From assembly GCF_988243305.1 (NCBI RefSeq), contig NZ_OZ547136.1: a stretch of DNA of 64,000 nucleotides, one strand, 5' to 3'. This document shows positions 1-64,000 of this stretch, one piece after another. The notes beneath the pieces are model-generated. The model did not search any database. It saw nothing but the letters and a program-made list of their open reading frames with translations, and was not told where the DNA came from. A program made the position numbers and the translations under genes. How positions within the stretch are numbered: position 1 is the first letter of the stretch; the number at the start of each line of letters is the position of its first letter.

Positions 1-339
1 CTAATAAATTATACGAGCTGTGTTTAAAGCTCCATGTGGTTTTGGTCTGACTTATTTTTGTACTCGTTACAAGAACCCTTTTCGTACATGCTAACCGTGA
101 GCGGGAATGAACAGGTAACCATAGCCAGGAACATTAGCGGCGTAATTCTTAAGCTGAGTGGTATTTCATCTGTAGTTTATCTGTGTATGCATAGCACCTT
201 CATCAGCCAGATTGAGCAAGTCAGCTTAGAATTTGCTGGCGAGATTGTCACGATGAAGCATGAGAGTTACCTCAGTGTTTTATATAAGGATTCGGTCCTC
301 ATAGTAGAACGGTAACTCTCAATCTGATAGGTTCCTGAG

Positions 340-2028
340 TCAGTTCAAATCACGACTCATTTTTTTCGCTCTCACCGGCATCCCATTTGCCACATAATAT
401 CCCGCCGTGCTCCTCGGCAACGCATCCTTCCCGCGAATCATATCCGCCATTTTCTCGCCAATCATAATCGTCGTGGCGTTCAAATTGCCGGTGATAATTT
501 GCGGCATAATTGACGCATCTACCACGCGCAGGCCTTCCAGCCCGTGTACGCGGCCTTCGGCGTCAACCACTGCCATCTCGTCATAACCCATTTTGCAGGT
601 ACCGCACGGGTGGAAGGCGGTTTCGGCGTGGTTACGCACGAACTCATCGAGCTGCTCATCCGTCTGGCATTCGACACCGGGGCTGATTTCGCGGCCACGG
701 TATTGATCCAGCGCGGGTTGATGCATGATCTCCCGGGTGATGCGAATTGCGTCGCGGAACTCCTGCCAGTCCTGCTCGTGCGACATGTAGTTAAACAGAA
801 TTCCCGGATGCTGGTGCGGGTCGCGGGATTTAATCCGCACATGCCCACGGCTTGGCGAGCGCATCGATCCGACGTGGCACTGGAAGCCGTGCTCTTTCAC
901 TGCGTTCGAGCCGTTATAGTTAATCGCCACTGGCAGGAAATGGTACTGAATATTCGGCCACGCAAATTCCTCACGGCTGCGAATAAATCCGCCTGCTTCA
1001 AAGTGGTTGCTGGCACCAACGCCGGTGCCGCCAAACAGCCACTCCGCACCGATTTTCGGCTGATTCCACCACTGCAGGGCAGGGTAGAGGGAAACCGGTT
1101 CTTTGCACTCATATTGCAGATACATCTCCAGGTGATCCTGAAGATTTTCGCCGACGCCAGGTAATTCATGCACCAGCGGAATATCAAACTCCGCCAGCAG
1201 TTCAGCGTTGCCGACGCCGGAGCGTTGCAGGATCTGCGGTGAAGCAATCGCGCCTGCACATAACAGCACTTCTTTATTCGCCGCCGCGCGGGTCGGAATG
1301 GTGCTGTCGCCTTCCAGCCACTCGACGCCCACCGCGCGTTTGCCGTCAAAAATGATGCGATCGGTCATGGCGTGAGTACGAATGGTCAGGTTAGGGCGCG
1401 ATTTGGCCTGATCGAGATAGCCACGCGCGGTGCTGGCGCGACGGCCCTGCGGCGTGACGGTGCGATCCATCGGGCCAAAACCTTCCTGCTGATAGCCGTT
1501 GAGATCGTCCGTGCGCGGGTAGCCCGCCTGCACGCCCGCTTCAATCATCGCTTCAAACAGCGGATTGACGCCGGGTTTGGAGGTGGTGACGCTCACCGGG
1601 CCATCACCACCGTGGTAGTCGTTCTCGCCTACATCGCGAGTCTCGGCCTTGCGGTAGTAGGGCAGGCAGTCGAGATAACTCCAGTTCTCCAGACCGGGTT
1701 CTTGCGCCCAGTTATCGAGATCCAGCGCATTGCCACGGATGTAGCACATGCCGTTGATCAGTGATGACCCGCCAAGCCCCTTACCGCGTCCGCACTCCAT
1801 GCGACGGTTGTTCATAAACGGTTCCGGTTCCGTCTCATAGGCCCAGTTATAGCGTTTACCCTGTAGCGGGAATGCCAGCGCGGCGGGCATCTGGGTGCGG
1901 AAGTCAAAGCGATAGTCCGGGCCGCCTGCTTCAAGCAGCAGCACGGTTGTGTTCGGATCTTCAGTCAGACGGGTAGCGAGAACGTTGCCGGCTGAGCCGG
2001 CACCAATAATGATGTAGTCAAATTGCAA
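340..2028 (-). CDS. betA: choline dehydrogenase (GMC oxidoreductase)
   Basis: ORF 340..2073; FAD-binding N-terminus [15 protein letters not shown]; probable TTG start at 2028 with AGGAGG 5 nt upstream; bet synteny. Exact start uncertain. Confidence 0.9.
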
Positions 2029-2041
2029 ATAAACCTCCTGG

Positions 2042-3514
2042 TTAGAATATGGACTGGAATTTAGCCATCTCAACCTGGATGGACTTCACCTGGGTGTAAC
2101 TCTGGAGCGTCATCACGCCGTTCTCGCGACCAATACCGGAGTGTTTGTAGCCGCCAACGGGCATCTCAGCAGGGGATTCGCCCCAGGTGTTGATCCAGCA
2201 AATACCCGCTTCCAGCTGATGAATGACGCGATGCGCGCGGTTCAGGTCCGCCGTCACGATGCCCGCCGCCAGGCCGTAGTCGGTATCATTGGCGCGGCGA
2301 ATCACTTCGTCCTCAGATTCATAAGTGAGAAGCGACATCACCGGACCGAAGATCTCTTCGCGCACGATGGTCATTTCGTCGCGGCAATCGGTGAACACAG
2401 TCGGCGCGACCCATGCGCCGTTATCGAGGCCATCGCCTTTCAGTACATCGCCGCCGCACAGTACGCGCGCGCCTTCCTCTTTGCCTTTGGCGATATAGCG
2501 CAGCACGTTATCGCGATGCGGGAAGCTGACCAGCGGGCCGAAGTTAGTTTGCGGATCGAAAACGTCGCCCGCGCGAATGCGCTCAACGCGCGCCAGAATT
2601 TTCTGCTCAAATGCGGCTTTGCATTTCGCCGGAACGAAGACGCGGGTGCCATTGGTACACACCTGACCGGAGCTGAAGAAGTTTGCCATCATGGCGATAT
2701 CGGCGGCGAGATCGAGATCCGCATCATCGAAAACGATCAGCGGTGATTTACCGCCCAGTTCCATGGTCACTTCTTTCAGGGAAGAGGCCGCCGAGTTAGC
2801 CATCACTTTTTTGCCGCTGGCGACACCGCCGGTAAATGACACTTTGGCAATGCCCGGATGCTCGGTCAGATATTGCCCGGTCTCCGCGCCCACGCCCGGC
2901 AACACGTTAAATACACCGTCCGGCAGGCCCGCTTCGCTGTAAATTTCAGCCAGCTTTAACGCGGTAAGCGGGGTGACTTCACTCGGTTTGAAAATCATTG
3001 CATTGCCTGCCGCCAGCGCCGGGGCGGATTTCCACAGGGCAATCTGGATCGGGTAGTTCCATGCGCCAACCCCTGCCACTACGCCCAGCGGTTCGCGGCG
3101 GGTATAGACAAATGACGTCTCACGCAATGGGATCTGGCTGCCTTCCAGCGACGGGATCAGCCCGGCGTAGTACTCGAGCACGTCCGCGCCGGTAACGATA
3201 TCGACGGTTGAGGTTTCCGAATACGCTTTTCCGGTGTCGAGGGTTTCCAGTTTTGCGAGTTCGTCATTGCGTTCACGCAGAATATCAACGGCTCGATGCA
3301 GAATACGCGAGCGTTCCATAGCGGTCATCGCCGCCCAGATTTTTTGCCCCTGTTGGGCACTCTTCACGGCGCGATCGACATCCTCACGCCCGGCGGCCTG
3401 CACGGTCGCCAGCACGTTACCGTTGGCCGGGTTAATGGTCTCGAAGGTGCGACCGCTGGTGGCGGAGGTATAACCACCATGTATATAAAGCTGCTGTTCT
3501 GCCATTCGGGACAT
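2042..3514 (-). CDS. betB: betaine aldehyde dehydrogenase
   Basis: ORF 2042..3517; ATG at 3514 gives [14 protein letters not shown]; aldehyde dehydrogenase family; synteny. Confidence 0.95.
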
Positions 3515-3527
3515 CACGTCTCCTCGG

Positions 3528-4115
3528 TTAATCGGTGGGTAAATGCTGAGTAATAAAGTGACGGGTCAGCGAGTGTGCGAGAGGTTTATCCAGCGCTTTG
3601 CCGCTCAGTGCCGCGCGCAGCCATAATCCGTCAATCAGCGCGGCAAGGCCGTAGCCCGCTTCCTGTGCCTGGTGGCGCGGCAATTCGCGGCGAAACTCGC
3701 TCACCAGATTCGACAACAAGCGGCGGCTGCTCACCTGCTGCAAACGGTAAAGCATTGGCTGATGCATACTGCTGGCCCAAAACGCCAACCAGGCTTTCAT
3801 CGCAGCATTACTGACCTGCGTTTCATCGAAATTCCCGTCAACAATCGCCTGTAATCGCTGCTCTGCACTGCCCTGCGGAAGTGCATGTAATCGATTCAAA
3901 ACCGCGTCACGCAGCTGACTGGTGATATCGCGCATGGTTGCTTCCAGCAGACCATTTTTGTCCCTGAAATAGTGGCTGATGATCCCCGTAGAAACGCCTG
4001 CACGGCGGGCGATCTGCGCGATCGTTGCATCGTGCATGCCCACCTCATTGATTGCTTCCAGCGTGGCGTCGATCAGTTGTCTGCGCCGGATCGACTGCAT
4101 CCCCAATTTGGGCAT
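3528..4115 (-). CDS. betI: TetR-family repressor of bet genes
   Basis: ORF 3528..4133; internal ATG at 4115 gives [22 protein letters not shown] with HTH; synteny. Confidence 0.93.
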
Positions 4116-4243
4116 TTTCGCCACTCCATTCATCAGCGTTGTTTATCTATTAAAGCGGTTATTGATTGGACGTTCAATATAAAATGTGTCTTAATTGTTA
4201 CGAATTTGATTTTGAATGGTAACAATAACAGTGGGGATACTGG
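4116..4243. promoter_or_regulatory. divergent betI / betT promoter-operator region
   Basis: 128-bp AT-rich spacer between divergent betI and betT starts; operator not mapped by me. Confidence 0.6.
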
Positions 4244-6277
4244 ATGACAGACCTTTCACACAGCAGGGAAAAGGACAAAATCAATCCGGTGGTGTTTTAC
4301 ACTTCCGCCGGACTGATTTTGTTGTTTTCCCTGACAACGATCCTGTTTCGCGACTTCTCGGCCCTGTGGATTGGCCGCACGCTGGACTGGGTTTCTAAAA
4401 CCTTCGGTTGGTACTATCTGCTGGCGGCAACGCTCTATATTGTCTTTGTGGTCTGCATCGCTTGTTCGCGTTTTGGTTCGGTGAAGCTCGGGCCTGAACA
4501 ATCCAAACCGGAATTCAGCCTGCTGAGCTGGGCGGCGATGCTGTTTGCTGCCGGGATCGGTATCGACCTGATGTTCTTTTCCGTAGCCGAACCGGTAACG
4601 CAGTATATGCAGCCGCCGGAAGGCGCGGGTCAGACGATTGAGGCCGCGCGTCAGGCGATGGTCTGGACGCTGTTTCACTACGGCTTAACCGGCTGGTCGA
4701 TGTATGCGCTGATGGGCATGGCGCTCGGATACTTTAGTTATCGTTATAATTTGCCGCTCACCATCCGCTCGGCGCTGTACCCGATCTTCGGTAAACGGAT
4801 TAACGGGCCGATAGGGCACTCTGTGGATATTGCAGCGGTAATCGGCACCATCTTCGGTATTGCCACTACGCTCGGTATCGGTGTGGTACAGCTTAACTAT
4901 GGCTTGAGCGTACTGTTTGATATTCCCGATTCAATGGCGGCGAAAGCGGCACTGATCGCCTTGTCGGTGATCATCGCCACGATCTCTGTCACCTCCGGTG
5001 TCGATAAGGGCATTCGCGTGTTATCGGAACTCAACGTTGCGCTGGCGCTGGGGTTGATCCTGTTCGTGCTGTTTATGGGCGACACCTCGTTCCTGCTTAA
5101 TGCGCTGGTGCTGAACGTTGGCGACTATGTGAATCGCTTTATGGGCATGACGCTCAACAGTTTTGCCTTCGACCGTCCGGTTGAGTGGATGAATAACTGG
5201 ACGCTCTTCTTCTGGGCATGGTGGGTGGCATGGTCGCCGTTTGTCGGCCTGTTCCTGGCGCGTATCTCGCGTGGGCGTACCATTCGCCAGTTCGTGCTGG
5301 GTACGTTGATTATTCCGTTTACCTTCACGCTGTTATGGCTCTCGGTATTCGGCAATAGCGCGCTGTATGAAATCATCCACGGCGGCGCGGCATTTGCCGA
5401 GGAAGCGATGGTCCATCCGGAGCGCGGCTTCTACAGCCTGCTGGCGCAGTATCCGGCGTTTACCTTTAGCGCCTCCGTCGCCACCATTACTGGCCTGCTG
5501 TTTTATGTGACCTCGGCGGACTCCGGGGCGCTGGTGCTGGGGAATTTCACCTCGCAGCTTAAAGATATCAACAGCGACGCCCCCGGCTGGCTGCGCGTCT
5601 TCTGGTCGGTGGCGATTGGCCTGCTGACGCTCGGCATGCTGATGACCAACGGGATATCCGCGCTGCAAAACACCACGGTAATCATGGGGCTGCCGTTCAG
5701 CTTTGTGATTTTCTTCGTGATGGCGGGGTTGTATAAATCTCTGAAGGTAGAAGATTACCGCCGTGAAAGTGCCAACCGTGATACCGCGCCGCGACCGCTG
5801 GGGCTTCAGGATCGCCTGAGCTGGAAAAAACGTCTCTCGCGCCTGATGAATTATCCGGGCACGCGTTACACTAAACAGATGATGGAGACGGTCTGTTACC
5901 CGGCAATGGAAGAAGTGGCGCAGGAGCTGCGGTTGCGCGGCGCGTACGTGGAGCTAAAAAGCCTGCCGCCGGAAGAGGGACAACAGTTGGGGCATCTGGA
6001 TTTGTTGGTGCATATGGGCGAAGAGCAAAACTTTGTCTATCAGATTTGGCCGCAGCAATATTCGGTGCCGGGCTTTACCTACCGCGCACGTAGCGGTAAA
6101 TCGACCTACTACCGGCTGGAAACCTTCCTGTTAGAAGGCAGCCAGGGCAACGACCTGATGGACTACAGCAAAGAGCAGGTGATCACCGATATTCTCGACC
6201 AGTACGAGCGGCACCTTAACTTTATCCATCTCCATCGTGAAGCGCCGGGCCATAGCGTGATGTTCCCGGACGCGTGA
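4244..6277 (+). CDS. betT: choline transporter, BCCT family
   Basis: 677-aa ORF, multi-TM protein with hydrophilic C-terminal tail; synteny. Confidence 0.95.
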   Translation: MTDLSHSREKDKINPVVFYTSAGLILLFSLTTILFRDFSALWIGRTLDWVSKTFGWYYLLAATLYIVFVVCIACSRFGSVKLGPEQSKPEFSLLSWAAMLFAAGIGIDLMFFSVAEPVTQYMQPPEGAGQTIEAARQAMVWTLFHYGLTGWSMYALMGMALGYFSYRYNLPLTIRSALYPIFGKRINGPIGHSVDIAAVIGTIFGIATTLGIGVVQLNYGLSVLFDIPDSMAAKAALIALSVIIATISVTSGVDKGIRVLSELNVALALGLILFVLFMGDTSFLLNALVLNVGDYVNRFMGMTLNSFAFDRPVEWMNNWTLFFWAWWVAWSPFVGLFLARISRGRTIRQFVLGTLIIPFTFTLLWLSVFGNSALYEIIHGGAAFAEEAMVHPERGFYSLLAQYPAFTFSASVATITGLLFYVTSADSGALVLGNFTSQLKDINSDAPGWLRVFWSVAIGLLTLGMLMTNGISALQNTTVIMGLPFSFVIFFVMAGLYKSLKVEDYRRESANRDTAPRPLGLQDRLSWKKRLSRLMNYPGTRYTKQMMETVCYPAMEEVAQELRLRGAYVELKSLPPEEGQQLGHLDLLVHMGEEQNFVYQIWPQQYSVPGFTYRARSGKSTYYRLETFLLEGSQGNDLMDYSKEQVITDILDQYERHLNFIHLHREAPGHSVMFPDA

Positions 6278-6290
6278 TTGTTATTGCATA

Positions 6291-6327
6291 AAACCGCGCC
6301 ATGTCTGCATATGGCGCGGTTTCTCTT
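6291..6327 (+). terminator. intrinsic terminator downstream of betT
   Basis: Perfect 11-bp stem aaccgcgccat / atggcgcggtt with 8-nt loop, followed by tctctt, 14 nt after the betT stop. Confidence 0.7.
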
Positions 6328-7154
6328 ACCTCTTGATACGTTATATCTGTGTACAGTTAAGCCCTTAGTATCGATTGATGATTGCCAGGCAACAGATAAT
6401 AAAAAAGAAAAGAACTATTGAAGCCCAAAACCTACGCTTGGACTGTTGTGAATGTTCAATAAGCTTAGTCTTATTTAATGTAAATATTGGTGCTAATTTG
6501 AAATGACGCTTTATTCATGGGAAACGCGTAGCGCAAATCAACTAAAATCAATGTAACTGTTTGTTGTTTAAGGTTTAATTGTCTGTGTCTGATATTTTAT
6601 TGATTGTTTTAAATATTGTTTTTATTGTCATTGTTATAATGTTGGCTATCTATTGCTGAATGGATTCAGCCTTAAAAAGCAGGTTGTTAAGGGATAGACA
6701 TAGAGTAATGACGTGTATGCATAACCAACATCTTTACTCATTATGTCATTGAATGTTGACGCTATGTGTTTATGAGGTTGAGGTATTTTCAGTTGATCTG
6801 GATTGTTAAATTCATATAATGCGCCTTTACTCATGAATGGGCGTCAATACGTAGTGGGAAATTATAAATATTGAAATAGTCCAACTACTTCTTTATTACC
6901 AAAAATGAGTATCTGAATTTTAATATTGCATTCTTGCGTGATTATCTCCTGAGTTTGACTTGTGATTACCTTTTTAAGGTATTTAGCGTAACTGTTTTTG
7001 AGCGAGCATCAGAGGTAAAGATAATCTTTTTGATAGTGATGTGGGATGTTATGCGTATGGCATCGCTGATGTTTATGGTTACCCCTTATGTGTGCTCAGG
7101 AATCCACAGGTAATCACTCATACTGAACAGCGATAAAAGATAAAAGGTGTGTTC

Positions 7155-8243
7155 ATGAATTCATGTGATTTTCGTGTTTTTCTGCAAGAGTTCGGTACAA
7201 CGGTTCATTTGTCATTGCCTGGTAGCGTATCCGAGAAAGAACGACTGCTACTCAAGCTGCTGATGCAGGGAATGTCTGTAACAGAAATATCACAGTACAG
7301 AAATCGCAGTGCAAAGACCATTTCACATCAAAAGAAACAGCTCTTTGAGAAACTGGGGATTCAGAGCGATATTACTTTCTGGCGGGATATTTTCTTTCAG
7401 TACAATCCGGAGATCATATCCGCCACGGGTAATAATAGTCACAAATATATTAATGATAATCACTATCACCATATCGTCACGCCTGAAGCCATCAGTCTGG
7501 CGTTGGAAAACCATGAATTTAAATCGTGGATCCAACCGGTTTTCTGCGCGCAGACTGGGGTACTGACGGGCTGTGAGGTGCTTGTCCGCTGGGAACATCC
7601 ACAAACGGGAATTATCCCACCGGATCAGTTTATTCCTCTGGCGGAGTCATCTGGTCTTATTGTCATAATGACTCGCCAGTTGATGAAACAGACTGCGGAT
7701 ATTCTGATGCCGGTAAAACATTTGCTGCCGGACAATTTCCATATTGGCATCAACGTCTCGGCGGGTTGTTTTTTGGCTGCGGGATTTGAAAAAGAGTGTC
7801 TGAACTTGGTTAAGAAATTAGGTAACGATAAAATCAAACTGGTTCTCGAGCTAACGGAACGTAACCCTATTCCGGTAACGCCAGAAGCCAGAGCGATATT
7901 TGACAGCCTTCATCAGCACAACATTACCTTTGCGCTGGATGACTTTGGTACGGGTTATGCGACCTATCGTTACTTGCAGGCGTTCCCGGTCGATTTTATT
8001 AAGATCGATAAGTCATTTGTGCAAATGGCGAGCGTGGACGAAATATCCGGTCATATTGTGGACAATATTGTCGAACTGGCGCGTAAGCCTGGTCTGAGTA
8101 TCGTGGCGGAAGGGGTAGAAACCCAGGAGCAGGCGGATTTAATGATCGGCAAAGGCGTTCACTTTTTGCAGGGCTATTTGTACTCTCCGCCAGTACCGGG
8201 TAATAAATTTATCTCTGAATGGGTAATGAAAGCAGGTGGTTGA
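7155..8243 (+). CDS. pdeL: c-di-GMP phosphodiesterase with LuxR-type HTH and EAL domain
   Basis: ORF 7149..8243; ATG at 7155 gives MNSCDFRVF; EAL-domain motifs; K-12 yahA position. Confidence 0.93.
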   Translation: MNSCDFRVFLQEFGTTVHLSLPGSVSEKERLLLKLLMQGMSVTEISQYRNRSAKTISHQKKQLFEKLGIQSDITFWRDIFFQYNPEIISATGNNSHKYINDNHYHHIVTPEAISLALENHEFKSWIQPVFCAQTGVLTGCEVLVRWEHPQTGIIPPDQFIPLAESSGLIVIMTRQLMKQTADILMPVKHLLPDNFHIGINVSAGCFLAAGFEKECLNLVKKLGNDKIKLVLELTERNPIPVTPEARAIFDSLHQHNITFALDDFGTGYATYRYLQAFPVDFIKIDKSFVQMASVDEISGHIVDNIVELARKPGLSIVAEGVETQEQADLMIGKGVHFLQGYLYSPPVPGNKFISEWVMKAGG

Positions 8244-8284
8244 TGTAAACCGCTATTCACAGCGCATCGGGAGGTTGGCAGCGA

Positions 8285-9217
8285 TTAATTCTCCCGATGC
8301 AGTAAATCCTGATAGATCCCCGTTAATATGCCATTTGGCGCAAATTGTTTTTTAATCCACTGCGTCACCTGACCGGTGGCAGAGTGCTGGGTCGCCAGTA
8401 ACATGCGTGAATCCTGGCGCGGATTATGGATTTGTCGGGTAACCAGCAGGGATTGCGTCATCGCCTCACGGACCATGTAATCCGGCAAAAACCCAATTCC
8501 TTCACCTAAAATCTGGCACTGACATTTGGTGTTGAAATCTGGCACCAGAATCGACTCCTGCCCATGCAGCAACCAGCCCACTTTTTTATTAATCGTATGC
8601 GCGGTGTCCTCCACCATGATATTAGGATAGAGACGCAGTTGGCTTTCGGCGATCGGCTCCGGCACAAAGGCTAATGGGTGATCCGGGGCGATAGCAAAAG
8701 CCCAGCGAATTGCGCCAATCTCCGTGTAATCAATGCCGCCGCCGTCCAGCAGTGTGTCGGGCGCGCCGATAGCAATATTCGCCTGATTATTAATAATCGC
8801 ATCCCAGACGCCGTTATACACTTCGGTCGTCATGGTAATCTGGCAGGTTGGAAACTGCTTTTTCAGTACCTGTAATAAGCGTGCGGTGTGTTTGGGCGTA
8901 TAAAGCAGTTGGTTAATACAAATGCGCACCCGTGCTTCTATACCCTGCGAAATAGTATCGATGCTGCGTTTGATGGCGTGAAAATCATTCAGCAGGTCGG
9001 TAGCTTTGCGGAAAAAATAACGCCCGGACTCCGTTAACTCAATGCTTCGGGTACTGCGAGTGAACAGCACCACATCCAGCCCTGTTTCCATTCGCTTGAT
9101 GGTGTAGCTAATGGCGGAAGTGGTTAAACCCAACTCTTCTGCGGCTTTACTGAAACTGCCAAAACGCGCAGCGGTAGTAAATGCCAACAGATTCTCTTCG
9201 GTAAAAATTGAGTTCAT
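8285..9217 (-). CDS. yahB: LysR-family transcriptional regulator
   Basis: 310-aa ORF with N-terminal HTH (FSKAAEELGLTTSAISYTIKRME). Confidence 0.92.
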   Translation of the reverse strand: MNSIFTEENLLAFTTAARFGSFSKAAEELGLTTSAISYTIKRMETGLDVVLFTRSTRSIELTESGRYFFRKATDLLNDFHAIKRSIDTISQGIEARVRICINQLLYTPKHTARLLQVLKKQFPTCQITMTTEVYNGVWDAIINNQANIAIGAPDTLLDGGGIDYTEIGAIRWAFAIAPDHPLAFVPEPIAESQLRLYPNIMVEDTAHTINKKVGWLLHGQESILVPDFNTKCQCQILGEGIGFLPDYMVREAMTQSLLVTRQIHNPRQDSRMLLATQHSATGQVTQWIKKQFAPNGILTGIYQDLLHREN

Positions 9218-9308
9218 TAAACCATTCCCGCCATTATCGAATATGAATTTCTCCAGCCATGACTGTAGAGGTATCGGTTAAAGATAGATAATCATTTTTG
9301 AATAACTT

Positions 9309-9806
9309 TTAATACCCGTCGCGTTTAGTCGTCGCTTCGCTTAATTTTTGTCCGCCATATTCTGAAATTATCCCCACGCAGTTACCCGCCAGAAAACCCA
9401 GTAATGTCACCGTCCAGTTCATCCCGCTGGCAAAAAATAGCGTCATGCCGAGAAAGCCTCCGGGAATAAAAGACAGTAAACCGAAACGTCCTTGCCAGAC
9501 CACCACCGCCGAGAAGGGTACAGTCATAATCACGCTCGCCCAGAACGTGGACAATCCACTCACCGAGGCCAGCCAACCGGCAGCCAGCGCGGCGAAAAAC
9601 GCCCACACCATCCCGGAATAATTAACCGCCAGGCTTCTGATAAACCCCGATTTACCGCCGCCTGCGGCATAAAAACTGCAAAAGGCGACGAAGCCAATAG
9701 TTCCTAATAATTCCCATCCCTGAGAGAGCCCGACATGTGAAGACACTAACTGCCAAAGCCCTGCACAAATACCGACGGTGACACCCGTTGCCGTGAGTCC
9801 GTTCAT
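9309..9806 (-). CDS. yahC: small inner-membrane protein
   Basis: 165-aa hydrophobic ORF; synteny. Confidence 0.85.
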   Translation of the reverse strand: MNGLTATGVTVGICAGLWQLVSSHVGLSQGWELLGTIGFVAFCSFYAAGGGKSGFIRSLAVNYSGMVWAFFAALAAGWLASVSGLSTFWASVIMTVPFSAVVVWQGRFGLLSFIPGGFLGMTLFFASGMNWTVTLLGFLAGNCVGIISEYGGQKLSEATTKRDGY

Positions 9807-10063
9807 CTTGTTCCCCTCTGGTTAGACATGGACGAAAGCTACTCTTACATGTGCAGACTATAGAGAAATAAAACCTGATTGAGTGAAAGGGTATCGGGTC
9901 AAAGAAACAAATATTGCACTACCGCACACTGCGAAAAGATTGTTGAACATCATTCAACAAAAAGGCGAAATACGGCGAATTAAATTTAAGCGGGTTCTTT
10001 TATCAGATTATCGTTGCTATTCTCAATTCATCGAAAACAGCCACAAAAATCAGGGGAATGTGA

Positions 10064-10669
10064 ATGACTATAAAAAATCTACCTGCCGACTATTTATTGG
10101 CTGCGCAACAGGGTGATATCGATAAAGTAAAAACATGCCTTGCGCTGGGTGTCGATATTAATACCTGCGATCGTCAGGGGAAAACGGCAATTACGCTGGC
10201 AAGTTTATATCAGCAATATGCTTGCGTTCAGGCATTAATTGATGCCGGAGCAGATATTAATAAGCAAGATCAAATATGTTCAAATCCTTTTTTAATTAGC
10301 TGCCTGACCGGCGATTTAACCCTGTTACGGATTATTTTACCGGCTAAACCCGATCTTAATTGCGTCACCCGTTTTGGCGGTGTCGGCCTGACGCCTGCCT
10401 GTGAAAAAGGCCATTTAAGTATTGTAAAAGAGCTTTTGGCGCATACGGAGATTAACGTTAACCAGACCAACCATGTTGGCTGGACGCCGCTACTGGAAGC
10501 AATTGTGCTTAATGATGGCGGGATTAAACAGCAGGCGATTGTCCAGTTATTGCTGGAACACGGTGCCAGCCCGCACATGACGGATAAATATGGCAAAACG
10601 CCGCTGGAACTGGCGCGGGAACGAGGCTTTGAAGAGATTGCACAGTTACTGATTGCCGCAGGTGCATAA
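10064..10669 (+). CDS. yahD: ankyrin-repeat protein
   Basis: 201-aa ORF with repeated ankyrin-like units (GKTAITLASLY..ALIDAGADIN; GWTPLLEAI; GKTPLELA). Confidence 0.9.
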   Translation: MTIKNLPADYLLAAQQGDIDKVKTCLALGVDINTCDRQGKTAITLASLYQQYACVQALIDAGADINKQDQICSNPFLISCLTGDLTLLRIILPAKPDLNCVTRFGGVGLTPACEKGHLSIVKELLAHTEINVNQTNHVGWTPLLEAIVLNDGGIKQQAIVQLLLEHGASPHMTDKYGKTPLELARERGFEEIAQLLIAAGA

Positions 10670-10708
10670 ACCGGGAGGCTTGCTATCAACACACCAGAAA
10701 GACGGTGT

Positions 10709-11572
10709 GTGTGGGCGCTAACTGCGGATGCTGATTTTCTGGCGCAGCGGGGGCAAGGACAGGTTGAACAGGTCTTTGCCAGAGCGGTAAATATCGCACT
10801 TCCGGCCCGCCAGCAGTTGCTGACGCTGCTTTGTGAAGAGTACGACAATGCGCCAAACAGTTGTCGGTTGGCACTCACTCACTTTGATGGTCTGTTCCGG
10901 CATGGTGATAAGGTTCAGTTTGACGATCAAGGCATTACGGTTGGTCAACATCTTCATATAGAGATGAGTCGTTGTCGGCGTTGGCTGTCCCCAACCTTGC
11001 AAATGACCGCTGTGAATTTTCACCTTATCGCCTGGCAACAGTGGCATGACATTATTCATCAGCACCTGGGGGAAAATGAAACCCTGTTTAATTATTGCGG
11101 CGATAATCCGTTTTATCAGGCGTTAAATAAAGAATTACATATTAAACGACGGGCAGTTATTCAGGCCGTAAACGATAAACAAAATATCGCCTCAGCAGTC
11201 GCCAGTATGATGGGCTTAGGGATTGGCCTTACGCCATCAGCCGACGATTATTTAACAGGTCTGGCGCTTATTTTATTTATTTCCGGACATCCGGCGGAAA
11301 AATACAAAGAGGAATTTTATCTCGGTCTGCAACGCGGCAGAAATAATACCACGTTATTAAGTGCCATAACGCTGGAAGCCGCATTACAACAACGCTGCCG
11401 GGAAAATATTCATCGTTTTATTCATAACATTATTTATGGTGTCCCTGGGAACGCAACTCAGGCAATAGAAAAAATTAAACATATTGGCTCCAGTTCCGGC
11501 TGCGACATGCTGTATGGCATGGCCGATGGTTGTGCGCTGAGCCAAACCTACGGAGGGAATTATGTCAGTTAA
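10709..11572 (+). CDS. yahE: DUF2877-family protein (YlbF paralog)
   Basis: 287-aa ORF, GTG start at 10709; synteny. Confidence 0.85.
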   Translation: MWALTADADFLAQRGQGQVEQVFARAVNIALPARQQLLTLLCEEYDNAPNSCRLALTHFDGLFRHGDKVQFDDQGITVGQHLHIEMSRCRRWLSPTLQMTAVNFHLIAWQQWHDIIHQHLGENETLFNYCGDNPFYQALNKELHIKRRAVIQAVNDKQNIASAVASMMGLGIGLTPSADDYLTGLALILFISGHPAEKYKEEFYLGLQRGRNNTTLLSAITLEAALQQRCRENIHRFIHNIIYGVPGNATQAIEKIKHIGSSSGCDMLYGMADGCALSQTYGGNYVS

Positions 11573-13109
11573 AATAGTCATTAAACCGAATACCTATTTT
11601 GATTCTGTCTCGCTGATGTCTATCTCCACGCGTGCAAATAAACTCGACGGCGTCGAGCAGGCATTTGTGGCGATGGCGACCGAAATGAACAAAGGCGTGC
11701 TGAAGAATTTAGGGCTGCTGACGCCGGAACTGGAGCAGGCGAAAAACGGCGACCTGATGATTGTCATCAACGGCAAAGCGGGCGCAGACAACGAGCAGTT
11801 GCTGGTGGAGATTGAAGAACTGTTCAACACCAAAGCTCAAACTGGTTCACATGAAGCACGCTATGCCACTATTGCCAGCGCCAAAAAGCATATCCCGGAA
11901 AGTAACCTGGCGGTGATTTCGGTCAACGGTCTGTTTGCCGCTCGCGAAGCGCGTCAGGCGCTGCAAAACGATCTTAACGTGATGCTGTTTTCCGATAACG
12001 TCTCAGTTGAAGATGAACTGGCGCTCAAACAGTTGGCCCACGAAAAAGGGCTGCTGATGATGGGGCCAGACTGCGGTACGGCGATTATCAACGGCGCGGC
12101 GCTCTGCTTTGGTAACGCCGTGCGTCGTGGCAACATCGGTATTGTTGGCGCATCCGGCACCGGTAGCCAGGAACTGAGCGTCCGCATTCATGAATTTGGC
12201 GGCGGCGTTTCGCAACTGATTGGCACCGGCGGGCGCGACCTGAGCGAGAAAATCGGCGGCCTGATGATGCTCGACGCTATCGGGATGCTGGAAAACGATC
12301 CGCAAACTGAAATCATTGTGCTTATCTCCAAACCGCCAGCGCCTGCGGTGGCCCGCAAAGTGCTGGAACGCGCACGCGCCTGCCGTAAGCCAGTGGTGGT
12401 CTGCTTCCTCGGTCGTGGCGAAACGCCAGTGGATGAGCAGGGGCTACAGTTTGCTCGCGGCACCAAAGAGGCGGCACTAAAAGCGGTGATGCTCTCCGGT
12501 GTGAAACAAGAACATCTCGACTTGCATACCCTGAACCAGCCGTTGATTGCGGATGTGCGTGCGCGTCTGCAACCGCAGCAGAAATACATTCGTGGCCTGT
12601 TCTGCGGCGGCACGCTGTGTGACGAAACCATGTTCGCGGTGATGGAAAAACATGGCGATGTCTACAGCAACATTCAGCCCGATCCTGAATTCCGCCTGCA
12701 AGATATCAACCGCAGCATCAAACACACCTTCCTCGACTTTGGCGATGACGACTTCACCAACGGCAAGCCGCATCCAATGATTGACCCCACCAACCGTATC
12801 AGCCGCTTGATCGAAGAGGCGCGCGATCCAGAAGTGGCGGTGATCGTGATGGATTTTGTGCTCGGGTTTGGATCGCATGAAGATCCGGTCGGTTCCACCA
12901 TCGAGGCGATCAAAGAGGCGAAAGCGATCGCCGCTGCCGAAGGACGTGAGTTGATCATTCTCGCCTATGTGCTGGGTACCGATCTTGATACGCCATCGTT
13001 AGAACAACAAAGCCAGATGTTGCTTGATGCCGGAGTGATTCTGGCCAGCAGCAGCACCAATACCGGATTGCTGGCGCGTGAATTTATCTGCAAAGGGGAG
13101 GAAGCCTGA
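11562..13109 (+). CDS. yahF: FdrA-like CoA-ligase-fold protein
   Basis: 515-aa ORF; ATG at 11562 preceded by ggaggg; overlaps yahE stop by 11 nt. Confidence 0.88.
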   Translation: MSVKIVIKPNTYFDSVSLMSISTRANKLDGVEQAFVAMATEMNKGVLKNLGLLTPELEQAKNGDLMIVINGKAGADNEQLLVEIEELFNTKAQTGSHEARYATIASAKKHIPESNLAVISVNGLFAAREARQALQNDLNVMLFSDNVSVEDELALKQLAHEKGLLMMGPDCGTAIINGAALCFGNAVRRGNIGIVGASGTGSQELSVRIHEFGGGVSQLIGTGGRDLSEKIGGLMMLDAIGMLENDPQTEIIVLISKPPAPAVARKVLERARACRKPVVVCFLGRGETPVDEQGLQFARGTKEAALKAVMLSGVKQEHLDLHTLNQPLIADVRARLQPQQKYIRGLFCGGTLCDETMFAVMEKHGDVYSNIQPDPEFRLQDINRSIKHTFLDFGDDDFTNGKPHPMIDPTNRISRLIEEARDPEVAVIVMDFVLGFGSHEDPVGSTIEAIKEAKAIAAAEGRELIILAYVLGTDLDTPSLEQQSQMLLDAGVILASSSTNTGLLAREFICKGEEA

Positions 13110-14527
13110 TGAGCCAGTCACTGTTTAGCCAACCATTGAACGTTATTAACGTCGGCATCGCCATGTTTAGCGATGACCTGAAAAAGCAGCATGTAGAAGT
13201 GACTCAACTCGACTGGACGCCGCCGGGGCAGGGCAATATGCAGGTGGTGCAGGCGCTGGATAACATTGCCGATTCGCCGCTGGCAGACAAAATCGCCGCC
13301 GCTAACCAGCAGGCTTTGGAGCGCATTATCCAGTCGCATCCGGTGCTGATTGGTTTTGATCAGGCGATTAACGTGGTGCCGGGTATGACGCCGAAAACCA
13401 TTCTTCACGCCGGACCGCCGATCACCTGGGAAAAAATGTGTGGCGCGATGAAAGGCGCGGTCACCGGAGCGCTGGTGTTCGAAGGGCTGGCGAAAGATCT
13501 CGATGAGGCGGCTGAACTGGCGGCCTCCGGGGAGATCACCTTCTCGCCGTGCCACGAGCACGACTGCGTGGGTTCGATGGCGGGTGTTACCTCGGCCTCG
13601 ATGTTTATGCACATCGTAAAAAACAAAACCTACGGCAACATCGCTTACACCAATATGAGCGAGCAGATGGCGAAGATTTTGCGTATGGGCGCTAACGACC
13701 AGAGCGTGATTGACCGCCTCAACTGGATGCGCGATGTGCAGGGGCCAATGCTGCGCGACGCGATGAAAATTATCGGCGAAATCGATCTGCGCTTAATGCT
13801 GGCGCAGGCGCTGCATATGGGCGATGAATGCCATAACCGCAATAACGCCGGGACGACGTTGCTGATTCAGGCGCTGACGCAGGGGATTATTCAGGCGGGT
13901 TATTCCGTCGAGCAACAGCGCGAAGTGTTTGAGTTTGTCGCCAGCAGCGACTACTTCTCCGGCCCGACGTGGATGGCGATGTGTAAAGCGGCGATGGATG
14001 CGGCGCACGGCATCGAATACAGCACCGTGGTCACCACCATGGCGCGTAACGGCGTCGAGTTCGGCCTGCGGGTCAGCGGATTACCGGGGCAATGGTTTAC
14101 CGGTCCGGCGCAGCAGGTGATCGGGCCGATGTTTGCCGGTTATAAGCCGGAAGATTCGGGGCTGGATATCGGCGACAGCGCCATCACTGAAACCTACGGC
14201 ATTGGCGGATTTGCCATGGCGACCGCGCCCGCGATCGTCGCGCTGGTGGGCGGTACGGTGGAAGAGGCTATCGATTTCTCCCGCCAGATGCGTGAAATCA
14301 CTCTCGGTGAAAACCCCAACGTCACCATTCCGCTGCTCGGTTTTATGGGCGTGCCGTCGGCAATCGACATCACCCGCGTGGGCAGCAGCGGCATTCTGCC
14401 GGTGATCAACACCGCCATCGCCCATAAAGATGCGGGCGTCGGCATGATTGGTGCGGGCATTGTGCATCCACCATTCGCCTGCTTCGAGAAAGCCATTCTC
14501 GGCTGGTGCGAACGTTACGGCGTCTGA
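13109..14527 (+). CDS. yahG: DUF1116-family protein (YlbE paralog)
   Basis: 472-aa ORF; ATG overlaps yahF stop (ATGA). Confidence 0.88.
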   Translation: MSQSLFSQPLNVINVGIAMFSDDLKKQHVEVTQLDWTPPGQGNMQVVQALDNIADSPLADKIAAANQQALERIIQSHPVLIGFDQAINVVPGMTPKTILHAGPPITWEKMCGAMKGAVTGALVFEGLAKDLDEAAELAASGEITFSPCHEHDCVGSMAGVTSASMFMHIVKNKTYGNIAYTNMSEQMAKILRMGANDQSVIDRLNWMRDVQGPMLRDAMKIIGEIDLRLMLAQALHMGDECHNRNNAGTTLLIQALTQGIIQAGYSVEQQREVFEFVASSDYFSGPTWMAMCKAAMDAAHGIEYSTVVTTMARNGVEFGLRVSGLPGQWFTGPAQQVIGPMFAGYKPEDSGLDIGDSAITETYGIGGFAMATAPAIVALVGGTVEEAIDFSRQMREITLGENPNVTIPLLGFMGVPSAIDITRVGSSGILPVINTAIAHKDAGVGMIGAGIVHPPFACFEKAILGWCERYGV

Positions 14528-14621
14528 CCTGCAAACGCACCTTACGATCCCTTCTCCCTTCTGGGGAGAGGGGCAACCTCACTCTCATAACCCCATCACC
14601 CTCTGTAGCGGACATAACAAC

Positions 14622-15572
14622 ATGAAAGAGCTTGTGGTCGTTGCCATTGGTGGCAACAGCATTATCAAAGATAACGCCAGCCAGTCGATTGAGCATCAGG
14701 CGGAGGCGGTGAAGGCCGTCGCCGATACGGTGCTGGAAATGCTGGCTTCCGATTACGACATTGTGCTGACCCACGGCAACGGGCCGCAGGTCGGGCTGGA
14801 TTTACGCCGCGCGGAGATTGCCCACGAGCGCGAAGGGCTGCCCTTAACGCCGCTGGCGAACTGTGTGGCGGATACGCAAGGCGGCATTGGCTATCTGATC
14901 CAGCAGGCGCTGAACAACCGGCTGGCGCGTCACGGCGAGAAAAAAGCCGTCACCGTGGTGACTCAGGTGGAAGTGGATAAAAACGATCCGGGATTTGCTC
15001 ATCCCACCAAGCCCATCGGCGCATTCTTTAGTGACAGCCAGCGTGACGAATTACAAAAGGCAAATCCTGACTGGCGTTTTGTTGAAGATGCCGGACGGGG
15101 CTATCGCCGCGTGGTCGCCTCGCCGGAACCGAAACGTATTGTCGAAGCACCTGCCATTAAGGCGCTGATCCAGCAAGGCTTTGTGGTGATTGGCGCGGGC
15201 GGCGGTGGAATTCCGGTAGTGCGTACTGAAGCGGGGGATTACCAAAGCGTGGACGCGGTTATCGACAAAGATCTCTCTACCGCGCTACTGGCTCGCGAAA
15301 TTCACGCCGACATTCTGGTGATCACCACGGGCGTGGAAAAAGTGTGTATTCACTTTGGCAAGCCGCAGCAGCAGGCGCTGGATCGGGTGGATATTGCCAC
15401 CATGACCCGCTATATGCAGGAAGGGCATTTCCCACCCGGCAGCATGTTGCCAAAAATCATCGCCAGCCTGACGTTCCTGGAGCAGGGCGGTAAAGAAGTG
15501 ATTATCACCACGCCGGAATGCCTGCCTGCGGCGCTGCGTGGTGAAACGGGCACCCATATTATTAAAACGTAA
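14622..15572 (+). CDS. yahI: carbamate kinase-like protein
   Basis: ORF 14448..15572; internal ATG at 14622 gives MKELVVVAIGGNSI (amino-acid kinase fold), 316 aa. Confidence 0.9.
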   Translation: MKELVVVAIGGNSIIKDNASQSIEHQAEAVKAVADTVLEMLASDYDIVLTHGNGPQVGLDLRRAEIAHEREGLPLTPLANCVADTQGGIGYLIQQALNNRLARHGEKKAVTVVTQVEVDKNDPGFAHPTKPIGAFFSDSQRDELQKANPDWRFVEDAGRGYRRVVASPEPKRIVEAPAIKALIQQGFVVIGAGGGGIPVVRTEAGDYQSVDAVIDKDLSTALLAREIHADILVITTGVEKVCIHFGKPQQQALDRVDIATMTRYMQEGHFPPGSMLPKIIASLTFLEQGGKEVIITTPECLPAALRGETGTHIIKT

Positions 15573-15581
15573 GGACGTAAG

Positions 15582-16964
15582 ATGAAAGAAAACAATAGCC
15601 GCCGTGAGTTTCTGAGCCAGAGCGGTAAGATGGTCACCGCCGCCGCGCTGTTTGGTACCTCTGTGCCGCTCGCCCATGCGGCAGTCTCTGGCACAATCCA
15701 TTGCGACGCGAATAACACCATGAAAATCACTGACCCGCACTACTATCTCGACAACGTGCTGCTGGAAACCGGTTTTGACTACGAAAACGGTGTGGCAGTA
15801 CAGACCCGCACGGCGCACCAGACCGTAGAGATTCAGAACGGCAAAATTGTTGCCCTGCGCGAGAACAAGCAGCATCCGGACGCCACGCTGCCGCACTATG
15901 ACGCTGGCGGTAAGCTGATGCTGCCCACTACCCGCGACATGCATATTCATCTCGACAAAACCTTTTACGGCGGGCCGTGGCGCTCGCTCAATCGTCCGGC
16001 AGGCACCACCATCCAGGACATGATTAAGCTTGAGCAGAAAATGCTGCCGGAACTGCAACCGTATACTCAGGAGCGGGCGGAAAAACTGATCGATTTATTG
16101 CAATCGAAAGGCACCACCATTGCCCGCAGCCACTGCAATATCGAACCGGTTTCCGGCCTGAAAAATCTGCAAAATTTGCAGGCGGTTCTGGCGCGACGTC
16201 AGGCGGGCTTCGAGTGTGAAATTGTCGCCTTCCCGCAGCACGGTTTGCTGCTGTCGAAATCAGAACCCTTAATGCGCGAAGCGATGCAGGCGGGGGCGCA
16301 TTACGTCGGCGGGCTGGACCCGACCAGTGTTGATGGCGCGATGGAAAAATCCCTCGACACCATGTTCCAGATTGCGCTGGACTACGACAAAGGCGTTGAT
16401 ATTCACCTGCACGAAACCACTCCGGCAGGCGTGGCAGCCATCAATTATATGGTTGAAACGGTGGAGAAAACGCCGCAACTGAAGGGCAAGCTGACCATCA
16501 GCCACGCCTTTGCGCTGGCAACGCTCAATGAGCAACAGGTAGATGAACTGGCGCACCGGATGGCGGCGCAGCAAATTTCTATCGCCTCGACGGTGCCGAT
16601 TGGCACGCTACATATGCCGCTTAAACAACTGCACGACAAAGGCGTAAAAGTGATGACCGGCACCGACAGCGTTATCGACCACTGGTCGCCTTACGGCCTG
16701 GGCGACATGCTGGAAAAAGCCAATCTCTACGCGCAGCTCTATATTCGTCCTAACGAACAGAATTTGTCCCGTTCGCTGTTTTTAGCCACTGGCGATGTAT
16801 TGCCGCTCAACGAAAAAGGCGAGCGCGTCTGGCCCAAAGCGCAGGATGACGCCAGCTTTGTGCTGGTGGACGCCTCCTGTTCCGCCGAGGCGGTGGCGCG
16901 TATCTCGCCGAGAACGGCGACGTTCCATAAAGGGCAACTGGTGTGGGGGAGTGTGGCAGGTTGA
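15582..16964 (+). CDS. yahJ: amidohydrolase/deaminase with twin-arginine signal
   Basis: 460-aa ORF; N-terminal SRREFLSQSG...AHA Tat-type signal; metal-dependent hydrolase motifs. Confidence 0.9.
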   Translation: MKENNSRREFLSQSGKMVTAAALFGTSVPLAHAAVSGTIHCDANNTMKITDPHYYLDNVLLETGFDYENGVAVQTRTAHQTVEIQNGKIVALRENKQHPDATLPHYDAGGKLMLPTTRDMHIHLDKTFYGGPWRSLNRPAGTTIQDMIKLEQKMLPELQPYTQERAEKLIDLLQSKGTTIARSHCNIEPVSGLKNLQNLQAVLARRQAGFECEIVAFPQHGLLLSKSEPLMREAMQAGAHYVGGLDPTSVDGAMEKSLDTMFQIALDYDKGVDIHLHETTPAGVAAINYMVETVEKTPQLKGKLTISHAFALATLNEQQVDELAHRMAAQQISIASTVPIGTLHMPLKQLHDKGVKVMTGTDSVIDHWSPYGLGDMLEKANLYAQLYIRPNEQNLSRSLFLATGDVLPLNEKGERVWPKAQDDASFVLVDASCSAEAVARISPRTATFHKGQLVWGSVAG

Positions 16965-17262
16965 TGCGCATTTGATATGTCTGCAACGGTGAATCGTAAG
17001 AGATTTAAGCCCCAGGGAGTGGGGCGGGAATGGTTTGTTAATGAATGATCCTGAACTTTATAATCTCCCGGCATAATTTCCAGGGGATTATTTGAGAGAA
17101 ATACACAAAAGTGAGTTTTAACAAAGGTATTTATCAGGCCATAAATGTGACCTGCTTCGGATAAAAAAGATTCAGTATCGAAAAACCAATGATACTCTTG
17201 CTGATGGTTATCAACAGTAATTAAGATGTGATTTGTTTTTCCGTAATCGCGAAAATATTCTC

Positions 17263-17673
17263 ATGACCATAAAAGAAAAAATCTCACAAAAATATCCCCA
17301 TGCTTCCTTTTGTACTTTTGGCGATTCAGCAGCGTTGGCCGATCACCTCGCAACGTTGATTGCGACTGGTGTTAAAACAGCTTCCTGTGGTTCGCTGGCG
17401 GGATGTATTGAAGACAACGCATTTCCGCTGATTGGTGAGTATAAGATTGTAGAAAATAGCCGTGGTGAGCCTGTCTGTGTTATCAGAGTGATTGGCCTGC
17501 ATTTACTGCGCTTTTCTGATGTCACCGCGGAGCTTGCCCGTAAGGAAGGTGAAGGTGACCTCAGTCTTGAATATTGGCGTAATGAACACCGTCGTTTTTT
17601 CCAGGCAGAAGGATGCTATTCACCCGAAATGGACGTTATCTTTGAAGAATATGCCCTTATTGACGTTGTGTAG
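17263..17673 (+). CDS. ASCH-domain-like small protein (strain-variable)
   Basis: ORF 17233..17673 (TTG); ATG at 17263 gives MTIKEKISQKYP; not in K-12 at this locus as far as I recall. Confidence 0.6.
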   Translation: MTIKEKISQKYPHASFCTFGDSAALADHLATLIATGVKTASCGSLAGCIEDNAFPLIGEYKIVENSRGEPVCVIRVIGLHLLRFSDVTAELARKEGEGDLSLEYWRNEHRRFFQAEGCYSPEMDVIFEEYALIDVV

Positions 17674-17923
17674 ATAACTATTTTTCTACGCGAAATAAGC
17701 TCACAAACATAAAGTATCGCTAATTTTGTTTATTTTGCTATTTTTTACGTGATGATTGTCACACTTATTGTTACTGCCCGTTTTGTCCATATTTATAACC
17801 AAATTTTTAATAGCTGCCTGAAATAGGGCTGTTTATTCTGCATAAAAATATTCGAAAATTCTTATTCTCTCCAGCGCGCTAATTTGGGCGAACACTTCCT
17901 GACTACCCTGCAATGAGGCTGAA

Positions 17924-18910
17924 ATGATGAATAAACGTTTTGTTATCAATATGGTGTCTTCGCTGTTATTAGGCGCTGCGCTAATTTCTGCGCCGCTCCA
18001 GGCAGCGGAAAAAGTCGTGGTGAATATCTCTAAAGTCGATGGTATGCCGTGGTTTAATCGCATGGGCGAAGGTGTGGTTGAGGCGGGTAAAGCCTTTGGT
18101 GTTAATGCGTCACAGGTGGGGCCTTCAAGTACTGATGCTCCGCAACAGGTTAAAATTATTGAGGATTTAATCGCCCGTAAGGTTAATGCAATTACAATTG
18201 TGCCAAACGATGCCAACGTGCTGGAACCGGTATTCAAAAAAGCGCGAGATGCCGGAATTGTGGTTCTGACCAACGAATCCCCCGGTCAGCCAAGTGCTAA
18301 CTGGGATATCGAAATCATTGATAACGAAAAATTTGCCGCTGAATATGTTGAGCATATGGCGAAACGCATGGGTGGCAAGGGCGGCTATGTGATTTACGTG
18401 GGTAGTTTGACCGTGCCGCAGCATAACTTATGGGCTGACTTGCTGGTGAAATACCAGAAAGAGCATTACCCGGATATGCATGAAGTTACCCGCCGCATGC
18501 CGGTTGCCGAGAGTGTGGATGACTCACGTCGTACCACACTGGACCTCATGAAAACCTATCCTGACTTGAAAGCGGTTGTCTCCTTTGGTTCAAACGGTCC
18601 GATTGGCGCGGGACGTGCAGTGAAAGAGAAACGGGCGAAAAATAAAGTCGCAGTCTATGGCATGATGATCCCTTCACAGGCGGCATCACTGATTAAAAGT
18701 GGTGATATCACCGAAGGGATTACTTACGATCCGGCCTCTGCAGGTTACGCACTCGCGGCCGTCGCCAGCACGTTGCTGAAGGGTGAAGAGATCAAACCTG
18801 GATTAGAAATGGAGAATCTCGGTAAGGCCGACGTAGATATGGATAAGCGAATTATCCGTTTCCATAAGGTATTACTGGTCAACAAAGACAATATCGACTC
18901 ACTTTATTAA
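17924..18910 (+). CDS. periplasmic sugar-binding protein, LsrB/RbsB-like (CUT2 ABC family)
   Basis: 328-aa ORF with signal peptide ...APLQA|AEK; C-terminus VLLVNKDNIDSLY resembles LsrB-type proteins. Confidence 0.8.
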   Translation: MMNKRFVINMVSSLLLGAALISAPLQAAEKVVVNISKVDGMPWFNRMGEGVVEAGKAFGVNASQVGPSSTDAPQQVKIIEDLIARKVNAITIVPNDANVLEPVFKKARDAGIVVLTNESPGQPSANWDIEIIDNEKFAAEYVEHMAKRMGGKGGYVIYVGSLTVPQHNLWADLLVKYQKEHYPDMHEVTRRMPVAESVDDSRRTTLDLMKTYPDLKAVVSFGSNGPIGAGRAVKEKRAKNKVAVYGMMIPSQAASLIKSGDITEGITYDPASAGYALAAVASTLLKGEEIKPGLEMENLGKADVDMDKRIIRFHKVLLVNKDNIDSLY

Positions 18911-18920
18911 TCCATTTCTT

Positions 18921-18945
18921 CGGGGCGAAAGCCCCGATTCTTATT
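18921..18945 (+). terminator. intercistronic hairpin (attenuator/terminator-like)
   Basis: cggggc-gaaa-gccccg perfect stem with GNRA loop followed by attcttatt, between the binding-protein and ATPase genes. Confidence 0.5.
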
Positions 18946-18958
18946 GCCAGGGGATGCT

Positions 18959-20443
18959 ATGGAAACCTTCCTTTCCCTTCGTCATATCAACAAAACGTTT
19001 CATGCCACGCGAGCGCTGCGCGATGTTTCTCTCGACTTTATGTCGGGTGAGGTGCACTGCCTTGCCGGGCAAAACGGCTGTGGTAAATCGACGTTGATTA
19101 AAATTATGTCCGGTGTTTATCGCCCGGATGAGGGGGCGGAAATTACGCTTGGTGGGAAAAACTGGTCAAAGCTGACACCCGCCGCTTCGGTGGCGCAGGG
19201 GATTCAGGTGATTTATCAGGACCTCTCTTTATTTCCTAACCTGAGTGTCTGGGAGAATATCGCCGTGAATCACTATCACCACGGTCTGTTTGTTAACCGC
19301 CGTCGTCTGCGTGAGGTGGCGCAGGCGGCAATGACCAGTATTAACGTCACATTGCCACTGGATACGCTCGTTTCTGAGCTTTCAATTGCCCGCTGTCAGC
19401 TGGTGGCAATTTGCCGTGCACTGGCGCAGGACGCACGGTTGATCGTGATGGATGAACCAACCGCTTCGCTGACCCATCAGGAAGTGCAAGGGTTATTACA
19501 GGTGGTGCATCAATTGCGGGAACGCGGGATCTGCGTGGTCTTCGTCAGTCATCGTCTGGAAGAAGTGATGGAAGTTTCCGACCGTATTTCAGTGCTGAAA
19601 GATGGTGAGCTGGTCGGGACCTTTCCGGCCGCAGAGATGACCACAAAACAACTCAGTTTTCTGATGACCGGCCAGGAGTTCGAATATCAGGTACGAGAGT
19701 TGTGGCAGGGAAAATCCAGCCCCCCGGTGCTGGAGGTGCGTAATTTAAGTCGTCATGGGGAATATCAAAATATTAACTTGCGGGTGGAAGCGGGCGAAGT
19801 GGTGTCGATTGTTGGCCTGCTTGGTGCGGGGCGCACGGAATTATGTCTGAGTCTGTTTGGTATGACCCGACCGGATGCTGGTGAGATCCTCATCAACGGT
19901 CAGCCGGTTACACTGCATAGTAACCAGGACGCCATCCGCCACGGTATTGGTTATGTTTCGGAAGATCGCATGTCGCGCGGTTTGGTGATGGCGCAATCTA
20001 TTGAAGACAACATCATTAGCACTGTTTTTCACAAGGTAAAAGATCGCTTCGGCTTTCTGAGTGAAGCTAAAGTGCGTGACCTGGTGGACAGGCTAATCAA
20101 GGCATTGACCATCAAAGTCTCTGACCCACATCTCCCGGTGAATACGCTTTCCGGGGGTAACGCGCAGCGAGTATCGATCGCCAAATGGCTGGCGATTGGG
20201 CCACGACTGTTGATTCTCGATAGCCCGACTGTCGGTGTTGATATCGCCAACAAAGCAGGAATATACGGCATTATCAGCGATCTGGCGGCTCATGGCATTG
20301 CGGTATTGATGATCTGCGATGAAATTGAAGAAGCGTGGTATCAAAGCCACCGGATTTTGGTAATGCAAAAAGGTCAGATCACCCATAGCTTCCTGCCTGA
20401 CAGCAGTTCTCAGGCCAGGATTGCGGAGGTGGTAAATGGCTGA
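18959..20443 (+). CDS. sugar ABC transporter ATP-binding protein (two nucleotide-binding domains)
   Basis: ORF 18944..20443; ATG at 18959 (METFLSL); Walker A GQNGCGKST; duplicated NBD typical of RbsA/LsrA. Confidence 0.85.
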   Translation: METFLSLRHINKTFHATRALRDVSLDFMSGEVHCLAGQNGCGKSTLIKIMSGVYRPDEGAEITLGGKNWSKLTPAASVAQGIQVIYQDLSLFPNLSVWENIAVNHYHHGLFVNRRRLREVAQAAMTSINVTLPLDTLVSELSIARCQLVAICRALAQDARLIVMDEPTASLTHQEVQGLLQVVHQLRERGICVVFVSHRLEEVMEVSDRISVLKDGELVGTFPAAEMTTKQLSFLMTGQEFEYQVRELWQGKSSPPVLEVRNLSRHGEYQNINLRVEAGEVVSIVGLLGAGRTELCLSLFGMTRPDAGEILINGQPVTLHSNQDAIRHGIGYVSEDRMSRGLVMAQSIEDNIISTVFHKVKDRFGFLSEAKVRDLVDRLIKALTIKVSDPHLPVNTLSGGNAQRVSIAKWLAIGPRLLILDSPTVGVDIANKAGIYGIISDLAAHGIAVLMICDEIEEAWYQSHRILVMQKGQITHSFLPDSSSQARIAEVVNG

Positions 20444-21407
20444 ACTGAAAAAACGCCATGAATTCTGGCTGGCATTACTGATTGTGGTGCTGTTTGTTGG
20501 CCTTGCCTGGCGCAGCGACGAGTTTCTGACATTCGGTAATTTGTACGATCTCGCCAATAACTATGCCATGTTGACTATTCTCGCCTGTGGTTTGTTTGTG
20601 GTGTTGATTTCCGGTGGAATTGATATTTCGTTTCCAGCAATGACCATCATTGCCCAATACGGCATGGTGCTGTTGCTGCAAAAAATTGGTGGCAACTTCG
20701 CTGTCGCGTTTGCCCTGGCGGGCGGCATCGGCATTTTACTTGGCTTAATTAACGCCTTACTGGTTAATCGCCTACGGGTGCCTTCTATCATCATCACTAT
20801 CTCGACGCTGAATATTTTCTATGGCCTGCTGTTATGGTTGAGTAAAGGTGTGTGGCTGTACGACTTTCCGCCGTGGTTTGAGCAGGGGGTTATGTTGTTC
20901 AAGTACACCGATGCTGATGGCTATGACTATGGCCTTGGTCTACCGCTGATCGCCATGATTACGGTGGTGCTGCTAACAGCGTTTATCATGAATTTCACCA
21001 GTGTAGGGCGCAAAATTTATGCCCTTGGCGGGAACCGCGAATCAGCCAGTCGCATCGGCTTTAGTGTGCTGAAACTGCAACTTTTCGTCTATGGCTATAT
21101 GGGATTGATGTCTGGTGCTGCGGGTGTAGTGCAGTCGTGGACGGTGATGACTGTCGCCCCCGATTCTCTTCTGGGTTATGAGCTGACAGTACTGGCTGCG
21201 GTGGTGCTTGGCGGCACTAGTTTGCTCGGCGGGCGCGGCACGTTAACCGGTACTTTGCTCGGCGTGGTGTTGTTGGCAGTGATGCAAAACGGGCTAAATT
21301 TATTGGGAGTCTCGTCTTACTGGCAAACATTGATCACCGGCATCATCATCGTTGCCAGCATTAGTGCCACGGCGTGGAGTCAGCATCAGAACCGGAGTCT
21401 GCTATGA
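20436..21407 (+). CDS. sugar ABC transporter permease
   Basis: 323-aa multi-TM ORF; start overlaps ATPase stop by 8 nt. Confidence 0.85.
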   Translation: MAELKKRHEFWLALLIVVLFVGLAWRSDEFLTFGNLYDLANNYAMLTILACGLFVVLISGGIDISFPAMTIIAQYGMVLLLQKIGGNFAVAFALAGGIGILLGLINALLVNRLRVPSIIITISTLNIFYGLLLWLSKGVWLYDFPPWFEQGVMLFKYTDADGYDYGLGLPLIAMITVVLLTAFIMNFTSVGRKIYALGGNRESASRIGFSVLKLQLFVYGYMGLMSGAAGVVQSWTVMTVAPDSLLGYELTVLAAVVLGGTSLLGGRGTLTGTLLGVVLLAVMQNGLNLLGVSSYWQTLITGIIIVASISATAWSQHQNRSLL

Positions 21408-22360
21408 AAAAATCGTGGCGTAACAACGTTGAGTTTTACTTGATCGGCCTGCTGGTGCTAACTGTTGCAGCCTTCAGCATTACTATGCCGGAGATTTTCT
21501 GGTCGATAAGTAATTTCCAGTCCGTCGCTTCGCAAATGCCCGTGCTGGGCATTCTGGCGTTGGCTATGGCGGTGACCATGCTTTGCGGTGGCATTAACTT
21601 GTCAATTATAGCCACTGCTAACGCCTGTTCACTGGTGATGGCGTGGGTGGCGACTCAGTATCCACCGGGTATTGCTACGGTTGTCGCTACGCTGCTGGCG
21701 GGCGCTGGCGCGGCGGTGATAATCGGTTTATGTAACGGCGTATTGATTGCTGGTATTCGAGTGTCGCCAATTCTTGCAACACTCGGGATGATGACGTTGC
21801 TCAAAGGGGTAAATATTCTGGTGACAGGCGGTAGCGCCATTGCCAATTATCCCTCATGGGTGCTGTGGTTGAATCATGCACAGTGGTTCGGTGTTCCGCT
21901 ACCGATGTGGTTGTTTACCGCAGTGTCGCTAGGGCTGTGGATATTGCTGGAGAAAACGCCGCTCGGTAAATCCATTTATCTGATTGGTTCTAACGAACGA
22001 GCAACACTTTACTCCGGCATTAACACTCGTCGGGTGCTGATTTGGGTGTATGTCATTTCCGCCTTGCTTTGTGCGGTAGCGGCATTTTTGATGATGTCGA
22101 AACTCAACTCGGCTAAGGCCTCTTATGGCGAATCGTACTTGCTGGTGTCAATCCTCGCGGCAGTACTCGGCGGGGTTAATCCGGACGGCGGCAGCGGGCG
22201 GATAATTGGTATGGTGCTGGCGCTGTTTCTTCTGCAAATTATTGAAAGCGGCTTCAATATTCTCGGTATAAGCCCCTACCTGACGATGGCCTTATGGGGA
22301 ACGTTGCTGCTCTGTTTCATTCAGGCTCGCGGCATGTTGGGGCTGGATCGGGTGGTTTAA
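21404..22360 (+). CDS. sugar ABC transporter permease
   Basis: ORF 21374..22360; ATG at 21404 (MKKSWRN) overlaps upstream stop as ATGA, ggag 6 nt upstream. Confidence 0.82.
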   Translation: MKKSWRNNVEFYLIGLLVLTVAAFSITMPEIFWSISNFQSVASQMPVLGILALAMAVTMLCGGINLSIIATANACSLVMAWVATQYPPGIATVVATLLAGAGAAVIIGLCNGVLIAGIRVSPILATLGMMTLLKGVNILVTGGSAIANYPSWVLWLNHAQWFGVPLPMWLFTAVSLGLWILLEKTPLGKSIYLIGSNERATLYSGINTRRVLIWVYVISALLCAVAAFLMMSKLNSAKASYGESYLLVSILAAVLGGVNPDGGSGRIIGMVLALFLLQIIESGFNILGISPYLTMALWGTLLLCFIQARGMLGLDRVV

Positions 22361-22446
22361 ATATTGGCTATATTCAATGGACGCGTTTTGCCGCGATGAC
22401 ATATCAGGCATCGCCAAATACACATAGCTAATCAGGAGTAAACACA

Positions 22447-23496
22447 ATGAAGATCAAAGCTGTTGGTGCATATTCCGCTAAACAACCACTTGAACCGATG
22501 GATATCACCCGGCGTGAACCGGGACCGCATGATGTCAAAATTGAAATCGCTTACTGTGGCGTCTGCCATTCCGATATCCACCAGGTCCGTTCCGAGTGGG
22601 CGGGGACGGTTTATCCCTGCGTGCCGGGCCATGAAATTGTAGGGCGCGTGGTAGCTGTTGGTGATCAGGTAGAAAAATATGCGCCGGGCGATCTGGTCGG
22701 TGTCGGCTGTATTGTCGACAGTTGTAAACATTGCGAAGAGTGTGAAGACGGGCTGGAAAACTACTGTGATCACATGACCGGCACCTATAACTCGCCGACG
22801 CCGGACGAACCGGGCCATACTCTGGGCGGCTACTCACAACAGATCGTCGTTCATGAGCGATATGTTCTGCGTATTCGTCACCCGCAAGAGCAGCTGGCGG
22901 CGGTGGCACCTTTGTTGTGTGCAGGGATCACCACGTATTCGCCGCTACGTCACTGGCAGGTCGGTCCGGGTAAAAAAGTGGGCGTGGTCGGCATCGGCGG
23001 TCTGGGACATATGGGGATTAAGCTGGCCCACGCGATGGGGGCGCATGTGGTGGCATTTACCACTTCTGAGTCAAAACGCGAAGCGGCAAAAGCCCTGGGG
23101 GCCGATGAAGTTGTTAACTCACGCAATGCCGATGAGATGGCGGCTCATCTCAAGAGTTTCGATTTCATTTTGAATACAGTAGCTGCGCCACATAATCTCG
23201 ACGATTTTACCACCTTGCTGAAGCGTGATGGCACCATGACGCTGGTTGGTGCGCCTGCGACACCGCATAAATCGCCGGAAGTTTTCAACCTGATCATGAA
23301 ACGCCGTGCGATAGCCGGTTCTATGATTGGCGGCATTCCAGAAACACAGGAGATGCTCGATTTTTGCGCCGAACATGGCATCGTGGCTGATATAGAGATG
23401 ATTCGGGCCGATCAAATTAATGAAGCCTATGAGCGAATGCTGCGTGGTGATGTGAAATATCGTTTTGTTATCGATAATTGCACACTAACAGACTGA
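22447..23496 (+). CDS. yahK: Zn-dependent alcohol dehydrogenase / aldehyde reductase
   Basis: 349-aa ORF; GHEIVG and CxxC zinc motifs; synteny. Confidence 0.93.
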   Translation: MKIKAVGAYSAKQPLEPMDITRREPGPHDVKIEIAYCGVCHSDIHQVRSEWAGTVYPCVPGHEIVGRVVAVGDQVEKYAPGDLVGVGCIVDSCKHCEECEDGLENYCDHMTGTYNSPTPDEPGHTLGGYSQQIVVHERYVLRIRHPQEQLAAVAPLLCAGITTYSPLRHWQVGPGKKVGVVGIGGLGHMGIKLAHAMGAHVVAFTTSESKREAAKALGADEVVNSRNADEMAAHLKSFDFILNTVAAPHNLDDFTTLLKRDGTMTLVGAPATPHKSPEVFNLIMKRRAIAGSMIGGIPETQEMLDFCAEHGIVADIEMIRADQINEAYERMLRGDVKYRFVIDNCTLTD

Positions 23497-23531
23497 AAAA
23501 ATTAATAAATATCCTGTGGTTTAACATATTA

Positions 23532-23573
23532 ATTTCGCTCTCCACTTAACTTTTTAGTTAAGGAGAGCGAAAT
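23532..23573. terminator. long palindrome downstream of yahK (terminator or binding site)
   Basis: Perfect 12-bp arms atttcgctctcc / ggagagcgaaat around an 18-nt loop; no clear T-run. Confidence 0.4.
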
Positions 23574-23738
23574 AATATCAAAGTAGCAGTAAAACCTATA
23601 ACGTAAATTCAAATTGTTAAATTAACTCCCTCCAGGACACAATACTTCACACGTTAGTTATGAGCGATTTCTGATAGTGCATGGTTTAATCAGGGCTTTA
23701 TTATCTGCGACGTTTATTTTTATTTAAGAGAGATCGCG

Positions 23739-24554
23739 ATGATATCATTAAAAGCTCCGCACAATAATTTGATGCCATATACGCAACAAAGCATACTTAA
23801 TACAGTAAAAAACAATCAGTTACCAGAGGATATCAAAAGCTCCCTGGTTTCCTGTGTCGATATATTCAAGGTTTTGATTAAACAATATTATGATTATCCT
23901 TATGATTGTCGTGATGATTTAGTCGATGACGACAAACTCATTCATCTCATGGCTGCCGTACGAGACTGTGAGTGGTCAGACGATAACGCACTCACCATAA
24001 ATGTGCAGTTTAATGATTTCCCAGGATTTTATGACTGGATGGATTACCCTGATCACCCGGTTAAGTTTGTTTTTCGCATACTTGAAAATCAAAAAGGGAC
24101 AGTTTGGGTATATGACCAGGATGATGCGTTTCTTGATATTAAAGCAAATGTGCAGGCTGGACGCTTTACCGGGCTTAAGAAATTAGTGCAGTTTATCGAT
24201 TCAGTGCGAACAGATTGCAAATGTATTCTTCTTGAACACCATATGCCTTTGCTGAGACTTTTCCCTAAAGGGAAAGAGTGTATGCATGTGGAAAAATGGC
24301 TTCGCGAAATGTCGTCTATTCCGGAGACCGACGCACCCATTAAGCAGGCGCTTGCGCATGGATTATTATTACACTTAAAAAATATCTACCCTGTTTTTCC
24401 TGAATCACTGGTGAGGTTATTGCTCTCTGTTCTGGACGTAAAAACATACAGAGATGATGCGCGATTAAATCAATGGATATCTAATAGAGTCCAGGAATTA
24501 GGTGACAGATATTATCCTGTAAATAAGCACGTTAAAATCCGCTACACTCTTTAG
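23739..24554 (+). CDS. yahL: uncharacterized protein
   Basis: 271-aa ORF in AT-rich low-GC context; synteny. Confidence 0.8.
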   Translation: MISLKAPHNNLMPYTQQSILNTVKNNQLPEDIKSSLVSCVDIFKVLIKQYYDYPYDCRDDLVDDDKLIHLMAAVRDCEWSDDNALTINVQFNDFPGFYDWMDYPDHPVKFVFRILENQKGTVWVYDQDDAFLDIKANVQAGRFTGLKKLVQFIDSVRTDCKCILLEHHMPLLRLFPKGKECMHVEKWLREMSSIPETDAPIKQALAHGLLLHLKNIYPVFPESLVRLLLSVLDVKTYRDDARLNQWISNRVQELGDRYYPVNKHVKIRYTL

Positions 24555-24966
24555 TTCAGAAAGGGTTCCACCTGCGAGTTGTTATTCCACCAGAGAGTGA
24601 ATCGCAAAGCAGGTAATCATTTCATCTGTATATCCGTATGCCAAATGGCATTCCACCGCCTTTTTCGCCGATATTTTGTTGTGATCGGCGACGCTTCGCT
24701 TAAAAAAGCATCAGCAGTGGTTTCGCAGCTATACAGTGTATAAAAAATGATCTCATGCAGATGTTTTGTGAATGTGTGGGTTGACATTCATATGAAAAAA
24801 ATCATAATTCCATCATGTTTGTGTGGGGTCTTTTCTGTATCTTACGCATCGCACTCAAGCCTGACAGAAAATATGCTGTAAGGCTCATATCAAAAACCGC
24901 CATTAGCTCATCAGGAAGAGCAGACGACAACCAGGATTGTTGTATGGTACGGGGTTCGAGGCCTCG

Positions 24967-25212
24967 ATGGCGGTCCAACTTTTCATAACTCTTCTGAATC
25001 AGATCCCCTTATTATCATCCCTGCAAAGTGGAACATTGCCATTGTTTGGCTATTCAGGACGGGTCAGAGCAATGAAAAAAGCCCACACAGGGGAGAGTGG
25101 GCTGAAATGGGAAGCTAAAGACTCAAGTAAACTTATCGGAAATAAGGACCACGCATTACGGGGGCTATCATCGCCGATGGTCGGGATTCGGCAAATCAGG
25201 TTGATTACGTAG
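24967..25212 (+). CDS. yahM: small uncharacterized protein
   Basis: ORF 24937..25212; ATG at 24967 gives MAVQLFITLLNQ, 81 aa; synteny. Confidence 0.65.
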   Translation: MAVQLFITLLNQIPLLSSLQSGTLPLFGYSGRVRAMKKAHTGESGLKWEAKDSSKLIGNKDHALRGLSSPMVGIRQIRLIT

Positions 25213-25228
25213 AGAGTAAATTATCTGC

Positions 25229-25900
25229 TCACCGCTGCGTCACCCCTTCGTAAATCAGGCGTAGCGCGAATACACCAATAATTGCACCAATAACCCGACT
25301 GGCAACGCGTTGCATACGCCCATAAGCACGACGCACTGCGGGCAAAGAAAACGCCTGACTAAGAAAGACTCGCCAGATAATTGATGCGAGTACAATCCCC
25401 GCCCAGGCCATTAAACGTGCCCATGTTGGTGTTTCGGCATTTAATGTTACTGAGAAAATACTGATAAAAAATAAAACGGTTTGCGGGTTAGAGAGATCGG
25501 TAATTAATCCGCGGCGAAAAAAAACATACCAGGGGGCGTTAATCGGTTGTTGTAGTGTGCTCATTTGCGGTGTTGACTGGCGGCGCATGCTGCACCACGC
25601 AAACCATAAGAGATAAGCGCCGCCGACGATTCTGATAAGCGAAAAAATCTCCTCGCACTGCGTAATTAACGTCGCCAAACCAAACAAACCCAACCCGGAA
25701 TAAAACGCATCGCCCAGCGCCACGCCCAGCCCGGTCAGCACCCCTGCGCGTCGACCGGAAGCCAGGCTGGTTTGTACTACCACAAAGAGATTGGCTCCCG
25801 GATTAAAAAAAGTAATCACGAACAGTCCTACGGTCAGGTAAACGGCGTGCAAAGGATCCATAGTGATTTCATCCATAAATAAGTGAAGTAACTTCATCAT
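25229..25900 (-). CDS. yahN: LysE/RhtB-family amino-acid exporter
   Basis: 223-aa hydrophobic ORF; synteny. Confidence 0.88.
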   Translation of the reverse strand: MMKLLHLFMDEITMDPLHAVYLTVGLFVITFFNPGANLFVVVQTSLASGRRAGVLTGLGVALGDAFYSGLGLFGLATLITQCEEIFSLIRIVGGAYLLWFAWCSMRRQSTPQMSTLQQPINAPWYVFFRRGLITDLSNPQTVLFFISIFSVTLNAETPTWARLMAWAGIVLASIIWRVFLSQAFSLPAVRRAYGRMQRVASRVIGAIIGVFALRLIYEGVTQR

Positions 25901-26046
25901 ATTTCTACCAAAAATAATCGGGTGCGAGAGAGATCACAAAGTGTCTTATTTCCGGTTACTGGCGTTTATGCCCTGACTGAACTAATTATTAATCAACCCA
26001 ATAATGTGGGTGGGTGATAGTGTGATAACAACTCTGGAGCCGTAAT

Positions 26047-26322
26047 ATGAAAATAATCTCTAAAATGTTAGTCGGTGCGTTAGCGTTTGCCGTTACCAAT
26101 GTCTATGCCGCAGAATTAATGACCAAAGCGGAATTTGAAAAGGTTGAATCGCAATATGAAAAAATAGGTGATATTTCAACCAGTAATGAAATGTCGACTG
26201 CAGATGCAAAAGAAGATTTAATCAAAAAAGCCGATGAAAAAGGGGCTGATGTGTTGGTACTGACCTCCGGTCAAACTGACAATAAGATCCACGGCACGGC
26301 AAATATTTATAAGAAGAAGTAA
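26047..26322 (+). CDS. yahO: small periplasmic protein (DUF1471 family)
   Basis: 91-aa ORF with signal peptide [21 protein letters not shown]. Confidence 0.85.
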
Positions 26323-26388
26323 TTCTGAATCCTATGTAAACATCCCCGATGCGTAAGTTTATCGGTGATCATCATCTATTGAAATTTA

Positions 26389-26421
26389 TGCCGGATAAAG
26401 CGTTCGCGCTGCATTCGGCAG
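26389..26421. repeat. REP-like palindromic element
   Basis: tgccggataaagcgttcgcgctgcattcggcag imperfect palindrome between convergent yahO and prpR. Confidence 0.5.
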
Positions 26422-26422
26422 T

Positions 26423-28009
26423 TCAGTTTTTCAGCCGCCGCCAGAACGTCGTCCGGCTTATGCCTAAATAATTCGCCGCTGCTGTTTTATCGCCTTTAAA
26501 TTTCTCCAGTGCCTGTTGTGGTGTCAGTAAGCGTGGAGCGGGAATTTTCGCCGACTCGCGCGCCAGTTCCGGCAGTAGCAGCTGCAAAAATTGCGGCGTT
26601 AAATCCGGCGTCGGTTCCACACTTAAAAACAGCGCCAGTCGCTCCATCATATTGCGCAGTTCACGAATATTGCCCGGCCAGTCGTAGTGCACCAGCACGG
26701 TTTCGCTTGCCTGTAACCCCTGGCGTAATGCGGCAGAAAACGGGGCGGAGAGCGCCGCCAGAGACACTTTCAAAAAGCTTTCCGCCAGCGGCAGAATATC
26801 CGCCACCCGCTCGCGCAGTGGTGGCAATTGCAGACGCAAAATACTCAGCCGATAAAACAGATCACGGCGAAAACGTCCTTGCTGCATATCTTCTTCCAGA
26901 TTGCAGTGAGTGGCGCTAATGACCCGCACATCTAACGGAACAGGCTGATGCCCGCCGACGCGGGTGACCTCTTTTTCTTCCAGCACCCGTAACAGGCGAG
27001 TCTGCAACGGTAGCGGCATTTCGCCAATCTCATCCAGAAACAGCGTACCGCCGTGGGCAATTTCGAACAGCCCGGCGCGACCTCCACGTCGCGAGCCGGT
27101 GAACGCCCCTTCCTCATAGCCAAACAGCTCTGCTTCCAGCAGCGATTCGGCAATCGCCCCGCAGTTGACGGCAACAAACGGATGCGACTTTTTGCCCTGT
27201 CGCGCATCGTGGCGGGCAAAATATTCCCGATGAATCGCCTGGGCCGCCAGCTCTTTGCCCGTCCCCGTTTCCCCTTCAATCAACACCGCTGCACTGGAGC
27301 GGGCATACAGCAAAATAGTCTGCCGTACCTGTTCCATCTGTGGTGATTGACCGAGCATATCGCCCAGCACGTAACGAGTACGCAGGGCGTTGCGGGTGGC
27401 ATCGTGAGTGTTATGGCGTAACGACATGCGCGTCATATCCAGCGCATCGCTGAATGCCTGGCGCACGGTGGCGGCGGAATAGATAAAAATTCCGGTCATT
27501 CCGGCTTCTTCTGCCAAATCGGTAATCAGCCCCGCGCCGACCACCGCTTCGGTGCCGTTAGCTTTCAGCTCGTTAATCTGCCCGCGCGCGTCTTCTTCGG
27601 TAATGTAGCTACGTTGGTCGAGGCGCAAATTAAAGGTTTTTTGAAACGCCACTAGCGCCGGAATAGTTTCCTGATAAGTCACAACGCCGATAGAAGAGGT
27701 GAGTTTTCCGGCTTTTGCCAGTGCCTGTAACACATCGTAGCCGCTCGGTTTAATCAAAATAACTGGCACTGACAGGCGGCTTTTAAGATATGCGCCGTTA
27801 GAGCCAGCAGCGATGATGGCGTCGCAGCGTTCGCTGGCCAGTTTTTTGCGGATGTAGGTCACCGCTTTTTCAAAGCCAAGCTGGATAGGGGTAATGTTCG
27901 CCAGATGATCAAACTCGAGGCTGATATCGCGAAACAGCTCGAACAGGCGCGTTACAGATACCGTCCAGATAACCGGTTTGTCGTCATTCAGCCGTGGTGG
28001 ATGTGCCAT
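26423..28009 (-). CDS. prpR: sigma54-dependent activator of the prp operon
   Basis: ORF 26423..28021; ATG at 28009 gives [15 protein letters not shown]; AAA+ sigma54-activator motifs (GETGTGKE) and C-terminal HTH. Confidence 0.93.
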
Positions 28010-28049
28010 AGCGCACCGCAAAGTTAAGAAACCGAATATTGGGTTTAGT

Positions 28050-28112
28050 CTTGTTTCATAATTGTTGCAATGAAACGCGGTGAAACATTGCCTGAAACGT
28101 TAACTGAAACGC
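28050..28112. promoter_or_regulatory. putative PrpR enhancer (repeated TGAAAC motifs)
   Basis: Palindrome gtttcat-N12-atgaaac followed by three further tgaaac repeats, upstream of the sigma54 promoter. Confidence 0.5.
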
Positions 28113-28185
28113 ATATTTGCGGATTACTTCATGACTATATTGCTAACAAATTGAAATTAAACATTTAATTTTATTAAGACAATTG

Positions 28186-28200
28186 TGGCACACCCCTTGC
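28186..28200 (+). promoter_or_regulatory. sigma54 (-24/-12) promoter of prpBCDE
   Basis: TGGCAC-N5-TTGC at 28186..28200, about 48 nt upstream of the prpB ATG. Confidence 0.75.
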
Positions 28201-28247
28201 TTTGTGTTTATCAACGCAAATAACAAGTTGATAACAAAGGATGGGCT

Positions 28248-29138
28248 ATGTCTCTACACTCTCCAGGTAAAGCGTTTCGCGCTGCACTGACTAAAGAAAA
28301 TCCATTGCAGATTGTTGGCACCATTAACGCTAACCATGCGCTGCTGGCGCAGCGTGCCGGATATCAGGCGATTTATCTTTCCGGCGGTGGCGTGGCGGCA
28401 GGTTCGCTGGGGCTGCCGGATCTCGGTATTTCTACCCTTGATGACGTGCTGACAGATATTCGCCGTATCACCGACGTTTGTTCGCTGCCGCTGCTGGTGG
28501 ATGCGGATATCGGTTTTGGTTCTTCTGCTTTTAACGTGGCGCGCACCGTGAAATCGATGATTAAAGCCGGTGCGGCAGGACTGCATATTGAAGATCAGGT
28601 TGGTGCGAAACGCTGCGGTCATCGCCCGAACAAAGCGATCGTCTCGAAAGAGGAAATGGTGGATCGGATCCGCGCGGCGGTGGATGCGAAAACCGATCCT
28701 GATTTTGTGATCATGGCGCGCACCGATGCGCTGGCAGTAGAGGGGCTGGACGCCGCGATCGAGCGTGCGCAGGCCTATGTTGAAGCGGGTGCCGAGATGT
28801 TGTTCCCGGAGGCGATTACCGAACTCGCCATGTACCGCCAGTTTGCCGATGCGGTGCAGGTGCCGATCCTCGCCAACATCACCGAATTTGGTGCAACACC
28901 GCTGTTTACCACCGACGAATTACGCAGCGCCCATGTTGCAATGGCGCTGTACCCGCTTTCAGCGTTTCGCGCCATGAACCGCGCCGCCGAACATGTCTAC
29001 AACGTCCTGCGTCAGGAAGGCACGCAGAAAAGCGTCATCGACACCATGCAAACCCGCAACGAGCTGTACGAAAGCATCAATTACTACCAGTACGAAGAGA
29101 AGCTCGACGACCTGTTTGCCCGTAGCCAGGTGAAATAA
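28248..29138 (+). CDS. prpB: 2-methylisocitrate lyase
   Basis: 296-aa ORF, PEP mutase/isocitrate lyase family; synteny. Confidence 0.95.
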
Positions 29139-29182
29139 AACACAACGAAAAATATCTCGACCCTACAAATGACGAGGACAAT

Positions 29183-30352
29183 ATGAGCGACACAACGATC
29201 CTGCAAAACAGTACCCATGTCATTAAACCGAAAAAATCGGTGGCACTTTCTGGCGTTCCGGCGGGCAATACGGCGCTCTGCACCGTGGGTAAAAGTGGCA
29301 ATGATTTGCATTACCGAGGCTACGACATTCTTGATCTGGCGGAACATTGCGAATTTGAAGAAGTGGCGCATCTGCTGATCCACGGCAAACTGCCGACCCG
29401 TGACGAACTCGCCGCCTACAAAACGAAACTGAAAGCCCTGCGCGGTTTACCGGCTAACGTGCGTACCGTGCTGGAAGCCTTACCGGCGGCGTCGCACCCG
29501 ATGGATGTTATGCGCACCGGCGTTTCCGCGCTCGGCTGCACGCTGCCAGAAAAAGAGGGGCATACCGTCTCTGGCGCGCGGGATATTGCCGACAAACTGC
29601 TGGCGTCACTTAGCTCGATTCTTCTCTACTGGTATCACTACAGCCACAACGGCGAACGCATTCAGCCGGAAACCGATGACGACTCCATCGGCGGTCACTT
29701 CCTGCATCTGCTGCATGGCGAAAAGCCGTCGCAAAGCTGGGAAAAGGCGATGCATATTTCGCTGGTGCTGTACGCCGAACACGAGTTTAACGCCTCCACC
29801 TTTACCAGCCGGGTGATTGCGGGCACCGGCTCTGATATGTATTCCGCGATTATTGGCGCGATTGGTGCACTGCGCGGGCCGAAGCACGGCGGGGCGAATG
29901 AAGTGTCGCTGGAGATCCAGCAACGCTACGAAACGCCGGACGAAGCCGAAGCCGATATCCGCAAGCGGGTGGAAAACAAAGAAGTGGTCATTGGTTTTGG
30001 TCATCCGGTTTATACCATCGCCGACCCGCGTCATCAGGTGATCAAACGTGTGGCGAAGCAGCTCTCGCAGGAAGGCGGCTCGCTGAAGATGTACAACATC
30101 GCCGATCGCCTGGAAACGGTGATGTGGGAGAGCAAAAAGATGTTCCCCAATCTCGACTGGTTCTCTGCTGTTTCCTACAACATGATGGGCGTTCCCACCG
30201 AGATGTTCACCCCACTGTTTGTTATCGCCCGCGTCACCGGCTGGGCGGCGCACATTATCGAACAACGTCAGGACAACAAAATTATCCGTCCTTCCGCCAA
30301 TTATGTTGGACCGGAAGACCGCCAGTTTGTCGCTCTGGATAAGCGCCAGTAA
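29183..30352 (+). CDS. prpC: 2-methylcitrate synthase
   Basis: 389-aa ORF, citrate synthase family; synteny. Confidence 0.95.
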
Positions 30353-30385
30353 ACCTCTACGAATAACAATAAGGAAACGTACCCA

Positions 30386-31837
30386 ATGTCAGCTCAAATC
30401 AACAACATCCGCCCGGAATTTGATCGTGAAATCGTTGATATCGTCGATTACGTCATGAACTACGAAATCAGCTCCAAAGTAGCCTACGATACCGCCCATT
30501 ACTGCCTGCTCGACACTCTCGGCTGCGGTCTTGAAGCTCTCGAATACCCAGCCTGTAAAAAACTGCTGGGGCCAATTGTCCCCGGCACCGTCGTACCTAA
30601 CGGCGTGCGCGTCCCCGGAACTCAGTTCCAGCTCGACCCCGTCCAGGCGGCATTTAACATCGGCGCGATGATCCGTTGGCTCGATTTCAACGATACCTGG
30701 CTGGCGGCGGAGTGGGGCCATCCTTCCGACAACCTCGGCGGCATTCTGGCAACGGCGGACTGGCTTTCGCGCAACGCGGTCGCCAGCGGCAAAGCGCCGT
30801 TGACCATGAAGCAGGTGCTGACCGCAATGATTAAAGCCCATGAAATTCAGGGCTGCATCGCGCTGGAAAACTCCTTTAACCGCGTCGGCCTCGACCACGT
30901 TCTGTTAGTGAAAGTGGCTTCCACCGCCGTGGTCGCCGAAATGCTCGGCCTGACCCGCGAGGAAATTCTCAACGCCGTTTCGCTGGCGTGGGTGGACGGT
31001 CAGTCGCTGCGCACCTATCGCCATGCGCCGAACACCGGCACGCGTAAATCCTGGGCGGCGGGCGATGCCACTTCCCGCGCGGTACGTCTGGCACTGATGG
31101 CGAAAACGGGTGAAATGGGTTACCCGTCAGCCCTGACTGCGCCTGTGTGGGGCTTCTACGACGTCTCCTTCAAAGGTGAATCGTTCCGCTTCCAGCGCCC
31201 GTACGGTTCTTACGTCATGGAAAATGTGCTGTTCAAAATCTCCTTCCCGGCGGAGTTCCACTCCCAGACGGCAGTTGAAGCAGCGATGACGCTCTATGAA
31301 CAGATGCAGGCAGCAGGCAAAACGGCGGCAGATATCGAAAAAGTGACCATTCGCACCCACGAAGCCTGTATTCGCATCATCGACAAAAAAGGACCGCTCA
31401 ATAACCCGGCAGACCGCGATCACTGCATTCAGTACATGGTGGCGATCCCGCTGCTATTCGGGCGCTTAACGGCGGCAGATTACGAAGACAACGTTGCGCA
31501 AGATAAACGCATTGACGCCCTGCGCGAGAAGATCAATTGCTTTGAAGATCCGGCGTTTACCGCTGACTACCACGACCCGGAAAAACGCGCCATCGCCAAT
31601 GCCATAACCCTTGAGTTCACCGACGGCACGCGATTTGAAGAAGTGGTAGTGGAGTACCCAATTGGTCATGCTCGCCGCCGTCAGGATGGCATTCCGAAAC
31701 TGGTCGATAAATTCAAAATCAATCTCACGCGCCAGTTCCCGACTCGCCAGCAGCAGCGCATTCTGGAGGTTTCTCTCGACAGAGCTCGCCTGGAACAGAT
31801 GCCGGTCAATGAGTATCTCGACCTGTATGTCATTTAA
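30386..31837 (+). CDS. prpD: 2-methylcitrate dehydratase
   Basis: 483-aa ORF; synteny. Confidence 0.95.
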
Positions 31838-31876
31838 GTAAACGGCGGTAAGGCGTAAGTTCAACAGGAGAGCATT

Positions 31877-33763
31877 ATGTCTTTTAGCGAATTTTATCAG
31901 CGTTCGATTAACGAACCGGAGCAGTTCTGGGCCGAGCAGGCCCGGCGTATTGACTGGCAGACGCCCTTTACGCAAACGCTCGATCACAGCAATCCGCCGT
32001 TTGCCCGTTGGTTTTGTGAAGGCCGAACCAACTTGTGTCACAACGCTATCGACCGCTGGCTGGAGAAACAGCCAGAGGCGCTGGCGCTGATTGCCGTCTC
32101 TTCGGAAACAGAAGAAGAGCGCACCTTTACCTTTCGTCAGCTGCATGACGAAGTGAACGCGGTGGCCTCAATGTTGCGTTCATTGGGCGTGCAGCGTGGC
32201 GATCGGGTGCTGGTGTATATGCCGATGATTGCCGAAGCGCATATTACTCTGCTGGCCTGCGCGCGCATTGGCGCTATTCACTCGGTGGTGTTTGGTGGAT
32301 TTGCCTCGCACAGCGTGGCGGCGCGAATTGATGATGCTAAACCGGTGCTAATTGTCTCGGCTGATGCCGGAGCGCGCGGTGGCAAAATCATTCCCTATAA
32401 AAAATTACTCGACGATGCGATAAGTCAGGCGCAGCACCAGCCACGCCATGTTTTGCTGGTGGATCGCGGGCTGGCGAAAATGGCACGCGTCAGCGGGCGG
32501 GATGTCGATTTCGCGTCGTTGCGCCATCAACACATCGGCGCGCGGGTACCGGTGGCGTGGCTGGAATCCAACGAAACCTCCTGCATTCTCTACACTTCCG
32601 GCACGACCGGCAAACCTAAAGGCGTGCAGCGTGACGTCGGCGGATATGCGGTGGCGCTGGCGACCTCGATGGACACTATTTTTGGCGGCAAAGCGGGCGG
32701 TGTGTTCTTTTGTGCTTCGGATATCGGCTGGGTGGTGGGGCATTCGTATATCGTCTACGCGCCGCTGCTGGCGGGGATGGCGACTATCGTTTACGAAGGA
32801 TTGCCGACCTGGCCGGACTGCGGCGTGTGGTGGAAAATCGTCGAGAAATATCAGGTGAGCCGAATGTTCTCAGCGCCAACCGCCATTCGCGTGCTGAAAA
32901 AATTCCCTACCGCCGAAATTCGCAAACACGATCTCTCGTCGCTGGAAGTGCTCTATCTGGCGGGGGAGCCGCTGGACGAGCCGACCGCCAGTTGGGTGAG
33001 CAATACGCTGGATGTGCCGGTCATCGACAACTACTGGCAGACCGAATCCGGCTGGCCGATTATGGCGATTGCTCGCGGTCTGGACGACAGGCCGACGCGT
33101 CTGGGAAGCCCCGGCGTGCCGATGTATGGCTATAACGTGCAGTTGCTTAATGAAGTCACCGGCGAACCGTGTGGCGTCAACGAGAAAGGGATGCTGGTGG
33201 TGGAAGGGCCGCTGCCGCCGGGGTGTATTCAGACCATCTGGGGCGACGACGACCGCTTTGTGAAGACGTACTGGTCGCTGTTTTCCCGCCCGGTGTACGC
33301 CACCTTTGACTGGGGCATCCGTGACGCTGACGGTTATCACTTTATTCTCGGGCGCACTGACGATGTAATTAACGTTGCCGGGCATCGGCTGGGGACGCGC
33401 GAGATTGAAGAGAGTATCTCCAGTCATCCGGGCGTTGCCGAAGTGGCGGTGGTTGGGGTGAAAGATGCGCTGAAAGGGCAGGTGGCGGTGGCGTTTGTCA
33501 TTCCGAAAGAGAGCGACAGTCTGGAAGACCGAGACGTGGCGCACTCGCAAGAGAAGGCGATTATGGCGCTGGTGGACAGCCAGATTGGCAACTTTGGTCG
33601 CCCGGCGCACGTCTGGTTTGTCTCGCAATTGCCGAAAACGCGATCCGGAAAAATGCTGCGCCGCACGATCCAGGCAATTTGCGAAGGACGCGATCCTGGG
33701 GATCTGACGACCATTGATGATCCTGCGTCATTGGATCAGATCCGCCAGGCGATGGAAGAGTAA
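31877..33763 (+). CDS. prpE: propionyl-CoA synthetase
   Basis: 628-aa ORF with acyl-CoA synthetase motifs (YTSGTTGKPKG). Confidence 0.95.
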   Translation: MSFSEFYQRSINEPEQFWAEQARRIDWQTPFTQTLDHSNPPFARWFCEGRTNLCHNAIDRWLEKQPEALALIAVSSETEEERTFTFRQLHDEVNAVASMLRSLGVQRGDRVLVYMPMIAEAHITLLACARIGAIHSVVFGGFASHSVAARIDDAKPVLIVSADAGARGGKIIPYKKLLDDAISQAQHQPRHVLLVDRGLAKMARVSGRDVDFASLRHQHIGARVPVAWLESNETSCILYTSGTTGKPKGVQRDVGGYAVALATSMDTIFGGKAGGVFFCASDIGWVVGHSYIVYAPLLAGMATIVYEGLPTWPDCGVWWKIVEKYQVSRMFSAPTAIRVLKKFPTAEIRKHDLSSLEVLYLAGEPLDEPTASWVSNTLDVPVIDNYWQTESGWPIMAIARGLDDRPTRLGSPGVPMYGYNVQLLNEVTGEPCGVNEKGMLVVEGPLPPGCIQTIWGDDDRFVKTYWSLFSRPVYATFDWGIRDADGYHFILGRTDDVINVAGHRLGTREIEESISSHPGVAEVAVVGVKDALKGQVAVAFVIPKESDSLEDRDVAHSQEKAIMALVDSQIGNFGRPAHVWFVSQLPKTRSGKMLRRTIQAICEGRDPGDLTTIDDPASLDQIRQAMEE

Positions 33764-33768
33764 GGTAT

Positions 33769-35065
<1,297 letters not shown>

Positions 35066-35066
35066 C

Positions 35067-35125
<59 letters not shown>

Positions 35126-35202
35126 CCACTACCCACTGTTTTTACACCGATAATTTTTCCCCCACCTTTTTGCACTCATTCATATAAAAAATATATTTCC
35201 CC

Positions 35203-35216
35203 ACGAAAACGATTGC
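35203..35216. promoter_or_regulatory. putative PurR operator in the codBA promoter
   Basis: acgaaaacgattgc resembles the PurR box ACGCAAACGTTTGC, about 70 nt upstream of the codB GTG. Confidence 0.55.
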
Positions 35217-35284
35217 TTTTTATCTTCAGATGAATAGAATGCGGCGGATTTTTTGGGTTTCAAACAGCAAAAAGGGGGAATTTC

Positions 35285-36544
35285 GTGTCGCAAGATAACA
35301 ACTTTAGCCAGGGGCCAGTCCCGCAGTCGGCGCGGAAAGGGGTATTGGCATTGACGTTCGTCATGCTGGGATTAACCTTCTTTTCCGCCAGTATGTGGAC
35401 CGGCGGCACTCTCGGAACCGGTCTTAGCTATCATGATTTCTTCCTCGCAGTCCTCATCGGTAATCTTCTCCTCGGTATTTACACTTCATTTCTTGGTTAC
35501 ATTGGCGCAAAAACCGGCCTGACCACTCATCTTCTTGCTCGCTTCTCTTTTGGTGTTAAAGGCTCATGGCTGCCTTCACTGCTGCTGGGCGGCACCCAGG
35601 TTGGCTGGTTTGGCGTTGGCGTGGCGATGTTTGCCATTCCGGTGGGCAAGGCAACTGGGCTGGATATTAATTTGCTGATTGCCGTTTCCGGTTTACTGAT
35701 GACCGTCACCGTCTTCTTTGGCATTTCGGCGCTAACGGTTCTTTCGGTGATTGCAGTTCCGGCTATCGCCTGTCTTGGCGGTTATTCCGTGTGGTTGGCC
35801 GTTAACGGCATGGGCGGCCTGGACGCATTAAAAGCGGTCGTTCCCGCACAACCGTTAGATTTCAATGTCGCGCTGGCGCTGGTTGTGGGGTCATTTATCA
35901 GTGCGGGCACGCTCACCGCTGACTTTGTCCGGTTTGGTCGTAATGCCAAACTGGCGGTGCTAGTGGCGATGGTGGCCTTTTTCCTCGGCAACTCGTTGAT
36001 GTTTATTTTCGGTGCAGCGGGCGCGGCGGCACTGGGGATGGCGGATATCTCTGATGTGATGATTGCTCAGGGTCTGCTGCTGCCTGCGATTGTGGTGCTG
36101 GGGCTGAATATCTGGACCACCAACGATAACGCACTTTATGCGTCGGGTTTAGGTTTCGCCAACATTACCGGTATGTCGAGTAAAACCCTTTCGGTGATTA
36201 ACGGTATTATCGGTACGGTCTGCGCATTATGGTTGTATAACAATTTTGTCGGCTGGCTGACCTTCCTTTCGGCAGCTATTCCTCCGGTAGGGGGCGTGAT
36301 CATCGCTGACTATCTGATGAACCGTCGCCGCTATGAGCACTTTGCGACCACGCGTATGATGAGTGTCAATTGGGTGGCGATTCTGGCGGTCGCCTTGGGG
36401 ATTGCCGCAGGCCACTGGTTACCGGGAATTGTTCCGGTCAACGCGGTATTAGGTGGCGCGCTGAGCTATCTGATCCTTAACCCGATTTTGAATCGCAAAA
36501 CGACGGCTGCAATGACGCATGTGGAGGCTAACAGTGTCGAATAA
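35285..36544 (+). CDS. codB: cytosine permease
   Basis: 419-aa multi-TM ORF, GTG start; synteny. Confidence 0.95.
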
Positions 36545-37817
36545 CGCTTTACAGACAATTATTAACGCCCGGTTACCCGGCAAAGAGGGGCTGTGGCAGA
36601 TTCATCTGCTGGACGGAAAAATCAGCGCCATTGATGCGCAATCCGGGGTGATGCCCATAACTGAAAACAGCCTGGATGCCGAACAAGGTTTAGTTATACC
36701 GCCGTTTGTGGAGCCACATATTCACCTGGACACCACGCAAACCGCCGGACAACCGAACTGGAATCAGTCCGGCACGCTGTTTGAAGGCATTGAACGCTGG
36801 GCCGAGCGCAAAGCGTTATTAACCCATGACGATGTGAAACAACGCGCCTGGCAAACGCTGAAATGGCAGATTGCCAACGGCATTCAGCATGTGCGTACCC
36901 ATGTCGATGTTTCGGATGCAACGCTGACTGCGCTGAAAGCAATGCTGGAAGTGAAGCAGGAAGTCGCGCCGTGGATTGATCTGCAAATCGTCGCCTTCCC
37001 GCAGGAAGGGATTTTGTCGTATCCCAACGGTGAAGCGTTGCTGGAAGAGGCGTTACGCTTAGGGGCAGACGTAGTGGGGGCGATTCCGCATTTTGAATTT
37101 ACCCGCGAATACGGCGTGGAGTCGCTGCATAAAACCTTCGCCCTGGCGCAAAAATACGACCGTCTCATCGACGTTCACTGTGATGAGATCGATGACGAGC
37201 AGTCGCGCTTTGTCGAAACCGTTGCTGCCCTGGCGCACCGTGAAGGAATGGGCGCGCGAGTCACCGCTAGCCACACTACGGCAATGCACTCCTATAACGG
37301 GGCGTATACCTCACGCTTGTTCCGTTTGCTGAAAATGTCCGGTATTAACTTTGTCGCCAACCCGCTGGTCAATATTCATCTGCAAGGACGTTTCGATACG
37401 TATCCAAAACGTCGCGGCATCACGCGCGTTAAAGAGATGCTGGAGTCCGGCATTAACGTCTGCTTTGGTCACGATGATGTCTTCGATCCGTGGTATCCAC
37501 TGGGAACGGCGAATATGCTGCAAGTGCTGCATATGGGGCTGCATGTTTGTCAGTTGATGGGCTACGGGCAGATTAACGACGGCCTGAATTTAATCACCCA
37601 CCATAGCGCCAGGACGTTGAATTTGCAGGATTACGGCATTGCCGCCGGAAACAGCGCCAACCTGATTATCCTGCCGGCTGAAAATGGGTTTGATGCGCTG
37701 CGCCGTCAGGTTCCGGTGCGCTATTCGGTACGTGGCGGTAAGGTGATTGCCAGCACCCAACCAGCACAAACCACCGTATATCTGGAGCAGCCAGAAGCCA
37801 TCGATTACAAACGGTAA
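36534..37817 (+). CDS. codA: cytosine deaminase
   Basis: ORF 36519..37817; GTG at 36534 gives [16 protein letters not shown] (427 aa); overlaps codB by 11 nt; amidohydrolase HxH motif. Confidence 0.94.
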
Positions 37818-37835
37818 TTTCCTCTGCGTTGAAGA

Positions 37836-37857
37836 GCCACTGACCTGTGTCAGTGGC
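37836..37857. terminator. bidirectional hairpin between convergent codA and cynR
   Basis: gccactgac-ctgt-gtcagtggc perfect 9-bp stem. Confidence 0.55.
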
Positions 37858-38756
37858 TACCGTGATTCATGCCCGCCAACATCCGCACATTCTTCCAACG
37901 CCATGTGTAAAAATGCCTTCGCGGCGGCTGTCTGCCAGCTATTTTTCCGCCGCAATAAAACCGCCGTTCTCTCCAGTAACGGTGGGGCAAGGGATATAGC
38001 TTTAAGCCCGTCATGTTGTGTGGCAATCGCTGCTGGCAACAATGTGGAAAGGGAAGTGCGGCGAATCAGCTCCAGAACCGCGCTAATTGAGTTCGCCTCA
38101 ATGACCACCTGTGGATGTAGCCCCGCTTTCTCGCAGTAGTGGTCAATTTGCTCTCTGGTGGCAAATTCCGCGCTGAGCAGGACCAGTTTTTCATCATGCA
38201 AGCGACTCAACGCCACCTGTTCACAGGCAGCCAGCGGATGATGTTGCGCCACGACTAACGCTAAACTTTCTGTCAGTAAAGGAATTGCCTCCAGCTCCGG
38301 CGAATGCACAGGCGCGAAGGCAATCCCAACGTCCAACTCGTCGCGACAAAGCAGATCTTCGATTTTCTCCTGCGACATTTCCTGTAGCTGGAGCGTGATG
38401 CCGGGGTAGCGCGCATAGAAATCCGCCATTAAAGGGCCGATAAAGTAGCTTGTAAAGGTGGGAGTGACGGCGATACGCAGCGATCCTCGCGTCAGATCGG
38501 CAACATCATGAATCGCCCGTTTACCCGCCCCCAGTTCCTGTAACGCCCGGCTGGCGTACTGTCGCCAGACTTCTCCTGCATCAGTGAGACGAATCGTTCG
38601 CCCGCTACGGTCAAACAGCGGCACGCCTAAACTCTCCTCTAACTGGCGAATCTGCTGGGAAAGTGCTGGCTGGGAGACGTGCAACGCACTGGCTGCACGG
38701 GTGAAGCTGCCATGTTCAGCCACGGCAAGAAAATAATTGATATGTCGAGAGAGCAT
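37857..38756 (-). CDS. cynR: LysR-family activator of the cyn operon
   Basis: ORF 37857..38780; ATG at 38756 gives [22 protein letters not shown]. Confidence 0.93.
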
Positions 38757-38865
38757 TCGCCAACCTATAAGTAAACCCAATAGAACTCATCATAAATGAG
38801 TCTTTTACCTTATGACAATCGGCGAGTAGTCTGCCTCTCATTCCAGAGACAGACAGAGGTTAACG

Positions 38866-39525
38866 GTGAAAGAGATTATTGATGGATTCCTTAAATTCCA
38901 GCGCGAGGCATTTCCGAAGCGGGAAGCCTTGTTTAAACAGCTGGCGACACAGCAAAGCCCGCGCACACTTTTTATCTCCTGCTCCGACAGCCGTCTGGTC
39001 CCTGAGCTGGTGACGCAACGTGAGCCTGGCGATCTGTTCGTTATTCGCAACGCGGGCAATATCGTCCCTTCCTACGGGCCGGAACCCGGTGGCGTTTCTG
39101 CTTCGGTGGAGTATGCCGTCGCTGCACTTCGGGTATCTGACATTGTGATTTGCGGTCATTCCAACTGTGGCGCAATGACCGCTATTGCCAGCTGCCAGTG
39201 CATGGACCATATGCCTGCCGTCTCTCACTGGCTGCGTTATGCCGATTCAGCCCGCGTCGTTAATGAGGCGCGCCCGCATCCCGATTTACCGTCAAAAGCT
39301 GCGGCGATGGTACGTGAAAACGTCATTGCTCAGTTGGCTAATTTGCAAACTCATCCATCGGTGCGCCTGGCGCTCGAAGAGGGGCGGATCGCCCTGCACG
39401 GCTGGGTCTACGACATTGAAAGCGGCAGCATCGCAGCTTTTGACGGCGCAACCCGCCAGTTTGTGCCACTGGCCGCTAATCCTCGCGTTTGTGCCATACC
39501 GCTACGCCAACCGACCGCAGCGTAA
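38866..39525 (+). CDS. cynT: beta-class carbonic anhydrase
   Basis: 219-aa ORF, GTG start; CSDSR and HSNCG zinc-ligand motifs. Confidence 0.94.
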
Positions 39526-39537
39526 CCTTATTTTTAA

Positions 39538-40026
<489 letters not shown>

Positions 40027-40058
40027 CAACCATGCGCGACCATCAAAAGACGTTCACG

Positions 40059-41213
40059 ATGCTGCTGGTTCTGGTGCTGATTGGTCTTAATATGCGACCA
40101 CTGCTCACCTCCGTCGGACCACTGCTACCGCAATTGCGTCAGGCGAGTGGAATGAGCTTTAGCGTGGCAGCCCTGTTGACCGCTCTACCGGTGGTTACCA
40201 TGGGCGGGCTGGCGCTGGCCGGAAGCTGGCTTCATCAGCATGTCAGCGAACGTCGCAGCGTCGCCATCAGTTTGTTACTGATTGCCGTCGGTGCATTGAT
40301 GCGTGAGCTTTACCCCCAAAGTGCGCTGCTGCTTAGCAGCGCACTGCTTGGTGGAGTGGGGATCGGCATCATTCAGGCAGTGATGCCTTCGGTAATTAAG
40401 CGGCGGTTTCAGCACCGTACGCCACTGGTGATGGGGCTGTGGTCCGCGGCTCTGATGGGCGGCGGTGGACTTGGTGCCGCCATTACGCCCTGGTTAGTTC
40501 AACATAGCGAAACCTGGTATCAAACACTCGCCTGGTGGGCGCTGCCTGCCGTTGTTGCGCTCTTTGCCTGGTGGTGGCAAAGCGCCCGCGAGGTCGCCTC
40601 TTCTCACAAGACAACAACCACTCCGGTTCGCGTGGTATTTACTCCCCGCGCCTGGACGCTGGGTGTTTACTTCGGTCTGATTAACGGCGGTTACGCCAGC
40701 CTGATTGCCTGGTTACCCGCTTTCTATATTGAGATTGGTGCCAGCGCGCAGTACAGCGGTTCCTTGCTGGCATTGATGACGCTTGGGCAAGCAGCAGGGG
40801 CATTGCTGATGCCTGCTATGGCTCGCCATCAGGATCGGCGGAAACTTTTGATGCTGGCGCTGGCGTTACAACTGGTGGGGTTCTGCGGCTTTATCTGGCT
40901 GCCGCTGCAATTGCCGGTATTGTGGGCAATGGTGTGTGGATTAGGTCTGGGCGGCGCATTTCCGCTCTGTTTGCTGCTGGCGCTCGATCACTCTGCGCAA
41001 CCGGCTATTGCTGGCAAACTGGTGGCGTTTATGCAGGGGATCGGTTTTATCATCGCCGGGCTTGCTCCCTGGTTTTCTGGCGTGCTGCGTAGTATCAGTG
41101 GCAATTACTTGATGGACTGGGCGTTTCATGCGCTGTGCGTCGTTGGGCTGATGATCATAACCCTGCGTTTTGCACCAGCACGTTTTCCGCAGCTGTGGGT
41201 CAAAGAGGCATGA
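40059..41213 (+). CDS. cynX: MFS cyanate transporter
   Basis: ORF 40032..41213; ATG at 40059 gives MLLVLVLIGLNMRPL (384 aa). Confidence 0.9.
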   Translation: MLLVLVLIGLNMRPLLTSVGPLLPQLRQASGMSFSVAALLTALPVVTMGGLALAGSWLHQHVSERRSVAISLLLIAVGALMRELYPQSALLLSSALLGGVGIGIIQAVMPSVIKRRFQHRTPLVMGLWSAALMGGGGLGAAITPWLVQHSETWYQTLAWWALPAVVALFAWWWQSAREVASSHKTTTTPVRVVFTPRAWTLGVYFGLINGGYASLIAWLPAFYIEIGASAQYSGSLLALMTLGQAAGALLMPAMARHQDRRKLLMLALALQLVGFCGFIWLPLQLPVLWAMVCGLGLGGAFPLCLLLALDHSAQPAIAGKLVAFMQGIGFIIAGLAPWFSGVLRSISGNYLMDWAFHALCVVGLMIITLRFAPARFPQLWVKEA

Positions 41214-41254
41214 TGCGACGCTTGTTTCGCCAGATAATGGAAGAGTGAATTATT

Positions 41255-41283
41255 GTCGGATGTGCCCAATGGCGCATCCGACA
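41255..41283. repeat. REP-like palindrome between cynX and lacA
   Basis: tgtcggatgtgcccaatggcgcatccgaca, same REP type as downstream of prpE. Confidence 0.7.
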
Positions 41284-41300
41284 TTTATTTCAGTGCTTAT

Positions 41301-41912
41301 TTAAACTGAAGGCTCAACTTTATAATCTTTGTAATAATAGTGCTTATCCCGGTCGTTTATTTCGCGAATAACCCGACAAGGAACGCCAGCAGCCACGACG
41401 TTTGGTGGAATGTCTTTTGTGACGACACTACCCGCGCCAATAACAGAATTATCCCCGATGGTGACGCCTGGATTAATAACCACATGACTTCCGATCCAGA
41501 CGTTATTGCCAATCGTTATCGGAAAAGAGTACATCTCACCGTTTTTTCTTAATTCATGGTGTACCGGGTGTCCCGTAACGGAAAGAGTAACGTTGGGTGC
41601 AATCAGTACGTTGTCACCGATTGTTACCGTGTAGTCATCGACAATGGTTAAATTAAAATTTGCATAAAAATTGCGGCCTATATGGATGTTGGAACCGTAA
41701 GAGAAATAGACGGGAGGTTCTACCCAGGCGTTTTCCCCTACCGTGGCAAACATTTCTTTAAGCAGGCTTTCTCTTTTTTCAACTTCTGATGGATGCGAGT
41801 GATTAAACTCATACATTAACGTTTTCCCACGAAGTCTTTTTTCCGGTAAGCCTTCGCACATATCGGTAAATAGCTTGCCTGCTTTTATTCTTTCGGTCAT
41901 TGGCATGTTCAT
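41301..41912 (-). CDS. lacA: galactoside O-acetyltransferase (hexapeptide repeat)
   Basis: ORF 41301..41963; ATG at 41912 gives MNMPMTERI (203 aa). Confidence 0.94.
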   Translation of the reverse strand: MNMPMTERIKAGKLFTDMCEGLPEKRLRGKTLMYEFNHSHPSEVEKRESLLKEMFATVGENAWVEPPVYFSYGSNIHIGRNFYANFNLTIVDDYTVTIGDNVLIAPNVTLSVTGHPVHHELRKNGEMYSFPITIGNNVWIGSHVVINPGVTIGDNSVIGAGSVVTKDIPPNVVAAGVPCRVIREINDRDKHYYYKDYKVEPSV

Positions 41913-41977
41913 TGCGATCATTCCGTCCTGATATGTTGGTCGGATAAGGCGCTCGCGCCGCATCCGACATTGATTGC

Positions 41978-43276
<1,299 letters not shown>

Positions 43277-43282
43277 TTATTA

Positions 43283-46479
<3,197 letters not shown>

Positions 46480-47562
46480 TCACTGCCCGCTTTCGAGTCG
46501 GGAAATTTGTCGCGCCAGCTGCATTAAAGAATCTGCCAACGCCTGGGGAGAAGCGGTTTGCGTATTGGGCGGAAGGGTGGTTTTTCTTTTCACCAGTGAG
46601 ACGGGCAACAGCTGATTGCCCTTCACCGCCTGGCCCTGAGAGAGTTGCAGCAAGCGGTCCACGCTGGTTTGCCCCAGCAGGCGAAAATCCTGTTTGATGG
46701 TGGTTAACGGCGGGATATAACACGAGCTGTCTTCGGTATCGTCGTATCCCACTACCGAGATATCCGCACCAACGCGCAGCCCGGACTCGGTAATGGCGCG
46801 CATTGCGCCCAGCGCCATCTGATCGTTGGCAACCAGCATCGCAGTGGGAACGATGCCCTCATTCAGCATTTGCATGGTTTGTTGAAAACCGGACATGGCG
46901 CTCCAGTCGCCTTCCCGTTCCGCTATCGGCTGAATTTGATTGCGAGTGAGATATTTATGCCAGCCCGCCAGGCGCAGACGCGCCGAGACAGAACTTAATG
47001 GACCTGCTAACAGCGCGATTTGCTGGTGACCCAATGCGACCAGATGCTCCACGCCCAGTCGCGTACCGTCTTCATGGGAGAAAATAATACTGTTGATGGG
47101 TGTCTGGTCAGAGACATCAAGAAATAAAGCCGGAACATTAGTGCAGGCAGCTTCCACAGCAATGGCATCCTGGTCATCCAGCGGATAGTTAATGATCAGC
47201 CCACTGACGCGTTGCGCGAGAAGATTGTGCACCGCCGCTTTACAGGCTTCGACGCCGCTTCGTTCTACCATCGACACCACCACGCTGGCACCCAGTTGAT
47301 CGGCGCGAGATTTAATCGCCGCGACAATTTGCGACGGCGCGTGCAGGGCCAGACTGGAGGTGGCAACGCCAATCAGCAACGACTGTTTGCCCGCCAGTTG
47401 TTGTGCCACGCGGTTGGGAATGTAATTCAGCTCCGCCATCGCCGCTTCCACTTTTTCCCGCGTTTTCGCAGAAACGTGGCTGGCCTGGTTCACCACGCGG
47501 GAAACGGTCTGATAAGAGACACCGGCATACTCTGCGACATCGTATAGCGTTACTGGTTTCAC
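46480..47562 (-). CDS. lacI: lactose repressor
   Basis: ORF 46480..47571; GTG at 47562 gives VKPVTLYDVAEYAGVSYQTVSR (360 aa). Confidence 0.95.
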   Translation of the reverse strand: MKPVTLYDVAEYAGVSYQTVSRVVNQASHVSAKTREKVEAAMAELNYIPNRVAQQLAGKQSLLIGVATSSLALHAPSQIVAAIKSRADQLGASVVVSMVERSGVEACKAAVHNLLAQRVSGLIINYPLDDQDAIAVEAACTNVPALFLDVSDQTPINSIIFSHEDGTRLGVEHLVALGHQQIALLAGPLSSVSARLRLAGWHKYLTRNQIQPIAEREGDWSAMSGFQQTMQMLNEGIVPTAMLVANDQMALGAMRAITESGLRVGADISVVGYDDTEDSSCYIPPLTTIKQDFRLLGQTSVDRLLQLSQGQAVKGNQLLPVSLVKRKTTLPPNTQTASPQALADSLMQLARQISRLESGQ

Positions 47563-47638
47563 ATTCACCACCCTGAATTGACTCTCTTCCGGGCGCTATC
47601 ATGCCATACCACGAAAGGTTTTGCGCCATTCGATGGTG

Positions 47639-48472
47639 TCAACGTAAATGCACGCCGCTTCGCCGTCCGGCCACCAGAATAGCCTGCGATTCAACCCCTT
47701 CTTCGATCTGTTTTGCCACCCGTTGCAGCGCCGGAAGATGCTTTTCCGCTGCCTGTTCAATGGTCATTGCGCTCGCCATATACACCAGATTCAGACAGCC
47801 AATCACCCGTTGTTCACTGCGCAGCGGTACGGCAATAGAGGCGATCTTTTCTTCTTGATCCCAGCCGCGGTAGTTCTGTCCGTACCCCTCTTTGCGCGCC
47901 CGCGCCAGAATGGCTTCCAGTTTTAACGGTTCCCGTGCCAGTTGATAGTCATCACCGGGACGGGTGGCTAACATTTCGATTAATTCCTTGCGTTCTTGTT
48001 CCGGGCAAAAGGCCAGCCAGGTCAGGCCCGAGGCGGTTTTCAGGAGCGGTAAACGTCGCCCGACCATTGCCCGGTGAAAGGATAAGCGGCTGAAACGATG
48101 GGTGGTTTCGCGTACCACCATTGCATCAACATCCAGGGTGGACACATCTGTCGGCCATACCACTTCGCGCAACAGATCGCCCAGCAGTGGGGCCGCCAGT
48201 GCAGAAATCCACTGTTCGTCACGAAATCCTTCGCTTAATTGCCGCACTTTGATGGTCAGACGAAAACTATCATCGGAGGGACTACGCCGGACATATCCCT
48301 CTTCCTGCAGCGTCTCCAGCAGTCGCCGCACAGTGGTGCGATGCAGGCCGCTGAGCTCCGCCAACAGCCCGACGCTGGCACCGCCGTCAAGTTTATTTAA
48401 CATATTTAATAACATTAGACCGCGGGTTAAGCCGCGCACGGTTTTGTATTCCGTCTGCTCATTGTTCTGCAT
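47639..48472 (-). CDS. mhpR: IclR-family activator of the mhp operon
   Basis: ORF 47639..48586; ATG at 48472 gives MQNNEQTEYKTVRGL (277 aa). Confidence 0.9.
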   Translation of the reverse strand: MQNNEQTEYKTVRGLTRGLMLLNMLNKLDGGASVGLLAELSGLHRTTVRRLLETLQEEGYVRRSPSDDSFRLTIKVRQLSEGFRDEQWISALAAPLLGDLLREVVWPTDVSTLDVDAMVVRETTHRFSRLSFHRAMVGRRLPLLKTASGLTWLAFCPEQERKELIEMLATRPGDDYQLAREPLKLEAILARARKEGYGQNYRGWDQEEKIASIAVPLRSEQRVIGCLNLVYMASAMTIEQAAEKHLPALQRVAKQIEEGVESQAILVAGRRSGVHLR

Positions 48473-48662
48473 ATTAATTGACATTTCTATAGTTAAAACA
48501 ACGTTGTGCACCTGGTGCACATTCGGGCATGTTTTGATTGTAGCCGGAAACACCCTTCCTATACTGAGCGCACAATAAAAAATCATTTACATGTTTTTAA
48601 CAAAATAAGTTGCGCTGTACTGTGCGCGCAACGGCATTTTGTCCGAGTCGTGAGGTACTGAA
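48473..48662. promoter_or_regulatory. divergent mhpR / mhpA promoter region
   Basis: 190-bp intergenic spacer between divergent regulator and operon starts; sites not mapped. Confidence 0.5.

Positions 48663-64000: not shown

Follow-up and report, generated by a model that had tools for sequence, protein, structure and literature searches.

The betT–pdeL spacer as the probable control region of pdeL, with the small open reading frame yahV embedded in it

The betT–pdeL spacer and the elements placed on it

The window (the whole 64,000-nucleotide stretch of DNA that was analysed) carried betT on the plus strand (4244-6277), preceded by betIBA and followed by pdeL as the next gene downstream. 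The start of pdeL was taken from RefSeq genomes 99.9% identical to this stretch, which placed its ATG at 7155 and left a betT–pdeL spacer of exactly 877 bp (6278-7154). This spacer was the lowest-GC 877-nt stretch of the window (GC 0.347, compared to 0.523 for the whole), a GC this low being reached by just 0.16% of the 877-nt windows in the 64 kb. It also held the longest internal gap without an open reading frame (ORF) of at least 120 aa (871 bp; the median gap was 110 bp), bearing out an earlier reading made from the letters alone (the sequence-only reading), which had called the spacer unusually long and AT-rich. The many A/T tracts noted in the same reading were present, as 17 runs of at least four A or T, but same-composition shuffles gave 13.9 ± 3.0 such runs, so that the tracts follow from AT-richness alone and carry no extra signal. 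A second low-GC place, at about 62470-63500, contained the sole other 877-nt stretch with a GC of 0.36 or below (minimum 0.349) and adjoined an ORF-poor gap reaching the window end. Spacers retrieved from RefSeq E. coli genomes were 94-99.9% identical to that of the window, and most of its length was matched in 3,662 of 5,426 complete E. coli genomes; the K-12 spacer aligned with it collinearly over the full length, with 93.9% identity and three small indels.

The pdeL gene encodes a LuxR-type transcription factor with c-di-GMP phosphodiesterase activity. In K-12, H-NS silences the pdeL promoter, and activation requires Cra as well as PdeL itself (Reinders et al., bioRxiv 10.1101/2021.10.01.462762). 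PdeL binds two boxes there, one distal and Cra-independent (CIB), the other proximal, Cra-dependent (CDB) and directly adjacent to the Cra box (10.1101/2021.10.01.462762). [quoted passage not shown] The text of that work gives no coordinates, and the positions in Table 1 were obtained by mapping the oligonucleotides (primer sequences) of its supplement onto the window. Independent scans, which returned a single Cra palindrome, a single CIB palindrome and a best σ70-like site, agreed with this primer-based placement.

Table 1. Features of the betT–pdeL spacer, in window coordinates
Feature	Position	Strand	Description
betT intrinsic-terminator-type hairpin	6291-6322	+	14-bp stem, then UUUCUCUU
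CIB, distal Cra-independent PdeL box	6455-6478		Imperfect palindrome TTCAATAAG-N6-CTTATTTAA
yahV ortholog	6585-6659	+	24 codons plus stop, GTG start: MSDILLIVLNIVFIVIVIMLAIYC; position, frame, length and stop as in K-12
62-codon ORF, judged spurious	6646-6834	-	Sole ORF of more than 60 codons in the spacer
Cra box	6655-6670		GCTGAATGGATTCAGC; placed by primer 4695 and CB-minus mutagenic primer 5030
CDB, Cra-dependent PdeL box	6671-6683		13 nt scrambled by K-12 CDB-minus primer 5028
pdeL σ70 promoter 'P1'	6793-6820	+	-35 TTGATC 6793-6798, 16-nt spacer, -10 TATAAT 6815-6820
Inferred pdeL 5' UTR	6827-7154	+	About 328 nt; Shine-Dalgarno AAGGTG 7142-7147

The hairpin following betT comprised a perfect 12-nt inverted repeat and, despite its strong predicted RNA fold (-22.5 kcal/mol, z -5.7), failed the T-run rule of the terminator scan. 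The CIB was placed with EMSA primers 4991 and 4997, which mapped to 6445-6511, a fragment described in its legend as the CIB with 10 bp upstream and 33 bp downstream; the box has been published as an H-NS site too (10.1101/2021.10.01.462762). Its palindrome, AATAAG-N6-CTTAT, occurred at one locus in the 64-kb window (6458-6474, reported on both strands since it is palindromic), with one base of the 6-nt centre differing from K-12. The CIB was kept in both of the cryptic-clade Escherichia genomes, E1V33 and SCPM-O-B-8794 (the latter a divergent 'E. coli'). Primers 4695 and 5030 define GCTGAATGGATTCAG as the Cra site, and this sequence was matched exactly at 6655-6669, the single site in the window. 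A Cra site upstream of pdeL was reportedly first noted by Shimada et al. The position of the adjoining CDB was kept, and its sequence was CTTAAAAAGCAGG in the window against CTTAATGAGTGGG in K-12. With 4 of 13 positions differing, PdeL autoregulation may behave differently from K-12 in this B2-like lineage, although the HTH region of PdeL is the same.

The best σ70-like site in the spacer scan was TTGATC-N16-TATAAT, with 10 of 12 matches to consensus. Primer 5032, used for the published 'P1' construct, changed the AT-rich flanks of this promoter and kept both hexamers (10.1101/2021.10.01.462762), and the RNA polymerase EMSA fragment of the same work ended at window position 6832. Together, primer design and consensus suggest a pdeL start site at about 6826-6828, which would put the centre of the Cra box some 165 bp upstream, unusually far for a simple activator. 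The motif CTTTAYTCAT was found three times in the spacer: at 6509-6518, at 6732-6741 within a block conserved in the cryptic clades, and at 6825-6834, directly after the -10 hexamer and around the predicted start.

We consider it highly probable that the spacer comprises all of the cis-regulatory DNA of pdeL, with the lineage-restricted small ORF yahV embedded in it. From betT onwards, the order of elements would be the terminator hairpin, H-NS-bound AT-rich DNA, the CIB, yahV, and the Cra box with the CDB, followed about 150 bp further down by the σ70 promoter, the leader of about 328 nt and pdeL. The promoter would be silenced by H-NS until Cra, on its box, enabled PdeL binding at the CDB. 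At low c-di-GMP, PdeL tetramers on the CDB and CIB would probably loop the intervening stretch of about 190 bp, which includes all of yahV, and this loop would displace H-NS and bring in RNA polymerase, resulting in switch-like positive feedback. The mechanism was shown in K-12 by others; for the allele of the window we infer it from the conservation of the sites. The suggestion of the sequence-only reading that this is an H-NS-silenced promoter region matches the published K-12 experiments on the orthologous region. A scan for the high-affinity H-NS motif TCGATAAATT at up to two mismatches hit the spacer twice, with two mismatches each, and showed no enrichment; it was uninformative, and H-NS binding is accordingly taken from the K-12 literature. 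One of these two near-matches, TTGTTAAATT at 6803-6812, lay in the spacer of the promoter, among the bases swapped in the published 'P1' construct. An H-NS-silenced, Cra/PdeL-activated bistable switch and a catalogued small protein explain the AT-rich gap, and to this extent the region is already known from published work and not new. The switch sets c-di-GMP levels, lifestyle and sensitivity to phage N4.

The pdeL leader, small RNAs and minor open reading frames

A long imperfect hairpin was predicted at about 6994-7103 (-35.8 kcal/mol, z -3.0) within the inferred pdeL leader, the fold of the whole 5' UTR giving z -1.4. The leader segment 6880-7143 was present as a single copy; nearly all of 3,776 matching records were at least 95% identical to it, and genomes that carry ehaA at this locus did not have it (see below). 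Being single-copy, it was ruled out as a repeated or mobile element. The sequence-only reading had seen room in the spacer for a small RNA, and an unannotated regulatory RNA on either strand could be imagined as the real reason for the spacer's length, given 877 bp without a large ORF, this stable and conserved hairpin, and a weak minus-strand promoter-like site at 6631-6603. Nevertheless, a scan of 5800-7600 against Rfam 15 on both strands gave no family match at E ≤ 1, a terminator scan of 6100-7300 gave no terminator-like site within the spacer, and the small RNA so supposed found no support. The hairpin itself lies inside the predicted leader and showed almost no covariation: RNAalifold on five sequences counted 3 of 98 pairs as compensatory, with a covariation term of -0.28 kcal/mol, too little to support a conserved RNA structure. 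Since the published binding sites, yahV and the leader together explain how long the spacer is, we regard a small RNA as its cause as very improbable.

Even less credible is a protein-coding role for the 62-codon minus-strand ORF, which the sequence-only reading had rightly distrusted. It was open at near-equal length in the window, K-12 and E. coli C, but its ATG was not preceded by a Shine-Dalgarno sequence and, on the antisense strand, it overlaps both the Cra box and the pdeL promoter. In both cryptic-clade genomes it was broken by several stops and a frameshift, though the DNA blocks it overlaps are conserved there. None of the RefSeq genomes inspected had it annotated, and its sole Pfam match (E 0.13) was far below the cut-off and not above noise. 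Among the plus-strand ORFs, those of 59, 43 and 30 codons contained stops in both cryptic-clade genomes and were rejected, as was one of 31 codons, interrupted in SCPM-O-B-8794 only. Pfam and NCBIfam scans of all candidate peptides gave no real matches.

The small-protein gene yahV

The room for an unannotated small protein that the sequence-only reading had pointed out was filled by yahV, intact in the window and unannotated by RefSeq in its lineage. That reading was thus right in its guesses of silencing and of a small protein, but had located neither yahV nor the Cra box nor the promoter. K-12 YahV (b4730), of 24 aa, was detected by chromosomal SPA tagging (VanOrsdel et al. 2018, PMC6001520), and later literature treats it as an uncharacterised single-pass membrane protein and proposes a functional link to bet and pdeL. 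The K-12 RefSeq record annotates 'protein YahV' inside the spacer, GTG-initiated and almost wholly hydrophobic. The window copy was identical to it at 17 of 24 residues, the seven differences being S2C, I7N, V14G, V16A, M18I, A20V and Y22I, and its stop codon fell inside the Cra box. The sequence AAGG was situated at 6570-6573, upstream of the GTG. An in-frame TTG at 6579-6581, two codons upstream of the GTG and 5 nt from the AAGG, was absent in K-12 and could serve as a start giving a product of 26 aa.

RefSeq calls yahV only near the K-12 or E. coli C form of the peptide. The K-12-like allele, found in 1,726 records that were 80-90% identical to the window over 6540-6700, was annotated as YahV, and an intermediate allele as 'hypothetical protein'; the window-like allele, in about 1,714 records at least 95% identical to the window (including UTI89 and 536), was without annotation, so that yahV goes uncalled in about 1,700 complete B2-type genomes. 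A published claim restricts yahV to phylogroups A, B1 and C. Since B2-type genomes have an unannotated intact copy, this distribution is an annotation artefact. The window peptide was not found in a collection of 15 billion proteins in which the K-12 peptide was present, and scans with Pfam and NCBIfam gave no family model for the yahV product.

In an alternative reading, YahV would be a single-pass membrane protein whose function is under selection, such as a modulator of osmotic stress or motility, and the distal part of the spacer would be kept for it. Besides the detection of YahV in K-12 and the proposed link to bet and pdeL, the ORF was open over 24 codons in 9 of 9 readable E. coli loci, and all six distinct alleles that these represent were intact and hydrophobic. 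T occupied the second codon position in 18 of 24 codons (P ~0.02 for one position); this enrichment, the sole hint of selection on hydrophobicity, could reflect selection for a hydrophobic helix, but codons in T-rich DNA yield hydrophobic residues by default. Between the window and K-12, yahV differed by eight nonsynonymous and no synonymous changes, and 10 of 11 changes among all alleles were nonsynonymous, a small sample (by our own estimate, P of 0/8 synonymous is ~0.14) that does not exclude function. Divergence within the spacer was highest where yahV lies; the leader, in contrast, was at least 95% identical almost everywhere. In E1V33, the yahV start was lost and a stop stood at codon 9, in SCPM-O-B-8794 the frame was replaced by an unrelated ORF of 17-21 codons, and the locus form with ehaA, represented by 1,402 genomes, had no yahV-like ORF. 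The substitutions thus gave no sign of purifying selection and the sister lineages no intact copy, a result that bears on the function of yahV and not on its orthology. Together with the missing family model and a published distribution that proved artefactual, this makes a selected membrane protein unlikely as the reason for the distal spacer. The reading we prefer is that yahV is translated in K-12, and predicted to be translated in the window, yet weakly constrained or unconstrained; in our view its product is a hydrophobic peptide of recent origin or under weak selection, and not what the spacer exists for.

The replacement ORF in SCPM-O-B-8794 (locus ~2980-3033, …MLAFSFSCCIFKSIVFC) shared with yahV the TGA that falls within the Cra box, and short hydrophobic frames seem to be gained and lost at this position. 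Insertions of IS1 were observed inside the spacer of other E. coli: in strain EF7-18-51 within yahV (locus 1569-2340), with everything up to yahL deleted, and in strain Ecol_732 about 25 bp downstream of the Cra box (locus ~856-1556).

Two forms of the locus and their relation to known systems

About 1,500 complete E. coli genomes matched the spacer up to 6319 only, just past the betT terminator. In O157:H7, betT was followed by 573 bp, by ehaA (encoding the autotransporter adhesin of O-island 15), by a further 141 bp and by pdeL, compared to the window, where pdeL follows the spacer directly with no ehaA between. The ehaA form accounted for 1,402 genomes, or 26% of the complete E. coli genomes, against 3,726 with the spacer/yahV form. 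The pdeL genes of the two forms were 71-90% identical for the first ~300 nt (~100 codons) and 95-100% identical thereafter, which suggests an old recombination boundary inside pdeL. The diverged start covered 7155-7455 in the window and 11777-12080 in the ehaA-type locus, and the N-terminus of ehaA-type PdeL (MASHD...) matched those of E. whittamii and E. albertii.

Alignment of the O157 betT–ehaA spacer with the window gave two collinear patches at the same offset (E 4e-6 and 5e-4 against a 582-nt target), corresponding to the Cra box and the promoter. In E. whittamii and E. albertii, too, ehaA stood directly upstream of pdeL with the same Cra box and promoter before it. When seven sequences from E. 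coli, the cryptic clades, E. whittamii and E. albertii were aligned, two blocks alone stayed essentially invariant: the promoter, which was the most conserved block across both locus types, and the Cra box, which differed by one substitution, in E. albertii. The distance from the Cra box to the -35 hexamer was 135-138 nt in 8 of 8 sequences examined. As this core also stands before ehaA, in the other form of the locus, it appears to be older than the spacer arrangement. The palindrome AATAAG-N6-CTTAT was found 38 nt downstream of the start of the Cra box in the ehaA type and about 197 nt upstream of it in the spacer type. Upstream, E. whittamii and the two cryptic-clade genomes were without the bet operon and had ykgG (lutC-like) as neighbour, in the cryptic-clade loci upstream of about position 2680; E. 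whittamii nonetheless keeps a 40-nt copy (locus 1786-1825), 92.5% identical, of the sequence that follows the betT stop, including the terminator hairpin.

Homology between the two forms ended near 6879, and 6880-7143 had no counterpart in the ehaA type. No ehaA-related sequence was found in the window spacer by sensitive blastn (word size 7). On these two grounds, the relation between the forms is best described as a replacement, in either direction, rather than as a demonstrable clean deletion.

Two deeply diverged forms of the locus therefore share only the Cra box and promoter, and we postulate that in the sister species, and in roughly one in four E. coli, ehaA is controlled by the Cra/PdeL switch described for K-12 pdeL. 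Should PdeL and Cra indeed act on ehaA in EHEC-type strains, an adhesin would be under the direct control of a switch that responds to metabolism and c-di-GMP, and results on pdeL regulation in K-12 would not be transferable to a quarter of E. coli. A literature search of incomplete coverage returned no paper that mentions ehaA along with at least two of Cra, H-NS and c-di-GMP, and a shared Cra box and promoter upstream of ehaA appears to be absent from the literature searched. More tentatively, and with somewhat less than even confidence, the 'pdeL promoter' of K-12 may be an orphaned ehaA promoter, PdeL having first served as the c-di-GMP-sensing regulator of ehaA. A PdeL-box-like palindrome beside the ehaA-type Cra box, AATAAGACGATTCTTAT, would then be a putative PdeL site. 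Loss or replacement of ehaA would have turned the circuit into pure autoregulation in the spacer of K-12 and B2-type strains, and yahV would have arisen de novo in the leftover T-rich regulatory DNA.

The closest known system is the pdeL region of K-12 itself, which has the same flanks and nearly the same length as the window (874 and 877 bp, respectively), an identical 15-nt Cra core, matching CIB palindrome, promoter hexamers and spacings, and a leader about 99% identical. It differs by about 6% divergence, concentrated in 6480-6720, by a CDB changed at 4 of 13 positions and by another yahV allele. The two yahV copies agree in locus, strand, frame, GTG start, 24 codons, a stop inside the Cra box and hydrophobic character, but differ at 7 of 24 residues, and the window allele is without RefSeq annotation. 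The region upstream of ehaA in O-island 15 of O157:H7 resembles the window in following the same betT terminator, in being AT-rich (GC 0.32), and in its Cra box, its TTGATY-N16-TATAAT promoter and the 135-138 nt between them. In contrast to the window, its promoter precedes the 3,984-bp ehaA, with pdeL following after a 141-bp gap, it has no yahV, and identity is about 67% outside the two conserved blocks. More broadly, pdeL resembles other H-NS-silenced, counter-silenced enterobacterial promoters, such as those of bgl, proU and virulence islands, in its low GC, its length and a dedicated anti-silencer. Unlike such promoters in general, the anti-silencer of pdeL is its own product, switched by c-di-GMP, with Cra as an obligatory partner.

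Follow-up and report, generated by a model that had tools for sequence, protein, structure and literature searches.

What does the yah operon of Escherichia coli break down, and by what chemistry? Its genes were still among the uncharacterised ones in 2024 (PMC11551758). We analyzed the operon within a stretch of 64,000 nucleotides (the window), in which positions 10064 to 16964 carry yahD-E-F-G-I-J as six open reading frames (ORFs), all on the plus strand (Table 1). The RefSeq annotation of the region gives the identical gene set, and the region, which is E. coli chromosome, is 100% identical to strain NRZ14408. A sequence-only reading had described six co-directional genes with their domains; each ORF was found where it had been placed, and the domain calls hold. 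Of the two junctions that it had singled out, the 11-nt overlap of yahE and yahF was recovered, but yahF and yahG meet in TGATG, a 1-nt overlap, rather than in ATGA. The other spacings are 39 nt (yahD-yahE), 94 nt (yahG-yahI), and 9 nt (yahI-yahJ). We give a probability of about one-half to the view that yahDEFGIJ and the divergent yahB form a catabolic, energy-conserving nitrogen-scavenging route around an AllFGH-type carbamoyltransferase. In the likeliest reading, the operon degrades a purine-related nitrogen compound, yielding ammonia and ATP.

Table 1. Features of the yah locus (positions in the window)
Feature	Coordinates	Strand	Description
yahB	8285..9217	-	Divergent LysR-type gene; likely local regulator of the operon
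yahC	9309..9806	-	Small protein; DUF1097 by RefSeq annotation
yahC-yahD intergenic region	9807..10063		Presumed divergent promoter and YahB-binding region, by position only
yahD	10064..10669	+	201 aa; ankyrin repeats
yahE	10709..11572	+	287 aa, GTG start; AllH-family (DUF2877)
yahF	11562..13109	+	515 aa; FdrA/AllF-family
yahG	13109..14527	+	472 aa; AllG-family (DUF1116)
yahG-yahI spacer	14528..14621		Position of the permease gene in most other genera; yahH/REP in K-12
yahI	14622..15572	+	316 aa; carbamate kinase paralog
yahJ	15582..16964	+	460 aa; Tat-signal amidohydrolase superfamily; signal peptide roughly 15582-15680

The domain set of the yah genes had been likened to that of fdrA-ylbE-ylbF-ybcF, the former names of allFGHK, and we found full-length homology to all four products. 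YahF and AllF share 39% identity across 513 aa (E value, 2e-102), YahG and AllG share 45% across the full length (E value, 4e-118), and the identities of YahE to AllH and of YahI to AllK are 25% and 38%, respectively. By this homology, YahE, YahF, YahG, and YahI are paralogs of AllH, AllF, AllG, and AllK. As in an AllFGH-type system, three adjacent genes encode proteins of the PF11392 (AllH/DUF2877; YahE, E value of 4e-28), FdrA/AllF, and PF06545 (AllG/DUF1116; detected on YahG orthologs) families, and the operon also includes a carbamate kinase gene. The oxamate or carbamoyl link suspected for the fdrA module is now established: AllFGH was demonstrated in 2024 to be an oxamic transcarbamylase and AllK its carbamate kinase, in both cases on purified protein (PMC11326118, PMC9843812).

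The yah genes are not a second copy of that module, as had been suggested, but a separate ancient orthologous system instead of a recent duplicate. Orthology to allFGH was rejected because identities to the All proteins (25 to 45%) fall below those to yah-type proteins of Bacillales (54 to 76%) and the allantoin-cluster context is absent. YahG is 76% identical to a Bacillales representative (P0121) and at most 49% identical to every other cluster representative; YahI and YahD are 57% and 54% identical, respectively, to their counterparts in Paenibacillus clusters. On these comparisons, yah is a distinct orthologous system spanning Enterobacterales and Bacillales. It shares with allFGHK the side-by-side encoding of the three protein families and a carbamate kinase, an AllS-type LysR regulator, and the deletion of the phosphohistidine loop in the FdrA-type subunit. 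Whereas the all genes run F-G-H, their yah counterparts run E-F-G, or H-F-G by their all names, and the C terminus of AllF, about 45 residues, corresponds in yah to the N terminus of YahG (N-terminal residues 12-53). Beyond the shared parts, yah has a deaminase, an ankyrin protein, and its own permease, the last lost in E. coli. The orthologous group extends to Bacillales, and the locus is not adjacent to allantoin genes, being flanked by betT/pdeL on one side and yahK on the other, away from allDCE. Its substrate may differ from oxalurate, which is consistent with the evidence.

The fold of YahF raises the question of CoA chemistry. RefSeq names the protein "acyl-CoA synthetase FdrA," in which case the cluster would activate an organic acid with CoA; YahF does match Pfam CoA_binding and Ligase_CoA, as well as the succinyl-CoA synthetase alpha subunit (E value, 8e-18). 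We nevertheless consider this function extremely improbable. Although the fold is succinyl-CoA-synthetase-alpha-like, the phosphohistidine loop is missing: the SucD segment GHAGAI has no counterpart in YahF, AllF, or any aligned ortholog (a deletion of five residues spanning the SucD His in the alignment of YahF, AllF, and three orthologs), with GPxC and SGT...E retained. The Gly-rich N-terminal CoA-binding motif is not conserved, a beta subunit is not encoded, and the paralog AllF belongs to a transcarbamylase (PMC11326118). YahF would thus keep an alpha-subunit-like phosphate/acyl-phosphate site minus the phosphohistidine, and it was therefore rejected as an acyl-CoA synthetase. It scores 491.5 bits on the NCBIfam FdrA subfamily model NF004760 (cutoff, 433) and matches PDB 3dmy with an E value of 2e-82.

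FdrA-AllG fusions of about 1000 aa occur, and a YahE-YahF fusion was found; together with the shifted F/G boundary, these argue for one physical complex. Within the system, YahG is the best-conserved protein, and YahE is the fastest-evolving and least essential component. The absence of yahE from 21 of 71 species loci counts against the proposed route, as full AllFGH activity needs allH. YahD has ankyrin matches and no signal peptide, is 65% identical to its Erwinia ortholog, and evolves with a dN/dS of 0.047 against E. albertii. In yah-type clusters, including those of Bacillales, an ankyrin gene is always present and is the conserved first gene, which makes the ankyrin protein a conserved core component across phyla and YahD a candidate fourth subunit or scaffold. 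YahI can safely be assigned to the carbamate kinase family (subfamily model NF009007, 649 bits; cutoff, 266); its 346.4 bits on the arcC equivalog model TIGR00746 fall just short of the 358.25 cutoff, so its exact function is not certified by that model.

A possible, though doubtful, alternative is that oxalurate itself is the substrate and that YahEFG simply duplicates the oxamic transcarbamylase activity of AllFGH, as an isozyme for other conditions (aerobic, exogenous oxalurate or parabanate, oxidised purines), with no new substrate chemistry. The full-length identities of 39 to 45% for YahF and YahG agree with this, and the Bacillales clusters look purine-catabolic, with PucR, an NCS1 transporter with allantoin permease as its best match, and an M20 enzyme scoring above the cutoff of an allantoate-amidohydrolase subfamily model. 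YahG is also approximately 72% identical to PDB 3clq, which we take to be an Enterococcus faecalis protein, and an inducible oxamate transcarbamylase is known from enterococci. When allF, allG, and allH are all deleted, plasmid-borne allGH and allFG restore 16% and 7% of oxamate production, respectively (PMC11326118, Table 3), which could mean that YahF and YahE replace the missing subunits. However, the triple deletion itself made no oxamate despite the presence of yahEFG (PMC11326118), which indicates either a different YahEFG substrate or merely a lack of expression; this result also counts against the proposed route. The two systems also coexist in E. coli and Citrobacter, and the regulator, ankyrin component, permease, and deaminase of yah are all foreign to the allantoin route. 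The clusters are never embedded among genes leading from allantoin to oxalurate: in those examined, neither an allD-like gene nor an allantoinase gene was present within 10 kb.

The nature of YahJ bears on what the carbamoyltransferase might be fed. YahJ matches Amidohydro_3/PRK06846, and its closest solved structures are 6nbo (E value, 4e-44) and AtzC (3e-30), followed by cytosine deaminases (CodA, 1e-15). AtzC, an N-isopropylammelide isopropylaminohydrolase, forms with CodA a mononuclear deaminase subgroup of the amidohydrolase superfamily that is the nearest kind to YahJ. Alignment to 6nbo and AtzC (2qt3) revealed the HxH, K, Q, HxHE, SHA, and D..W motifs in YahJ, residue by residue as DMHIHLDK, AFPQHG, DIHLHE, ISHAF, and GTDSVIDHW. 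All metal ligands and catalytic residues of the subgroup are retained, including the mononuclear site (HxH, strand-5 His, and strand-8 Asp), the strand-6 His, and the Gln. YahJ keeps the equivalents of Lys K65, Gln Q160, Asp D303, and Trp W309 (AtzC numbering); the roles of these residues, the metal His, and the SHA His are presumably those known from AtzC and CodA. Its active site places YahJ among mononuclear enzymes of the AtzC/cytosine-deaminase type, as a putative deaminase or dealkylaminase. Its strand-5 motif, HLHE, is a mix of the HIHD of AtzC and the HCDE of CodA. Three narrower assignments were rejected: a ring-opening, ureide-forming amidohydrolase, since the active-site residues are those of the AtzC/cytosine-deaminase subgroup; CodA cytosine deaminase, as its models, with cutoffs of 438, 483, and 403 bits, gave scores of 103, 83, and 70; and AtzC proper, as YahJ has S, I, and H in place of N304, R306, and F308.

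Unlike the cytoplasmic AtzC and CodA, YahJ carries a Tat signal peptide. Its N terminus, MKENNSRREFLSQSGKMVTAAALFGTSVPLAHA/A, contains the twin-arginine motif SRREFL, a hydrophobic stretch, and then AHA/A, in keeping with the pattern of Tat signals (S/T-R-R-x-F-L, hydrophobic region, A-x-A). The signal, which the sequence-only reading had also recognized, is present, and its twin-arginine motif is kept in 80 of 80 YahJ orthologs, solitary ones included. Tat signals have reportedly been examined by signal-peptide fusion tests in earlier literature. The motif, and the entry of YahJ as a Tat substrate in PMC7549933, are consistent with a predicted periplasmic first step.

The association of YahJ with YahEFG can be judged from a survey of 71 informative species loci. 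The cluster is conserved over these loci and over diverse metagenome loci, with GC contents of 34 to 74%. YahJ also occurs without yahEFGI, and its role is thus separable, which counts against the proposed route: Erwinia has LysR, ankyrin, and yahJ genes, overlapping, with yahEFGI absent, and yahJ stands alone in Xenorhabdus and Shewanella. Conversely, yahJ is absent from IncF plasmid, Paenibacillus, and Brevibacillus clusters with ankyrin-E-F-G-permease-carbamate kinase. The operon might then serve two unrelated functions, with yahD and yahJ forming an independent periplasmic deaminase module that scavenges nitrogen or detoxifies an amino-heterocycle and yahEFGI a separate carbamoyl-phosphate module inserted between them by chance. 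We regard this as unlikely: yahJ directly follows yahI in 69 of the 71 loci, and where YahJ is absent a CDA-fold deaminase often fills its place. The deaminase occurs in two unrelated folds, YahJ-type in Proteobacteria and CDA-fold in Firmicutes (the latter also at one enterobacterial-type locus, L163), a case of non-orthologous displacement. The ankyrin gene accompanies E, F, and G in Firmicutes that lack YahJ and is therefore not a YahJ-specific partner.

The surveyed loci also differ in their permease content. The cluster permease is a purine-permease-like (AzgA-like) protein of 516 aa without a Pfam model. A permease without yahC was found at 55 of 71 loci and yahC without a permease at the other 16, with both or neither at none. 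The ancestral cluster had the permease, which was lost in E. coli; it is missing from the E. coli chromosome, a point against the proposed route, and a tblastn search of the window found no remnant of it. The species loci that lack it are those of Escherichia, Kluyvera, Klebsiella/Raoultella, and Pseudocitrobacter. The E. coli copy could accordingly be a cryptic, decaying remnant that is non-functional after permease loss, with REP elements and a doubtful yahH (PMC11551758) in the yahG-yahI spacer of K-12 and no phenotype on record. Such decay is very unlikely, however. The region is at least 80% covered in 4998 of 5426 complete genomes (about 92%), in which the six ORFs are taken as intact. 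The dN/dS values of the six genes are 0.015 to 0.18 within Escherichia, indicating strong purifying selection, and 0.02 to 0.25 against Kluyvera and Citrobacter. Purifying selection on all six genes therefore holds in the permease-less lineage, which counts in favor of the proposed route. In addition, a yahJ deletion mutant was mildly outcompeted in mice (competitive index, 0.70; P = 0.02; PMC7549933).

Taken from homology and gene context at every step, the proposed nitrogen-scavenging route would run as follows. Tat-exported YahJ would hydrolytically strip an amino or alkylamino group in the periplasm from a purine-related N-heterocycle or amidine. The product would be imported by the AzgA-like permease in most genera and otherwise in Escherichia, possibly by YahC or a housekeeping purine permease. 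An N-acylurea (oxalurate or a close analog) would form directly or would follow a ring opening that is spontaneous or unlinked, and YahE-YahF-YahG, probably with YahD, would split it with phosphate into carbamoyl phosphate and an amide. YahI would finally move the phosphate onto ADP, yielding ATP, NH3, and CO2. Against this route, the E. coli cluster holds no ring-opening enzyme, so the chemical link from the deaminated heterocycle to the terminal N-acylurea is missing.

Control of the route probably falls to YahB, whose ortholog is divergently encoded at all 71 loci. Its best NCBIfam matches are AllS (268 bits, under the cutoff of 372) and PunR (238 bits); by these scores YahB is an AllS paralog and likely regulates the yah operon. 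AllS activates allFGHK (PMC12535856), and YahB itself is uncharacterised in the literature (PMC8464067, PMC9068703). A scan of the yahC-yahD intergenic region with the sigma-70 consensus gave no convincing promoter. Regulators of yah-type clusters in general are LysR (AllS-like) or PucR proteins.

The layout of the yah operon is similar to that of two deiminase pathways, for arginine and for agmatine, in which a deiminase is accompanied by a catabolic transcarbamylase, a carbamate kinase, and an antiporter. Deaminase, phosphorolytic carbamoyl transfer, carbamate kinase, and transporter are combined in one operon, and the expected yield is likewise NH3 and ATP. The match to an arginine-deiminase-like route is an analogy of layout only, as the yah transcarbamylase is of the unrelated AllFGH type and not of the OTCase/ATCase fold. 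The yah deaminase, predicted to be periplasmic in Proteobacteria, belongs to the amidohydrolase superfamily or the CDA fold and is not guanidino-group-modifying. Another E. coli pair of orphan transcarbamylase and carbamate kinase (the third paralog), ygeW-yqeA, is presumed to act in purine-related catabolism (PMC11326118 discussion, PMC3423039), but YgeW has the classical OTCase-type fold and no sequence relationship with YahEFG. Yah-type clusters recur with an AzgA-like permease, an NCS1 transporter resembling allantoin permease, or both. A distant family member adjoins an AtzD/TrzD ring-opening amidohydrolase, and a third E. coli module adjoins a RutB-like hydrolase and an NCS1 permease (PMC3349570, PMC12928451), which shows that the module is reused for different ureides.

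The six co-directional open reading frames that a sequence-only reading had placed at window positions 10064 to 16964 were borne out (see the table), and the RefSeq annotation contains the same yah genes. Three RefSeq genomes are 100% identical to the E. coli chromosomal DNA here, and at least 80% of the region is covered in 4,998 of 5,426 complete E. coli genomes. The ankyrin, AllH/DUF2877 (PF11392), FdrA, AllG/DUF1116, carbamate kinase, and Amidohydro_3 domains were all found as assigned. YahF scored 491.5 bits on the FdrA subfamily model (cutoff, 433), and YahI passed the carbamate kinase subfamily model (649 bits). The junctions were as tight as described, with an 11-nt overlap between yahE and yahF, except that yahF and yahG overlap by 1 nt as TGATG and not as ATGA. 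The remaining gaps are 39 nt (D-E), 94 nt (G-I), and 9 nt (I-J). Promoter and terminator scans gave no signal exceeding shuffled expectation.

Coordinates and properties of the yah genes and of related features. Pairwise matches are to K-12 proteins; dN/dS values are for E. coli versus E. albertii.
Feature	Sequence	Coordinates	Strand	Length	Pairwise match	dN/dS
yahC	window	9309-9806				
yahD	window	10064-10669	+	201 aa		0.047
yahE	window	10709-11572	+	287 aa	AllH, 25%, E 2e-10	0.18
yahF	window	11562-13109	+	515 aa	AllF, 39% over 513 residues, E 2e-102	0.034
yahG	window	13109-14527	+	472 aa	AllG, 45%, E 4e-118	0.028
yahG, first ~50 codons	window	13109-13270				
yahG-yahI spacer	window	14528-14621		94 nt		
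yahI	window	14622-15572	+	316 aa	AllK, 38%, E 1e-57	0.015
yahJ	window	15582-16964	+	460 aa		0.041
yahJ-yahK interval genes	window	17233-22360				
AllF/FdrA region compared with start of yahG	L002	18100-18345				
yahE-yahF apparent fusion	L068 (Zophobihabitans entericus)	~7590-10000		799 codons		
516-aa permease	L007 (IncF plasmid pAMSC2)	6431-7981		516 aa		
516-aa permease	L008	6942-8492		516 aa		
516-aa permease	L092	14230-15777		516 aa		
516-aa permease	L093	14195-15754		516 aa		
Plasmid yah-like copy	L007 (IncF plasmid pAMSC2)	1854-8970				
AtzD/TrzD-family gene with AllF-AllG pair	L094 (metagenome contig)	7614-11428				
yahG-yahI spacer	L176 (K-12)	8745-9165		421 nt		

Pairwise comparison of the yah proteins with K-12 AllF (formerly FdrA), AllG (YlbE), AllH (YlbF), and AllK (YbcF) gave a match for all four pairs (25 to 45% identity; E values of 2e-10 to 4e-118). 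Homology between the two sets, as proposed in the sequence-only reading, is therefore detectable and firm, while several details of that interpretation needed correcting. The suggested link of the fdrA-ylb module to oxamate and carbamoyl metabolism has since been settled with purified AllFGH and AllK (PMC11326118, PMC9843812). Purified AllF-AllG-AllH acts as an oxamic transcarbamylase (oxalurate + Pi <-> carbamoyl phosphate + oxamate) and is not related to enzymes of the OTCase/ATCase fold; AllK is a catabolic carbamate kinase (PMC11326118, PMC9843812). AllFGH, a type without relatives among the other transcarbamylases, was identified only in 2024 (PMC11326118), and the activator of allFGHK is AllS (PMC12535856). 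The divergent LysR gene yahB best matched AllS among the NCBIfam models (268 bits), followed by PunR (238 bits), both below cutoff; the regulator YahB is thus likewise a paralog, that of AllS. We conclude that yahDEFGIJ is a sister system of AllFGHK and the closest one to AllFGH. The yah genes go unmentioned in the papers on AllFGH/AllK function and regulation (PMC11326118, PMC9843812, PMC12535856) and were still among the uncharacterised genes in a 2024 census (PMC11551758); no function, inducer, or regulon of yahB-J was found in the literature.

The module had also been called a second copy of the fdrA/ylb genes. It is not a recent copy but a separate old system, in that YahG is 76% identical to Bacillales proteins versus 45% to AllG. 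Among 1.8 billion cluster representatives, one matched YahG at 76% identity and no other exceeded 49%, the tier in which AllG falls. The 76% group belongs to Bacillales (Lysinibacillus, Psychrobacillus, Neobacillus, Paenibacillus, and Brevibacillus), and the neighbours of the YahG counterpart in these loci are orthologs of the entire yah set. Encoded there are an ankyrin protein that shares 54% identity with YahD, proteins of the AllH (28%), AllF, and AllG types, and a carbamate kinase with 57% identity to YahI (versus 38% for AllK); a divergent PucR-type regulator lies upstream. A PDB structure, 3clq, is approximately 72% identical to YahG. We sought the Enterococcus genomic context of this YahG relative; none of the fetched proteins matched it above 75%, and all relatives in the metagenome scan were at or below 75%. 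The oxamate transcarbamylase assayed historically in enterococci may be of the yah type.

In an alignment with E. coli SucD, the sequences of YahF, AllF, and orthologs are five residues shorter at the phosphohistidine (GHAGAI), which is deleted. The Gly-rich CoA motif is absent as well, and GPxC and an S-G-T...E segment, the phosphoryl-binding segment of succinyl-CoA synthetase, are kept. These losses leave the name given to YahF in RefSeq ("acyl-CoA synthetase FdrA") unsupported, and the absence of the catalytic loop contradicts the alternative that YahF acts as a CoA ligase. A phosphate/acyl-phosphate site attacking an activated acyl group would suit the AllFGH reaction. The N-terminal ~50 residues of YahG and the C-terminal ~45 of AllF are homologous (E value of 5e-8); the boundary between the two genes has thus shifted. 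In addition, FdrA-AllG fusion proteins of ~1,000 aa occur (e.g., the protein representatives P0132, P0133, and P0136), and yahE and yahF of Z. entericus are apparently fused in one stop-free segment. Together, the fusions and the shifted boundary argue for a single complex. The YahE model is confident (pLDDT of 92.9), and no fold relatives of it were found in the PDB. YahD, present in every cluster with 54% identity between phyla, would most simply be an extra subunit or scaffold. It is unlikely to serve YahJ as a Tat chaperone or hitchhiker partner, since Firmicute clusters without YahJ also contain YahD orthologs.

YahJ is an Amidohydro_3 protein (N terminus, MKENNSRREFLSQSGKMVTAAALFGTSVPLAHA/A), and its proposed twin-arginine signal held up: the motif, hydrophobic region, and Ala-rich cleavage site were present in 80 of 80 orthologs, including the solitary ones of Erwinia, Xenorhabdus, and Shewanella. 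YahJ has been regarded as a Tat substrate, and a yahJ deletion mutant was mildly impaired in competition in mice (competitive index, 0.70) (PMC7549933). Its nearest solved structures were 6nbo (E value of 4e-44) and AtzC (E value of 3e-30), followed by cytosine deaminases. In alignments, YahJ keeps HxH and the following Lys (DMHIHLDK), equivalent to AtzC H60, H62, and K65; the Gln of AFPQHG, equivalent to AtzC Q160 and CodA Q156; the strand-5 HLHE; the His of SHA; and the Asp and Trp of GTDSVIDHW, equivalent to AtzC D303 and W309. It differs from AtzC at AtzC positions N304, R306, and F308 and fails all curated cytosine-deaminase cutoffs by a wide margin. Given the retained AtzC/CodA-type motifs and the failed specific cutoffs, YahJ is predicted to be a mononuclear hydrolytic deaminase or dealkylaminase with an amino-substituted heterocycle or an amidine as its substrate. 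The same residue set rules out a binuclear ring-opening enzyme of the hydantoinase/allantoinase type. The metal-dependent bile-salt hydrolases of 2026 preprints, in which YahJ is unmentioned, were also rejected as a match; they are larger, belong to another amidohydrolase group, and reportedly use alpha and beta zinc ions.

Firmicute-type clusters have, in place of YahJ, an unrelated deaminase of 150 aa with the CDA fold (dCMP_cyt_deam_1), whose best family match, TadA, lies far below the TadA model cutoff. YahJ is likewise replaced by a CDA-fold deaminase in an enterobacterial-type metagenome locus (L163), and more distant YahJ-like genes are present in diverse metagenome clusters with GC contents of 52 to 70%. 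Such non-orthologous displacement of one step is a classical sign that the step belongs to a pathway, and by this sign the deaminase appears to be part of the yah system. The transporters point the same way: clusters encode an AzgA-like permease and/or an NCS1 protein, the best match of the latter being allantoin permease (442 bits, below cutoff). One cluster encodes an M20 enzyme that passes the allantoate-amidohydrolase subfamily model. The alternative that two unrelated modules merely share an operon is weakened by the recurrence of the deaminase in the clusters. YahJ is nonetheless separable from the rest of the system: Erwinia retains it with only the LysR and ankyrin genes, it stands alone in Xenorhabdus and Shewanella, and some clusters and IncF plasmids have no adjacent deaminase.

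The yah system occurs in nearly every E. coli genome and in many Enterobacterales and Bacillales. We surveyed 80 species-representative genomes, 71 of which had sufficient flanking sequence for scoring. The layout yahB(-), yahD-[yahE]-yahF-yahG-[permease]-yahI-yahJ is conserved in the scored loci across the Enterobacterales (Escherichia through Providencia, Proteus, and Serratia) and also in Aeromonas. In 55 of the 71 loci, the gene between yahG and yahI encodes a multi-pass membrane protein of 516 aa, which is retained in the Citrobacter freundii group, Enterobacter, and Serratia. It gave no match to Pfam, NCBIfam, or PDB sequences, even at an E value of 10, and is 68 to 71% identical between Enterobacterales and Bacillales. 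Some sources label it a xanthine permease, an AGZA family protein, or an adenine/guanine/hypoxanthine permease; its link to purine permeases consists of these annotations and one PF00860 match on a homolog. The protein was also seen at 62 to 100% identity across Enterobacterales, Bacillales, Pasteurellaceae, and Rhizobiales. The permease is absent from Escherichia, Kluyvera, Klebsiella/Raoultella, Pseudocitrobacter, and C. amalonaticus, and no remnant was found in the window. The gene yahC lies between yahB and yahD in exactly the 16 permease-less loci (within L010 to L089), with no locus having both or neither. This exclusivity probably reflects a single event, because the permease-less clusters closely resemble one another; alternatively, yahC may substitute functionally for the permease. 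The most rapidly evolving gene, yahE (35 to 64% identity where YahG has 86 to 97%), is missing from 21 of the 71 loci (Enterobacter, Leclercia, Lelliottia, Silvania, and Aeromonas). Purifying selection on the E. coli genes is strong (dN/dS, 0.015 to 0.18) even though the permease is absent; therefore, the cluster is not decaying, and a reading of the E. coli operon as a degenerating remnant is contradicted.

In its logic, the gene set matches the deiminase pathways for arginine and agmatine. The deaminase YahJ, predicted to be periplasmic in E. coli, would act first, followed by a transporter, the phosphorolytic carbamoyltransferase YahDEFG, and the carbamate kinase YahI, all under the local AllS-like regulator and with NH3 and ATP as end products. 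The input is probably purine related. The sequence-only proposals of a periplasmic first step and of a different ureido compound are reasonable predictions. We give roughly one chance in four to the reading that yah is a third, previously unrecognised deiminase-type substrate-level-phosphorylation pathway that runs via an N-acylurea and has a carbamoyltransferase with an ankyrin subunit and a new permease family. A deaminase, periplasmic in Proteobacteria and cytoplasmic in Firmicutes, would lead from a purine-derived amino- or imino-heterocycle (candidates are an oxidised-guanine product, an ammelide-like triazine, or an iminoparabanate-type compound) to an N-acylurea, which four-component YahD-E-F-G would cleave with phosphate for a gain of ATP.

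A chemical link is missing in the cluster, which encodes no ring-opening enzyme: deamination of a ring amine yields a cyclic ureide, and the transcarbamylase needs a terminal N-acylurea. The deaminated product might open spontaneously, as parabanate does to oxalurate; an unlinked enzyme might open the ring; or the substrate might be acyclic. In the metagenome contig L094, an AtzD/TrzD-family ring-opening amidohydrolase (350 bits) is encoded directly upstream of an AllF-AllG pair, whose AllG-type protein is 48% identical to YahG, with no AllH or carbamate kinase gene nearby. An island of ExPEC carries an AllFGH-family module beside a RutB-like hydrolase and an NCS1 permease (PMC3349570, PMC12928451), and allFGHK homologs of nitrifiers adjoin biuret and triuret genes (PMC12625717). 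Since family members thus lie beside varied ring-opening or ureide hydrolases, the module is reused for different ureides.

The main rival to a pathway of separate specificity is that YahEFG is a second oxamic transcarbamylase acting on oxalurate itself. This rival is favoured by the purine-catabolic appearance of the Bacillales clusters and by the finding that allGH or allFG partly rescues a triple allFGH deletion (16% and 7%, respectively) (PMC11326118, Table 3), an effect that chromosomal YahF or YahE could explain. However, the triple deletion produces no oxamate (PMC11326118), the all and yah systems coexist, and the yah system has accessory genes of its own. The chromosomal paralogs yahF and yahE are not discussed as a cause of the partial rescue in that study (PMC11326118).

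The 2024 work on AllFGH makes the yah system directly testable. Once its substrate is shown, six or seven E. coli genes that are now uncharacterised would gain functions together, the AllFGH enzyme type would be tested as a general N-acylurea phosphorylase, and a role would emerge for a bacterial ankyrin protein and for a permease family that is widespread but has no Pfam or NCBIfam model. Such work might also reveal gut-bacterial use of purine-derived or triazine-like nitrogen compounds. Permease-bearing species (the C. freundii group, Enterobacter, and Serratia) are better suited for experiments than E. coli K-12.

Several variants of the locus were observed. The IncF plasmid pAMSC2 and ~70 other E. 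coli IncF plasmids carry a Citrobacter-like ankyrin-DUF2877-FdrA-DUF1116-permease-carbamate kinase copy, 82% identical to the chromosome at the nucleotide level, with IS elements and no yahJ downstream; strains with this copy regain the permease. In Pseudocitrobacter (L013 and L014), YahF, YahG, YahI, and YahJ are 96 to 99% identical to those of E. coli and YahC, YahD, and YahE only 55 to 74%, a pattern suggesting that recombination or transfer had its breakpoint between yahE and yahF. The yahG-yahI spacer, the site of the permease gene in other genera, is longer in K-12 than in the window and contains REP elements and the doubtful gene yahH. In the window, yahJ and yahK are separated by a gene for an ASCH-domain protein and by four ABC transporter genes, which encode a binding protein of the AI-2/ribose type, an ATPase, and two permeases; none of these genes is present in K-12, where yahJ and yahK are 376 nt apart.

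Follow-up and report, generated by a model that had tools for sequence, protein, structure and literature searches.

The aauABCD sugar importer locus between yahJ and yahK of Escherichia coli and its loss from K-12-type strains

Introduction

The spacer between yahJ and yahK is 5,482 bp long in the window analyzed here (the whole 64,000-nt stretch of contig NZ_OZ547136.1, RefSeq assembly GCF_988243305.1) and 376 bp in a K-12 derivative, a difference of 5,106 bp. What this additional sequence encodes, which sugar its transporter carries and whether it was gained by one lineage or lost from another are the questions raised by the locus. A preliminary description of the window had put the extra sequence at about 5.1 kb and the K-12 gap at a few hundred bp, both in agreement with the measured lengths, and had read the difference as an accessory insert encoding an orphan transporter.

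The transporter is already known and is not a new discovery: its regulator, ligand, crystal structure and distribution in E. coli were published, together with the transporter itself, in 2024-2025 (Cottam et al., Nat Commun; PMC11127945, PMC12307932). The four transporter genes are, with high confidence, aauABCD, the E. coli 'accessory L-arabinose uptake' ABC importer (Z0415-Z0419, O-island 17 of EDL933), working by the mechanism outlined below. Added here are a deletion scar, a predicted araI-like tandem operator and the placement of an ASCH gene in the yah neighborhood.

Results and Discussion

Layout of the locus and transporter class

The ORF map between yahJ and yahK comprises an ASCH ORF, a substrate-binding protein (SBP), a double-NBD ATPase and two permeases, all on the plus strand (Table 1); yahJ and yahK are the left and right flanks and lie outside the transporter system. 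Together with Pfam and NCBIfam matches, this map bears out the gene content first proposed, an ASCH-like protein and a complete CUT2-type importer, and the transporter genes are indeed absent from K-12, where the 376-bp spacer holds gene remnants. No kinase, isomerase, regulator or mobility gene lies between yahJ and yahK according to the ORF map, NCBIfam and the annotation of syntenic loci, and no direct or inverted repeats above chance-level 14-27-mers were found at the flanks, both as previously described. Rfam returned 0 matches, riboswitches included, in the leader or spacers. The whole 5.5-kb region is collinear with O157:H7 at 98.2% nucleotide identity.

Table 1. Features of the yahJ-yahK region, in window coordinates.
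Feature	Position	Strand	Basis
yahJ (amidohydrolase family)	15582..16964	+	NCBIfam NF005312, 716 bits, above cut-off; RefSeq annotation of syntenic loci
Deletion 1, ~0.6 kb, absent from K-12/ST131-type allele	17026..17618	.	alignments
ASCH-domain protein, YhfF/COG4405-like, 136 aa	17263..17673	+	Pfam PF04266, E=1e-21
Deletion 2, ~4.5 kb, absent from K-12, ST131 and Escherichia sp. E2593	17768..22275	.	alignments
Candidate AraC operator, tandem half-sites (predicted)	17775..17812	+	araI-like layout, recurrence upstream of orthologues
aauA, periplasmic D-ribulose-binding protein, 328 aa	17924..18910	+	326/328 identical to PDB 9I1M
Intercistronic hairpin, aauA/ATPase gap	18920..18937	+	terminator-like scan
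ATPase, two fused NBDs (aauB by gene order), 494 aa, intact	18959..20443	+	NCBIfam, motifs
Permease 1 (aauC by gene order), 323 aa	20436..21407	+	NCBIfam AraH/RbsC-type matches under cut-off
Permease 2 (aauD by gene order), 318 aa	21404..22360	+	NCBIfam RbsC/LsrD-type matches under cut-off
yahK (NADPH-dependent aldehyde reductase)	22447..23496	+	RefSeq annotation of syntenic loci

By NCBIfam, all four proteins fit the CUT2 class, with a cluster-B type sugar SBP, a single double-NBD chain and RbsC/AraH-type permeases. More specifically, the ATPase carries two Walker A/B sets, and its best NCBIfam matches are CUT2 ATPases of the AraG, YtfR, XylG and LsrA types, all under the equivalog cut-offs. 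Of the overlaps previously described as ATGA-type, that between the permease genes is ATGA itself and that between the ATPase and permease 1 genes is the 8-nt ATGGCTGA. The hairpin between aauA and the ATPase gene consists of a 7-bp GC-rich stem and a GAAA loop, followed by TTCTTATT, and may terminate transcription in part or stabilize the mRNA, favoring an excess of binding protein.

An SBP, a fused double ATPase and two permeases thus form a four-gene operon between yahJ and yahK, and in position, gene order and overlaps the window matches AauABCD of EHEC, making it the same locus in another strain. The window strain carries an intact aau copy, unlike EDL933-lineage strains: its ATPase gene is uninterrupted, whereas premature stops occur in EDL933/TUV93-0 (internal stop in TUV93-0; PMC11127945) and in the O157:H7 strain Z1811, also as an internal stop.

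The binding protein and its ligand

The SBP of the window is identical over its full length to PDB 9I1M at 326 of 328 positions (99.4%, E=1e-213). This structure, for which Cottam et al. 2025 is the sole citing paper, is AauA of EHEC (Z0415-Z0419, OI-17; PMC12307932), and the SBP is therefore a near-identical ortholog of that of a characterized transporter; the view of an orphan with unknown substrate is to be abandoned. The two substitutions relative to O157/9I1M, V200D and Q297E, both lie away from the pocket. A signal peptide is predicted, with cleavage around ...PLQA/AEK, and the RefSeq start of aauA is at 17927. The mature protein also matches PDB 3D02 over its full length (302 aa, 628 bits), a structural-genomics SBP deposited as a 'putative LacI-type transcriptional regulator'.

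Ring closure of a ketopentose yields the furanose form only. The ligand in the AauA crystal is ring-form alpha-D-ribulose (PMC12307932), in keeping with the furanose part of the earlier guess at the substrate. All six residues in contact with D-ribulose in that crystal (K37, W43, E118, H167, E196 and S223; PMC12307932) are kept in the window AauA. With its genes intact and every ligand contact retained, the window copy looks functional, a judgment drawn from near-identity to the EHEC system.

The RefSeq/PGAP product name, 'autoinducer 2 ABC transporter substrate-binding protein', and the other part of the earlier guess would instead make this an LsrB-type uptake system for autoinducer-2 (AI-2). 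LsrB is the second-best NCBIfam match of the SBP (E=4.9e-32), LsrB structures appear among its PDB matches (E~1e-21 to 1e-24), and the two ligand pockets occupy homologous positions (LsrB/AauA K35/K37, D116/E118, Q167/H167 and A222/S223). LsrACDB also resembles Aau in transporter class and SBP fold, but differs in ligand, in regulator and in gene order, the SBP gene being last in lsrACDB and first in aau. Moreover, the match to the NCBIfam LsrB model (NF011937) reaches 111 bits against an equivalog cut-off of 384, and the SBP is only 28% identical to K-12 LsrB. The AI-2 contacts that Pereira and co-workers are said to have described in 2009 are K35, D116, D166, Q167, P220 and A222; with the numbering verified on the K-12 LsrB sequence, only K35 of the six is kept (D116>E, D166>Q, Q167>H, P220>F, A222>S). 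No lsrK, lsrR, lsrF or lsrG lies between yahJ and yahK, while these genes are present in the true lsr operon at another place in K-12, and the measured high-affinity ligand is D-ribulose (PMC12307932). The description as LsrB-like therefore stands for fold and pocket position and fails for ligand specificity; AI-2 uptake is highly improbable, and the RefSeq name "autoinducer 2 binding protein" for AauA is wrong.

A rhamnose importer of the RhaSTPQ type can practically be dismissed. RhaS (TIGR02637) is the top NCBIfam match of the SBP (E=8.4e-40) and the rhamnose-binding proteins 4KVF and 5BQ3 are among its PDB matches, but the score of 137 bits is far under the cut-off of 342, no rhamnose catabolic genes or regulator occur in the yahJ-yahK interval, and the published induction is L-arabinose-specific and the published ligand D-ribulose. 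The NCBIfam equivalog models for rhamnose, ribose, xylose, allose, galactofuranose and rhizopine all score far under their cut-offs.

The 2024 reading of an accessory L-arabinose uptake system, in which L-arabinose scavenging is the main role and D-ribulose binding incidental, finds support in regulation: induction is by L-arabinose only, through AraC. An araE deletion mutant is partly rescued on L-arabinose when aau is overexpressed (PMC11127945), and the nearest NCBIfam models for ATPase and permease are AraG and AraH. Aau resembles AraFGH in these models and in belonging to the AraC regulon, but has two permease genes rather than one, lies in the accessory rather than the core genome and has an SBP of unrelated specificity, preferring D-ribulose over L-arabinose. 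The dissociation constants of AauA are 1.98 µM for D-ribulose and 598 µM for L-arabinose, an affinity about 300-fold weaker; no growth defect was found on L-arabinose alone, and the aau-dependent growth benefit appeared only upon addition of D-ribulose (PMC12307932). A main role in L-arabinose scavenging is accordingly improbable.

Proposed mechanism

In the mechanism favored here, L-arabinose-bound AraC would activate the aauA promoter, probably via araI-like half-sites at the predicted operator position (17775-17812). Secreted AauA would then capture alpha-D-ribulofuranose at micromolar affinity, binding L-arabinose weakly, and would hand the sugar to the translocator of two permeases and a fused double ATPase. 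Imported D-ribulose would be phosphorylated by the L-ribulokinase AraB, co-induced by L-arabinose, and would enter the pentose phosphate pathway. Because AraC and AraB are supplied by the L-arabinose system, neither a kinase nor a regulator need be linked to aau. D-ribulose is phosphorylated by AraB, and the growth benefit depends on araBAD as well as on aau (PMC12307932). Regulation, ligand and the AraB steps were demonstrated experimentally by others in EHEC, and the identity, intactness and deletion scars come from the present comparison. The in vivo physiological substrate of Aau rests on the work of a single laboratory.

The Rbl system of Citrobacter rodentium (ROD_24811-61), a CUT2 D-ribulose importer with a role in gut colonization, is similar to Aau by its authors' description, with >60% nucleotide identity. 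Unlike Aau, Rbl includes a dedicated D-ribulokinase, RblK, carries no sugar but D-ribulose and is induced by D-ribulose metabolism, outside AraC control (PMC12307932).

A candidate AraC operator

A reporter of the aau promoter in EHEC was induced by L-arabinose only, and induction was lost in an araC deletion mutant and restored by araC complementation (PMC11127945). The AraC operator is mapped in neither of the Cottam et al. papers, the words 'binding site' occurring 0 times in that of 2024 (PMC11127945). Upstream of aauA, two direct 17-bp half-sites, 21 bp apart, form a candidate operator: an I1-like half-site TGCCCGTTTTGTCCATA (17775-17791), which begins 149 bp before the aauA ATG, and an I2-like half-site TAACCAAATTTTTAATA (17796-17812), which is weak in E. 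coli (TAAC...TTAATA). The araI operator of araBAD, taken from the K-12 araC-araB spacer, is TAGCATTTTTATCCATA-AGAT-TAGCGGATCCTACCTGA and has the same 17+4+17 layout. The pattern TCCATA-N4-TARC occurs once in the 64-kb window, at the candidate operator, versus 0.16 expected, and a possible -10 element, TATTCT, follows at 17834-17839.

The araI-like tandem arrangement is also found upstream of aauA orthologues in eight other genera, including Klebsiella, Mangrovibacter, Franconibacter (in a record titled Enterobacter pulveris), Symbiopectobacterium, Leclercia, Silvania and Aeromonas. It is best preserved upstream of the orthologue of Klebsiella pneumoniae ATCC 13883, a protein 92% identical to AauA whose genomic neighborhood differs from yahJ-yahK, and of which we know of no functional study. 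Control of aau by AraC may also be indirect; 17775-17812 is the probable AraC operator of aauA, as predicted from layout and recurrence.

Distribution and origin of the locus

Among complete E. coli genomes, 2,211 of 5,426 (41%) carry the region in full, at 98-99.8% identity, and its presence or absence is thus a genuine common polymorphism. Deletion 1, in the K-12/ST131-type allele, takes out most of the ASCH gene, and deletion 2, with end points known to ~10 bp, takes out the candidate AraC operator and the promoter together with almost all of aauABCD. The junction of deletion 2 is the same in all three aau-negative sequences (K-12, ST131 and Escherichia sp. E2593), in each of which the last ~80-90 nt of the permease 2 gene are left; RefSeq marks a 75-nt C-terminal permease 2 pseudogene fragment in K-12 and ST131. 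Since the three share one scar with the 3' end of permease 2, absence of aau is the derived state. The locus has long been resident between yahJ and yahK; K-12-type strains lost it by two deletions, and the window strain did not gain it. In genome H30, most of the region was removed by an IS1-mediated deletion, and this too is not an empty site.

The alternative, that the 5.1 kb is an island that entered an empty yahJ-yahK spacer recently and by horizontal transfer, follows Cottam et al., who called aau horizontally acquired and EHEC-specific and listed it as O-island 17, absent from K-12 (PMC11127945). The four-gene cassette does occur in unrelated neighborhoods in other genera and so moved at some past time, and a degenerate-pattern scan of GTDB species representatives gave 17 loci, none titled as another named Escherichia species. 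However, every aau-negative allele examined is a scar rather than an empty site: K-12 and ST131 keep the 3' ends of both the ASCH gene and permease 2, contrary to the initial reading as an insert, and Escherichia sp. E2593 has the same aau deletion junction. Mobility genes and flanking repeats are absent, the GC content across the transporter genes (48-54%) is ordinary for E. coli, strains differ within the locus (~98% identity) about as much as they do in the flanks (~97.4%), and the 41% of complete genomes that carry the region extend beyond EHEC. Recent insertion is therefore unlikely. A mobile-element explanation was likewise rejected, since the region has neither an IS nor an integrase, and neither tRNA-linked features nor repeats at its flanks.

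Beyond the deletions themselves, a joint reading that we favor by a little holds that OI-17 is an ancestral Escherichia locus with a single ancient deletion allele, rather than an EHEC-associated island gained horizontally, and that the cassette is always accompanied by its own araI-like AraC operator. The ~4.5-kb deletion would then explain the absence of aau in phylogroups A and B2 and in at least one cryptic Escherichia lineage; the deletion allele would have been maintained or exchanged across lineages, the ASCH deletion arising later on the same haplotype; and the kinase-less cassette and its operator would travel together across Enterobacterales and beyond. No linked kinase was found near the cassette in the examined flanks of Leclercia, Mangrovibacter and Aeromonas.

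The ASCH gene

The ASCH ORF covers positions 5-102 of the 103 of its Pfam model, and the closest solved structures are the homologues PDB 1T62 and 3S9X. It had been grouped with the transporter into one insert, a grouping that its distribution contradicts. Escherichia sp. E2593, which is not E. coli, has an intact ASCH gene beside yahJ and lacks aau, and the 3' end of the gene persists as a remnant in K-12; in reciprocal fashion, no ASCH gene was found beside aau orthologues in other genera, and the Pseudenterobacter ASCH homologues adjoin arsC and lacZY. A functional linkage to the transporter was rejected on these grounds: the ASCH gene belongs to the yah neighborhood and is a separate gene that adjoins the cassette without being part of it.

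Conclusions

The present comparison flags a systematic misnomer in RefSeq, in which an "autoinducer 2" binding protein is named in thousands of genomes. It also refines what has been published on aau in two modest respects: aau-negative alleles share a deletion scar, and the cassette carries a conserved, predicted araI-like operator. If the cassette is indeed always accompanied by an AraC operator, the use of AraB for D-ribulose would be an old and conserved design of the AraC regulon rather than an innovation of EHEC.

Identity and layout of the locus

The transporter encoded between yahJ and yahK is the published D-ribulose/L-arabinose importer AauABCD and is already known. Its periplasmic substrate-binding protein (SBP, AauA) is identical to PDB chain 9I1M_A, the crystal structure of AauA from EHEC, at 326 of 328 positions (E=1e-213), and the yahJ-yahK interval is collinear with that of O157:H7 at 98.2% identity overall. 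Neither of the two differences from the O157/9I1M sequence (positions 200 and 297) is a ligand contact, and all six published contact residues are kept. The preliminary description, which treated the transporter as an orphan and its substrate as unknown, is thus superseded by the near-identity of the SBP to a characterized ortholog.

In the crystal structure, alpha-D-ribulose is contacted by W43, H167, E118, K37, E196 and S223, and AauA binds D-ribulose with a KD of 1.98 µM versus 598 µM for L-arabinose (PMC12307932). The EDL933 locus tags Z0415-Z0419 point to an earlier paper of the same group (Nat Commun 2024, PMC11127945); the locus is named Aau (AauABCD), assigned to O-island 17 and reported to raise fitness in the mouse gut (PMC11127945, PMC12307932). 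L-arabinose is the sole inducer of the promoter Paau, a response lost in an araC deletion mutant and regained with araC in trans (PMC11127945). The growth benefit from D-ribulose requires L-arabinose, aau and araBAD, and purified AraB phosphorylates D-ribulose (PMC12307932).

The interval contains five ORFs in one direction, and its genes meet in overlaps of ATGGCTGA and ATGA, in line with the ATGA-type overlaps described earlier. The ORF map and Pfam leave the initial account of an ASCH-like protein gene and a complete CUT2-type importer at this location largely intact. The estimate of about 5.1 kb of extra DNA also agrees with measurement, as the yahJ-yahK spacer of a K-12 derivative is 376 bp and that of the window is longer by 5,106 bp. 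No kinase, regulator or mobility gene was found in the interval and no significant repeats flank it, as had been stated; an Rfam search of the region matched no family. GC content is 40-43% near the ASCH gene versus 48-54% over the transporter genes.

Features of the yahJ-yahK region, in window coordinates
Feature	Position	Strand	Basis
yahJ	15582-16964	+	ORF map
ASCH-domain protein gene	17263-17673	+	Pfam PF04266, E=1e-21
Candidate AraC half-site 1, TGCCCGTTTTGTCCATA	17775-17791	+	araI-like direct repeat, 17 bp
Candidate AraC half-site 2, TAACCAAATTTTTAATA	17796-17812	+	araI-like direct repeat, 17 bp
Periplasmic sugar-binding protein gene (aauA)	17924-18910	+	ORF map
Fused double-NBD ATPase gene	18959-20443	+	ORF map
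Permease 1 gene	20436-21407	+	ORF map
Permease 2 gene	21404-22360	+	ORF map
yahK	22447-23496	+	ORF map
Deletion 1 (K-12/ST131 haplotype, second deletion)	~0.6 kb inside ASCH gene		alignment
Deletion 2 (K-12, ST131, E2593)	~17768-22275, ~4.5 kb		shared junction

Relationship to LsrB

In all annotated genomes inspected, RefSeq (PGAP) names the SBP an "autoinducer 2 ABC transporter substrate-binding protein", and the region carrying the gene so named occurs in about 2,200 genomes. LsrB from the true lsr operon of K-12 is 28% identical to the window SBP in alignment. Its six autoinducer 2 (AI-2) contacts are reportedly, after Pereira and colleagues in 2009, K35, D116, D166, Q167, P220 and A222, and the residues at these numbers agree with the K-12 LsrB sequence. 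Only K35 (one of six) is conserved in the window SBP, the others being replaced (D116 by E118, D166 by Q166, Q167 by H167, P220 by F221 and A222 by S223). Four AauA ligand contacts fall in alignment columns of LsrB contacts, so the pocket is homologous yet re-tooled.

The SBP scores 111 bits against the NCBIfam LsrB equivalog model (cut-off 384) and 137 bits against that of RhaS (cut-off 342), in both cases far too low. It works like a cluster-B sugar SBP and does not belong to the LsrB family. Thus, the earlier characterization as LsrB-like stands for the homologous pocket positions and fails for family and AI-2 type. Judged by its contact residues and by the published ligand, the SBP is misnamed in RefSeq.

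Probable loss rather than gain of the cassette

The interval was initially interpreted as an accessory insert, a reading that the aau-negative alleles examined do not sustain. Four stretches of the window align with the K-12 spacer: 16965-17025, 17619-17692 (the 3' end of the ASCH gene), 17711-17767 (a weak match) and 22280-22446, which comprises the yahK leader and the final ~80 nt of permease 2. The ASCH and permease-2 remnants rule out the K-12 spacer as an empty site; in both K-12 and ST131 the spacer bears a 75-nt C-terminal pseudogene fragment in the RefSeq annotation. Escherichia sp. E2593, a non-coli Escherichia with flanks ~90-93% identical, possesses yahJ and yahK as well as an intact ASCH gene and lacks the transporter; it too keeps the permease-2 remnant, at a junction identical to that of K-12 and ST131. 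A single ~4.5-kb deletion is therefore common to the three. Because aau-negative alleles retain remnants and this shared junction, absence of aau is best read as the derived state, at least in the alleles examined.

Of 5,426 complete E. coli genomes, 2,212 have a full ASCH gene and 2,211 the full region, a nearly perfect linkage of the two states. Identity between strains is ~98% inside the locus, similar to the flanks (97.4%). None of the records returned by a scan of species-representative genomes bears the title of another named Escherichia species; the scar allele may have passed between species. In the K-12-like strain NZ_AP027754.1 (locus 4816-6044), an IS1B element has deleted the DNA between the interior of yahE and a point immediately before yahK, a third, independent route of interval loss.

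Neighboring variation and database records

Downstream of yahK, the yahL region (window 23500-24750) is strongly AT-rich (35-42% GC). The gene, which matched no NCBIfam family, is absent from the ST131 locus (5420-6040 there) and is a second presence/absence polymorphism directly beside that of yahJ-yahK. The small ORF yahH, situated between yahG and yahI, has an annotation in K-12 and O157 and none in ST131 or the window's closest relative. The alignment of the window with O157 is interrupted at yahH (blocks 13385-14530 and 14585-26000), which indicates a small indel or divergent patch near 14530-14585.

The AauABCD proteins encoded by the 4.7-kb contig SFEK01000152.1 ("MAG: Bacteroidales bacterium") match their window counterparts at 98.7-99.7% identity; the contig almost certainly comes from E. 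coli and was mis-binned into a Bacteroidales MAG. GCA_046507365.1 has the complete yahJ-ASCH-aau-yahK order at 95.7% identity with nearly all genes fragmented; these splits have the look of indel errors left uncorrected in long reads and not of real pseudogenes. Of 5,048 places matching the interval, nine lie on records typed as plasmids.

Integrity of the ATPase

The window ATPase is full length, its 494 aa including both Walker A/B sets, and this copy of Aau accordingly looks functional from its sequence. The ATPase gene of O157:H7 strain Z1811 (5995-7479 of that locus) is interrupted by a stop at codon 87, whereas that of TUV93-0/EDL933 has one at codon 259 (PMC11127945); O157:H7 therefore seems to have lost the transporter's function on more than one occasion.

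In NBD2, Walker B (LLILDSPT) has Ser after Asp, where the catalytic Glu is normal, and Walker A reads GAGRT (motifs at window 20195-20215, ATPase residues ~417-423, and at residues ~286-294). The NBD1 signature is degenerate (LSIARCQ). The Mangrovibacter ortholog carries identical motifs; those of Leclercia are alike, but no NBD1 signature there matches the search pattern. These motifs suggest that catalysis is confined to a single ATP site of the two.

The ASCH gene

Close homologs of the ASCH gene are found only in Escherichia (89% identity in E2593). Those that come next (50-65% identity) are scattered across Enterobacterales, often labeled YhfF, and the Pseudenterobacter homolog adjoins arsC and lacZY. 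The gene is absent from the cassette of other genera and is treated here as an uncharacterized neighbor that is part of the yah interval, not a transporter component. The E. coli ASCH protein YqfB is an N4-acylcytosine amidohydrolase; this activity and the adjacent cytosine-deaminase-like YahJ prompt the guess that the role may be nucleobase-related.

A candidate AraC operator

Neither PMC11127945 nor PMC12307932 describes an operator for aau, and "binding site" is absent from the 2024 text. Upstream of aauA lie two candidate half-sites, the first beginning 149 bp from the ATG, which share the layout of K-12 araI (17-bp direct halves, 4-bp gap), read from the araC-araB spacer as TAGCATTTTTATCCATA-AGAT-TAGCGGATCCTACCTGA. 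The candidate operator, with its TCCATA box at 17786-17791, is the single place in the 64-kb window that fits TCCATA-N4-TARC, against 0.16 expected. Upstream of the orthologous SBP gene, Klebsiella has TAGTATTATTATCCATA-TTTA-TAGCTGAATATTACCTG. The same arrangement precedes the ortholog in Franconibacter (record titled Enterobacter pulveris), three Mangrovibacter species and Symbiopectobacterium, in Aeromonas with a TCCATG variant, and in Leclercia and Silvania with the register shifted. This phylogenetic footprint supports the inference that AraC acts directly at the predicted operator.

The cassette lies between a T6SS hcp gene and pgsA-uvrC-uvrY in Leclercia and adjoins ansB in Mangrovibacter, with no linked kinase found beside either; it has moved between neighborhoods in deeper time. 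The recurrence of the operator points to reliance on the arabinose regulon as a long-standing trait of the cassette. What is added here to the published picture of Aau is detail, not a new kind of system: a deletion scar common to aau-negative alleles, an araI-like operator conserved across genera, a misnomer in RefSeq and a second ATP site that is degenerate.

Follow-up and report, generated by a model that had tools for sequence, protein, structure and literature searches.

A hairpin anchored to the stop codon of the substrate-binding protein gene in the Aau L-arabinose importer operon of Escherichia coli

The genes of the operon considered here are separated by a spacer at one junction only, and within this spacer lies a compact, G+C-rich RNA hairpin. 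The question raised by the locus is whether this hairpin sets the level of the message upstream of it relative to the genes downstream and, if so, by ending transcription, by protecting an RNA 3' end or in some other manner. The window (the whole stretch of DNA analysed, 64 kb in length) is a segment of the E. coli chromosome carrying betABIT, pdeL and yahB to yahJ, followed by yahK to prpR. A five-gene accessory island is situated between yahJ and yahK; it is absent from K-12 and is found in 2219 of 5426 complete E. coli genomes. The features of the island are listed below.

17263-17673, ASCH-domain gene, first of the five island genes.
17674..17923, + strand, AT-rich region upstream of the substrate-binding protein gene; contains the L-arabinose/AraC-dependent aau promoter.
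17924..18910, + strand, gene for the periplasmic substrate-binding protein (SBP) of the Aau importer, ortholog of Z0415/ECs0374, from the open reading frame and its translation.
18959..20443, + strand, ABC ATPase gene, ortholog of Z0416 plus Z0417, split in EDL933.
20436..21407, + strand, permease gene 1, ortholog of Z0418; 8-nt overlap with the ATPase stop.
21404..22360, + strand, permease gene 2, ortholog of Z0419; 4-nt overlap with permease gene 1.

By sequence, the operon is one already published: the Aau (accessory L-arabinose uptake) system of O-island 17, Z0415-Z0419 / ECs0374-0378. The published RT-qPCR primer for Z0415 is an exact match to 17952-17973, the published aau cloning primers fit the two ends of the operon to the first and last base, and O157:H7 genomes are 98.7-98.9% identical to the window in the aau region. 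The Aau operon is induced by L-arabinose via AraC and is without a regulator of its own (PMC11127945; PMC2323221). A segment of roughly 300 bp upstream of Z0415, cloned by Cottam et al., gave an arabinose- and AraC-dependent reporter; the transporter adds to the gut fitness of EHEC, and the operon has been linked to virulence-related arabinose signalling (PMC11127945).

In the RefSeq annotation the SBP gene starts at the second ATG (17927), and its stop codon, TAA, occupies 18908-18910. The start of the ATPase aligns at residue 1 in most orthologs; a later start annotated in two genomes was regarded as an annotation choice, the reading frame upstream being intact. The SBP/ATPase junction is the sole junction of the operon with a spacer. 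The remaining genes overlap, and the ATPase and permease genes are presumably translationally coupled. A search for a promoter-like match that might serve as an internal ATPase promoter returned none on the + strand from 17065 to 21272. The elements of the junction are as follows.

18911..18958, + strand, 48-nt intercistronic spacer between the SBP stop and the ATPase ATG.
18920..18937, + strand, RNA hairpin TCGGGGC-GAAA-GCCCCGA, 7 bp of which 6 are G-C, dG -14.3 kcal/mol.
18938..18945, + strand, U-rich tail TTCTTATT, 6 T in 8, longest T run 2.
18949..18954, + strand, Shine-Dalgarno-like AGGGGA, ending 4 nt short of the ATPase ATG at 18959.

The initial annotation of this DNA had placed cggggc-GAAA-gccccg in the 48-nt spacer after the SBP stop, and direct reading agrees, with exact coordinates. 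The 5' arm spans 18920-18926, the loop GAAA 18927-18930 and the 3' arm 18931-18937; the core stem pairs cggggc (18921-18926) with gccccg (18931-18936) and is extended to 7 bp by T18920-A18937. The GNRA cap that had been described is likewise present: the loop is a GNRA tetraloop, C-GAAA-G at 18926-18931, with a Watson-Crick closing pair, C-G. The stem starts 9 nt past the SBP stop codon. With ±30 to ±150 nt of flanking context the six core pairs have probabilities of 0.99-1.00; the hairpin is real and folds robustly. It has the G+C-rich stem and short loop of an intrinsic terminator (7 bp, 6 G-C, 4-nt loop), and it also has the placing of a decay barrier of the malE-malF or puf type, that of a stable stem-loop directly 3' of the SBP cistron inside a polycistronic operon.

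The U-rich stretch said to follow the stem is there, with 6 T in 8 positions, but its longest run is 2. Nor does its T content set it apart, since the 10 nt preceding the stem, TCCATTTCTT, are as T-rich. The tail at 18938-18945 could be where a leaky intrinsic terminator releases the transcript, or it could offer an endonuclease a single-stranded, A/U-rich site of entry. A function on the opposite strand was considered and rejected, as the reverse-complement tail, AGAAATGGAT, is without a U-tract and no gene lies there.

In the E. coli sequence by itself the hairpin exceeds chance only weakly. Compared with dinucleotide shuffles the spacer fold has z = -1.4 to -1.5 (p ~0.07), and 2.5% of the 40-nt windows in the 64 kb are at least equally stable, at 163 separate sites. 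Perfect stems with a minimum of 6 bp, 5 or more of them G-C, occur at ~30 sites in the 64 kb, which gives a chance of ~2% for one in a given 48-nt spacer. A terminator-pattern scan of 14 kb yielded 17 sites against 14.7 ± 4.9 in shuffles and hence no enrichment; the best of the sites scanned is the spacer hairpin. A terminator discriminant of the d'Aubenton-Carafa form, of use for ranking only and not as evidence, gave +13 for the E. coli site and values above 0 for 3 of 63 orthologs.

The hairpin occurs once in the window, and an Rfam 15 scan of all 64 kb at gathering score returned no match. Queried with the 54-nt spacer, sensitive blastn located it once, and only once, in each of 2217 E. 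coli genomes, always at 95% identity or more; a dispersed repeat of the REP, BIME or ERIC kind was rejected on the grounds that the spacer is single-copy in each of these genomes. Eight diverse E. coli alleles differ in the spacer at 18957 only, and the most divergent copy found has lost C18921 and keeps 5 G-C pairs. Since the spacer is almost invariant within E. coli, there is no covariation signal within the species. The case for a real, selected hairpin thus rests on the orthologs and on published expression data, not on the window alone.

The ortholog set comprised 67 loci from Enterobacterales, Pasteurellaceae, Vibrio and Aeromonas, with 64 distinct spacers. In all 67 the SBP gene precedes the ATPase gene and the two are 47-287 nt apart. 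Nearly all the spacers contain a strong, G+C-rich hairpin, and in 61 of the 67 operons it is compact, at -12 kcal/mol or better. The stems themselves are diverse. By shared 6-mers, a permissive threshold, the 5' arms fall into 14 classes, and by shared 8-mers into 31; this classing was done on 5' arms only, and shared 7-mers over extended hairpins chained all together. The arm CGGGGC is that of a clade containing E. coli, Klebsiella, Franconibacter and Symbiopectobacterium; examples from elsewhere are GCAGAGCCGG in Yersinia, ATATGGGTTC in Pasteurellaceae, GGTGGCGCC in Aeromonas and TCAGCCCCG in Vibrio. Among the 64 distinct spacers, 78% fold better than 95% of their dinucleotide shuffles (median z -2.8), and when the 40-nt folds of the ~7-kb locus are ranked by stability, the spacer hairpin comes first in 29 of the 64 loci and among the first three in 51. 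The E. coli hairpin ranks among the weakest of the family.

Pairing is maintained through sequence change in two groups alignable by sequence. In the Yersinia group (11 sequences) a 13-bp helix is 95.8% paired, with 5 pairs changed on both sides, and slid controls pair at 31-48%; in the Pasteurellaceae (12 sequences) compensatory changes affect 4 of 8 pairs. Within the E. coli clade the only change in the six-pair core is one G-U; stem top and loop differ between members (GAAA, CCTGC, GCGA, CCA, ATT), and the sequence CAGGGG(A/G)TG is invariant among E. coli, Klebsiella, Franconibacter and Symbiopectobacterium. Loops of GAAA, GCGA or GUAA are found in only 5 of the 67 orthologs and loop length runs from 3 to 18 nt; because the loops vary in this way, the GNRA loop is not a conserved feature. 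From these comparisons it is the structure, and not the sequence, that is conserved at the SBP/ATPase junction.

The position of the hairpin is fixed with respect to the upstream gene. In the 30 spacers of at least 70 nt, the gap from stop codon to stem has a median of 12.5 nt and lies within 6-16 nt in 27, and the distance from the stem to the ATPase start ranges from 22 to 217 nt. Over a wider set, a stop-to-stem spacing of 6-16 nt was found in 47 of 53 orthologs, independent of spacer length. The hairpin is therefore anchored to the SBP stop, which suggests that it works where the SBP message ends and not where ATPase translation is initiated. Among the orthologs aligned, the sequence upstream of the hairpin shows no conservation beyond coding needs.

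A U-rich tail is a much less constant companion of the stem. Counted over the 9 nt after the G-C core in 63 orthologs, at least 5 T are present in 21 and at most 3 in 27; only 9 have a T run of at least 4 and only 5 have at least 6 T. The E. coli tail, with 6 T in 8-9 nt and interrupted, is among the most U-rich of the family, and the nearest relatives with a homologous stem are without a U-rich tail (CTTAACC in Klebsiella, CGCTAAC in Franconibacter). As only about a third of the orthologs have such a tail, the conserved feature is the hairpin and not a terminator, and its conserved role is best understood as that of giving the SBP message its 3' end and shielding it. Some termination at the E. 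coli tail is plausible, and termination and protection from decay are not mutually exclusive. In the reporter operons of Wu et al., stem-loops after SBP genes with few U gave 20-96% apparent termination, and the folding energy of the stem-loops also influenced the stability of the upstream transcript (PMC9045158). According to Dar and Sorek, whenever one segment of an E. coli ABC operon is stabilised it is the SBP, and protective structures are present at its 3' end (PMC5927463).

Expression across the junction was taken from Landstorfer et al., a strand-specific RNA-seq study of EHEC EDL933 in 11 conditions (PMC4048457, Table S4); the O157:H7 spacer is that of the window except at 18957. The comparison covers the five conditions with the aau operon expressed and uses per-gene values at low depth. 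RPKM values are given in the order LB / pH 9 / 15 °C / nitrite / radish sprouts (all from PMC4048457).

Z0415 (SBP): 76/60/132/206/287
Z0416 (ATPase, 5' part): 6/8/8/8/12
Z0417 (ATPase, 3' part): 4/4/11/8/15
Z0418 (permease 1): 6/3/8/11/10
araF: 43/70/29/95/60
araG: 8/13/9/27/14

From Z0415 to Z0416 the per-gene RPKM falls 7.5- to 26-fold at the SBP/ATPase junction over the five EDL933 conditions, and from araF to araG in the same data it falls 3- to 5-fold. The RNA-seq step-down that the initial annotation had proposed to look for is thus present in these per-gene values. The split ATPase gene of EDL933 could enlarge the drop through added polarity or decay; Z0416, upstream of the split, is already low. 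EDL933 carries this gene as Z0416 and Z0417, and the aau locus of TUV93-0 has been termed 'non-functional'.

Arabinose induces Z0415 26.5-fold, Z0417 43-fold and Z0418 7-fold via AraC (PMC11127945), so the genes past the hairpin still respond to arabinose, and whatever block it may impose can only be partial. The supplementary RNA-seq of Cottam et al. consists of fold-changes only, with no absolute levels (PMC11127945). The larger fold-induction of Z0417 (43x) than of Z0415 (26.5x) is not predicted by a model of fixed ratio between the genes; fold-changes of these two genes say nothing on absolute levels. In an older array study, ECs0374 was the only one of ECs0374-0378 among the genes changed at glucose exhaustion, and the supplements of a transcriptome study with bovine contents (PMC8524897) hold no entries for Z0415. 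The earlier suggestion of a partial terminator or stabilising hairpin that favours the SBP transcript is supported by the step-down, the read-through and the conservation taken together.

On this basis, the hairpin is probably a cis-acting element that defines and protects a short SBP mRNA 3' end, so that SBP mRNA stands about ten-fold or more above ATPase/permease mRNA. Transcription starts upstream of 17924, as the published promoter work shows, and according to the computed folds the hairpin would form about 10 nt past the stop codon essentially always. In E. coli specifically, a fraction of the polymerases may terminate in the interrupted U-tract at 18938-18945. Transcripts that read through would be cut by an endonuclease in their poorly protected distal part and then degraded 3' to 5' until the exonucleases stall at the hairpin, as the precedent of malEFG and differential decay suggests. 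The read-through that remains would supply the translationally coupled ATPase and permease genes. We infer both the causal link from hairpin to step-down and the enzymes involved, and we do so from the observed structure, conservation, anchoring, step-down and read-through. In this reading what is conserved and ancestral is the barrier to exonucleases, by which the 3' end is formed, and E. coli would probably have leaky termination in addition.

Several other accounts of the hairpin were weighed against this one. Were it purely a leaky intrinsic (Rho-independent) terminator, the step-down would be set by the efficiency of termination in the U-tract and RNA stability would play no role. The spacer hairpin is, after all, the best terminator-pattern match in 14 kb, its tail belongs with the few in the family that reach 6 T in 9 nt (5 of 63), and low-U stem-loops after SBP genes did give 20-96% apparent termination (PMC9045158). 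Against this, the U-tract is interrupted (UUCUUAUU, longest run 2) and no richer in T than the sequence upstream of the stem, at most 3 T follow the core in 27 of 63 orthologs, Klebsiella and Franconibacter included, and the K-12 araF-araG hairpin is likewise without a U-tract. The hairpin is therefore kept where termination is implausible, and we consider termination as the whole explanation unlikely. The conserved spacing of 6-16 nt from the stop codon also allows a variant in which a ribosome ending on the SBP gene controls the timely folding of the hairpin and hence read-through at a leaky terminator. A ribosome terminating at the SBP stop would have its footprint extend just about to the 5' arm, 9 nt further on. 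Such gating strikes us as improbable; if true, translation of the SBP would be coupled to read-through into the translocator genes. An equally improbable account is that the hairpin has no effect in E. coli and is a decaying ancestral remnant, the step-down having another cause: poor translation combined with fast RNase E decay of the ATPase/permease segment, or polarity from the EDL933 frameshift. It is true that the E. coli hairpin is short and not significant alone, that the ATPase gene is split in EDL933, where absent downstream translation could cause or enlarge the drop, and that Dar and Sorek tie differential decay to ribosome density besides structure (PMC5927463). Yet hardly any variation is seen in the spacer across 2217 E. 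coli genomes, even the most divergent copy found retains 5 G-C pairs, Z0416 is already low before the frameshift, and family-wide conservation, covariation and anchoring to the stop codon are hard to explain for an element without function.

Two further readings place the action elsewhere than at the 3' end of the SBP message. In one, the hairpin would act on translation, either with its flanks or the CCCC of its 3' arm pairing with the GGGG of the ATPase Shine-Dalgarno or by insulating the cistrons from re-initiation. In the MFE fold of 18911-18958 the Shine-Dalgarno is covered by an additional outer helix, CAUUUCU/GGGGAUG. This helix is weak, with three G-U pairs and a bulge of 12 nt; when 18905-18965 is folded, the MFE structure pairs only some of the outer-helix region and accounts for just 7% of the ensemble. 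RNAalifold on the alignment of the E. coli clade paired CCCC with GGGG in 7 of 7 sequences; this result came from a plain MAFFT alignment, not a structure-aware one, in which the arms are misaligned. Given the pair probabilities of the hairpin it was treated as an alignment artefact. The 3' arm is not free (the core has a pair probability of ~1.0), and in other clades the ATPase start is 22-217 nt away from the hairpin, whose position follows the upstream stop, so that a translational role seems to us very improbable. Slighter still is the chance of a stable small RNA, or RNA sponge, that is cleaved out of the 3'-terminal part of the SBP mRNA and ends in the hairpin. A position after the SBP gene and a terminator-like 3' end would be compatible with such a product, as would the link of the operon to virulence-related arabinose signalling. 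With a stop-to-stem gap of only 9 nt, though, the product would be almost all coding sequence; the window has no Rfam match, conservation upstream of the hairpin does not exceed coding needs, and the U-tail is interrupted, which makes it poor for Hfq binding.

Taken as a probable protector of the SBP 3' end, the hairpin bears on how the locus is studied. The SBP message is set about ten-fold above the translocator message, probably by the hairpin, and this matters for the reading of per-gene aau expression as well as for complementation constructs and the choice of qPCR targets. The ortholog series offers a clean natural example in which one position is occupied by 14-31 unrelated stems, anchored to the stop codon and mostly without U-tracts; hairpins after SBP genes are selected for structure, and the U-tract is dispensable. 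Current understanding is unchanged by the aau hairpin.

Comparable hairpins are known from several other importer operons. At malE-malF, stem-loops are regarded as blocking 3'-to-5' exonucleases once the message has been cut downstream (Newbury et al. 1987, described in PMC5927463). As in aau, the SBP gene comes first, a stable stem-loop lies directly 3' of it and the SBP segment is the more abundant; unlike the aau hairpin, which is single-copy per genome, the malE-malF elements are REP repeats with hundreds of copies, and -52 kcal/mol is listed for malE (PMC9045158) against -14 kcal/mol for the 18 nt of the aau hairpin. Wu et al. (2022) described internal leaky terminators downstream of SBP genes in Ruminiclostridium cellulolyticum and gave for E. 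coli K-12 a list of at least 15 stem-loops after SBP genes (PMC9045158). Among those listed are araF, xylF, mglB, alsB, ytfQ, malE, hisJ and oppA (Table S3 of PMC9045158), and hence all of the SBP-first sugar importers of K-12 (araF, xylF, mglB, alsB, ytfQ). The aau hairpin is missing from the list because K-12 is without the operon. It resembles the terminators of Wu et al. in being a single stem-loop between SBP and translocator genes, with no antiterminator, fewer U than canonical terminators and a fixed step-down with read-through; it differs in that its stem of 7 bp is shorter than the long stems emphasised there and in that termination at aau is itself predicted.

The closest comparison is with araF-araG of K-12 araFGH, which has the same substrate (L-arabinose), the same regulator (AraC) and the same gene order. 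Its hairpin, TTCCCCTCTGCA...TGCAGAGGGGG, has 11 bp and -20 kcal/mol and starts 13 nt past the araF stop. The stem is unrelated in sequence to that of aau and no U-rich tail follows it, and the step-down is 3- to 5-fold compared with 7.5- to 26-fold at aau in the same EDL933 data. The gltI-gltJ junction of Salmonella and E. coli, another within an ABC importer operon, likewise has a terminator-like hairpin behind the SBP gene; SroC is made there from the 3' end of the SBP mRNA. SroC is a discrete regulatory RNA with its own conserved sequence, whereas nothing suggests such a product from aau. The arrangement is well known and ordinary, and what is new is this hairpin as a further member, one not described in the Aau paper (PMC11127945), which makes no mention of a hairpin, a terminator or stoichiometry. 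The aau hairpin is of the same kind as those of malE-malF, araF-araG, xylF-xylG and mglB-mglA and as the terminators of Wu et al.

Among the Escherichia coli copies of the locus, the most divergent spacer found between the binding-protein and ATPase genes was that of strain Z1323PEC0010 (L078), where the equivalent of C18921 is deleted and the hairpin stem is left with five G-C pairs and a possible U-G closing pair. In two further copies, from strains Z0117EC0032 (L002) and FDAARGOS_1290 (L006), RefSeq places the ATPase start 81 nt downstream, equivalent to 18959-19040 of the window. The ATG and the reading frame upstream of the annotated start are intact in both, and the later start is an inconsistency of annotation, not a mutation.

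Among the orthologous spacers, those of L017, L022, L070 and L073, 104-113 nt long, have a tandem pair of strong hairpins instead of one; these loci are from Atlantibacter, apart from a record that bears the label Citrobacter freundii M-21. In Candidatus Symbiopectobacterium sp. 'North America' (L015), a 7-nt deletion has taken out the upper part of the stem together with its loop (CGGGGCGCCCCG) and the hairpin is collapsed, unlike in two other Symbiopectobacterium genomes, where it is kept; the loss may reflect decay in a degenerating symbiont genome. Insertions of 60-200 nt are present in spacers from Yersinia and Budvicia (L032, L034, L037, L038, L039 and L041), which measure about 138-287 nt. 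The L034 and L041 spacers have in common a segment, ...AAGTGATTCGGGTGAGT..., which we take to be ERIC-like, while a second, distinct insert is common to L032 and L037-L039, where it lies downstream of the conserved hairpin. The strongest hairpin of L034, which begins 80 nt past the stop codon, precedes the ERIC-like segment, and the usual hairpin is absent from the L041 (Y. aldovae) spacer.

One 4.7-kb contig (L009, SFEK01000152.1) is labelled 'MAG: Bacteroidales bacterium'. Its spacer is identical to that of the window, as is its binding protein (100%), and its ATPase is 99.6% identical; the contig is almost certainly a binning contaminant of the Bacteroidales metagenome-assembled genome.

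The window contains other long perfect palindromes:
6291-6322, with a 12-bp stem followed by CTCTT
33769-33807, REP-like in appearance (TGTCGGATGCG...CGCATCCGACA)
40320-40345
46141-46168

Further features lie on either side of the hairpin-bearing spacer:
17035-17064, promoter-like TTGTTA-18-TATAAT
17263-17673, ASCH-domain gene, probably Z0414
21273-21300, promoter-like match TTGGCA-16-TAAATT
21404-22446, permease 2 gene with the spacer preceding yahK

In published EDL933 data, RPKM values in LB, pH 9, 15 °C, nitrite and radish sprouts, respectively, were 40, 45, 56, 65 and 38 for the last permease gene, Z0419, and 34, 23, 31, 37 and 36 for yahK/Z0420 (PMC4048457). Expression of Z0419 thus parallels that of yahK, unlike Z0415-Z0418, which suggests an internal promoter driving the last permease gene and yahK jointly. 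A terminator-like hairpin was sought in the 86-nt gap at 22361-22446 and none was found. The ASCH-domain gene is probably Z0414, as judged from gene order; if so, it is induced 3.7-fold by L-arabinose according to published RNA-seq (PMC11127945) and is expressed at 8-27 RPKM under LB-type conditions (PMC4048457).

The product of 17924-18910 is labelled 'autoinducer 2 ABC transporter substrate-binding protein' in RefSeq. This contrasts with the experimental assignment of the operon that holds it as an AraC-dependent L-arabinose system, Aau (PMC11127945). Against the NCBIfam models, the binding protein scored far under the cut-off for both RhaS (137 bits versus 342) and LsrB (111 bits versus 384).

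Follow-up and report, generated by a model that had tools for sequence, protein, structure and literature searches.

In a canonical intrinsic terminator, a U-tract with 5 or more U in 8 nt starts within 0–2 nt of a G+C-rich hairpin, and the RNA 3′ ends in E. coli lie 7–9 nt into that tract. Palindromes can also be shaped at the level of DNA: the correction of quasipalindromes by replication template switching is a known mutational mechanism, and hotspots of this kind are reportedly described by the Ripley model and in reporter studies that the Lovett laboratory carried out in E. coli. A third group of elements is defined by RNA. Dar and Sorek (2018, Nucleic Acids Res 46:6797; PMC6061677) found that Rho-dependent transcripts have precise 3′ ends directly after stable stem-loops that lack a U-tract, and that C exceeds G downstream of such stems. 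They also presented evidence that PNPase and RNase II are stopped by these stems once Rho has terminated transcription diffusely at points further downstream. Here we examine a long palindrome between yahK and yahL of E. coli, which in our judgment is probably an ordinary stem-loop of this third kind, protecting the 3′ end of a Rho-terminated yahK mRNA whose ends have been trimmed to the stem.

The DNA analyzed is a stretch of 64,000 nucleotides (contig NZ_OZ547136.1 of RefSeq assembly GCF_988243305.1), which we call the window and whose numbering is used throughout unless MG1655 (NC_000913.3) is named. All features of the locus described below are on the plus strand. yahK, encoding an NADPH-dependent aldehyde reductase, occupies 22447–23496 (open reading frame list; RefSeq annotation of the MG1655 and VCSW5 loci), and the low-G+C gene yahL, which would receive any read-through, follows at 23739–24554 (open reading frame list, RefSeq annotation and G+C content). 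The original prediction gave the palindrome the coordinates 23497–23738. These delimit the entire yahK–yahL spacer; the palindrome does lie inside, at 23532–23573 (MG1655 343969–344010). Its description as perfect 12-bp arms around 18 nt that are themselves partly self-complementary is borne out both by a repeat finder and by folding. The outer arms are ATTTCGCTCTCC (23532–23543) and GGAGAGCGAAAT (23562–23573), a perfect 12-nt inverted repeat with its halves 18 nt apart. Within those 18 nt, TTAACT (23546–23551) pairs with AGTTAA (23556–23561) around a TTTT tetraloop (23552–23555), so that inner stem and loop together span 23546–23561, and AC (23544–23545) provides the only bulged nucleotides. 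The whole is a hairpin of about 18 bp with a 2-nt bulge; the stem is A/T-rich, with G-C pairs at 7 of its 18 positions. In the minimum free energy structure, the base is extended by a weak helix consisting entirely of A-U pairs, formed by approximately 23526–23531 (AUAUUA) with approximately 23573–23578.

Folded as RNA, the 56-nt hairpin segment has a minimum free energy of −24.8 kcal/mol (plus strand) or −25.0 kcal/mol (minus strand). Shuffled 56-nt controls average −4.7 kcal/mol, which places the hairpin at z = −9.6, and none of 200 shuffles was as stable. Inverted repeats that are perfect over 12 nt or more, with loops of 3–20 nt, occur at 3 loci in the 64-kb window, as against 0.09 expected from dinucleotide shuffles; besides the yahK–yahL palindrome, these are the intrinsic terminator at 6291–6322 and the palindrome near frmR at 59466–59508, both described below. 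These numbers confirm that the yahK–yahL palindrome is real and non-random.

The MG1655 annotation has no feature between yahK and yahL, and the small open reading frames that run across the hairpin are only 23–27 amino acids long, with non-ATG starts. A search of Rfam at E ≤ 10 returned only chance-level matches (for example, to plant miRNA precursors) and no family for the hairpin. The arm sequence has no further occurrence within the 64-kb window, and 5088 of 5426 complete E. coli genomes carry one hairpin locus each (median 1 place), which is the conservation across strains that the original prediction had proposed to check. Where a genome seemed to have a second place, this was a self-match of the palindrome to the other strand, an artifact that doubled the count when the perfect allele served as query; apparent plasmid copies were K-12 F-prime plasmids or chromosomes mislabelled as plasmids. 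A dispersed intergenic palindromic repeat such as REP/BIME or ERIC, which should be present in many copies, was rejected because the element occupies a single locus and belongs to no Rfam family.

The hairpin was also compared with intrinsic terminators. The DNA after the stem, AATAATATC, contains 3 T in 8 nt with no run longer than 2, and the same holds for U in the corresponding RNA tail, AAUAAUAU (3 U in 8 nt, no more than 2 in a row). A terminator scan of both strands returned 0 sites at the hairpin. With no U-tract and no scan site, a canonical intrinsic terminator was set aside, and the earlier statement that the absence of a T-run argues against a classical intrinsic terminator agrees with both tail composition and scan. 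The same window does contain a true intrinsic terminator at 6291–6322, AAAACCGCGCCAT-GTCTGCAT-ATGGCGCGGTTTCTCTT, which contrasts with the yahK hairpin in that its perfect 12-nt arms are followed by a T-rich tail.

Published maps of RNA 3′ ends contain this position. In supplementary file 1 of Adams et al. (2021; PMC7815308), Term-seq gives a plus-strand 3′ end at MG1655 344013 in LB at OD600 2.0 (average read count 1132) and another at 344011 (count 745) in a later sheet that we take, as the caption implies, to be M63 glucose; both are classed as “orphan” because their distance from the stop codon exceeds 50 nt. The TRS re-analysis of the BW25113 Term-seq data of Dar and Sorek has a plus-strand terminus at 344007–344015, with a dominant position of 344012 and a signal of 0.98; the terminus reaches significance in each of three replicates and is assigned to yahK as “Primary.” Thus, in two laboratories, two K-12 strains, and three conditions, the mapped ends (344011, 344012, and 344013; window 23574–23576) lie 1–3 nt past the last base of the stem, and the check by Term-seq that accompanied the original prediction finds yahK-strand ends in three data sets. 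Neither the Adams nor the TRS tables list minus-strand 3′ ends at the hairpin. The Adams Term-seq set from LB at OD 0.4 has no 3′ end called at the hairpin, which counts against the explanation we favor. A promoter scan found no promoter-like site between yahK and the hairpin or near the hairpin; because none separates the gene from the hairpin, we argue that the ends belong to the yahK mRNA. These ends define where the yahK mRNA stops and give the gene a 3′ UTR of ∼78–80 nt (23497–23576, from the end of the stop codon at 23496 to the mapped ends), composed of a 35-nt A/T-rich leader and then the hairpin.

The same ends could, in principle, be true termination points if the long hairpin released polymerase without a U-tract, possibly with NusA or NusG, as a non-canonical intrinsic terminator. 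Relatives of yahK outside E. coli bear on this possibility. The closest non-E. coli YahK clusters that we compared have 91, 89, and 87% identity, and the 3′ flanks of these genes are not homologous to the E. coli spacer. One relative (L094) has an ordinary terminator, a hairpin followed by a T7 run (GGCGTATAGCG-GCA-CGCTATACGCC-T7); in the flank from Salmonella bongori (L095), a hairpin is followed by no more than a short T-rich stretch; and the 91% relative (L093) runs straight into another open reading frame. The matches listed in a wider contig search with YahK, none of them from Escherichia, are relatives in other genera with 62–89% identity and unrelated flanks. The hairpins of L094 and S. 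bongori indicate that a hairpin at the transcript end is an expected feature at this position, whereas the A/T-rich spacer with its U-less hairpin, starting right after the yahK stop codon, appears from these comparisons to be specific to E. coli. A strong hairpin 35 nt past the stop codon, sharp 3′ ends in three data sets, and terminator-type hairpins at the same relative position in two relatives are all what a non-canonical terminator would predict. However, the ends lie 1–3 nt past the stem and not 7–9 nt into a U-tract, the tail and the scan are as described above, and the region has been called bicyclomycin-sensitive, although by a low-resolution score. We therefore regard termination at the hairpin itself as quite unlikely.

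The bicyclomycin result comes from supplementary file 2 of Adams et al. 2021, where DirectRNA-seq with and without the drug gives a Rho termination region that peaks at 344049 on the plus strand (window 23612), with a Rho score of 3.61 (p = 1.8e-5) calculated from 800-nt windows with few reads. Upstream and downstream of this position there are 32 and 24 reads without bicyclomycin, and 83 and 225 with it. The upstream reads thus rise too, and the downstream rise could reflect de-repressed promoters in the spacer or in yahL instead of read-through from yahK. The score peak falls within a C-rich, G-poor tract of 78 nt (23577–23654) that starts 4 nt past the stem and has 18 C versus 8 G; its C/G ratio of 2.25 is the top of the spacer scan. 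Composition and the position of the peak together make this tract a candidate Rho-utilization region, and it may well contain the rut site. An 11-nt deletion (CCTCCAGGACA, window 23629–23639) that is common to the yahL-less B2-type strains removes part of this candidate Rho-loading sequence.

These data are best accommodated by the protective stem-loop that we favor, which would operate as follows. The palindrome would be transcribed as the final segment of the yahK mRNA and fold into the ∼18-bp stem-loop. RNA polymerase, not released there because no U-tract follows the stem, would pass the hairpin and continue into the A/T-rich spacer. Rho would then load on the C-rich, G-poor RNA just 3′ of the hairpin, and termination would occur before or within yahL. 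The ragged tail would be trimmed by 3′-to-5′ exonucleases, which in the published model are PNPase and RNase II, through the weak A-U pairs at the base, until the enzymes stall at the G-C-containing stem and leave a sharp, stable 3′ end 1–3 nt past it. The ends at 23574–23576 would thus arise by trimming and not by termination at the hairpin. When the RNA is trimmed to the mapped 3′ end, the A-U extension is gone at a cost of only ∼1.5 kcal/mol, and RNAs of all five alleles described below, trimmed to +2, retain −19.0 to −28.7 kcal/mol. The hairpin would in this way define and protect the 3′ end of the yahK mRNA, probably raising its stability, and, with Rho, would separate yahK from the low-G+C yahL–yahM segment.

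A stable stem-loop in the 3′ UTR, a 3′ end at the stem, no U-tract, and an excess of C over G downstream are the features of the Dar and Sorek class, and all four are present at yahK. The original prediction had offered an RNA stability element as one possibility, which the Term-seq ends 1–3 nt past the stem and the nearby Rho region support. A literature search yielded nothing specific on yahK/yahL regulation, ProQ, or bicyclomycin, and no data turned up on RNase III cleavage of the ∼24-bp helix, which we also considered. The yahK hairpin is most likely an individually undescribed member of a well-described class, whose 3′ ends are already in public tables, and this reading accounts for a Rho region in those tables and for a Term-seq peak that they class as “orphan.” More generally, a palindrome without a U-tract after an E. 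coli gene should be taken in the first instance for a stem that blocks exonucleases on a Rho-terminated transcript, and not for an operator.

Natural variation in the hairpin provides a second line of evidence. We counted alleles as records in the band of at least 99% identity, among 5090 E. coli records that carry the region. The commonest, by far, is the MG1655-type (MG1655 and O157; 3951 records, −22.9 kcal/mol), in which C replaces T at 23533 and creates a C·A mismatch at position 2 of the arm. The E2348-type (E2348/69 and Nissle; 547 records, −21.2 kcal/mol) has the same C, and its 5′ arm is 2 nt shorter (ACTTCGCTCCAC). In the U12A-type (U12A and WP4-S17; 404 records, −30.2 kcal/mol), the AC bulge is missing, and the stem is a perfect 18 bp (ATTTCGCTCTCC-TTAACT). 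The allele of the window, shared with VCSW5 and used here as the reference (−24.8 kcal/mol), accounts for 32 records, and the perfect 12-bp arms as seen in the window are therefore a rare allele (32 of 5090). In T-HYM1, read once, the inner stem is TTAATT, and the change of C to T yields a G·U pair (−20.6 kcal/mol). Other variants make up ∼156 of the 5090 records and are counted together. The five alleles that were read thus span −20.6 to −30.2 kcal/mol, and none has a badly weakened stem.

The differences are strikingly one-sided. Among the 11 intact hairpin sequences read, all seven arm or stem differences are in the 5′ half (including those of the outer 5′ arm at 23533, 23538–23539, and 23543–23544), the 3′ arm is invariant in all 11, and several of the 5′-half differences increase complementarity to the 3′ arm. 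The clearest case is the pair of U12A-type and E2348-type alleles, which share the same B2-like backbone without yahL, with 7 differences across ∼540 nt. The 12-nt 5′ arm contains three of the 7 (binomial P = 3.6e-4), and each of the three replaces a mismatch by the exact complement of the 3′ arm; a clustered, multi-base change would have turned an imperfect arm into an exact complement, which is the pattern of a quasipalindrome hotspot. The simplest reading of this change is a single replication template-switch event, that is, a quasipalindrome correction, with the direction from E2348-type to U12A-type assigned by parsimony. Over the allele series as a whole, the 5′ arm looks as if it had been rewritten again and again to complement the 3′ arm, for which replication template switching is the simplest mechanism. 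The series may illustrate quasipalindrome “correction” in nature, and studies of template-switch mutation in population data could use it as a modest test case.

How far selection contributes is a separate matter. Selection on the hairpin structure is plausible from the alleles, but the per-site divergence of the hairpin is about that of the rest of the spacer, and conservation of the structure could therefore reflect homogenization by template switching instead of selection. Taken to its limit, this argument would make the element a quasipalindrome by-product in an A/T-rich, horizontally acquired spacer, perfected by template switching and without selected function, with the block to exonucleases being incidental. 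The similar substitution density, the confinement of all seven differences to one half with all three clustered ones restoring complementarity, the lack of a common flank in yahK relatives outside E. coli, and the toleration of IS1 and IS2 insertions in or beside the hairpin are each consistent with such an origin. Such an origin is also compatible with a protective stem-loop, because the RNA ends are present whatever the origin. Against a complete lack of function, even the weakest of the five alleles read still folds at −20.6 kcal/mol, and the C-to-U change of T-HYM1, which template switching would not yield, keeps pairing as G·U. On balance, we think an element with no selected function improbable.

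The alleles also bear on the suggestion in the original prediction that the palindrome could be a protein-binding site, where a dimeric regulator or a nucleoid protein would bind the DNA dyad and control yahL or the yahK/yahL boundary. A long intergenic dyad upstream of a silent, low-G+C gene could serve this purpose, and a second perfect palindrome of the window, in the frmR promoter region, indicates that operators of this size occur. But the geometry would be unusual, with half-sites of 12 nt whose centers are 30 bp apart and a second dyad inside, and the yahL start is 165 nt downstream of the element, which has no promoter-like site in its vicinity. Moreover, one arm has indels or mismatches in ∼99% of records, whereas no change was seen in the other arm in the sequences read. 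An RNA helix tolerates the loss of 2 nt or a mismatch on one side, but in DNA such changes put the two halves of a dyad out of register, and, similarly, the G·U variant spares the RNA helix and breaks the symmetry of the DNA. The hairpin also persists in strains without yahL. We found no binding data for it in the literature, and the RNA polymerase peak seen in genomic SELEX is inside yahL. These one-sided changes and the G·U variant favor an RNA helix over a DNA dyad, and we consider a protein-binding site very unlikely indeed. A transcription-factor operator was likewise rejected as a class, as neither a conserved two-sided dyad nor a promoter position was found.

The palindrome near frmR lies at 59466–59508, in the frmRAB promoter region, and has perfect 16-nt arms (ATACTATAGGGGGGTATGC … GCATACCCCCCTATAGTAT). 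It is ∼35–75 nt upstream of frmR (minus strand, ∼59161–59436) and resembles the operator described for FrmR. As for the SELEX peak, RNA polymerase holoenzymes with sigma-28, sigma-24, and sigma-32 bind strongly inside yahL (intensities of 27.1, 17.8, and 5.6, respectively; PMC5493296), at MG1655 ∼344436 (343660 in older coordinates; ∼24000 in the window), within the gene and not at the hairpin, which suggests promoter-like A/T-rich sequence within yahL.

The hairpin stands at a compositional and genomic junction. G+C falls from 0.50–0.60 in yahK to 0.34 in the spacer and is 0.37–0.43 in yahL, in agreement with the boundary between a typical-GC and a low-GC gene noted in the original prediction. 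Presence or absence of yahL is due to an 835-bp indel (window 23733–24567) of nearly the size of the open reading frame, which takes in 6 nt ahead of the ATG and 13 nt beyond the stop codon. In the yahL-less B2-type strains (E2348/69, Nissle 1917, U12A, and WP4-S17), TTTAAGAGAG is joined to CCACCTGCAAG with no flanking direct repeat. These strains keep the spacer and the hairpin, and a Shine-Dalgarno-like AAGAGAG is left behind. Directly upstream of yahK, ABC-transporter permease genes are found in the window (21374–22360 and further upstream) and in VCSW5, and yahI–yahJ occupy that position in MG1655 and E2348/69; the 5′ neighborhood of yahK is thus variable, too. Insertion sequences have landed in or beside the hairpin (equivalent to window 23550–23580) in independent strains: IS1 inside the loop in SCAID WND1-2022 (L088, ∼1486–1501) and IS2 5 nt past the stem in A134_1EC (L092, ∼356). 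In PSS-08-1, an IS3-family element stands in place of yahK and most of the spacer (L004, 1681–2909). Further downstream, the current MG1655 annotation contains xtpA (b4845, “putative transcriptional regulator”) at 345252–345434 (L001, 4253–4435; ∼24815–24997 in the window), which lies between yahL and yahM and overlaps the yahM start. For this area, the published tables give 345390 (+) as a 3′ end and 345585 (+) as the position of a Rho region, and a literature search found no paper on xtpA.

A more far-reaching proposal would be that selection maintains the hairpin and the Rho site together as an “insulator” where a core gene meets a silenced island of xenogeneic DNA, setting the leak from yahK into yahL–xtpA–yahM, with its strength tuned in populations by one-step template switches. 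The perfect 18-bp allele (−30.2 kcal/mol), which is present in ∼8% of sequenced genomes, in a B2 sub-lineage without yahL, would be an example. We consider this extension of the protective stem-loop rather unlikely. If true, it would provide a natural, datable case of template switching creating or maintaining a functional bacterial RNA hairpin.

In comparison with known systems, the yahK hairpin resembles several in part. Like canonical intrinsic terminators, it closes a transcription unit and gives a precise RNA 3′ end; unlike them, it has no U-tract, its end is at the base of the stem and not in a U-run, and its stem is not G+C-rich. Like REP/BIME and ERIC/IRU elements, it is intergenic, transcribed, hairpin-forming, and potentially able to stabilize the upstream mRNA, but it is single-copy in each genome, with an arm unique in the window and no Rfam match. 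With quasipalindrome hotspots, it shares clustered changes in one arm that create perfect complementarity at once (E2348-type to U12A-type), although here the process is read from natural alleles (404 and 547 of 5090 records) and not from new mutations. The closest relatives are the stem-loops of Dar and Sorek (PMC6061677). Relative to these, the yahK stem is of unusual length and almost without defects in pairing (18 bp, or ∼24 bp if the A-U extension is counted), is A/T-rich, and stands at the junction of a core gene and a low-G+C island, and the role of PNPase and RNase II here is one that we infer. But, as in that class, the stem follows shortly after the stop codon, lacks a U-tract, has RNA ends 1–3 nt away, and is followed by sequence in which C exceeds G; read-through downstream may likewise be bicyclomycin-sensitive, as judged by a low-resolution score.

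What the first reader, a model, noticed from the sequence alone, without database searches (positions are those of the whole stretch)
28022..28247. Sigma54 promoter plus four TGAAAC repeats upstream of prpB
TGGCAC-N5-TTGC (28186..28200) sits about 48 nt upstream of the prpB ATG. Further upstream, a palindrome gtttcat-N12-atgaaac is followed by three more tgaaac copies (28051..28110), the layout expected for an enhancer bound by the sigma54 activator PrpR, whose gene is divergently placed.
Basis: partly seen in the sequence, partly recalled or inferred. Interest (0 to 1): 0.3.

Follow-up and report, generated by a model that had tools for sequence, protein, structure and literature searches.

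The report
Known E. coli prpBCDE sigma-54 promoter/enhancer
This is the well-studied control region of the E. coli propionate-breakdown operon (a sigma-54 promoter, with binding sites for its activator PrpR upstream), so it is real but ordinary; the one point of interest is that E. coli arranges the PrpR sites differently from Salmonella, where they were mapped.

Summary
TGGCAC-N5-TTGC lies at 28186..28200, 47 nt before the prpB ATG (28248). One GTTTCA (28053) and four TGAAAC (28071, 28081, 28093, 28105) fill 58 bp. No dinucleotide shuffle out of 2000 gave more than 3 copies in such a span. One correction: the 7-mer arms gtttcat/atgaaac are 10 nt apart; the hexamers are 12 apart.

The window is E. 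coli chromosome (yah-prpR/prpBCDE-cod-cyn-lac). Its intergenic region differs from K-12 at 6 of 238 positions, none in the motifs. The divergent gene encodes PrpR (PrpR_N, sigma-54 AAA+ and HTH_8 domains).

In 25 related prpR-prpB spacers, from Escherichia to Providencia, Morganella and Herbaspirillum, the sigma-54 box is always present. GTTTCA/TGAAAC is the only hexamer found at least 3 times in every spacer.

The literature held here gives the PrpR enhancer as CGTTTCATGAAACG, places an RpoN-holoenzyme gSELEX peak in this spacer, and states that sigma-54, IHF, PrpR/2-methylcitrate and CRP are required.

One nuance: Escherichia lacks the contiguous 14-bp palindrome found in Citrobacter and Salmonella. 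Its left half reads ATTGCC, and the hexamers form a same-direction array spaced 10, 12 and 12 bp. Interest is low.

The parts
26423..28009 (-). prpR, 528 aa: the sigma-54 enhancer-binding activator (PrpR_N sensor domain, AAA+ sigma-54 interaction domain with GAFTGS loop, Fis-type HTH_8)
   Evidence: Translation, Pfam and RefSeq annotation of near-identical genomes.
28053..28076 (.). Distal dyad GTTTCA-N12-TGAAAC (7-mer arms GTTTCAT/ATGAAAC with a 10-nt spacer): inferred PrpR site. It lies 44-67 bp upstream of the prpR ATG, so it probably also overlaps the prpR promoter.
   Evidence: I9. It is identical across 11 Escherichia sequences. The two hexamers and most of the spacer (xxxxTGTTGCAA) are conserved in Citrobacter, Salmonella, Kluyvera and Pluralibacter.
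28081..28110 (+). Three same-direction TGAAAC hexamers (28081, 28093, 28105), spaced 12 and 12 bp and lying 10 bp after the TGAAAC of the dyad: inferred PrpR sites. Position 28093 is homologous to the right half of the Citrobacter/Salmonella palindrome CGTTTCATGAAACG. Position 28105 corresponds to TGACAC there, and 28081 to (A)GGAAC.
   Evidence: Only 1 of 30 hexamer columns varies within Escherichia.
28144..28156 (-). IHF-like site TTTCAATTTGTTA (WATCAA-N4-TTR, 1 mismatch) in the 76% A+T stretch between enhancer and promoter, centred about -62 from the predicted start.
   Evidence: Across 11 Escherichia sequences the flanks TAA and TTGAAA are kept while the N4 varies. The IHF requirement is reported for Salmonella (review PMC5566544). 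The site assignment is an inference.
28186..28200 (+). Sigma-54 -24/-12 promoter element TGGCACACCCCTTGC of prpBCDE, with GG at 28187-88 and GC at 28199-28200. Predicted transcription start is about 28212.
   Evidence: It is conserved in 46 of 49 fetched loci, at the homologous place. A gSELEX RpoN peak falls in this spacer (PMC8743547). The start position is inferred from the -12 convention, not mapped here.
28208..28234 (.). 8-bp perfect inverted repeat TTATCAAC-N11-GTTGATAA spanning the predicted start to about +23. It contains a perfect IHF consensus (TATCAACTTGTTA, minus strand, 28221..28233). Its role is unknown.
   Evidence: (I6, D1; as RNA the hairpin is not unusually stable, z = -1.15). 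It is conserved in Escherichia, Citrobacter and Kluyvera.
28248..33763 (+). prpBCDE operon: prpB 28248..29138, prpC 29183..30352, prpD 30386..31837, prpE 31877..33763.
   Evidence: ORFs, Pfam and annotation of a near-identical genome.

Best explanation
The region 28010..28247 is the divergent prpR-prpBCDE control region of E. coli.

Proposed mechanism:
1. RNA polymerase carrying sigma-54 binds TGGCAC-N5-TTGC (28186..28200) as a closed complex.
2. PrpR, encoded by the divergent gene, binds the GTTTCA/TGAAAC hexamer array (28053..28110, about -160 to -100 from the predicted start) through its C-terminal Fis-type helix-turn-helix.
3. When 2-methylcitrate is present, PrpR assembles into an active AAA+ oligomer.
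4. The A+T-rich, IHF-like segment (28111..28185) bends the DNA so that PrpR touches the polymerase.
5. ATP hydrolysis opens the promoter and prpBCDE is transcribed.
6. CRP adds catabolite control in the same spacer.

Shown here: the motifs, their non-random clustering, their conservation, and the domain make-up of PrpR.
Taken from the literature: the dependence on sigma-54, IHF, PrpR, 2-methylcitrate and CRP, and the footprint-derived consensus.
Inferred: that each E. coli hexamer is a PrpR contact, which IHF site is used, and the transcription start.
For: - The motifs are at the stated coordinates.
- The cluster of 5 hexamers in 58 bp was never approached in 2000 shuffles and is unique among all hexamers in the window.
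- The spacer is almost identical to K-12, with 6 differences in 238 positions and none in the motifs. It is present in 5218 of 5426 complete E. coli genomes.
- PrpR has PrpR_N, Sigma54_activat, AAA_lid and HTH_8 domains, and prpB-E have the expected enzyme domains.
- In 25 related spacers from 7 or more genera, the sigma-54 box is always present and GTTTCA/TGAAAC is the only hexamer occurring at least 3 times in all 26 spacers (14 of 14 representatives), always about 80 to 235 bp upstream of the -24 element.
- In Massilia, where prpR is not next to the sigma-54 promoter, a hexamer cluster still sits upstream of that promoter.
- The HTH recognition helix ISRTT[F/L]WRRL is invariant across these taxa.
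- Within Escherichia 1 of 30 hexamer columns varies, against 35 of 75 columns between the enhancer and the -24 element.
- Literature: PrpR enhancer CGTTTCATGAAACG (PMC4987338); RpoN holoenzyme gSELEX peak in the prpR/prpB spacer (PMC8743547); requirement for sigma-54, IHF, PrpR with 2-methylcitrate, and CRP (PMC5566544; PMC13213109); a CRP site overlapping the PrpR operator (PMC9452892).
Against: - The published 14-bp consensus is absent from the window. The best match at the homologous place has 3 mismatches, so the E. coli array is not simply the mapped Salmonella site.
- In the papers I could read I found no direct PrpR-DNA binding data for E. coli. The primary papers (Palacios & Escalante-Semerena 2000 and 2004; Lee et al. 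2005) are not in the held library.
- The whole block 28038..28121 is conserved within Escherichia, not only the hexamers, so some of the conservation may serve CRP or the prpR promoter.
- The IHF-like sites each have 1 mismatch in A+T-rich DNA, where such matches are easy to find.
Confidence: 0.9

Rival explanations
1. The TGAAAC repeats are operators for Cra (FruR), the catabolite repressor/activator, whose half-site is TGAA(A/T)C, rather than PrpR sites or in addition to them.
For: The Cra motif gcTGAAtCGaTTCAgc (PMC5888115) shares TGAA-C with the repeats. PMC5829826, citing Shimada et al. 2011, says a Cra binding site in the prpB regulatory region was already known.
Against: The same paper could not detect Cra binding to prpB DNA by gel shift. 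'prp' does not occur in the main text of the Cra ChIP-exo paper. The best alignments of the window repeats to the 16-bp Cra motif reach only 8 of 16 positions (my count), and no TGAAAC-GTTTCA palindrome in the Cra orientation exists. The hexamer cluster accompanies PrpR and the sigma-54 promoter across Providencia, Morganella, Herbaspirillum and Massilia in varying arrangements.
Confidence: 0.07
2. The conserved block mainly serves the divergent prpR promoter and its CRP site. On this reading the hexamers are incidental parts of sigma-70 -35/-10 elements and a CRP box.
For: CRP control of both promoters from a single site in this spacer is reported (PMC3105977). That site is said to overlap the PrpR operator, and the two promoters are described as overlapping and divergent (PMC9452892). 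Weak sigma-70-like hexamer pairs (7-8 of 12 matches) on the minus strand all overlap the array. Non-hexamer positions in 28038..28121 are also conserved.
Against: No match to TGTGA-N6-TCACA inside the repeat array is better than 4 mismatches, a level found about 35 times per kb in this window. The standard sigma-70 scan finds nothing. This reading does not explain why the same hexamer recurs 3 to 8 times in distant taxa whose spacers are otherwise unrelated. It is compatible with the main explanation as an overlapping function, not a replacement.
Confidence: 0.03

Closest known systems
Salmonella enterica prpR-prpBCDE control region (Horswill & Escalante-Semerena 1997; Palacios & Escalante-Semerena 2000, 2004)
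   Same: The gene order is the same: divergent prpR and prpBCDE. The -24/-12 element is the same type, TGGCA(C/T)-N5-TTGC, about 47-49 nt before the prpB ATG. The distal dyad GTTTCA-N12-TGAAAC is shared, with the spacer positions TGTTGCAA conserved, as is the half-site and the HTH recognition helix.
   Different: Salmonella arizonae and most Citrobacter carry the contiguous palindrome CGTTTCATGAAACG as the promoter-proximal site. Escherichia has ATTGCC where the left half would be, and has perfect TGAAAC at two flanking positions that are degenerate elsewhere (AGGAAC, TGACAC). This gives four same-direction hexamers. The array also lies 23-37 bp closer to the -24 element in Escherichia.
Other sigma-54 enhancer-binding-protein systems with multi-site upstream activating sequences and IHF-assisted looping (NtrC-glnAp2, NorR-norVW, NifA-nifH)
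   Same: An activator with an AAA+ sigma-54 interaction domain and a Fis-type HTH. Several binding sites lie about 100-160 bp upstream of a -24/-12 promoter, with an A+T-rich IHF-like segment between them.
   Different: The sensor domain is PrpR_N and the ligand is 2-methylcitrate, not a receiver, GAF or V4R domain. The recognition unit is the hexamer GTTTCA/TGAAAC, which occurs in both orientations and with variable spacing among taxa.

Membership tests
Sigma-54 (-24/-12) promoter | GG and GC dinucleotides exactly 10 bp apart within TGGCAC-N5-TTGC(W), on the strand of the regulated gene and upstream of it | tested here: met
   TGGCACACCCCTTGCT at 28186..28201, + strand, 47 nt before the prpB ATG.
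Sigma-54 (-24/-12) promoter | Conservation of the element at the orthologous position | tested here: met
   One match at the homologous place and on the prpB strand in 46 of 49 fetched loci. The 3 without a match are the Janthinobacterium locus L042, where no prpB was found, the 5'-truncated Kluyvera fragment L034 and the 288-nt fragment L043.
Sigma-54 (-24/-12) promoter | Bound by sigma-54 holoenzyme, with transcription dependent on rpoN | not testable with these tools
   Reported by others: an RpoN holoenzyme gSELEX peak in the K-12 prpR/prpB spacer (PMC8743547), and ntrA dependence in Salmonella (Palacios 2000, as cited in PMC5566544).
PrpR-dependent enhancer (upstream activating sequence) | A cognate activator gene with PrpR_N, a sigma-54 AAA+ domain and a Fis-type HTH | tested here: met
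   Pfam PF06506 (1.2e-51), PF00158 (3.2e-65) and PF02954 (1.2e-10) in the divergent 528-aa ORF.
PrpR-dependent enhancer (upstream activating sequence) | Contains the published PrpR enhancer sequence CGTTTCATGAAACG | tested here: not met
   No match with fewer than 3 mismatches in the spacer. The exact 14-mer is present in 10 Citrobacter/Salmonella loci. The half-site GTTTCA/TGAAAC is present 5 times.
PrpR-dependent enhancer (upstream activating sequence) | Clustered recognition half-sites about 80-200 bp upstream of the promoter, conserved among orthologous loci | tested here: met
   5 hexamers lie at -134 to -82 relative to the -24 GG. The same hexamer occurs at least 3 times in 26 of 26 spacers, and no other hexamer does so. 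The cluster is never reached in shuffles.
PrpR-dependent enhancer (upstream activating sequence) | Direct binding of PrpR to these sites, and loss of activation when they are mutated | not testable with these tools
   A footprint is reported for Salmonella only (Palacios & Escalante-Semerena 2004, as cited in PMC4987338). That primary paper is not held.
IHF-assisted DNA looping | An IHF site (WATCAA-N4-TTR) between enhancer and promoter | tested here: inconclusive
   Three overlapping 1-mismatch matches at 28144..28170 in 76% A+T DNA. For the 28144..28156 site the flanks are conserved and the N4 is variable within Escherichia. The only perfect match lies downstream of the promoter (28221..28233).
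Cra (FruR) operator | Match to gcTGAAtCGaTTCAgc, with a conserved left half and a recognisable right half | tested here: not met
   The best alignments reach 8 of 16 positions, counted by hand against the motif. A gel shift by others was negative (PMC5829826).

The most novel reading that the evidence does not exclude
PrpR may recognise single GTTTCA hexamers in either orientation rather than a fixed palindrome. The Escherichia lineage has remodelled the enhancer: the promoter-proximal palindrome, which I recall from the 2004 abstract as the higher-affinity site in Salmonella, lost its left half, and two flanking degenerate hexamers became perfect. The result is a same-direction array spaced 10, 12 and 12 bp. 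This rewiring could explain why the E. coli PprpB system gave about three-fold lower expression than the Salmonella-based one (Lee & Keasling 2006, as summarised in PMC5566544). It would also make PrpR a tractable case of enhancer-architecture turnover under an invariant DNA-reading helix.
Probability: 0.35. Interest if true: 0.3.

Novelty: already known. Interest (0 to 1): 0.12.

Why it matters
The finding correctly re-identifies a textbook sigma-54 control region, which also underlies the pPro propionate-inducible expression vectors and propionate biosensors, so it adds no new biology in itself.

The one useful by-product is comparative. The PrpR recognition hexamer and the protein's reading helix are invariant from E. 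coli to Betaproteobacteria. The number, orientation and spacing of the hexamers change between lineages, and E. coli lacks the palindrome usually quoted as 'the' PrpR site. Anyone engineering PprpB sensors, or predicting PrpR regulons with the 14-mer consensus, should take this into account.

Tried and rejected
- Primary papers. I tried to read Palacios & Escalante-Semerena 2000 and 2004, Lee et al. 2005 and Shimada et al. 2011. None is held, so the mapped sites are known to me only through secondary citations.
- S. enterica subsp. enterica locus. I searched protein homologues hoping to reach it. The top 120 hits were all Escherichia, Citrobacter or Kluyvera, so I used subsp. arizonae and diarizonae from the genome scan instead.
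- CRP site. A consensus scan gave nothing better than 4 mismatches inside the repeat array, which is background level, so I did not place the CRP site.
- prpR promoter. The sigma-70 scan found none, and a looser scan gave only 7-8 of 12 matches, so it is left unassigned.
- RNA families. An Rfam scan of 27500..28800 gave no hit.
- 5'UTR inverted repeat. Folded as RNA it is not unusually stable (z = -1.15).
- Chance origin of the repeats. Rejected by shuffling.
- Cra operator reading. Rejected as the main explanation.

Full report
**What is in the sequence.**
- TGGCAC-N5-TTGC occupies 28186..28200 on the + strand. The prpB ATG is at 28248, 47 nt downstream (ORF 28248..29138).
- GTTTCA is at 28053..28058. 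TGAAAC is at 28071, 28081, 28093 and 28105.
- One detail is off. The 7-mer arms GTTTCAT/ATGAAAC are separated by 10 nt (I9); 12 is the spacing of the 6-mers.

**Is it more than chance?**
- TGAAAC is not enriched in the window as a whole (39 matches against 36.7 expected). Five copies within 58 bp is what is exceptional.
- In 2000 dinucleotide-preserving shuffles the largest cluster in any 60-bp span was 3. No other hexamer in the window forms a 5-copy cluster.
- The exact sigma-54 pattern occurs once in 64 kb. With TGGCAY there is a second match, antisense inside lacA, against 0.69 expected.

**Where the window comes from.**
- The window is E. coli chromosome: bet-yah-prpR/prpBCDE-codBA-cyn-lac-mhp.
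- The 238-nt prpR-prpB spacer differs from K-12 MG1655 at 6 positions, none in the hexamers or the sigma-54 box.
- The spacer is present in 5218 of 5426 complete E. coli genomes.
- The divergent ORF (26423..28009, minus strand) is PrpR, with PrpR_N, Sigma54_activat, AAA_lid and HTH_8 domains. The downstream ORFs have the domains expected of PrpB, PrpC, PrpD and PrpE.

**Comparative evidence.** A scan of one genome per species with the PrpR N-terminal region returned 43 loci. Divergent prpR-prpB synteny holds in nearly all of them. I extracted 25 spacers, from Escherichia, Citrobacter, Salmonella, Kluyvera, Pluralibacter, Providencia, Morganella, a proteobacterial MAG and Herbaspirillum, and oriented them like the window.
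- Every spacer has TGGCA(C/T)-N5-TTGC at 46-76 nt before the prpB ATG, with one exception at 189 nt. Across all 49 loci then held, the box occurs at the homologous place in 46.
- An unbiased count of all hexamers shows GTTTCA/TGAAAC is the only one present at least 3 times in all 26 spacers (14 of 14 genus-level representatives). The next best, ATGAAA and CGTTTC, are overlapping extensions of it.
- The hexamers always lie about 80-235 bp upstream of the -24 element.
- In Massilia, prpR is not adjacent to the sigma-54 promoter. One hexamer trio sits at the prpR start and another upstream of the distant sigma-54 box.
- The HTH recognition helix ISRTT[F/L]WRRL is invariant from E. coli to Herbaspirillum and Massilia, which fits an invariant recognition hexamer.
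- Within Escherichia (11 sequences), 1 of 30 hexamer columns varies and 3 of 28 spacer columns in the array vary. By contrast 35 of 75 columns vary between the array and the -24 element.

**What the literature says.** The primary papers are not in the held library, so I rely on papers that cite them.
- PMC4987338 Table 1 lists the PrpR enhancer as CGTTTCATGAAACG and the signal as 2-methylcitrate, citing Palacios & Escalante-Semerena 2004.
- PMC5566544 summarises that PprpB needs PrpR, 2-methylcitrate, sigma-54 and IHF and is directly CRP-dependent. It also reports that the Salmonella-based system gave about three-fold higher expression than the E. coli one.
- PMC13213109 describes PrpR binding an enhancer-like element and contacting sigma-54 polymerase through a DNA loop.
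- PMC8743547 reports an RpoN-holoenzyme gSELEX peak in the K-12 prpR/prpB spacer at map position 347,864. By my arithmetic this corresponds to about 28206 in the window. That conversion assumes the older K-12 coordinate of the prpB start, 347,906, which I recall from memory.
- PMC9452892 states that a CRP site overlaps the PrpR operator and that the two promoters overlap divergently.
- PMC3105977 lists prpR-prpBCDE among divergent pairs served by a single CRP site.

The region is therefore already known.

**Mechanism.**
- Sigma-54 polymerase sits on the -24/-12 element as a closed complex.
- PrpR bound to the hexamer array, about -160 to -100 from the predicted start at roughly 28212, oligomerises when 2-methylcitrate is present.
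- The 76% A+T segment 28111..28185 carries IHF-like sites. The best candidate is TTTCAATTTGTTA at 28144..28156 on the minus strand. Its flanks are conserved while its N4 varies within Escherichia.
- Bending of this segment would bring PrpR to the polymerase, and ATP hydrolysis then opens the promoter.
- The distal dyad lies only 44-67 bp from the prpR ATG. PrpR binding probably also affects prpR transcription. This is an inference, though it agrees with the K-12 annotation 'dual regulator'.

**The one nuance.** The UAS segments of 13 enteric sequences line up almost without gaps. Relative to the first GTTTCA, the hexamer starts are as follows, where < marks GTTTCA and > marks TGAAAC.

| Lineage | Hexamer positions |
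|---|---|
| Citrobacter / Salmonella | 0<, 18>, 34<, 40>, plus degenerate copies at 28 (AGGAAC) and 52 (TGACAC) |
| Escherichia | 0<, 18>, 28>, 40>, 52>, with ATTGCC at position 34 |

- The 34<40> pair in Citrobacter and Salmonella is the published palindrome.
- The contiguous 14-mer is therefore absent from the window (at least 3 mismatches). It is exact in 10 Citrobacter/Salmonella loci.
- Positions 34< and 52> in Citrobacter and Salmonella have the same GTTTCA-N12-TGA(A/C)AC geometry as the distal dyad.
- More distant taxa use yet other layouts. Morganella has six same-direction GTTTCA followed by a palindrome. Herbaspirillum has four same-direction copies spaced 12, 12 and 11 bp.
- This suggests the hexamer, not the palindrome, is the unit PrpR reads, and that enhancer architecture turns over between lineages. 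I could not establish whether this has been noted before. It is a modest observation, not a new kind of system.

**Rivals.**
- *Cra/FruR.* Cra shares the TGAA-C half-site. PMC5829826, citing Shimada et al. 2011, says a Cra site in the prpB regulatory region was already known. However, the same paper found no binding by gel shift, the ChIP-exo study does not mention prp, and the window repeats match only 8 of 16 positions of the Cra motif.
- *CRP and the prpR promoter.* These almost certainly overlap the array, but I could not place them by consensus. They also do not explain recurrence of the hexamer in unrelated spacers.
- *Chance.* Excluded by shuffling.

**Verdict.** The feature is already known and interest is low.

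Noticed in passing
window 28208..28234 (and 28144..28161): An 8-bp perfect inverted repeat, TTATCAAC-N11-GTTGATAA, spans the predicted prpB start to about +23. It contains the only perfect IHF consensus in the spacer (TATCAACTTGTTA, minus strand, 28221..28233). The segment TAACAAGTTGATAACAAA is a 78% direct repeat of the upstream IHF-like segment TAACAAATTGAAATTAAA. It is conserved in Escherichia, Citrobacter and Kluyvera and degenerate in Salmonella. Its function is unknown.
   Followed up: partly
window 34036..35016 (+): A 326-aa ORF between prpE and codB corresponds by position to an 'IS110-like element IS621 family transposase' in the near-identical genome NZ_AP028094.1. K-12 has no such insertion annotated between prpE and codB, as I recall (not checked here).
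   Followed up: partly
window 41901..41915 (+): A second match to TGGCAY-N5-TTGC (TGGCATGTTCATTGC) lies antisense inside lacA. With 0.69 expected by chance in the window, I treated it as a chance or intragenic match.
   Followed up: partly
L049 (E. coli SCPM-O-B-9504, NZ_CP144930.1 3929290-3932485): Two IS1A copies interrupt the locus. The match to the window spacer stops at query position 196, just after the sigma-54 box. prpR is annotated as an N-terminal fragment and prpB is displaced, so the operon is probably uncoupled from its promoter in this strain.
   Followed up: no
protein search, (e.g. P0100, P0103, P0082): Many E. coli PrpR clusters are 423-457 aa long and lack the AAA-lid and HTH_8 domains. 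They are truncated alleles that would not bind DNA, which suggests recurrent inactivation of prpR in some lineages, or fragmented assemblies.
   Followed up: no
L043 (NZ_VLXZ01000153.1, 288 nt): A 288-nt contig labelled Alkalicoccobacillus porphyridii, at low coverage, encodes a stretch 100% identical to E. coli PrpR residues 97-192. This is most likely contamination of that assembly.
   Followed up: no
L028 (Massilia glaciei) 75..243 and 2404..2426: prpR is separated from the sigma-54 promoter by two minus-strand ORFs (557 aa and 102 aa). One GTTTCA/TGAAAC trio sits at the prpR start, and another lies about 130-150 bp upstream of a minus-strand sigma-54 box at 75..89. The hexamer cluster therefore travels with the promoter, not with prpR.
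   Followed up: partly
window 1..50000 versus complete E. coli genomes: The closest complete genomes are only about 98.7% identical over 25-kb stretches, although the 241-nt spacer has a 100% match in strain ETEC1738. The region looks mosaic among E. coli lineages. Nine matches to the prpR-prpB region are on records typed as plasmids.
   Followed up: no

Follow-up and report, generated by a model that had tools for sequence, protein, structure and literature searches.

In this study, we have analysed a window of 64,000 nucleotides of E. coli DNA, in which prpBCDE is followed in order by IS621, codBA, cynR, cynTSX and lacAYZ (from open reading frames and from the RefSeq annotation of near-identical DNA), and we propose that a paralogue of the prpE 3' end, now diverged, makes up the core of the spacer between cynX and lacA. 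According to this reading, to which as a whole we give a probability of about 0.65, the segment was copied within Escherichia by illegitimate or REP-associated recombination, is now likely to act as a terminator, and is proof against the insertion sequence IS621. The comparison involves the following features.

31877-33763: prpE open reading frame, with stop TAA at 33761-33763 and last codons ATG GAA GAG TAA
33743-33798, plus strand: copy A (the source type), the last six codons of prpE, TAA and the first REP after prpE
40032-41213, plus strand: cynX coding sequence, the longest open reading frame, with the same 1182-nt form in the PGAP annotation
41208-41222, plus strand: half-REP GCATGATGCGACGCT, 14/15 identical to the left arm of a Z2 REP, overlapping the cynX stop codon and found in all spacer alleles
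41214-41300: cynX-lacA spacer of 87 nt, bounded by two stop codons, TGA of cynX (41211-41213) and that of lacA on the minus strand (41301-41303)
41228-41283, plus strand: copy B, 56 nt within the spacer comprising a diverged prpE 3' end (CGCCAG-ATA-ATGGAAGAG-TGA) and a symmetric REP hairpin, recognised by alignment and flank statistics
41237-41248, plus strand: pseudo gene end ATGGAAGAG-TGA, outside cynX (whose reading frame ends at 41213) and in another frame
41301-41912, minus strand: lacA, convergent with cynX, stop codon at 41301-41303

Resemblance of the spacer to the end of prpE

The two copies are similar without gaps from CGCCAG (33743 and 41228) to CATCCGACA (33798 and 41283), at a constant offset of 7,485 nt, with 47 of 60 positions identical over a wider frame. 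The edges of the similarity are sharp, only 1-2 of 10 positions matching further upstream and 6 of 30 downstream. A first-pass annotation had pointed to a close parallel between the sequences that follow cynX and prpE, and the two 45-mers it quoted are indeed present, exactly and once each (41239-41283 and 33754-33798; 37/45 identical). The parallel is real and specific, but its extension to the last codons holds for prpE only: cynX stops at 41211-41213, and the look-alike ATGGAAGAG-TGA lies 33 nt downstream in a different frame. What had been taken for a similar gene-end context is, rather than a property shared by the two gene ends, a copied piece of prpE outside cynX. Likewise, the assignment of both sites to the same REP type stands in the sense that they are two copies of one atypical palindrome, and not in the sense of a widespread subtype.

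Both palindromes lie at gene ends, as is typical for REPs, and their arms (GTCGGATG/CATCCGAC) are similar to those of Y-type REPs, so that the resemblance might amount to general family likeness with chance matches in the flanks. This is hardly credible, since the reading is refuted by a control of the flanks and by the number of copies per genome. In the 29 nt directly 5' of the palindrome, 22 positions match (binomial p from about 1e-8 to 5e-7). We scored this flank against 216 REP-like sites, defined by G[CT]CGGAT[GA], from 533 kb of E. coli sequence; more than 13 of 29 matches were found only at prpE ends (21-22) and at the allele itself, the 205 other sites all scoring 13 or less against the 22 of copy B (p about 1e-8). 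Furthermore, a BLAST search of 5,426 complete E. coli genomes with a 75-nt unit gave at most two matching places per genome, the spacer and the prpE end. Taken together, the flank match, the control scores and the copy number establish that the similarity is real, goes beyond that of the REP family, and is specific to these two loci.

The conservation of PrpE indicates the direction of copying. The tail QIRQA-M/I-E/G-E, followed by the stop, is conserved in E. albertii and Citrobacter, which (E. albertii and two Citrobacter species) are the close relatives among the matches listed in a PrpE search of genome contigs, and its QIR core is kept in some beta-proteobacteria. PrpE of E. albertii ends in ...QIRQAMGE, with a hairpin as in E. 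coli directly after the stop codon; in the two Citrobacter species it ends in ...QIRQAIEE, with unrelated DNA past the stop. As the tail is a native, conserved coding sequence of PrpE, comparison of the sequences establishes that copying ran from a prpE end to the spacer and not the reverse. The motif ATTTAT, which follows the hairpin in the window and also follows prpE in E. albertii, was set aside as ambiguous, because in E. albertii it may equally derive from the 3' end of lacZ.

The spacer palindrome and its putative role

The palindrome of copy B, its tail and the two canonical REPs of the window used as controls are located as follows.

41254-41283, plus strand: hairpin of copy B, in which 41254-41266 pairs with 41271-41283 to form a 13-bp stem, closed by the loop CAAT
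41284-41290, plus strand: T-rich tail TTTATTT, directly 3' of the hairpin, from a consensus terminator scan
33810-33844, plus strand: Z2-type REP, 35/37 to consensus, with tail ATCAGGCCT followed by AC, an occupied IS621 target whose leftover AC is at 35124-35125
41939-41969, plus strand: Y-type REP between lacA and lacY, in inverted orientation, 29/35, with the same orientation as the hairpin of copy B

In its context, the hairpin folds with -29.2 kcal/mol (z = -6.6), and 98% of the stem cells are paired across 8 variants. The hairpins of copies A and B differ at 6 of 30 positions, four of them in the 4-nt loop and two in the stem, where both changes (C-G to U-G and U-G to C-G) keep the pairing. 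The stem has stayed intact despite a divergence of about 22%. A covariation test on the 8 variants found pairing kept and no double compensatory changes, and for this reason the conservation of the stem does not amount to proof of selection.

By strict criteria the spacer feature is an atypical REP. It is a stable, GC-rich, imperfect palindrome within the range of about 30-40 nt, extragenic and placed between the convergent cynX and lacA. As in the REPs and BIMEs of E. coli, a GC-rich palindrome of about 30 nt with Y-like arms is found at gene 3' ends or between convergent genes. Unlike in those elements, both arms look like the head of the Y unit, the asymmetric TTATC(C/A)GGCCTAC tail is missing, and, instead of many dispersed copies, there are two loci at most per genome, and the palindrome brings prpE coding sequence along. 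The match to the Y consensus is 21-22 of 35 in either orientation for the spacer hairpin and 25 of 35 for the prpE copy, as against 35/37 and 29/35 for the Z2 and Y controls from the same window. The hairpin is nearly symmetric (GTCGGATG(C/T)G...CGCATCCGAC), and in 533 kb of E. coli DNA no palindrome of this form was found apart from those of the prpE end and the spacer. The asymmetric GTAG/CTAC at one end is also lacking in copy B, whose stem is preceded by GTGA...ATTATT and followed by ATTT; the prpE copy of K-12 has GTAG, overlapping its TAG stop. In strain 536, a canonical Y REP begins at a GTAG that overlaps the prpE stop.

These features bear on the idea that a RAYT (TnpA-REP tyrosine transposase) mobilised the REP together with about 27 nt of its upstream flank. 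RAYTs are thought to spread REPs (PMC2817692), and the copied unit stops exactly at the 3' edge of the palindrome. Nevertheless, the GTAG/CTAC tetranucleotide is missing in copy B, where GTGA stands at 41245-41248, there are just two copies per genome, no precedent was found for transduction of a flank, and the left junction resembles an illegitimate join made beside a half-REP. We regard mobilisation by a RAYT as improbable, and retain recombination of the illegitimate or REP-associated kind.

As to the role of the hairpin, REPs protect the 3' ends of mRNAs and act as terminators (summarised in PMC1525189), and the functions proposed here for the spacer hairpin are drawn by analogy from these established ones. 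On the plus strand, the GC-rich hairpin is directly followed by TTTATTT and looks like an intrinsic terminator for cynTSX, as far as can be inferred from such a signal; the consensus-based scan found 2 sites against 1.9 in shuffled sequences. The hairpin formed on the minus strand is weaker, at -22.2 kcal/mol, and its tail, AAUAAUUCAC, has no U-run. Most likely, then, the hairpin and its tail would end and stabilise the cynTSX transcripts, and the convergent lac mRNA would receive from copy B a 3' hairpin that may serve as a stabiliser at most. A scan of Rfam related the prpE hairpin and its Z2 pair (33769-33843) to naRNA4 (RF02564), the RNA of REP325-type BIMEs, with a score of 53.2 bits, which falls short of the gathering threshold (59.5). 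The copy between cynX and lacA, which is a single hairpin, differs in this respect and gave no match in that scan.

Spacer alleles and IS621 targets

At least three alternative fillings of this spacer exist in E. coli, that of the window among them. The window type (at least 95% identity) is present in about 614 of 5,426 genomes, including the reference strains IAI39 and SMS-3-5 (both of group F) and 042 (group D), and the K-12 type (at least 80% coverage) in 3,069. A third type, without lacA, is found in 532 of the 5,426; it is 86% identical to the window type, and lacY follows cynX after 78 nt. The BIME-1 type occurs in strains of groups A and E and in the B2 strain 536. In K-12 and O157, a filling of 102 nt, made of a collapsed Y REP, a linker and the inverted Z1 REP gtaggcctgataagcgcagcgtatcaggca, stands between the same flanks (…gcgacgcttgtt and …ttaaactga), and strain 536 carries the uncollapsed Y-linker-Z1 form, with IS1397 in the Y loop and with cynRTSX missing. 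The alternative alleles have both flanks in common, and their breakpoint is located 5-6 nt past the half-REP at 41208-41222. Two other alignments of the alleles were rejected. Homology of the K-12 loop 'ggctaatg' to 'gcccaatg' of the window was discarded because the alleles of O157 and 536 revealed the K-12 sequence to be a collapsed Y REP within a Y-L-Z1 unit. The notion that the K-12 spacer starts with a complete, decayed Z2 REP, and would thereby be ancestral, was dropped because local alignment backs only the 15-nt left arm, in all alleles. In the literature searched, we found no description of the prpE-tail copy or of this series of spacer alleles.

Comparison of the alleles also bears on the possibility that the look-alike end belongs to a functional gene, a 12-codon frame MMRRLFRQIMEE (41210-41248) translationally coupled to cynX via ATGA and providing a genuine gene-end context. 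Its ATG (41210) shares bases with the cynX stop, and AAGAGG is found a short distance upstream. Against this, the Shine-Dalgarno-like AAGAGG is separated from the ATG by 1-4 nt, the peptide is wholly different past residue 6 in the K-12 and O157 alleles, residues 9 and 12 differ in the lacA-less allele, and no homologue or annotation was found in any annotated record compared. As the peptide is not conserved between alleles, the frame is probably non-coding, and such a gene is very improbable in comparison with a remnant of the prpE end.

The number of REPs varies also between prpE and codB, being 2 in the window and in strains 7/2, IAI39 and SMS-3-5, 4 in K-12 and 536, and about 11 in 042. 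Many of the Z2 tails in this interval read ATCATGCCTAC or ATTATGCCTAC and are imperfect IS621 sites. IS1397, another insertion sequence that targets REPs, is found in REPs of the region at the codA-lacA junction of 536 (record positions 18889-20237) and between cynR and codA in IAI39 (24373-25721). Between codA and cynR, about 318 bp of K-12 (record positions 7452-7769) are missing from the window (37814-37834) and from strain 7/2, probably representing another presence/absence polymorphism of a BIME.

IS621 and its target in REPs were reportedly described by Choi et al. in 2003. The element of the window is located as follows.

33845-35123, plus strand: IS621, 1279 bp, with transposase open reading frame at 34036-35016 and, at its left end, the bridge-RNA region, with ATCGGGCCT at 33908-33916

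Its transposase matches PF01548 (DEDD RuvC-like) and PF02371 (Transposase_20), CT is found on both sides of the element within the target ATCAGGC-CT-AC, as published, and RefSeq genomes with identical DNA have it annotated as IS621. The element thereby agrees with the IS110-family pattern of a non-coding left end that harbours the bridge RNA and of a CT-flanked insertion lacking inverted repeats. The prpE/IS621 junction is common to 296 genomes. Directly after the right end there is a tandem duplication of 7 nt (acccact-acccact, 35124-35137), present also in strains S56 and 2013C-3264; acccact is single in the empty sites of K-12, 7/2 and SMS-3-5.

It had been pointed out that the prpE copy adjoins the REP that received the insertion, and that the spacer after cynX lacks a second REP carrying atcaggcct. 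Both observations are confirmed, the former by the position of the Z2 REP (33810-33844) immediately before IS621. That the REP with atcaggcct is the one that IS621 can target is likewise correct and is already published: 129 of 173 genomic insertion sites of IS621 are ATCAGGCCTAC, which together with ATCGGGCCTAC accounts for 96.2% of insertions, and the bridge RNA sets the specificity through its target-binding loop, an rG:dT pair being tolerated at position 4 (Durrant et al. 2024, PMC11208160). Nevertheless, it is the 11-nt tail with its CT core, and not the stem subtype, that decides, and a single pair of loci, which had been taken to illustrate which subtype is targetable, shows nothing alone.

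Natural junctions have the same preference. Among 57 left junctions of IS621 in metagenome contigs, with 35 distinct flanks, 15 flanks are Z1, 11 Z2, one Y, two a Y variant ending in ATCCGACCT and six other. All 35 end in CT and 22 in ATCAGGCCT; 26 of the 35 are Z-type REPs, and equal use of REPs lacking the motif was not found in this mapping by subtype. The Y-type tails ATCCGGCCT and ATCCGACCT are occasionally used; with ATCCGACCT this occurs in REPs that have the same gtcgg/ccgac stem.

The spacer of the window is no such target, since its symmetric palindrome lacks an ATC(A/G)GGC-CT-AC tail on either strand and IS621 cannot land in it. The best 11-mers of 41214-41300 have 4 mismatches to the target on either strand, none being within 3 and none having the CT core. 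The K-12-type spacer, in contrast, carries a perfect site (0 mismatches) on the minus strand. IS621 does land beside the prpE copy, in the Z2 REP, and in K-12-type spacers, in the Z1 REP, and in the BIME-1 allele its insertion is expected at GTAGGCCTGAT. With a 170-nt junction query, IS621 was found in the site of the K-12-type spacer in 44 genomes. A count of 1,263 genomes obtained with a 100-nt lacA/IS621 junction query was rejected, because the REP and the left end of the element alone reach 80% coverage.

The window is not closely matched as a whole, the best match of positions 33600-43300 to any complete E. coli genome being at most 98.1%. The prpE/IS621 junction is 100% identical in ten listed genomes, including isolates from pig, fox and human, one of which, strain C11, has the K-12-type spacer; the cyn-lac part is closest (98.9%) to strain 7/2, of the window type. 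As the two parts have different closest strains, the region looks mosaic. Strain 7/2 has an IS200C transposase gene between lacY and lacZ (record positions 11699-12157) and an internal stop in codA.

Gene losses and the origin of the copy

Several gene losses have their endpoints at the REPs of this region. In the window, hairpins of the same orientation (41254-41283 and 41939-41969) bracket lacA. In the lacA-less type, the hairpin of the spacer runs on into ttgattgcttaagcg, the right flank of the lacA-lacY REP, a junction that, judged from its sequence, is apparently the signature of a 686-bp deletion from REP to REP, in which lacA was lost between the two hairpins. We found no paper describing this loss of lacA in 532 of 5,426 genomes. 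In strain 536, loss of cynRTSX leaves a hybrid Y REP. In E. albertii NBRC 107761, prpE and its hairpin abut the stop of a lacZ orthologue (88% amino acid identity; record positions 8900-12104), and codBA, cynRTSX, lacA and lacY are absent. In E. coli 2013C-3264 (record positions 9600-15830), the order is prpE, IS621 (plus), codA and codB inverted, IS621 (minus) and lacA, and cynRTSX is absent; the arrangement amounts to an inversion bounded by IS621, with a deletion, at the REP sites of the region. In the lacY gene of the window (41978-43231, minus strand), an in-frame stop at codon 306 (42314-42316; …VRIIG*SFATS…) truncates the lactose permease of this strain to 305 of 417 residues.

Scars of recombination between REPs are known from the F'128 amplification and from lambda bio junctions, cited in a passage of PMC1525189. 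The region resembles these cases in that REPs of the same orientation are the endpoints of natural rearrangements (the loss of lacA, and that of cynRTSX in 536) and in that the number of BIME copies after prpE varies, from 2 to about 11 REPs. It differs in that the prpE-tail copy is a gain of sequence, its left end does not lie in a full REP, and no reciprocal product was found.

In the reading we favour, the copied piece would start among the final codons of prpE, reach to where its hairpin ends on the 3' side, and would have arisen by illegitimate or REP-associated recombination inside an Escherichia genome. Two candidate routes may be considered. Either the segment between the prpE tail and a point just beyond cynX would have been duplicated in tandem and then collapsed, or the template would have been switched at REP hairpins. 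At the left junction of the copy, 5-6 nt after the half-REP, there are 1-3 nt of microhomology. Intermediates of a duplication were not found, and the deletion product that would join prpE to lacA through the repeat was seen in 0 of 5,426 genomes. The divergence of about 22% is high for an event within the species, and therefore the copy may be old or foreign.

A foreign origin would make the spacer core a remnant of the prpE 3' end of a horizontally acquired block (lac or codBA-cyn), which entered by homology at one end, anchored in prp, and by an illegitimate join at the other, so that the prpE tail and REP of recipient or donor were left as a direct repeat. The copies do form direct repeats bracketing the 7.4-kb codBA-cynR-cynTSX block, their divergence of about 22% exceeds that usual within E. 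coli, and the gene content varies by lineage, with the prpE-REP abutting lacZ in E. albertii and with 536 lacking cyn. However, no donor arrangement was found, prpE of Citrobacter being followed by unrelated DNA; the state of E. albertii is simpler as a deletion, its lacZ without lacY being degenerate; and the BIME-1-type allele has no prpE tail, which means that the block does not have the copy as its fixed border. We consider acquisition with such a block unlikely, and copying within Escherichia remains the best explanation.

A more specific version of the latter is that the 56-nt unit is a REP hairpin spread together with adjacent coding sequence by hairpin-mediated template switching, and not by a transposase, the resulting alleles setting where IS621 lands and which rearrangements follow. 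This version we put forward as doubtful. If it were true, the alleles would decide the landing of IS621, the loss of lacA (about 10% of E. coli) and the IS621-bounded inversion or loss of codBA and cyn.

The copied prpE tail is a modest case of the well-known plasticity driven by REPs, an ordinary scar of rearrangement, and the entry of IS621 into REPs, on which the first-pass annotation had laid its stress, is already settled experimentally, so that this point adds nothing new. The REPs of this region are the endpoints of real gene losses, namely of lacA (532 of 5,426 genomes), of cynRTSX (in 536) and, in E. albertii, of the genes from codBA to lacY. The 3' end of the lac operon, a textbook locus, is not uniform in E. 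coli: its spacer has unrelated forms, one of which would be the fossil copy of the end of another gene. As a natural pair of alleles with and without an IS621 site, these forms would be useful in studies of bridge-recombinase targeting or of genome change driven by REPs.
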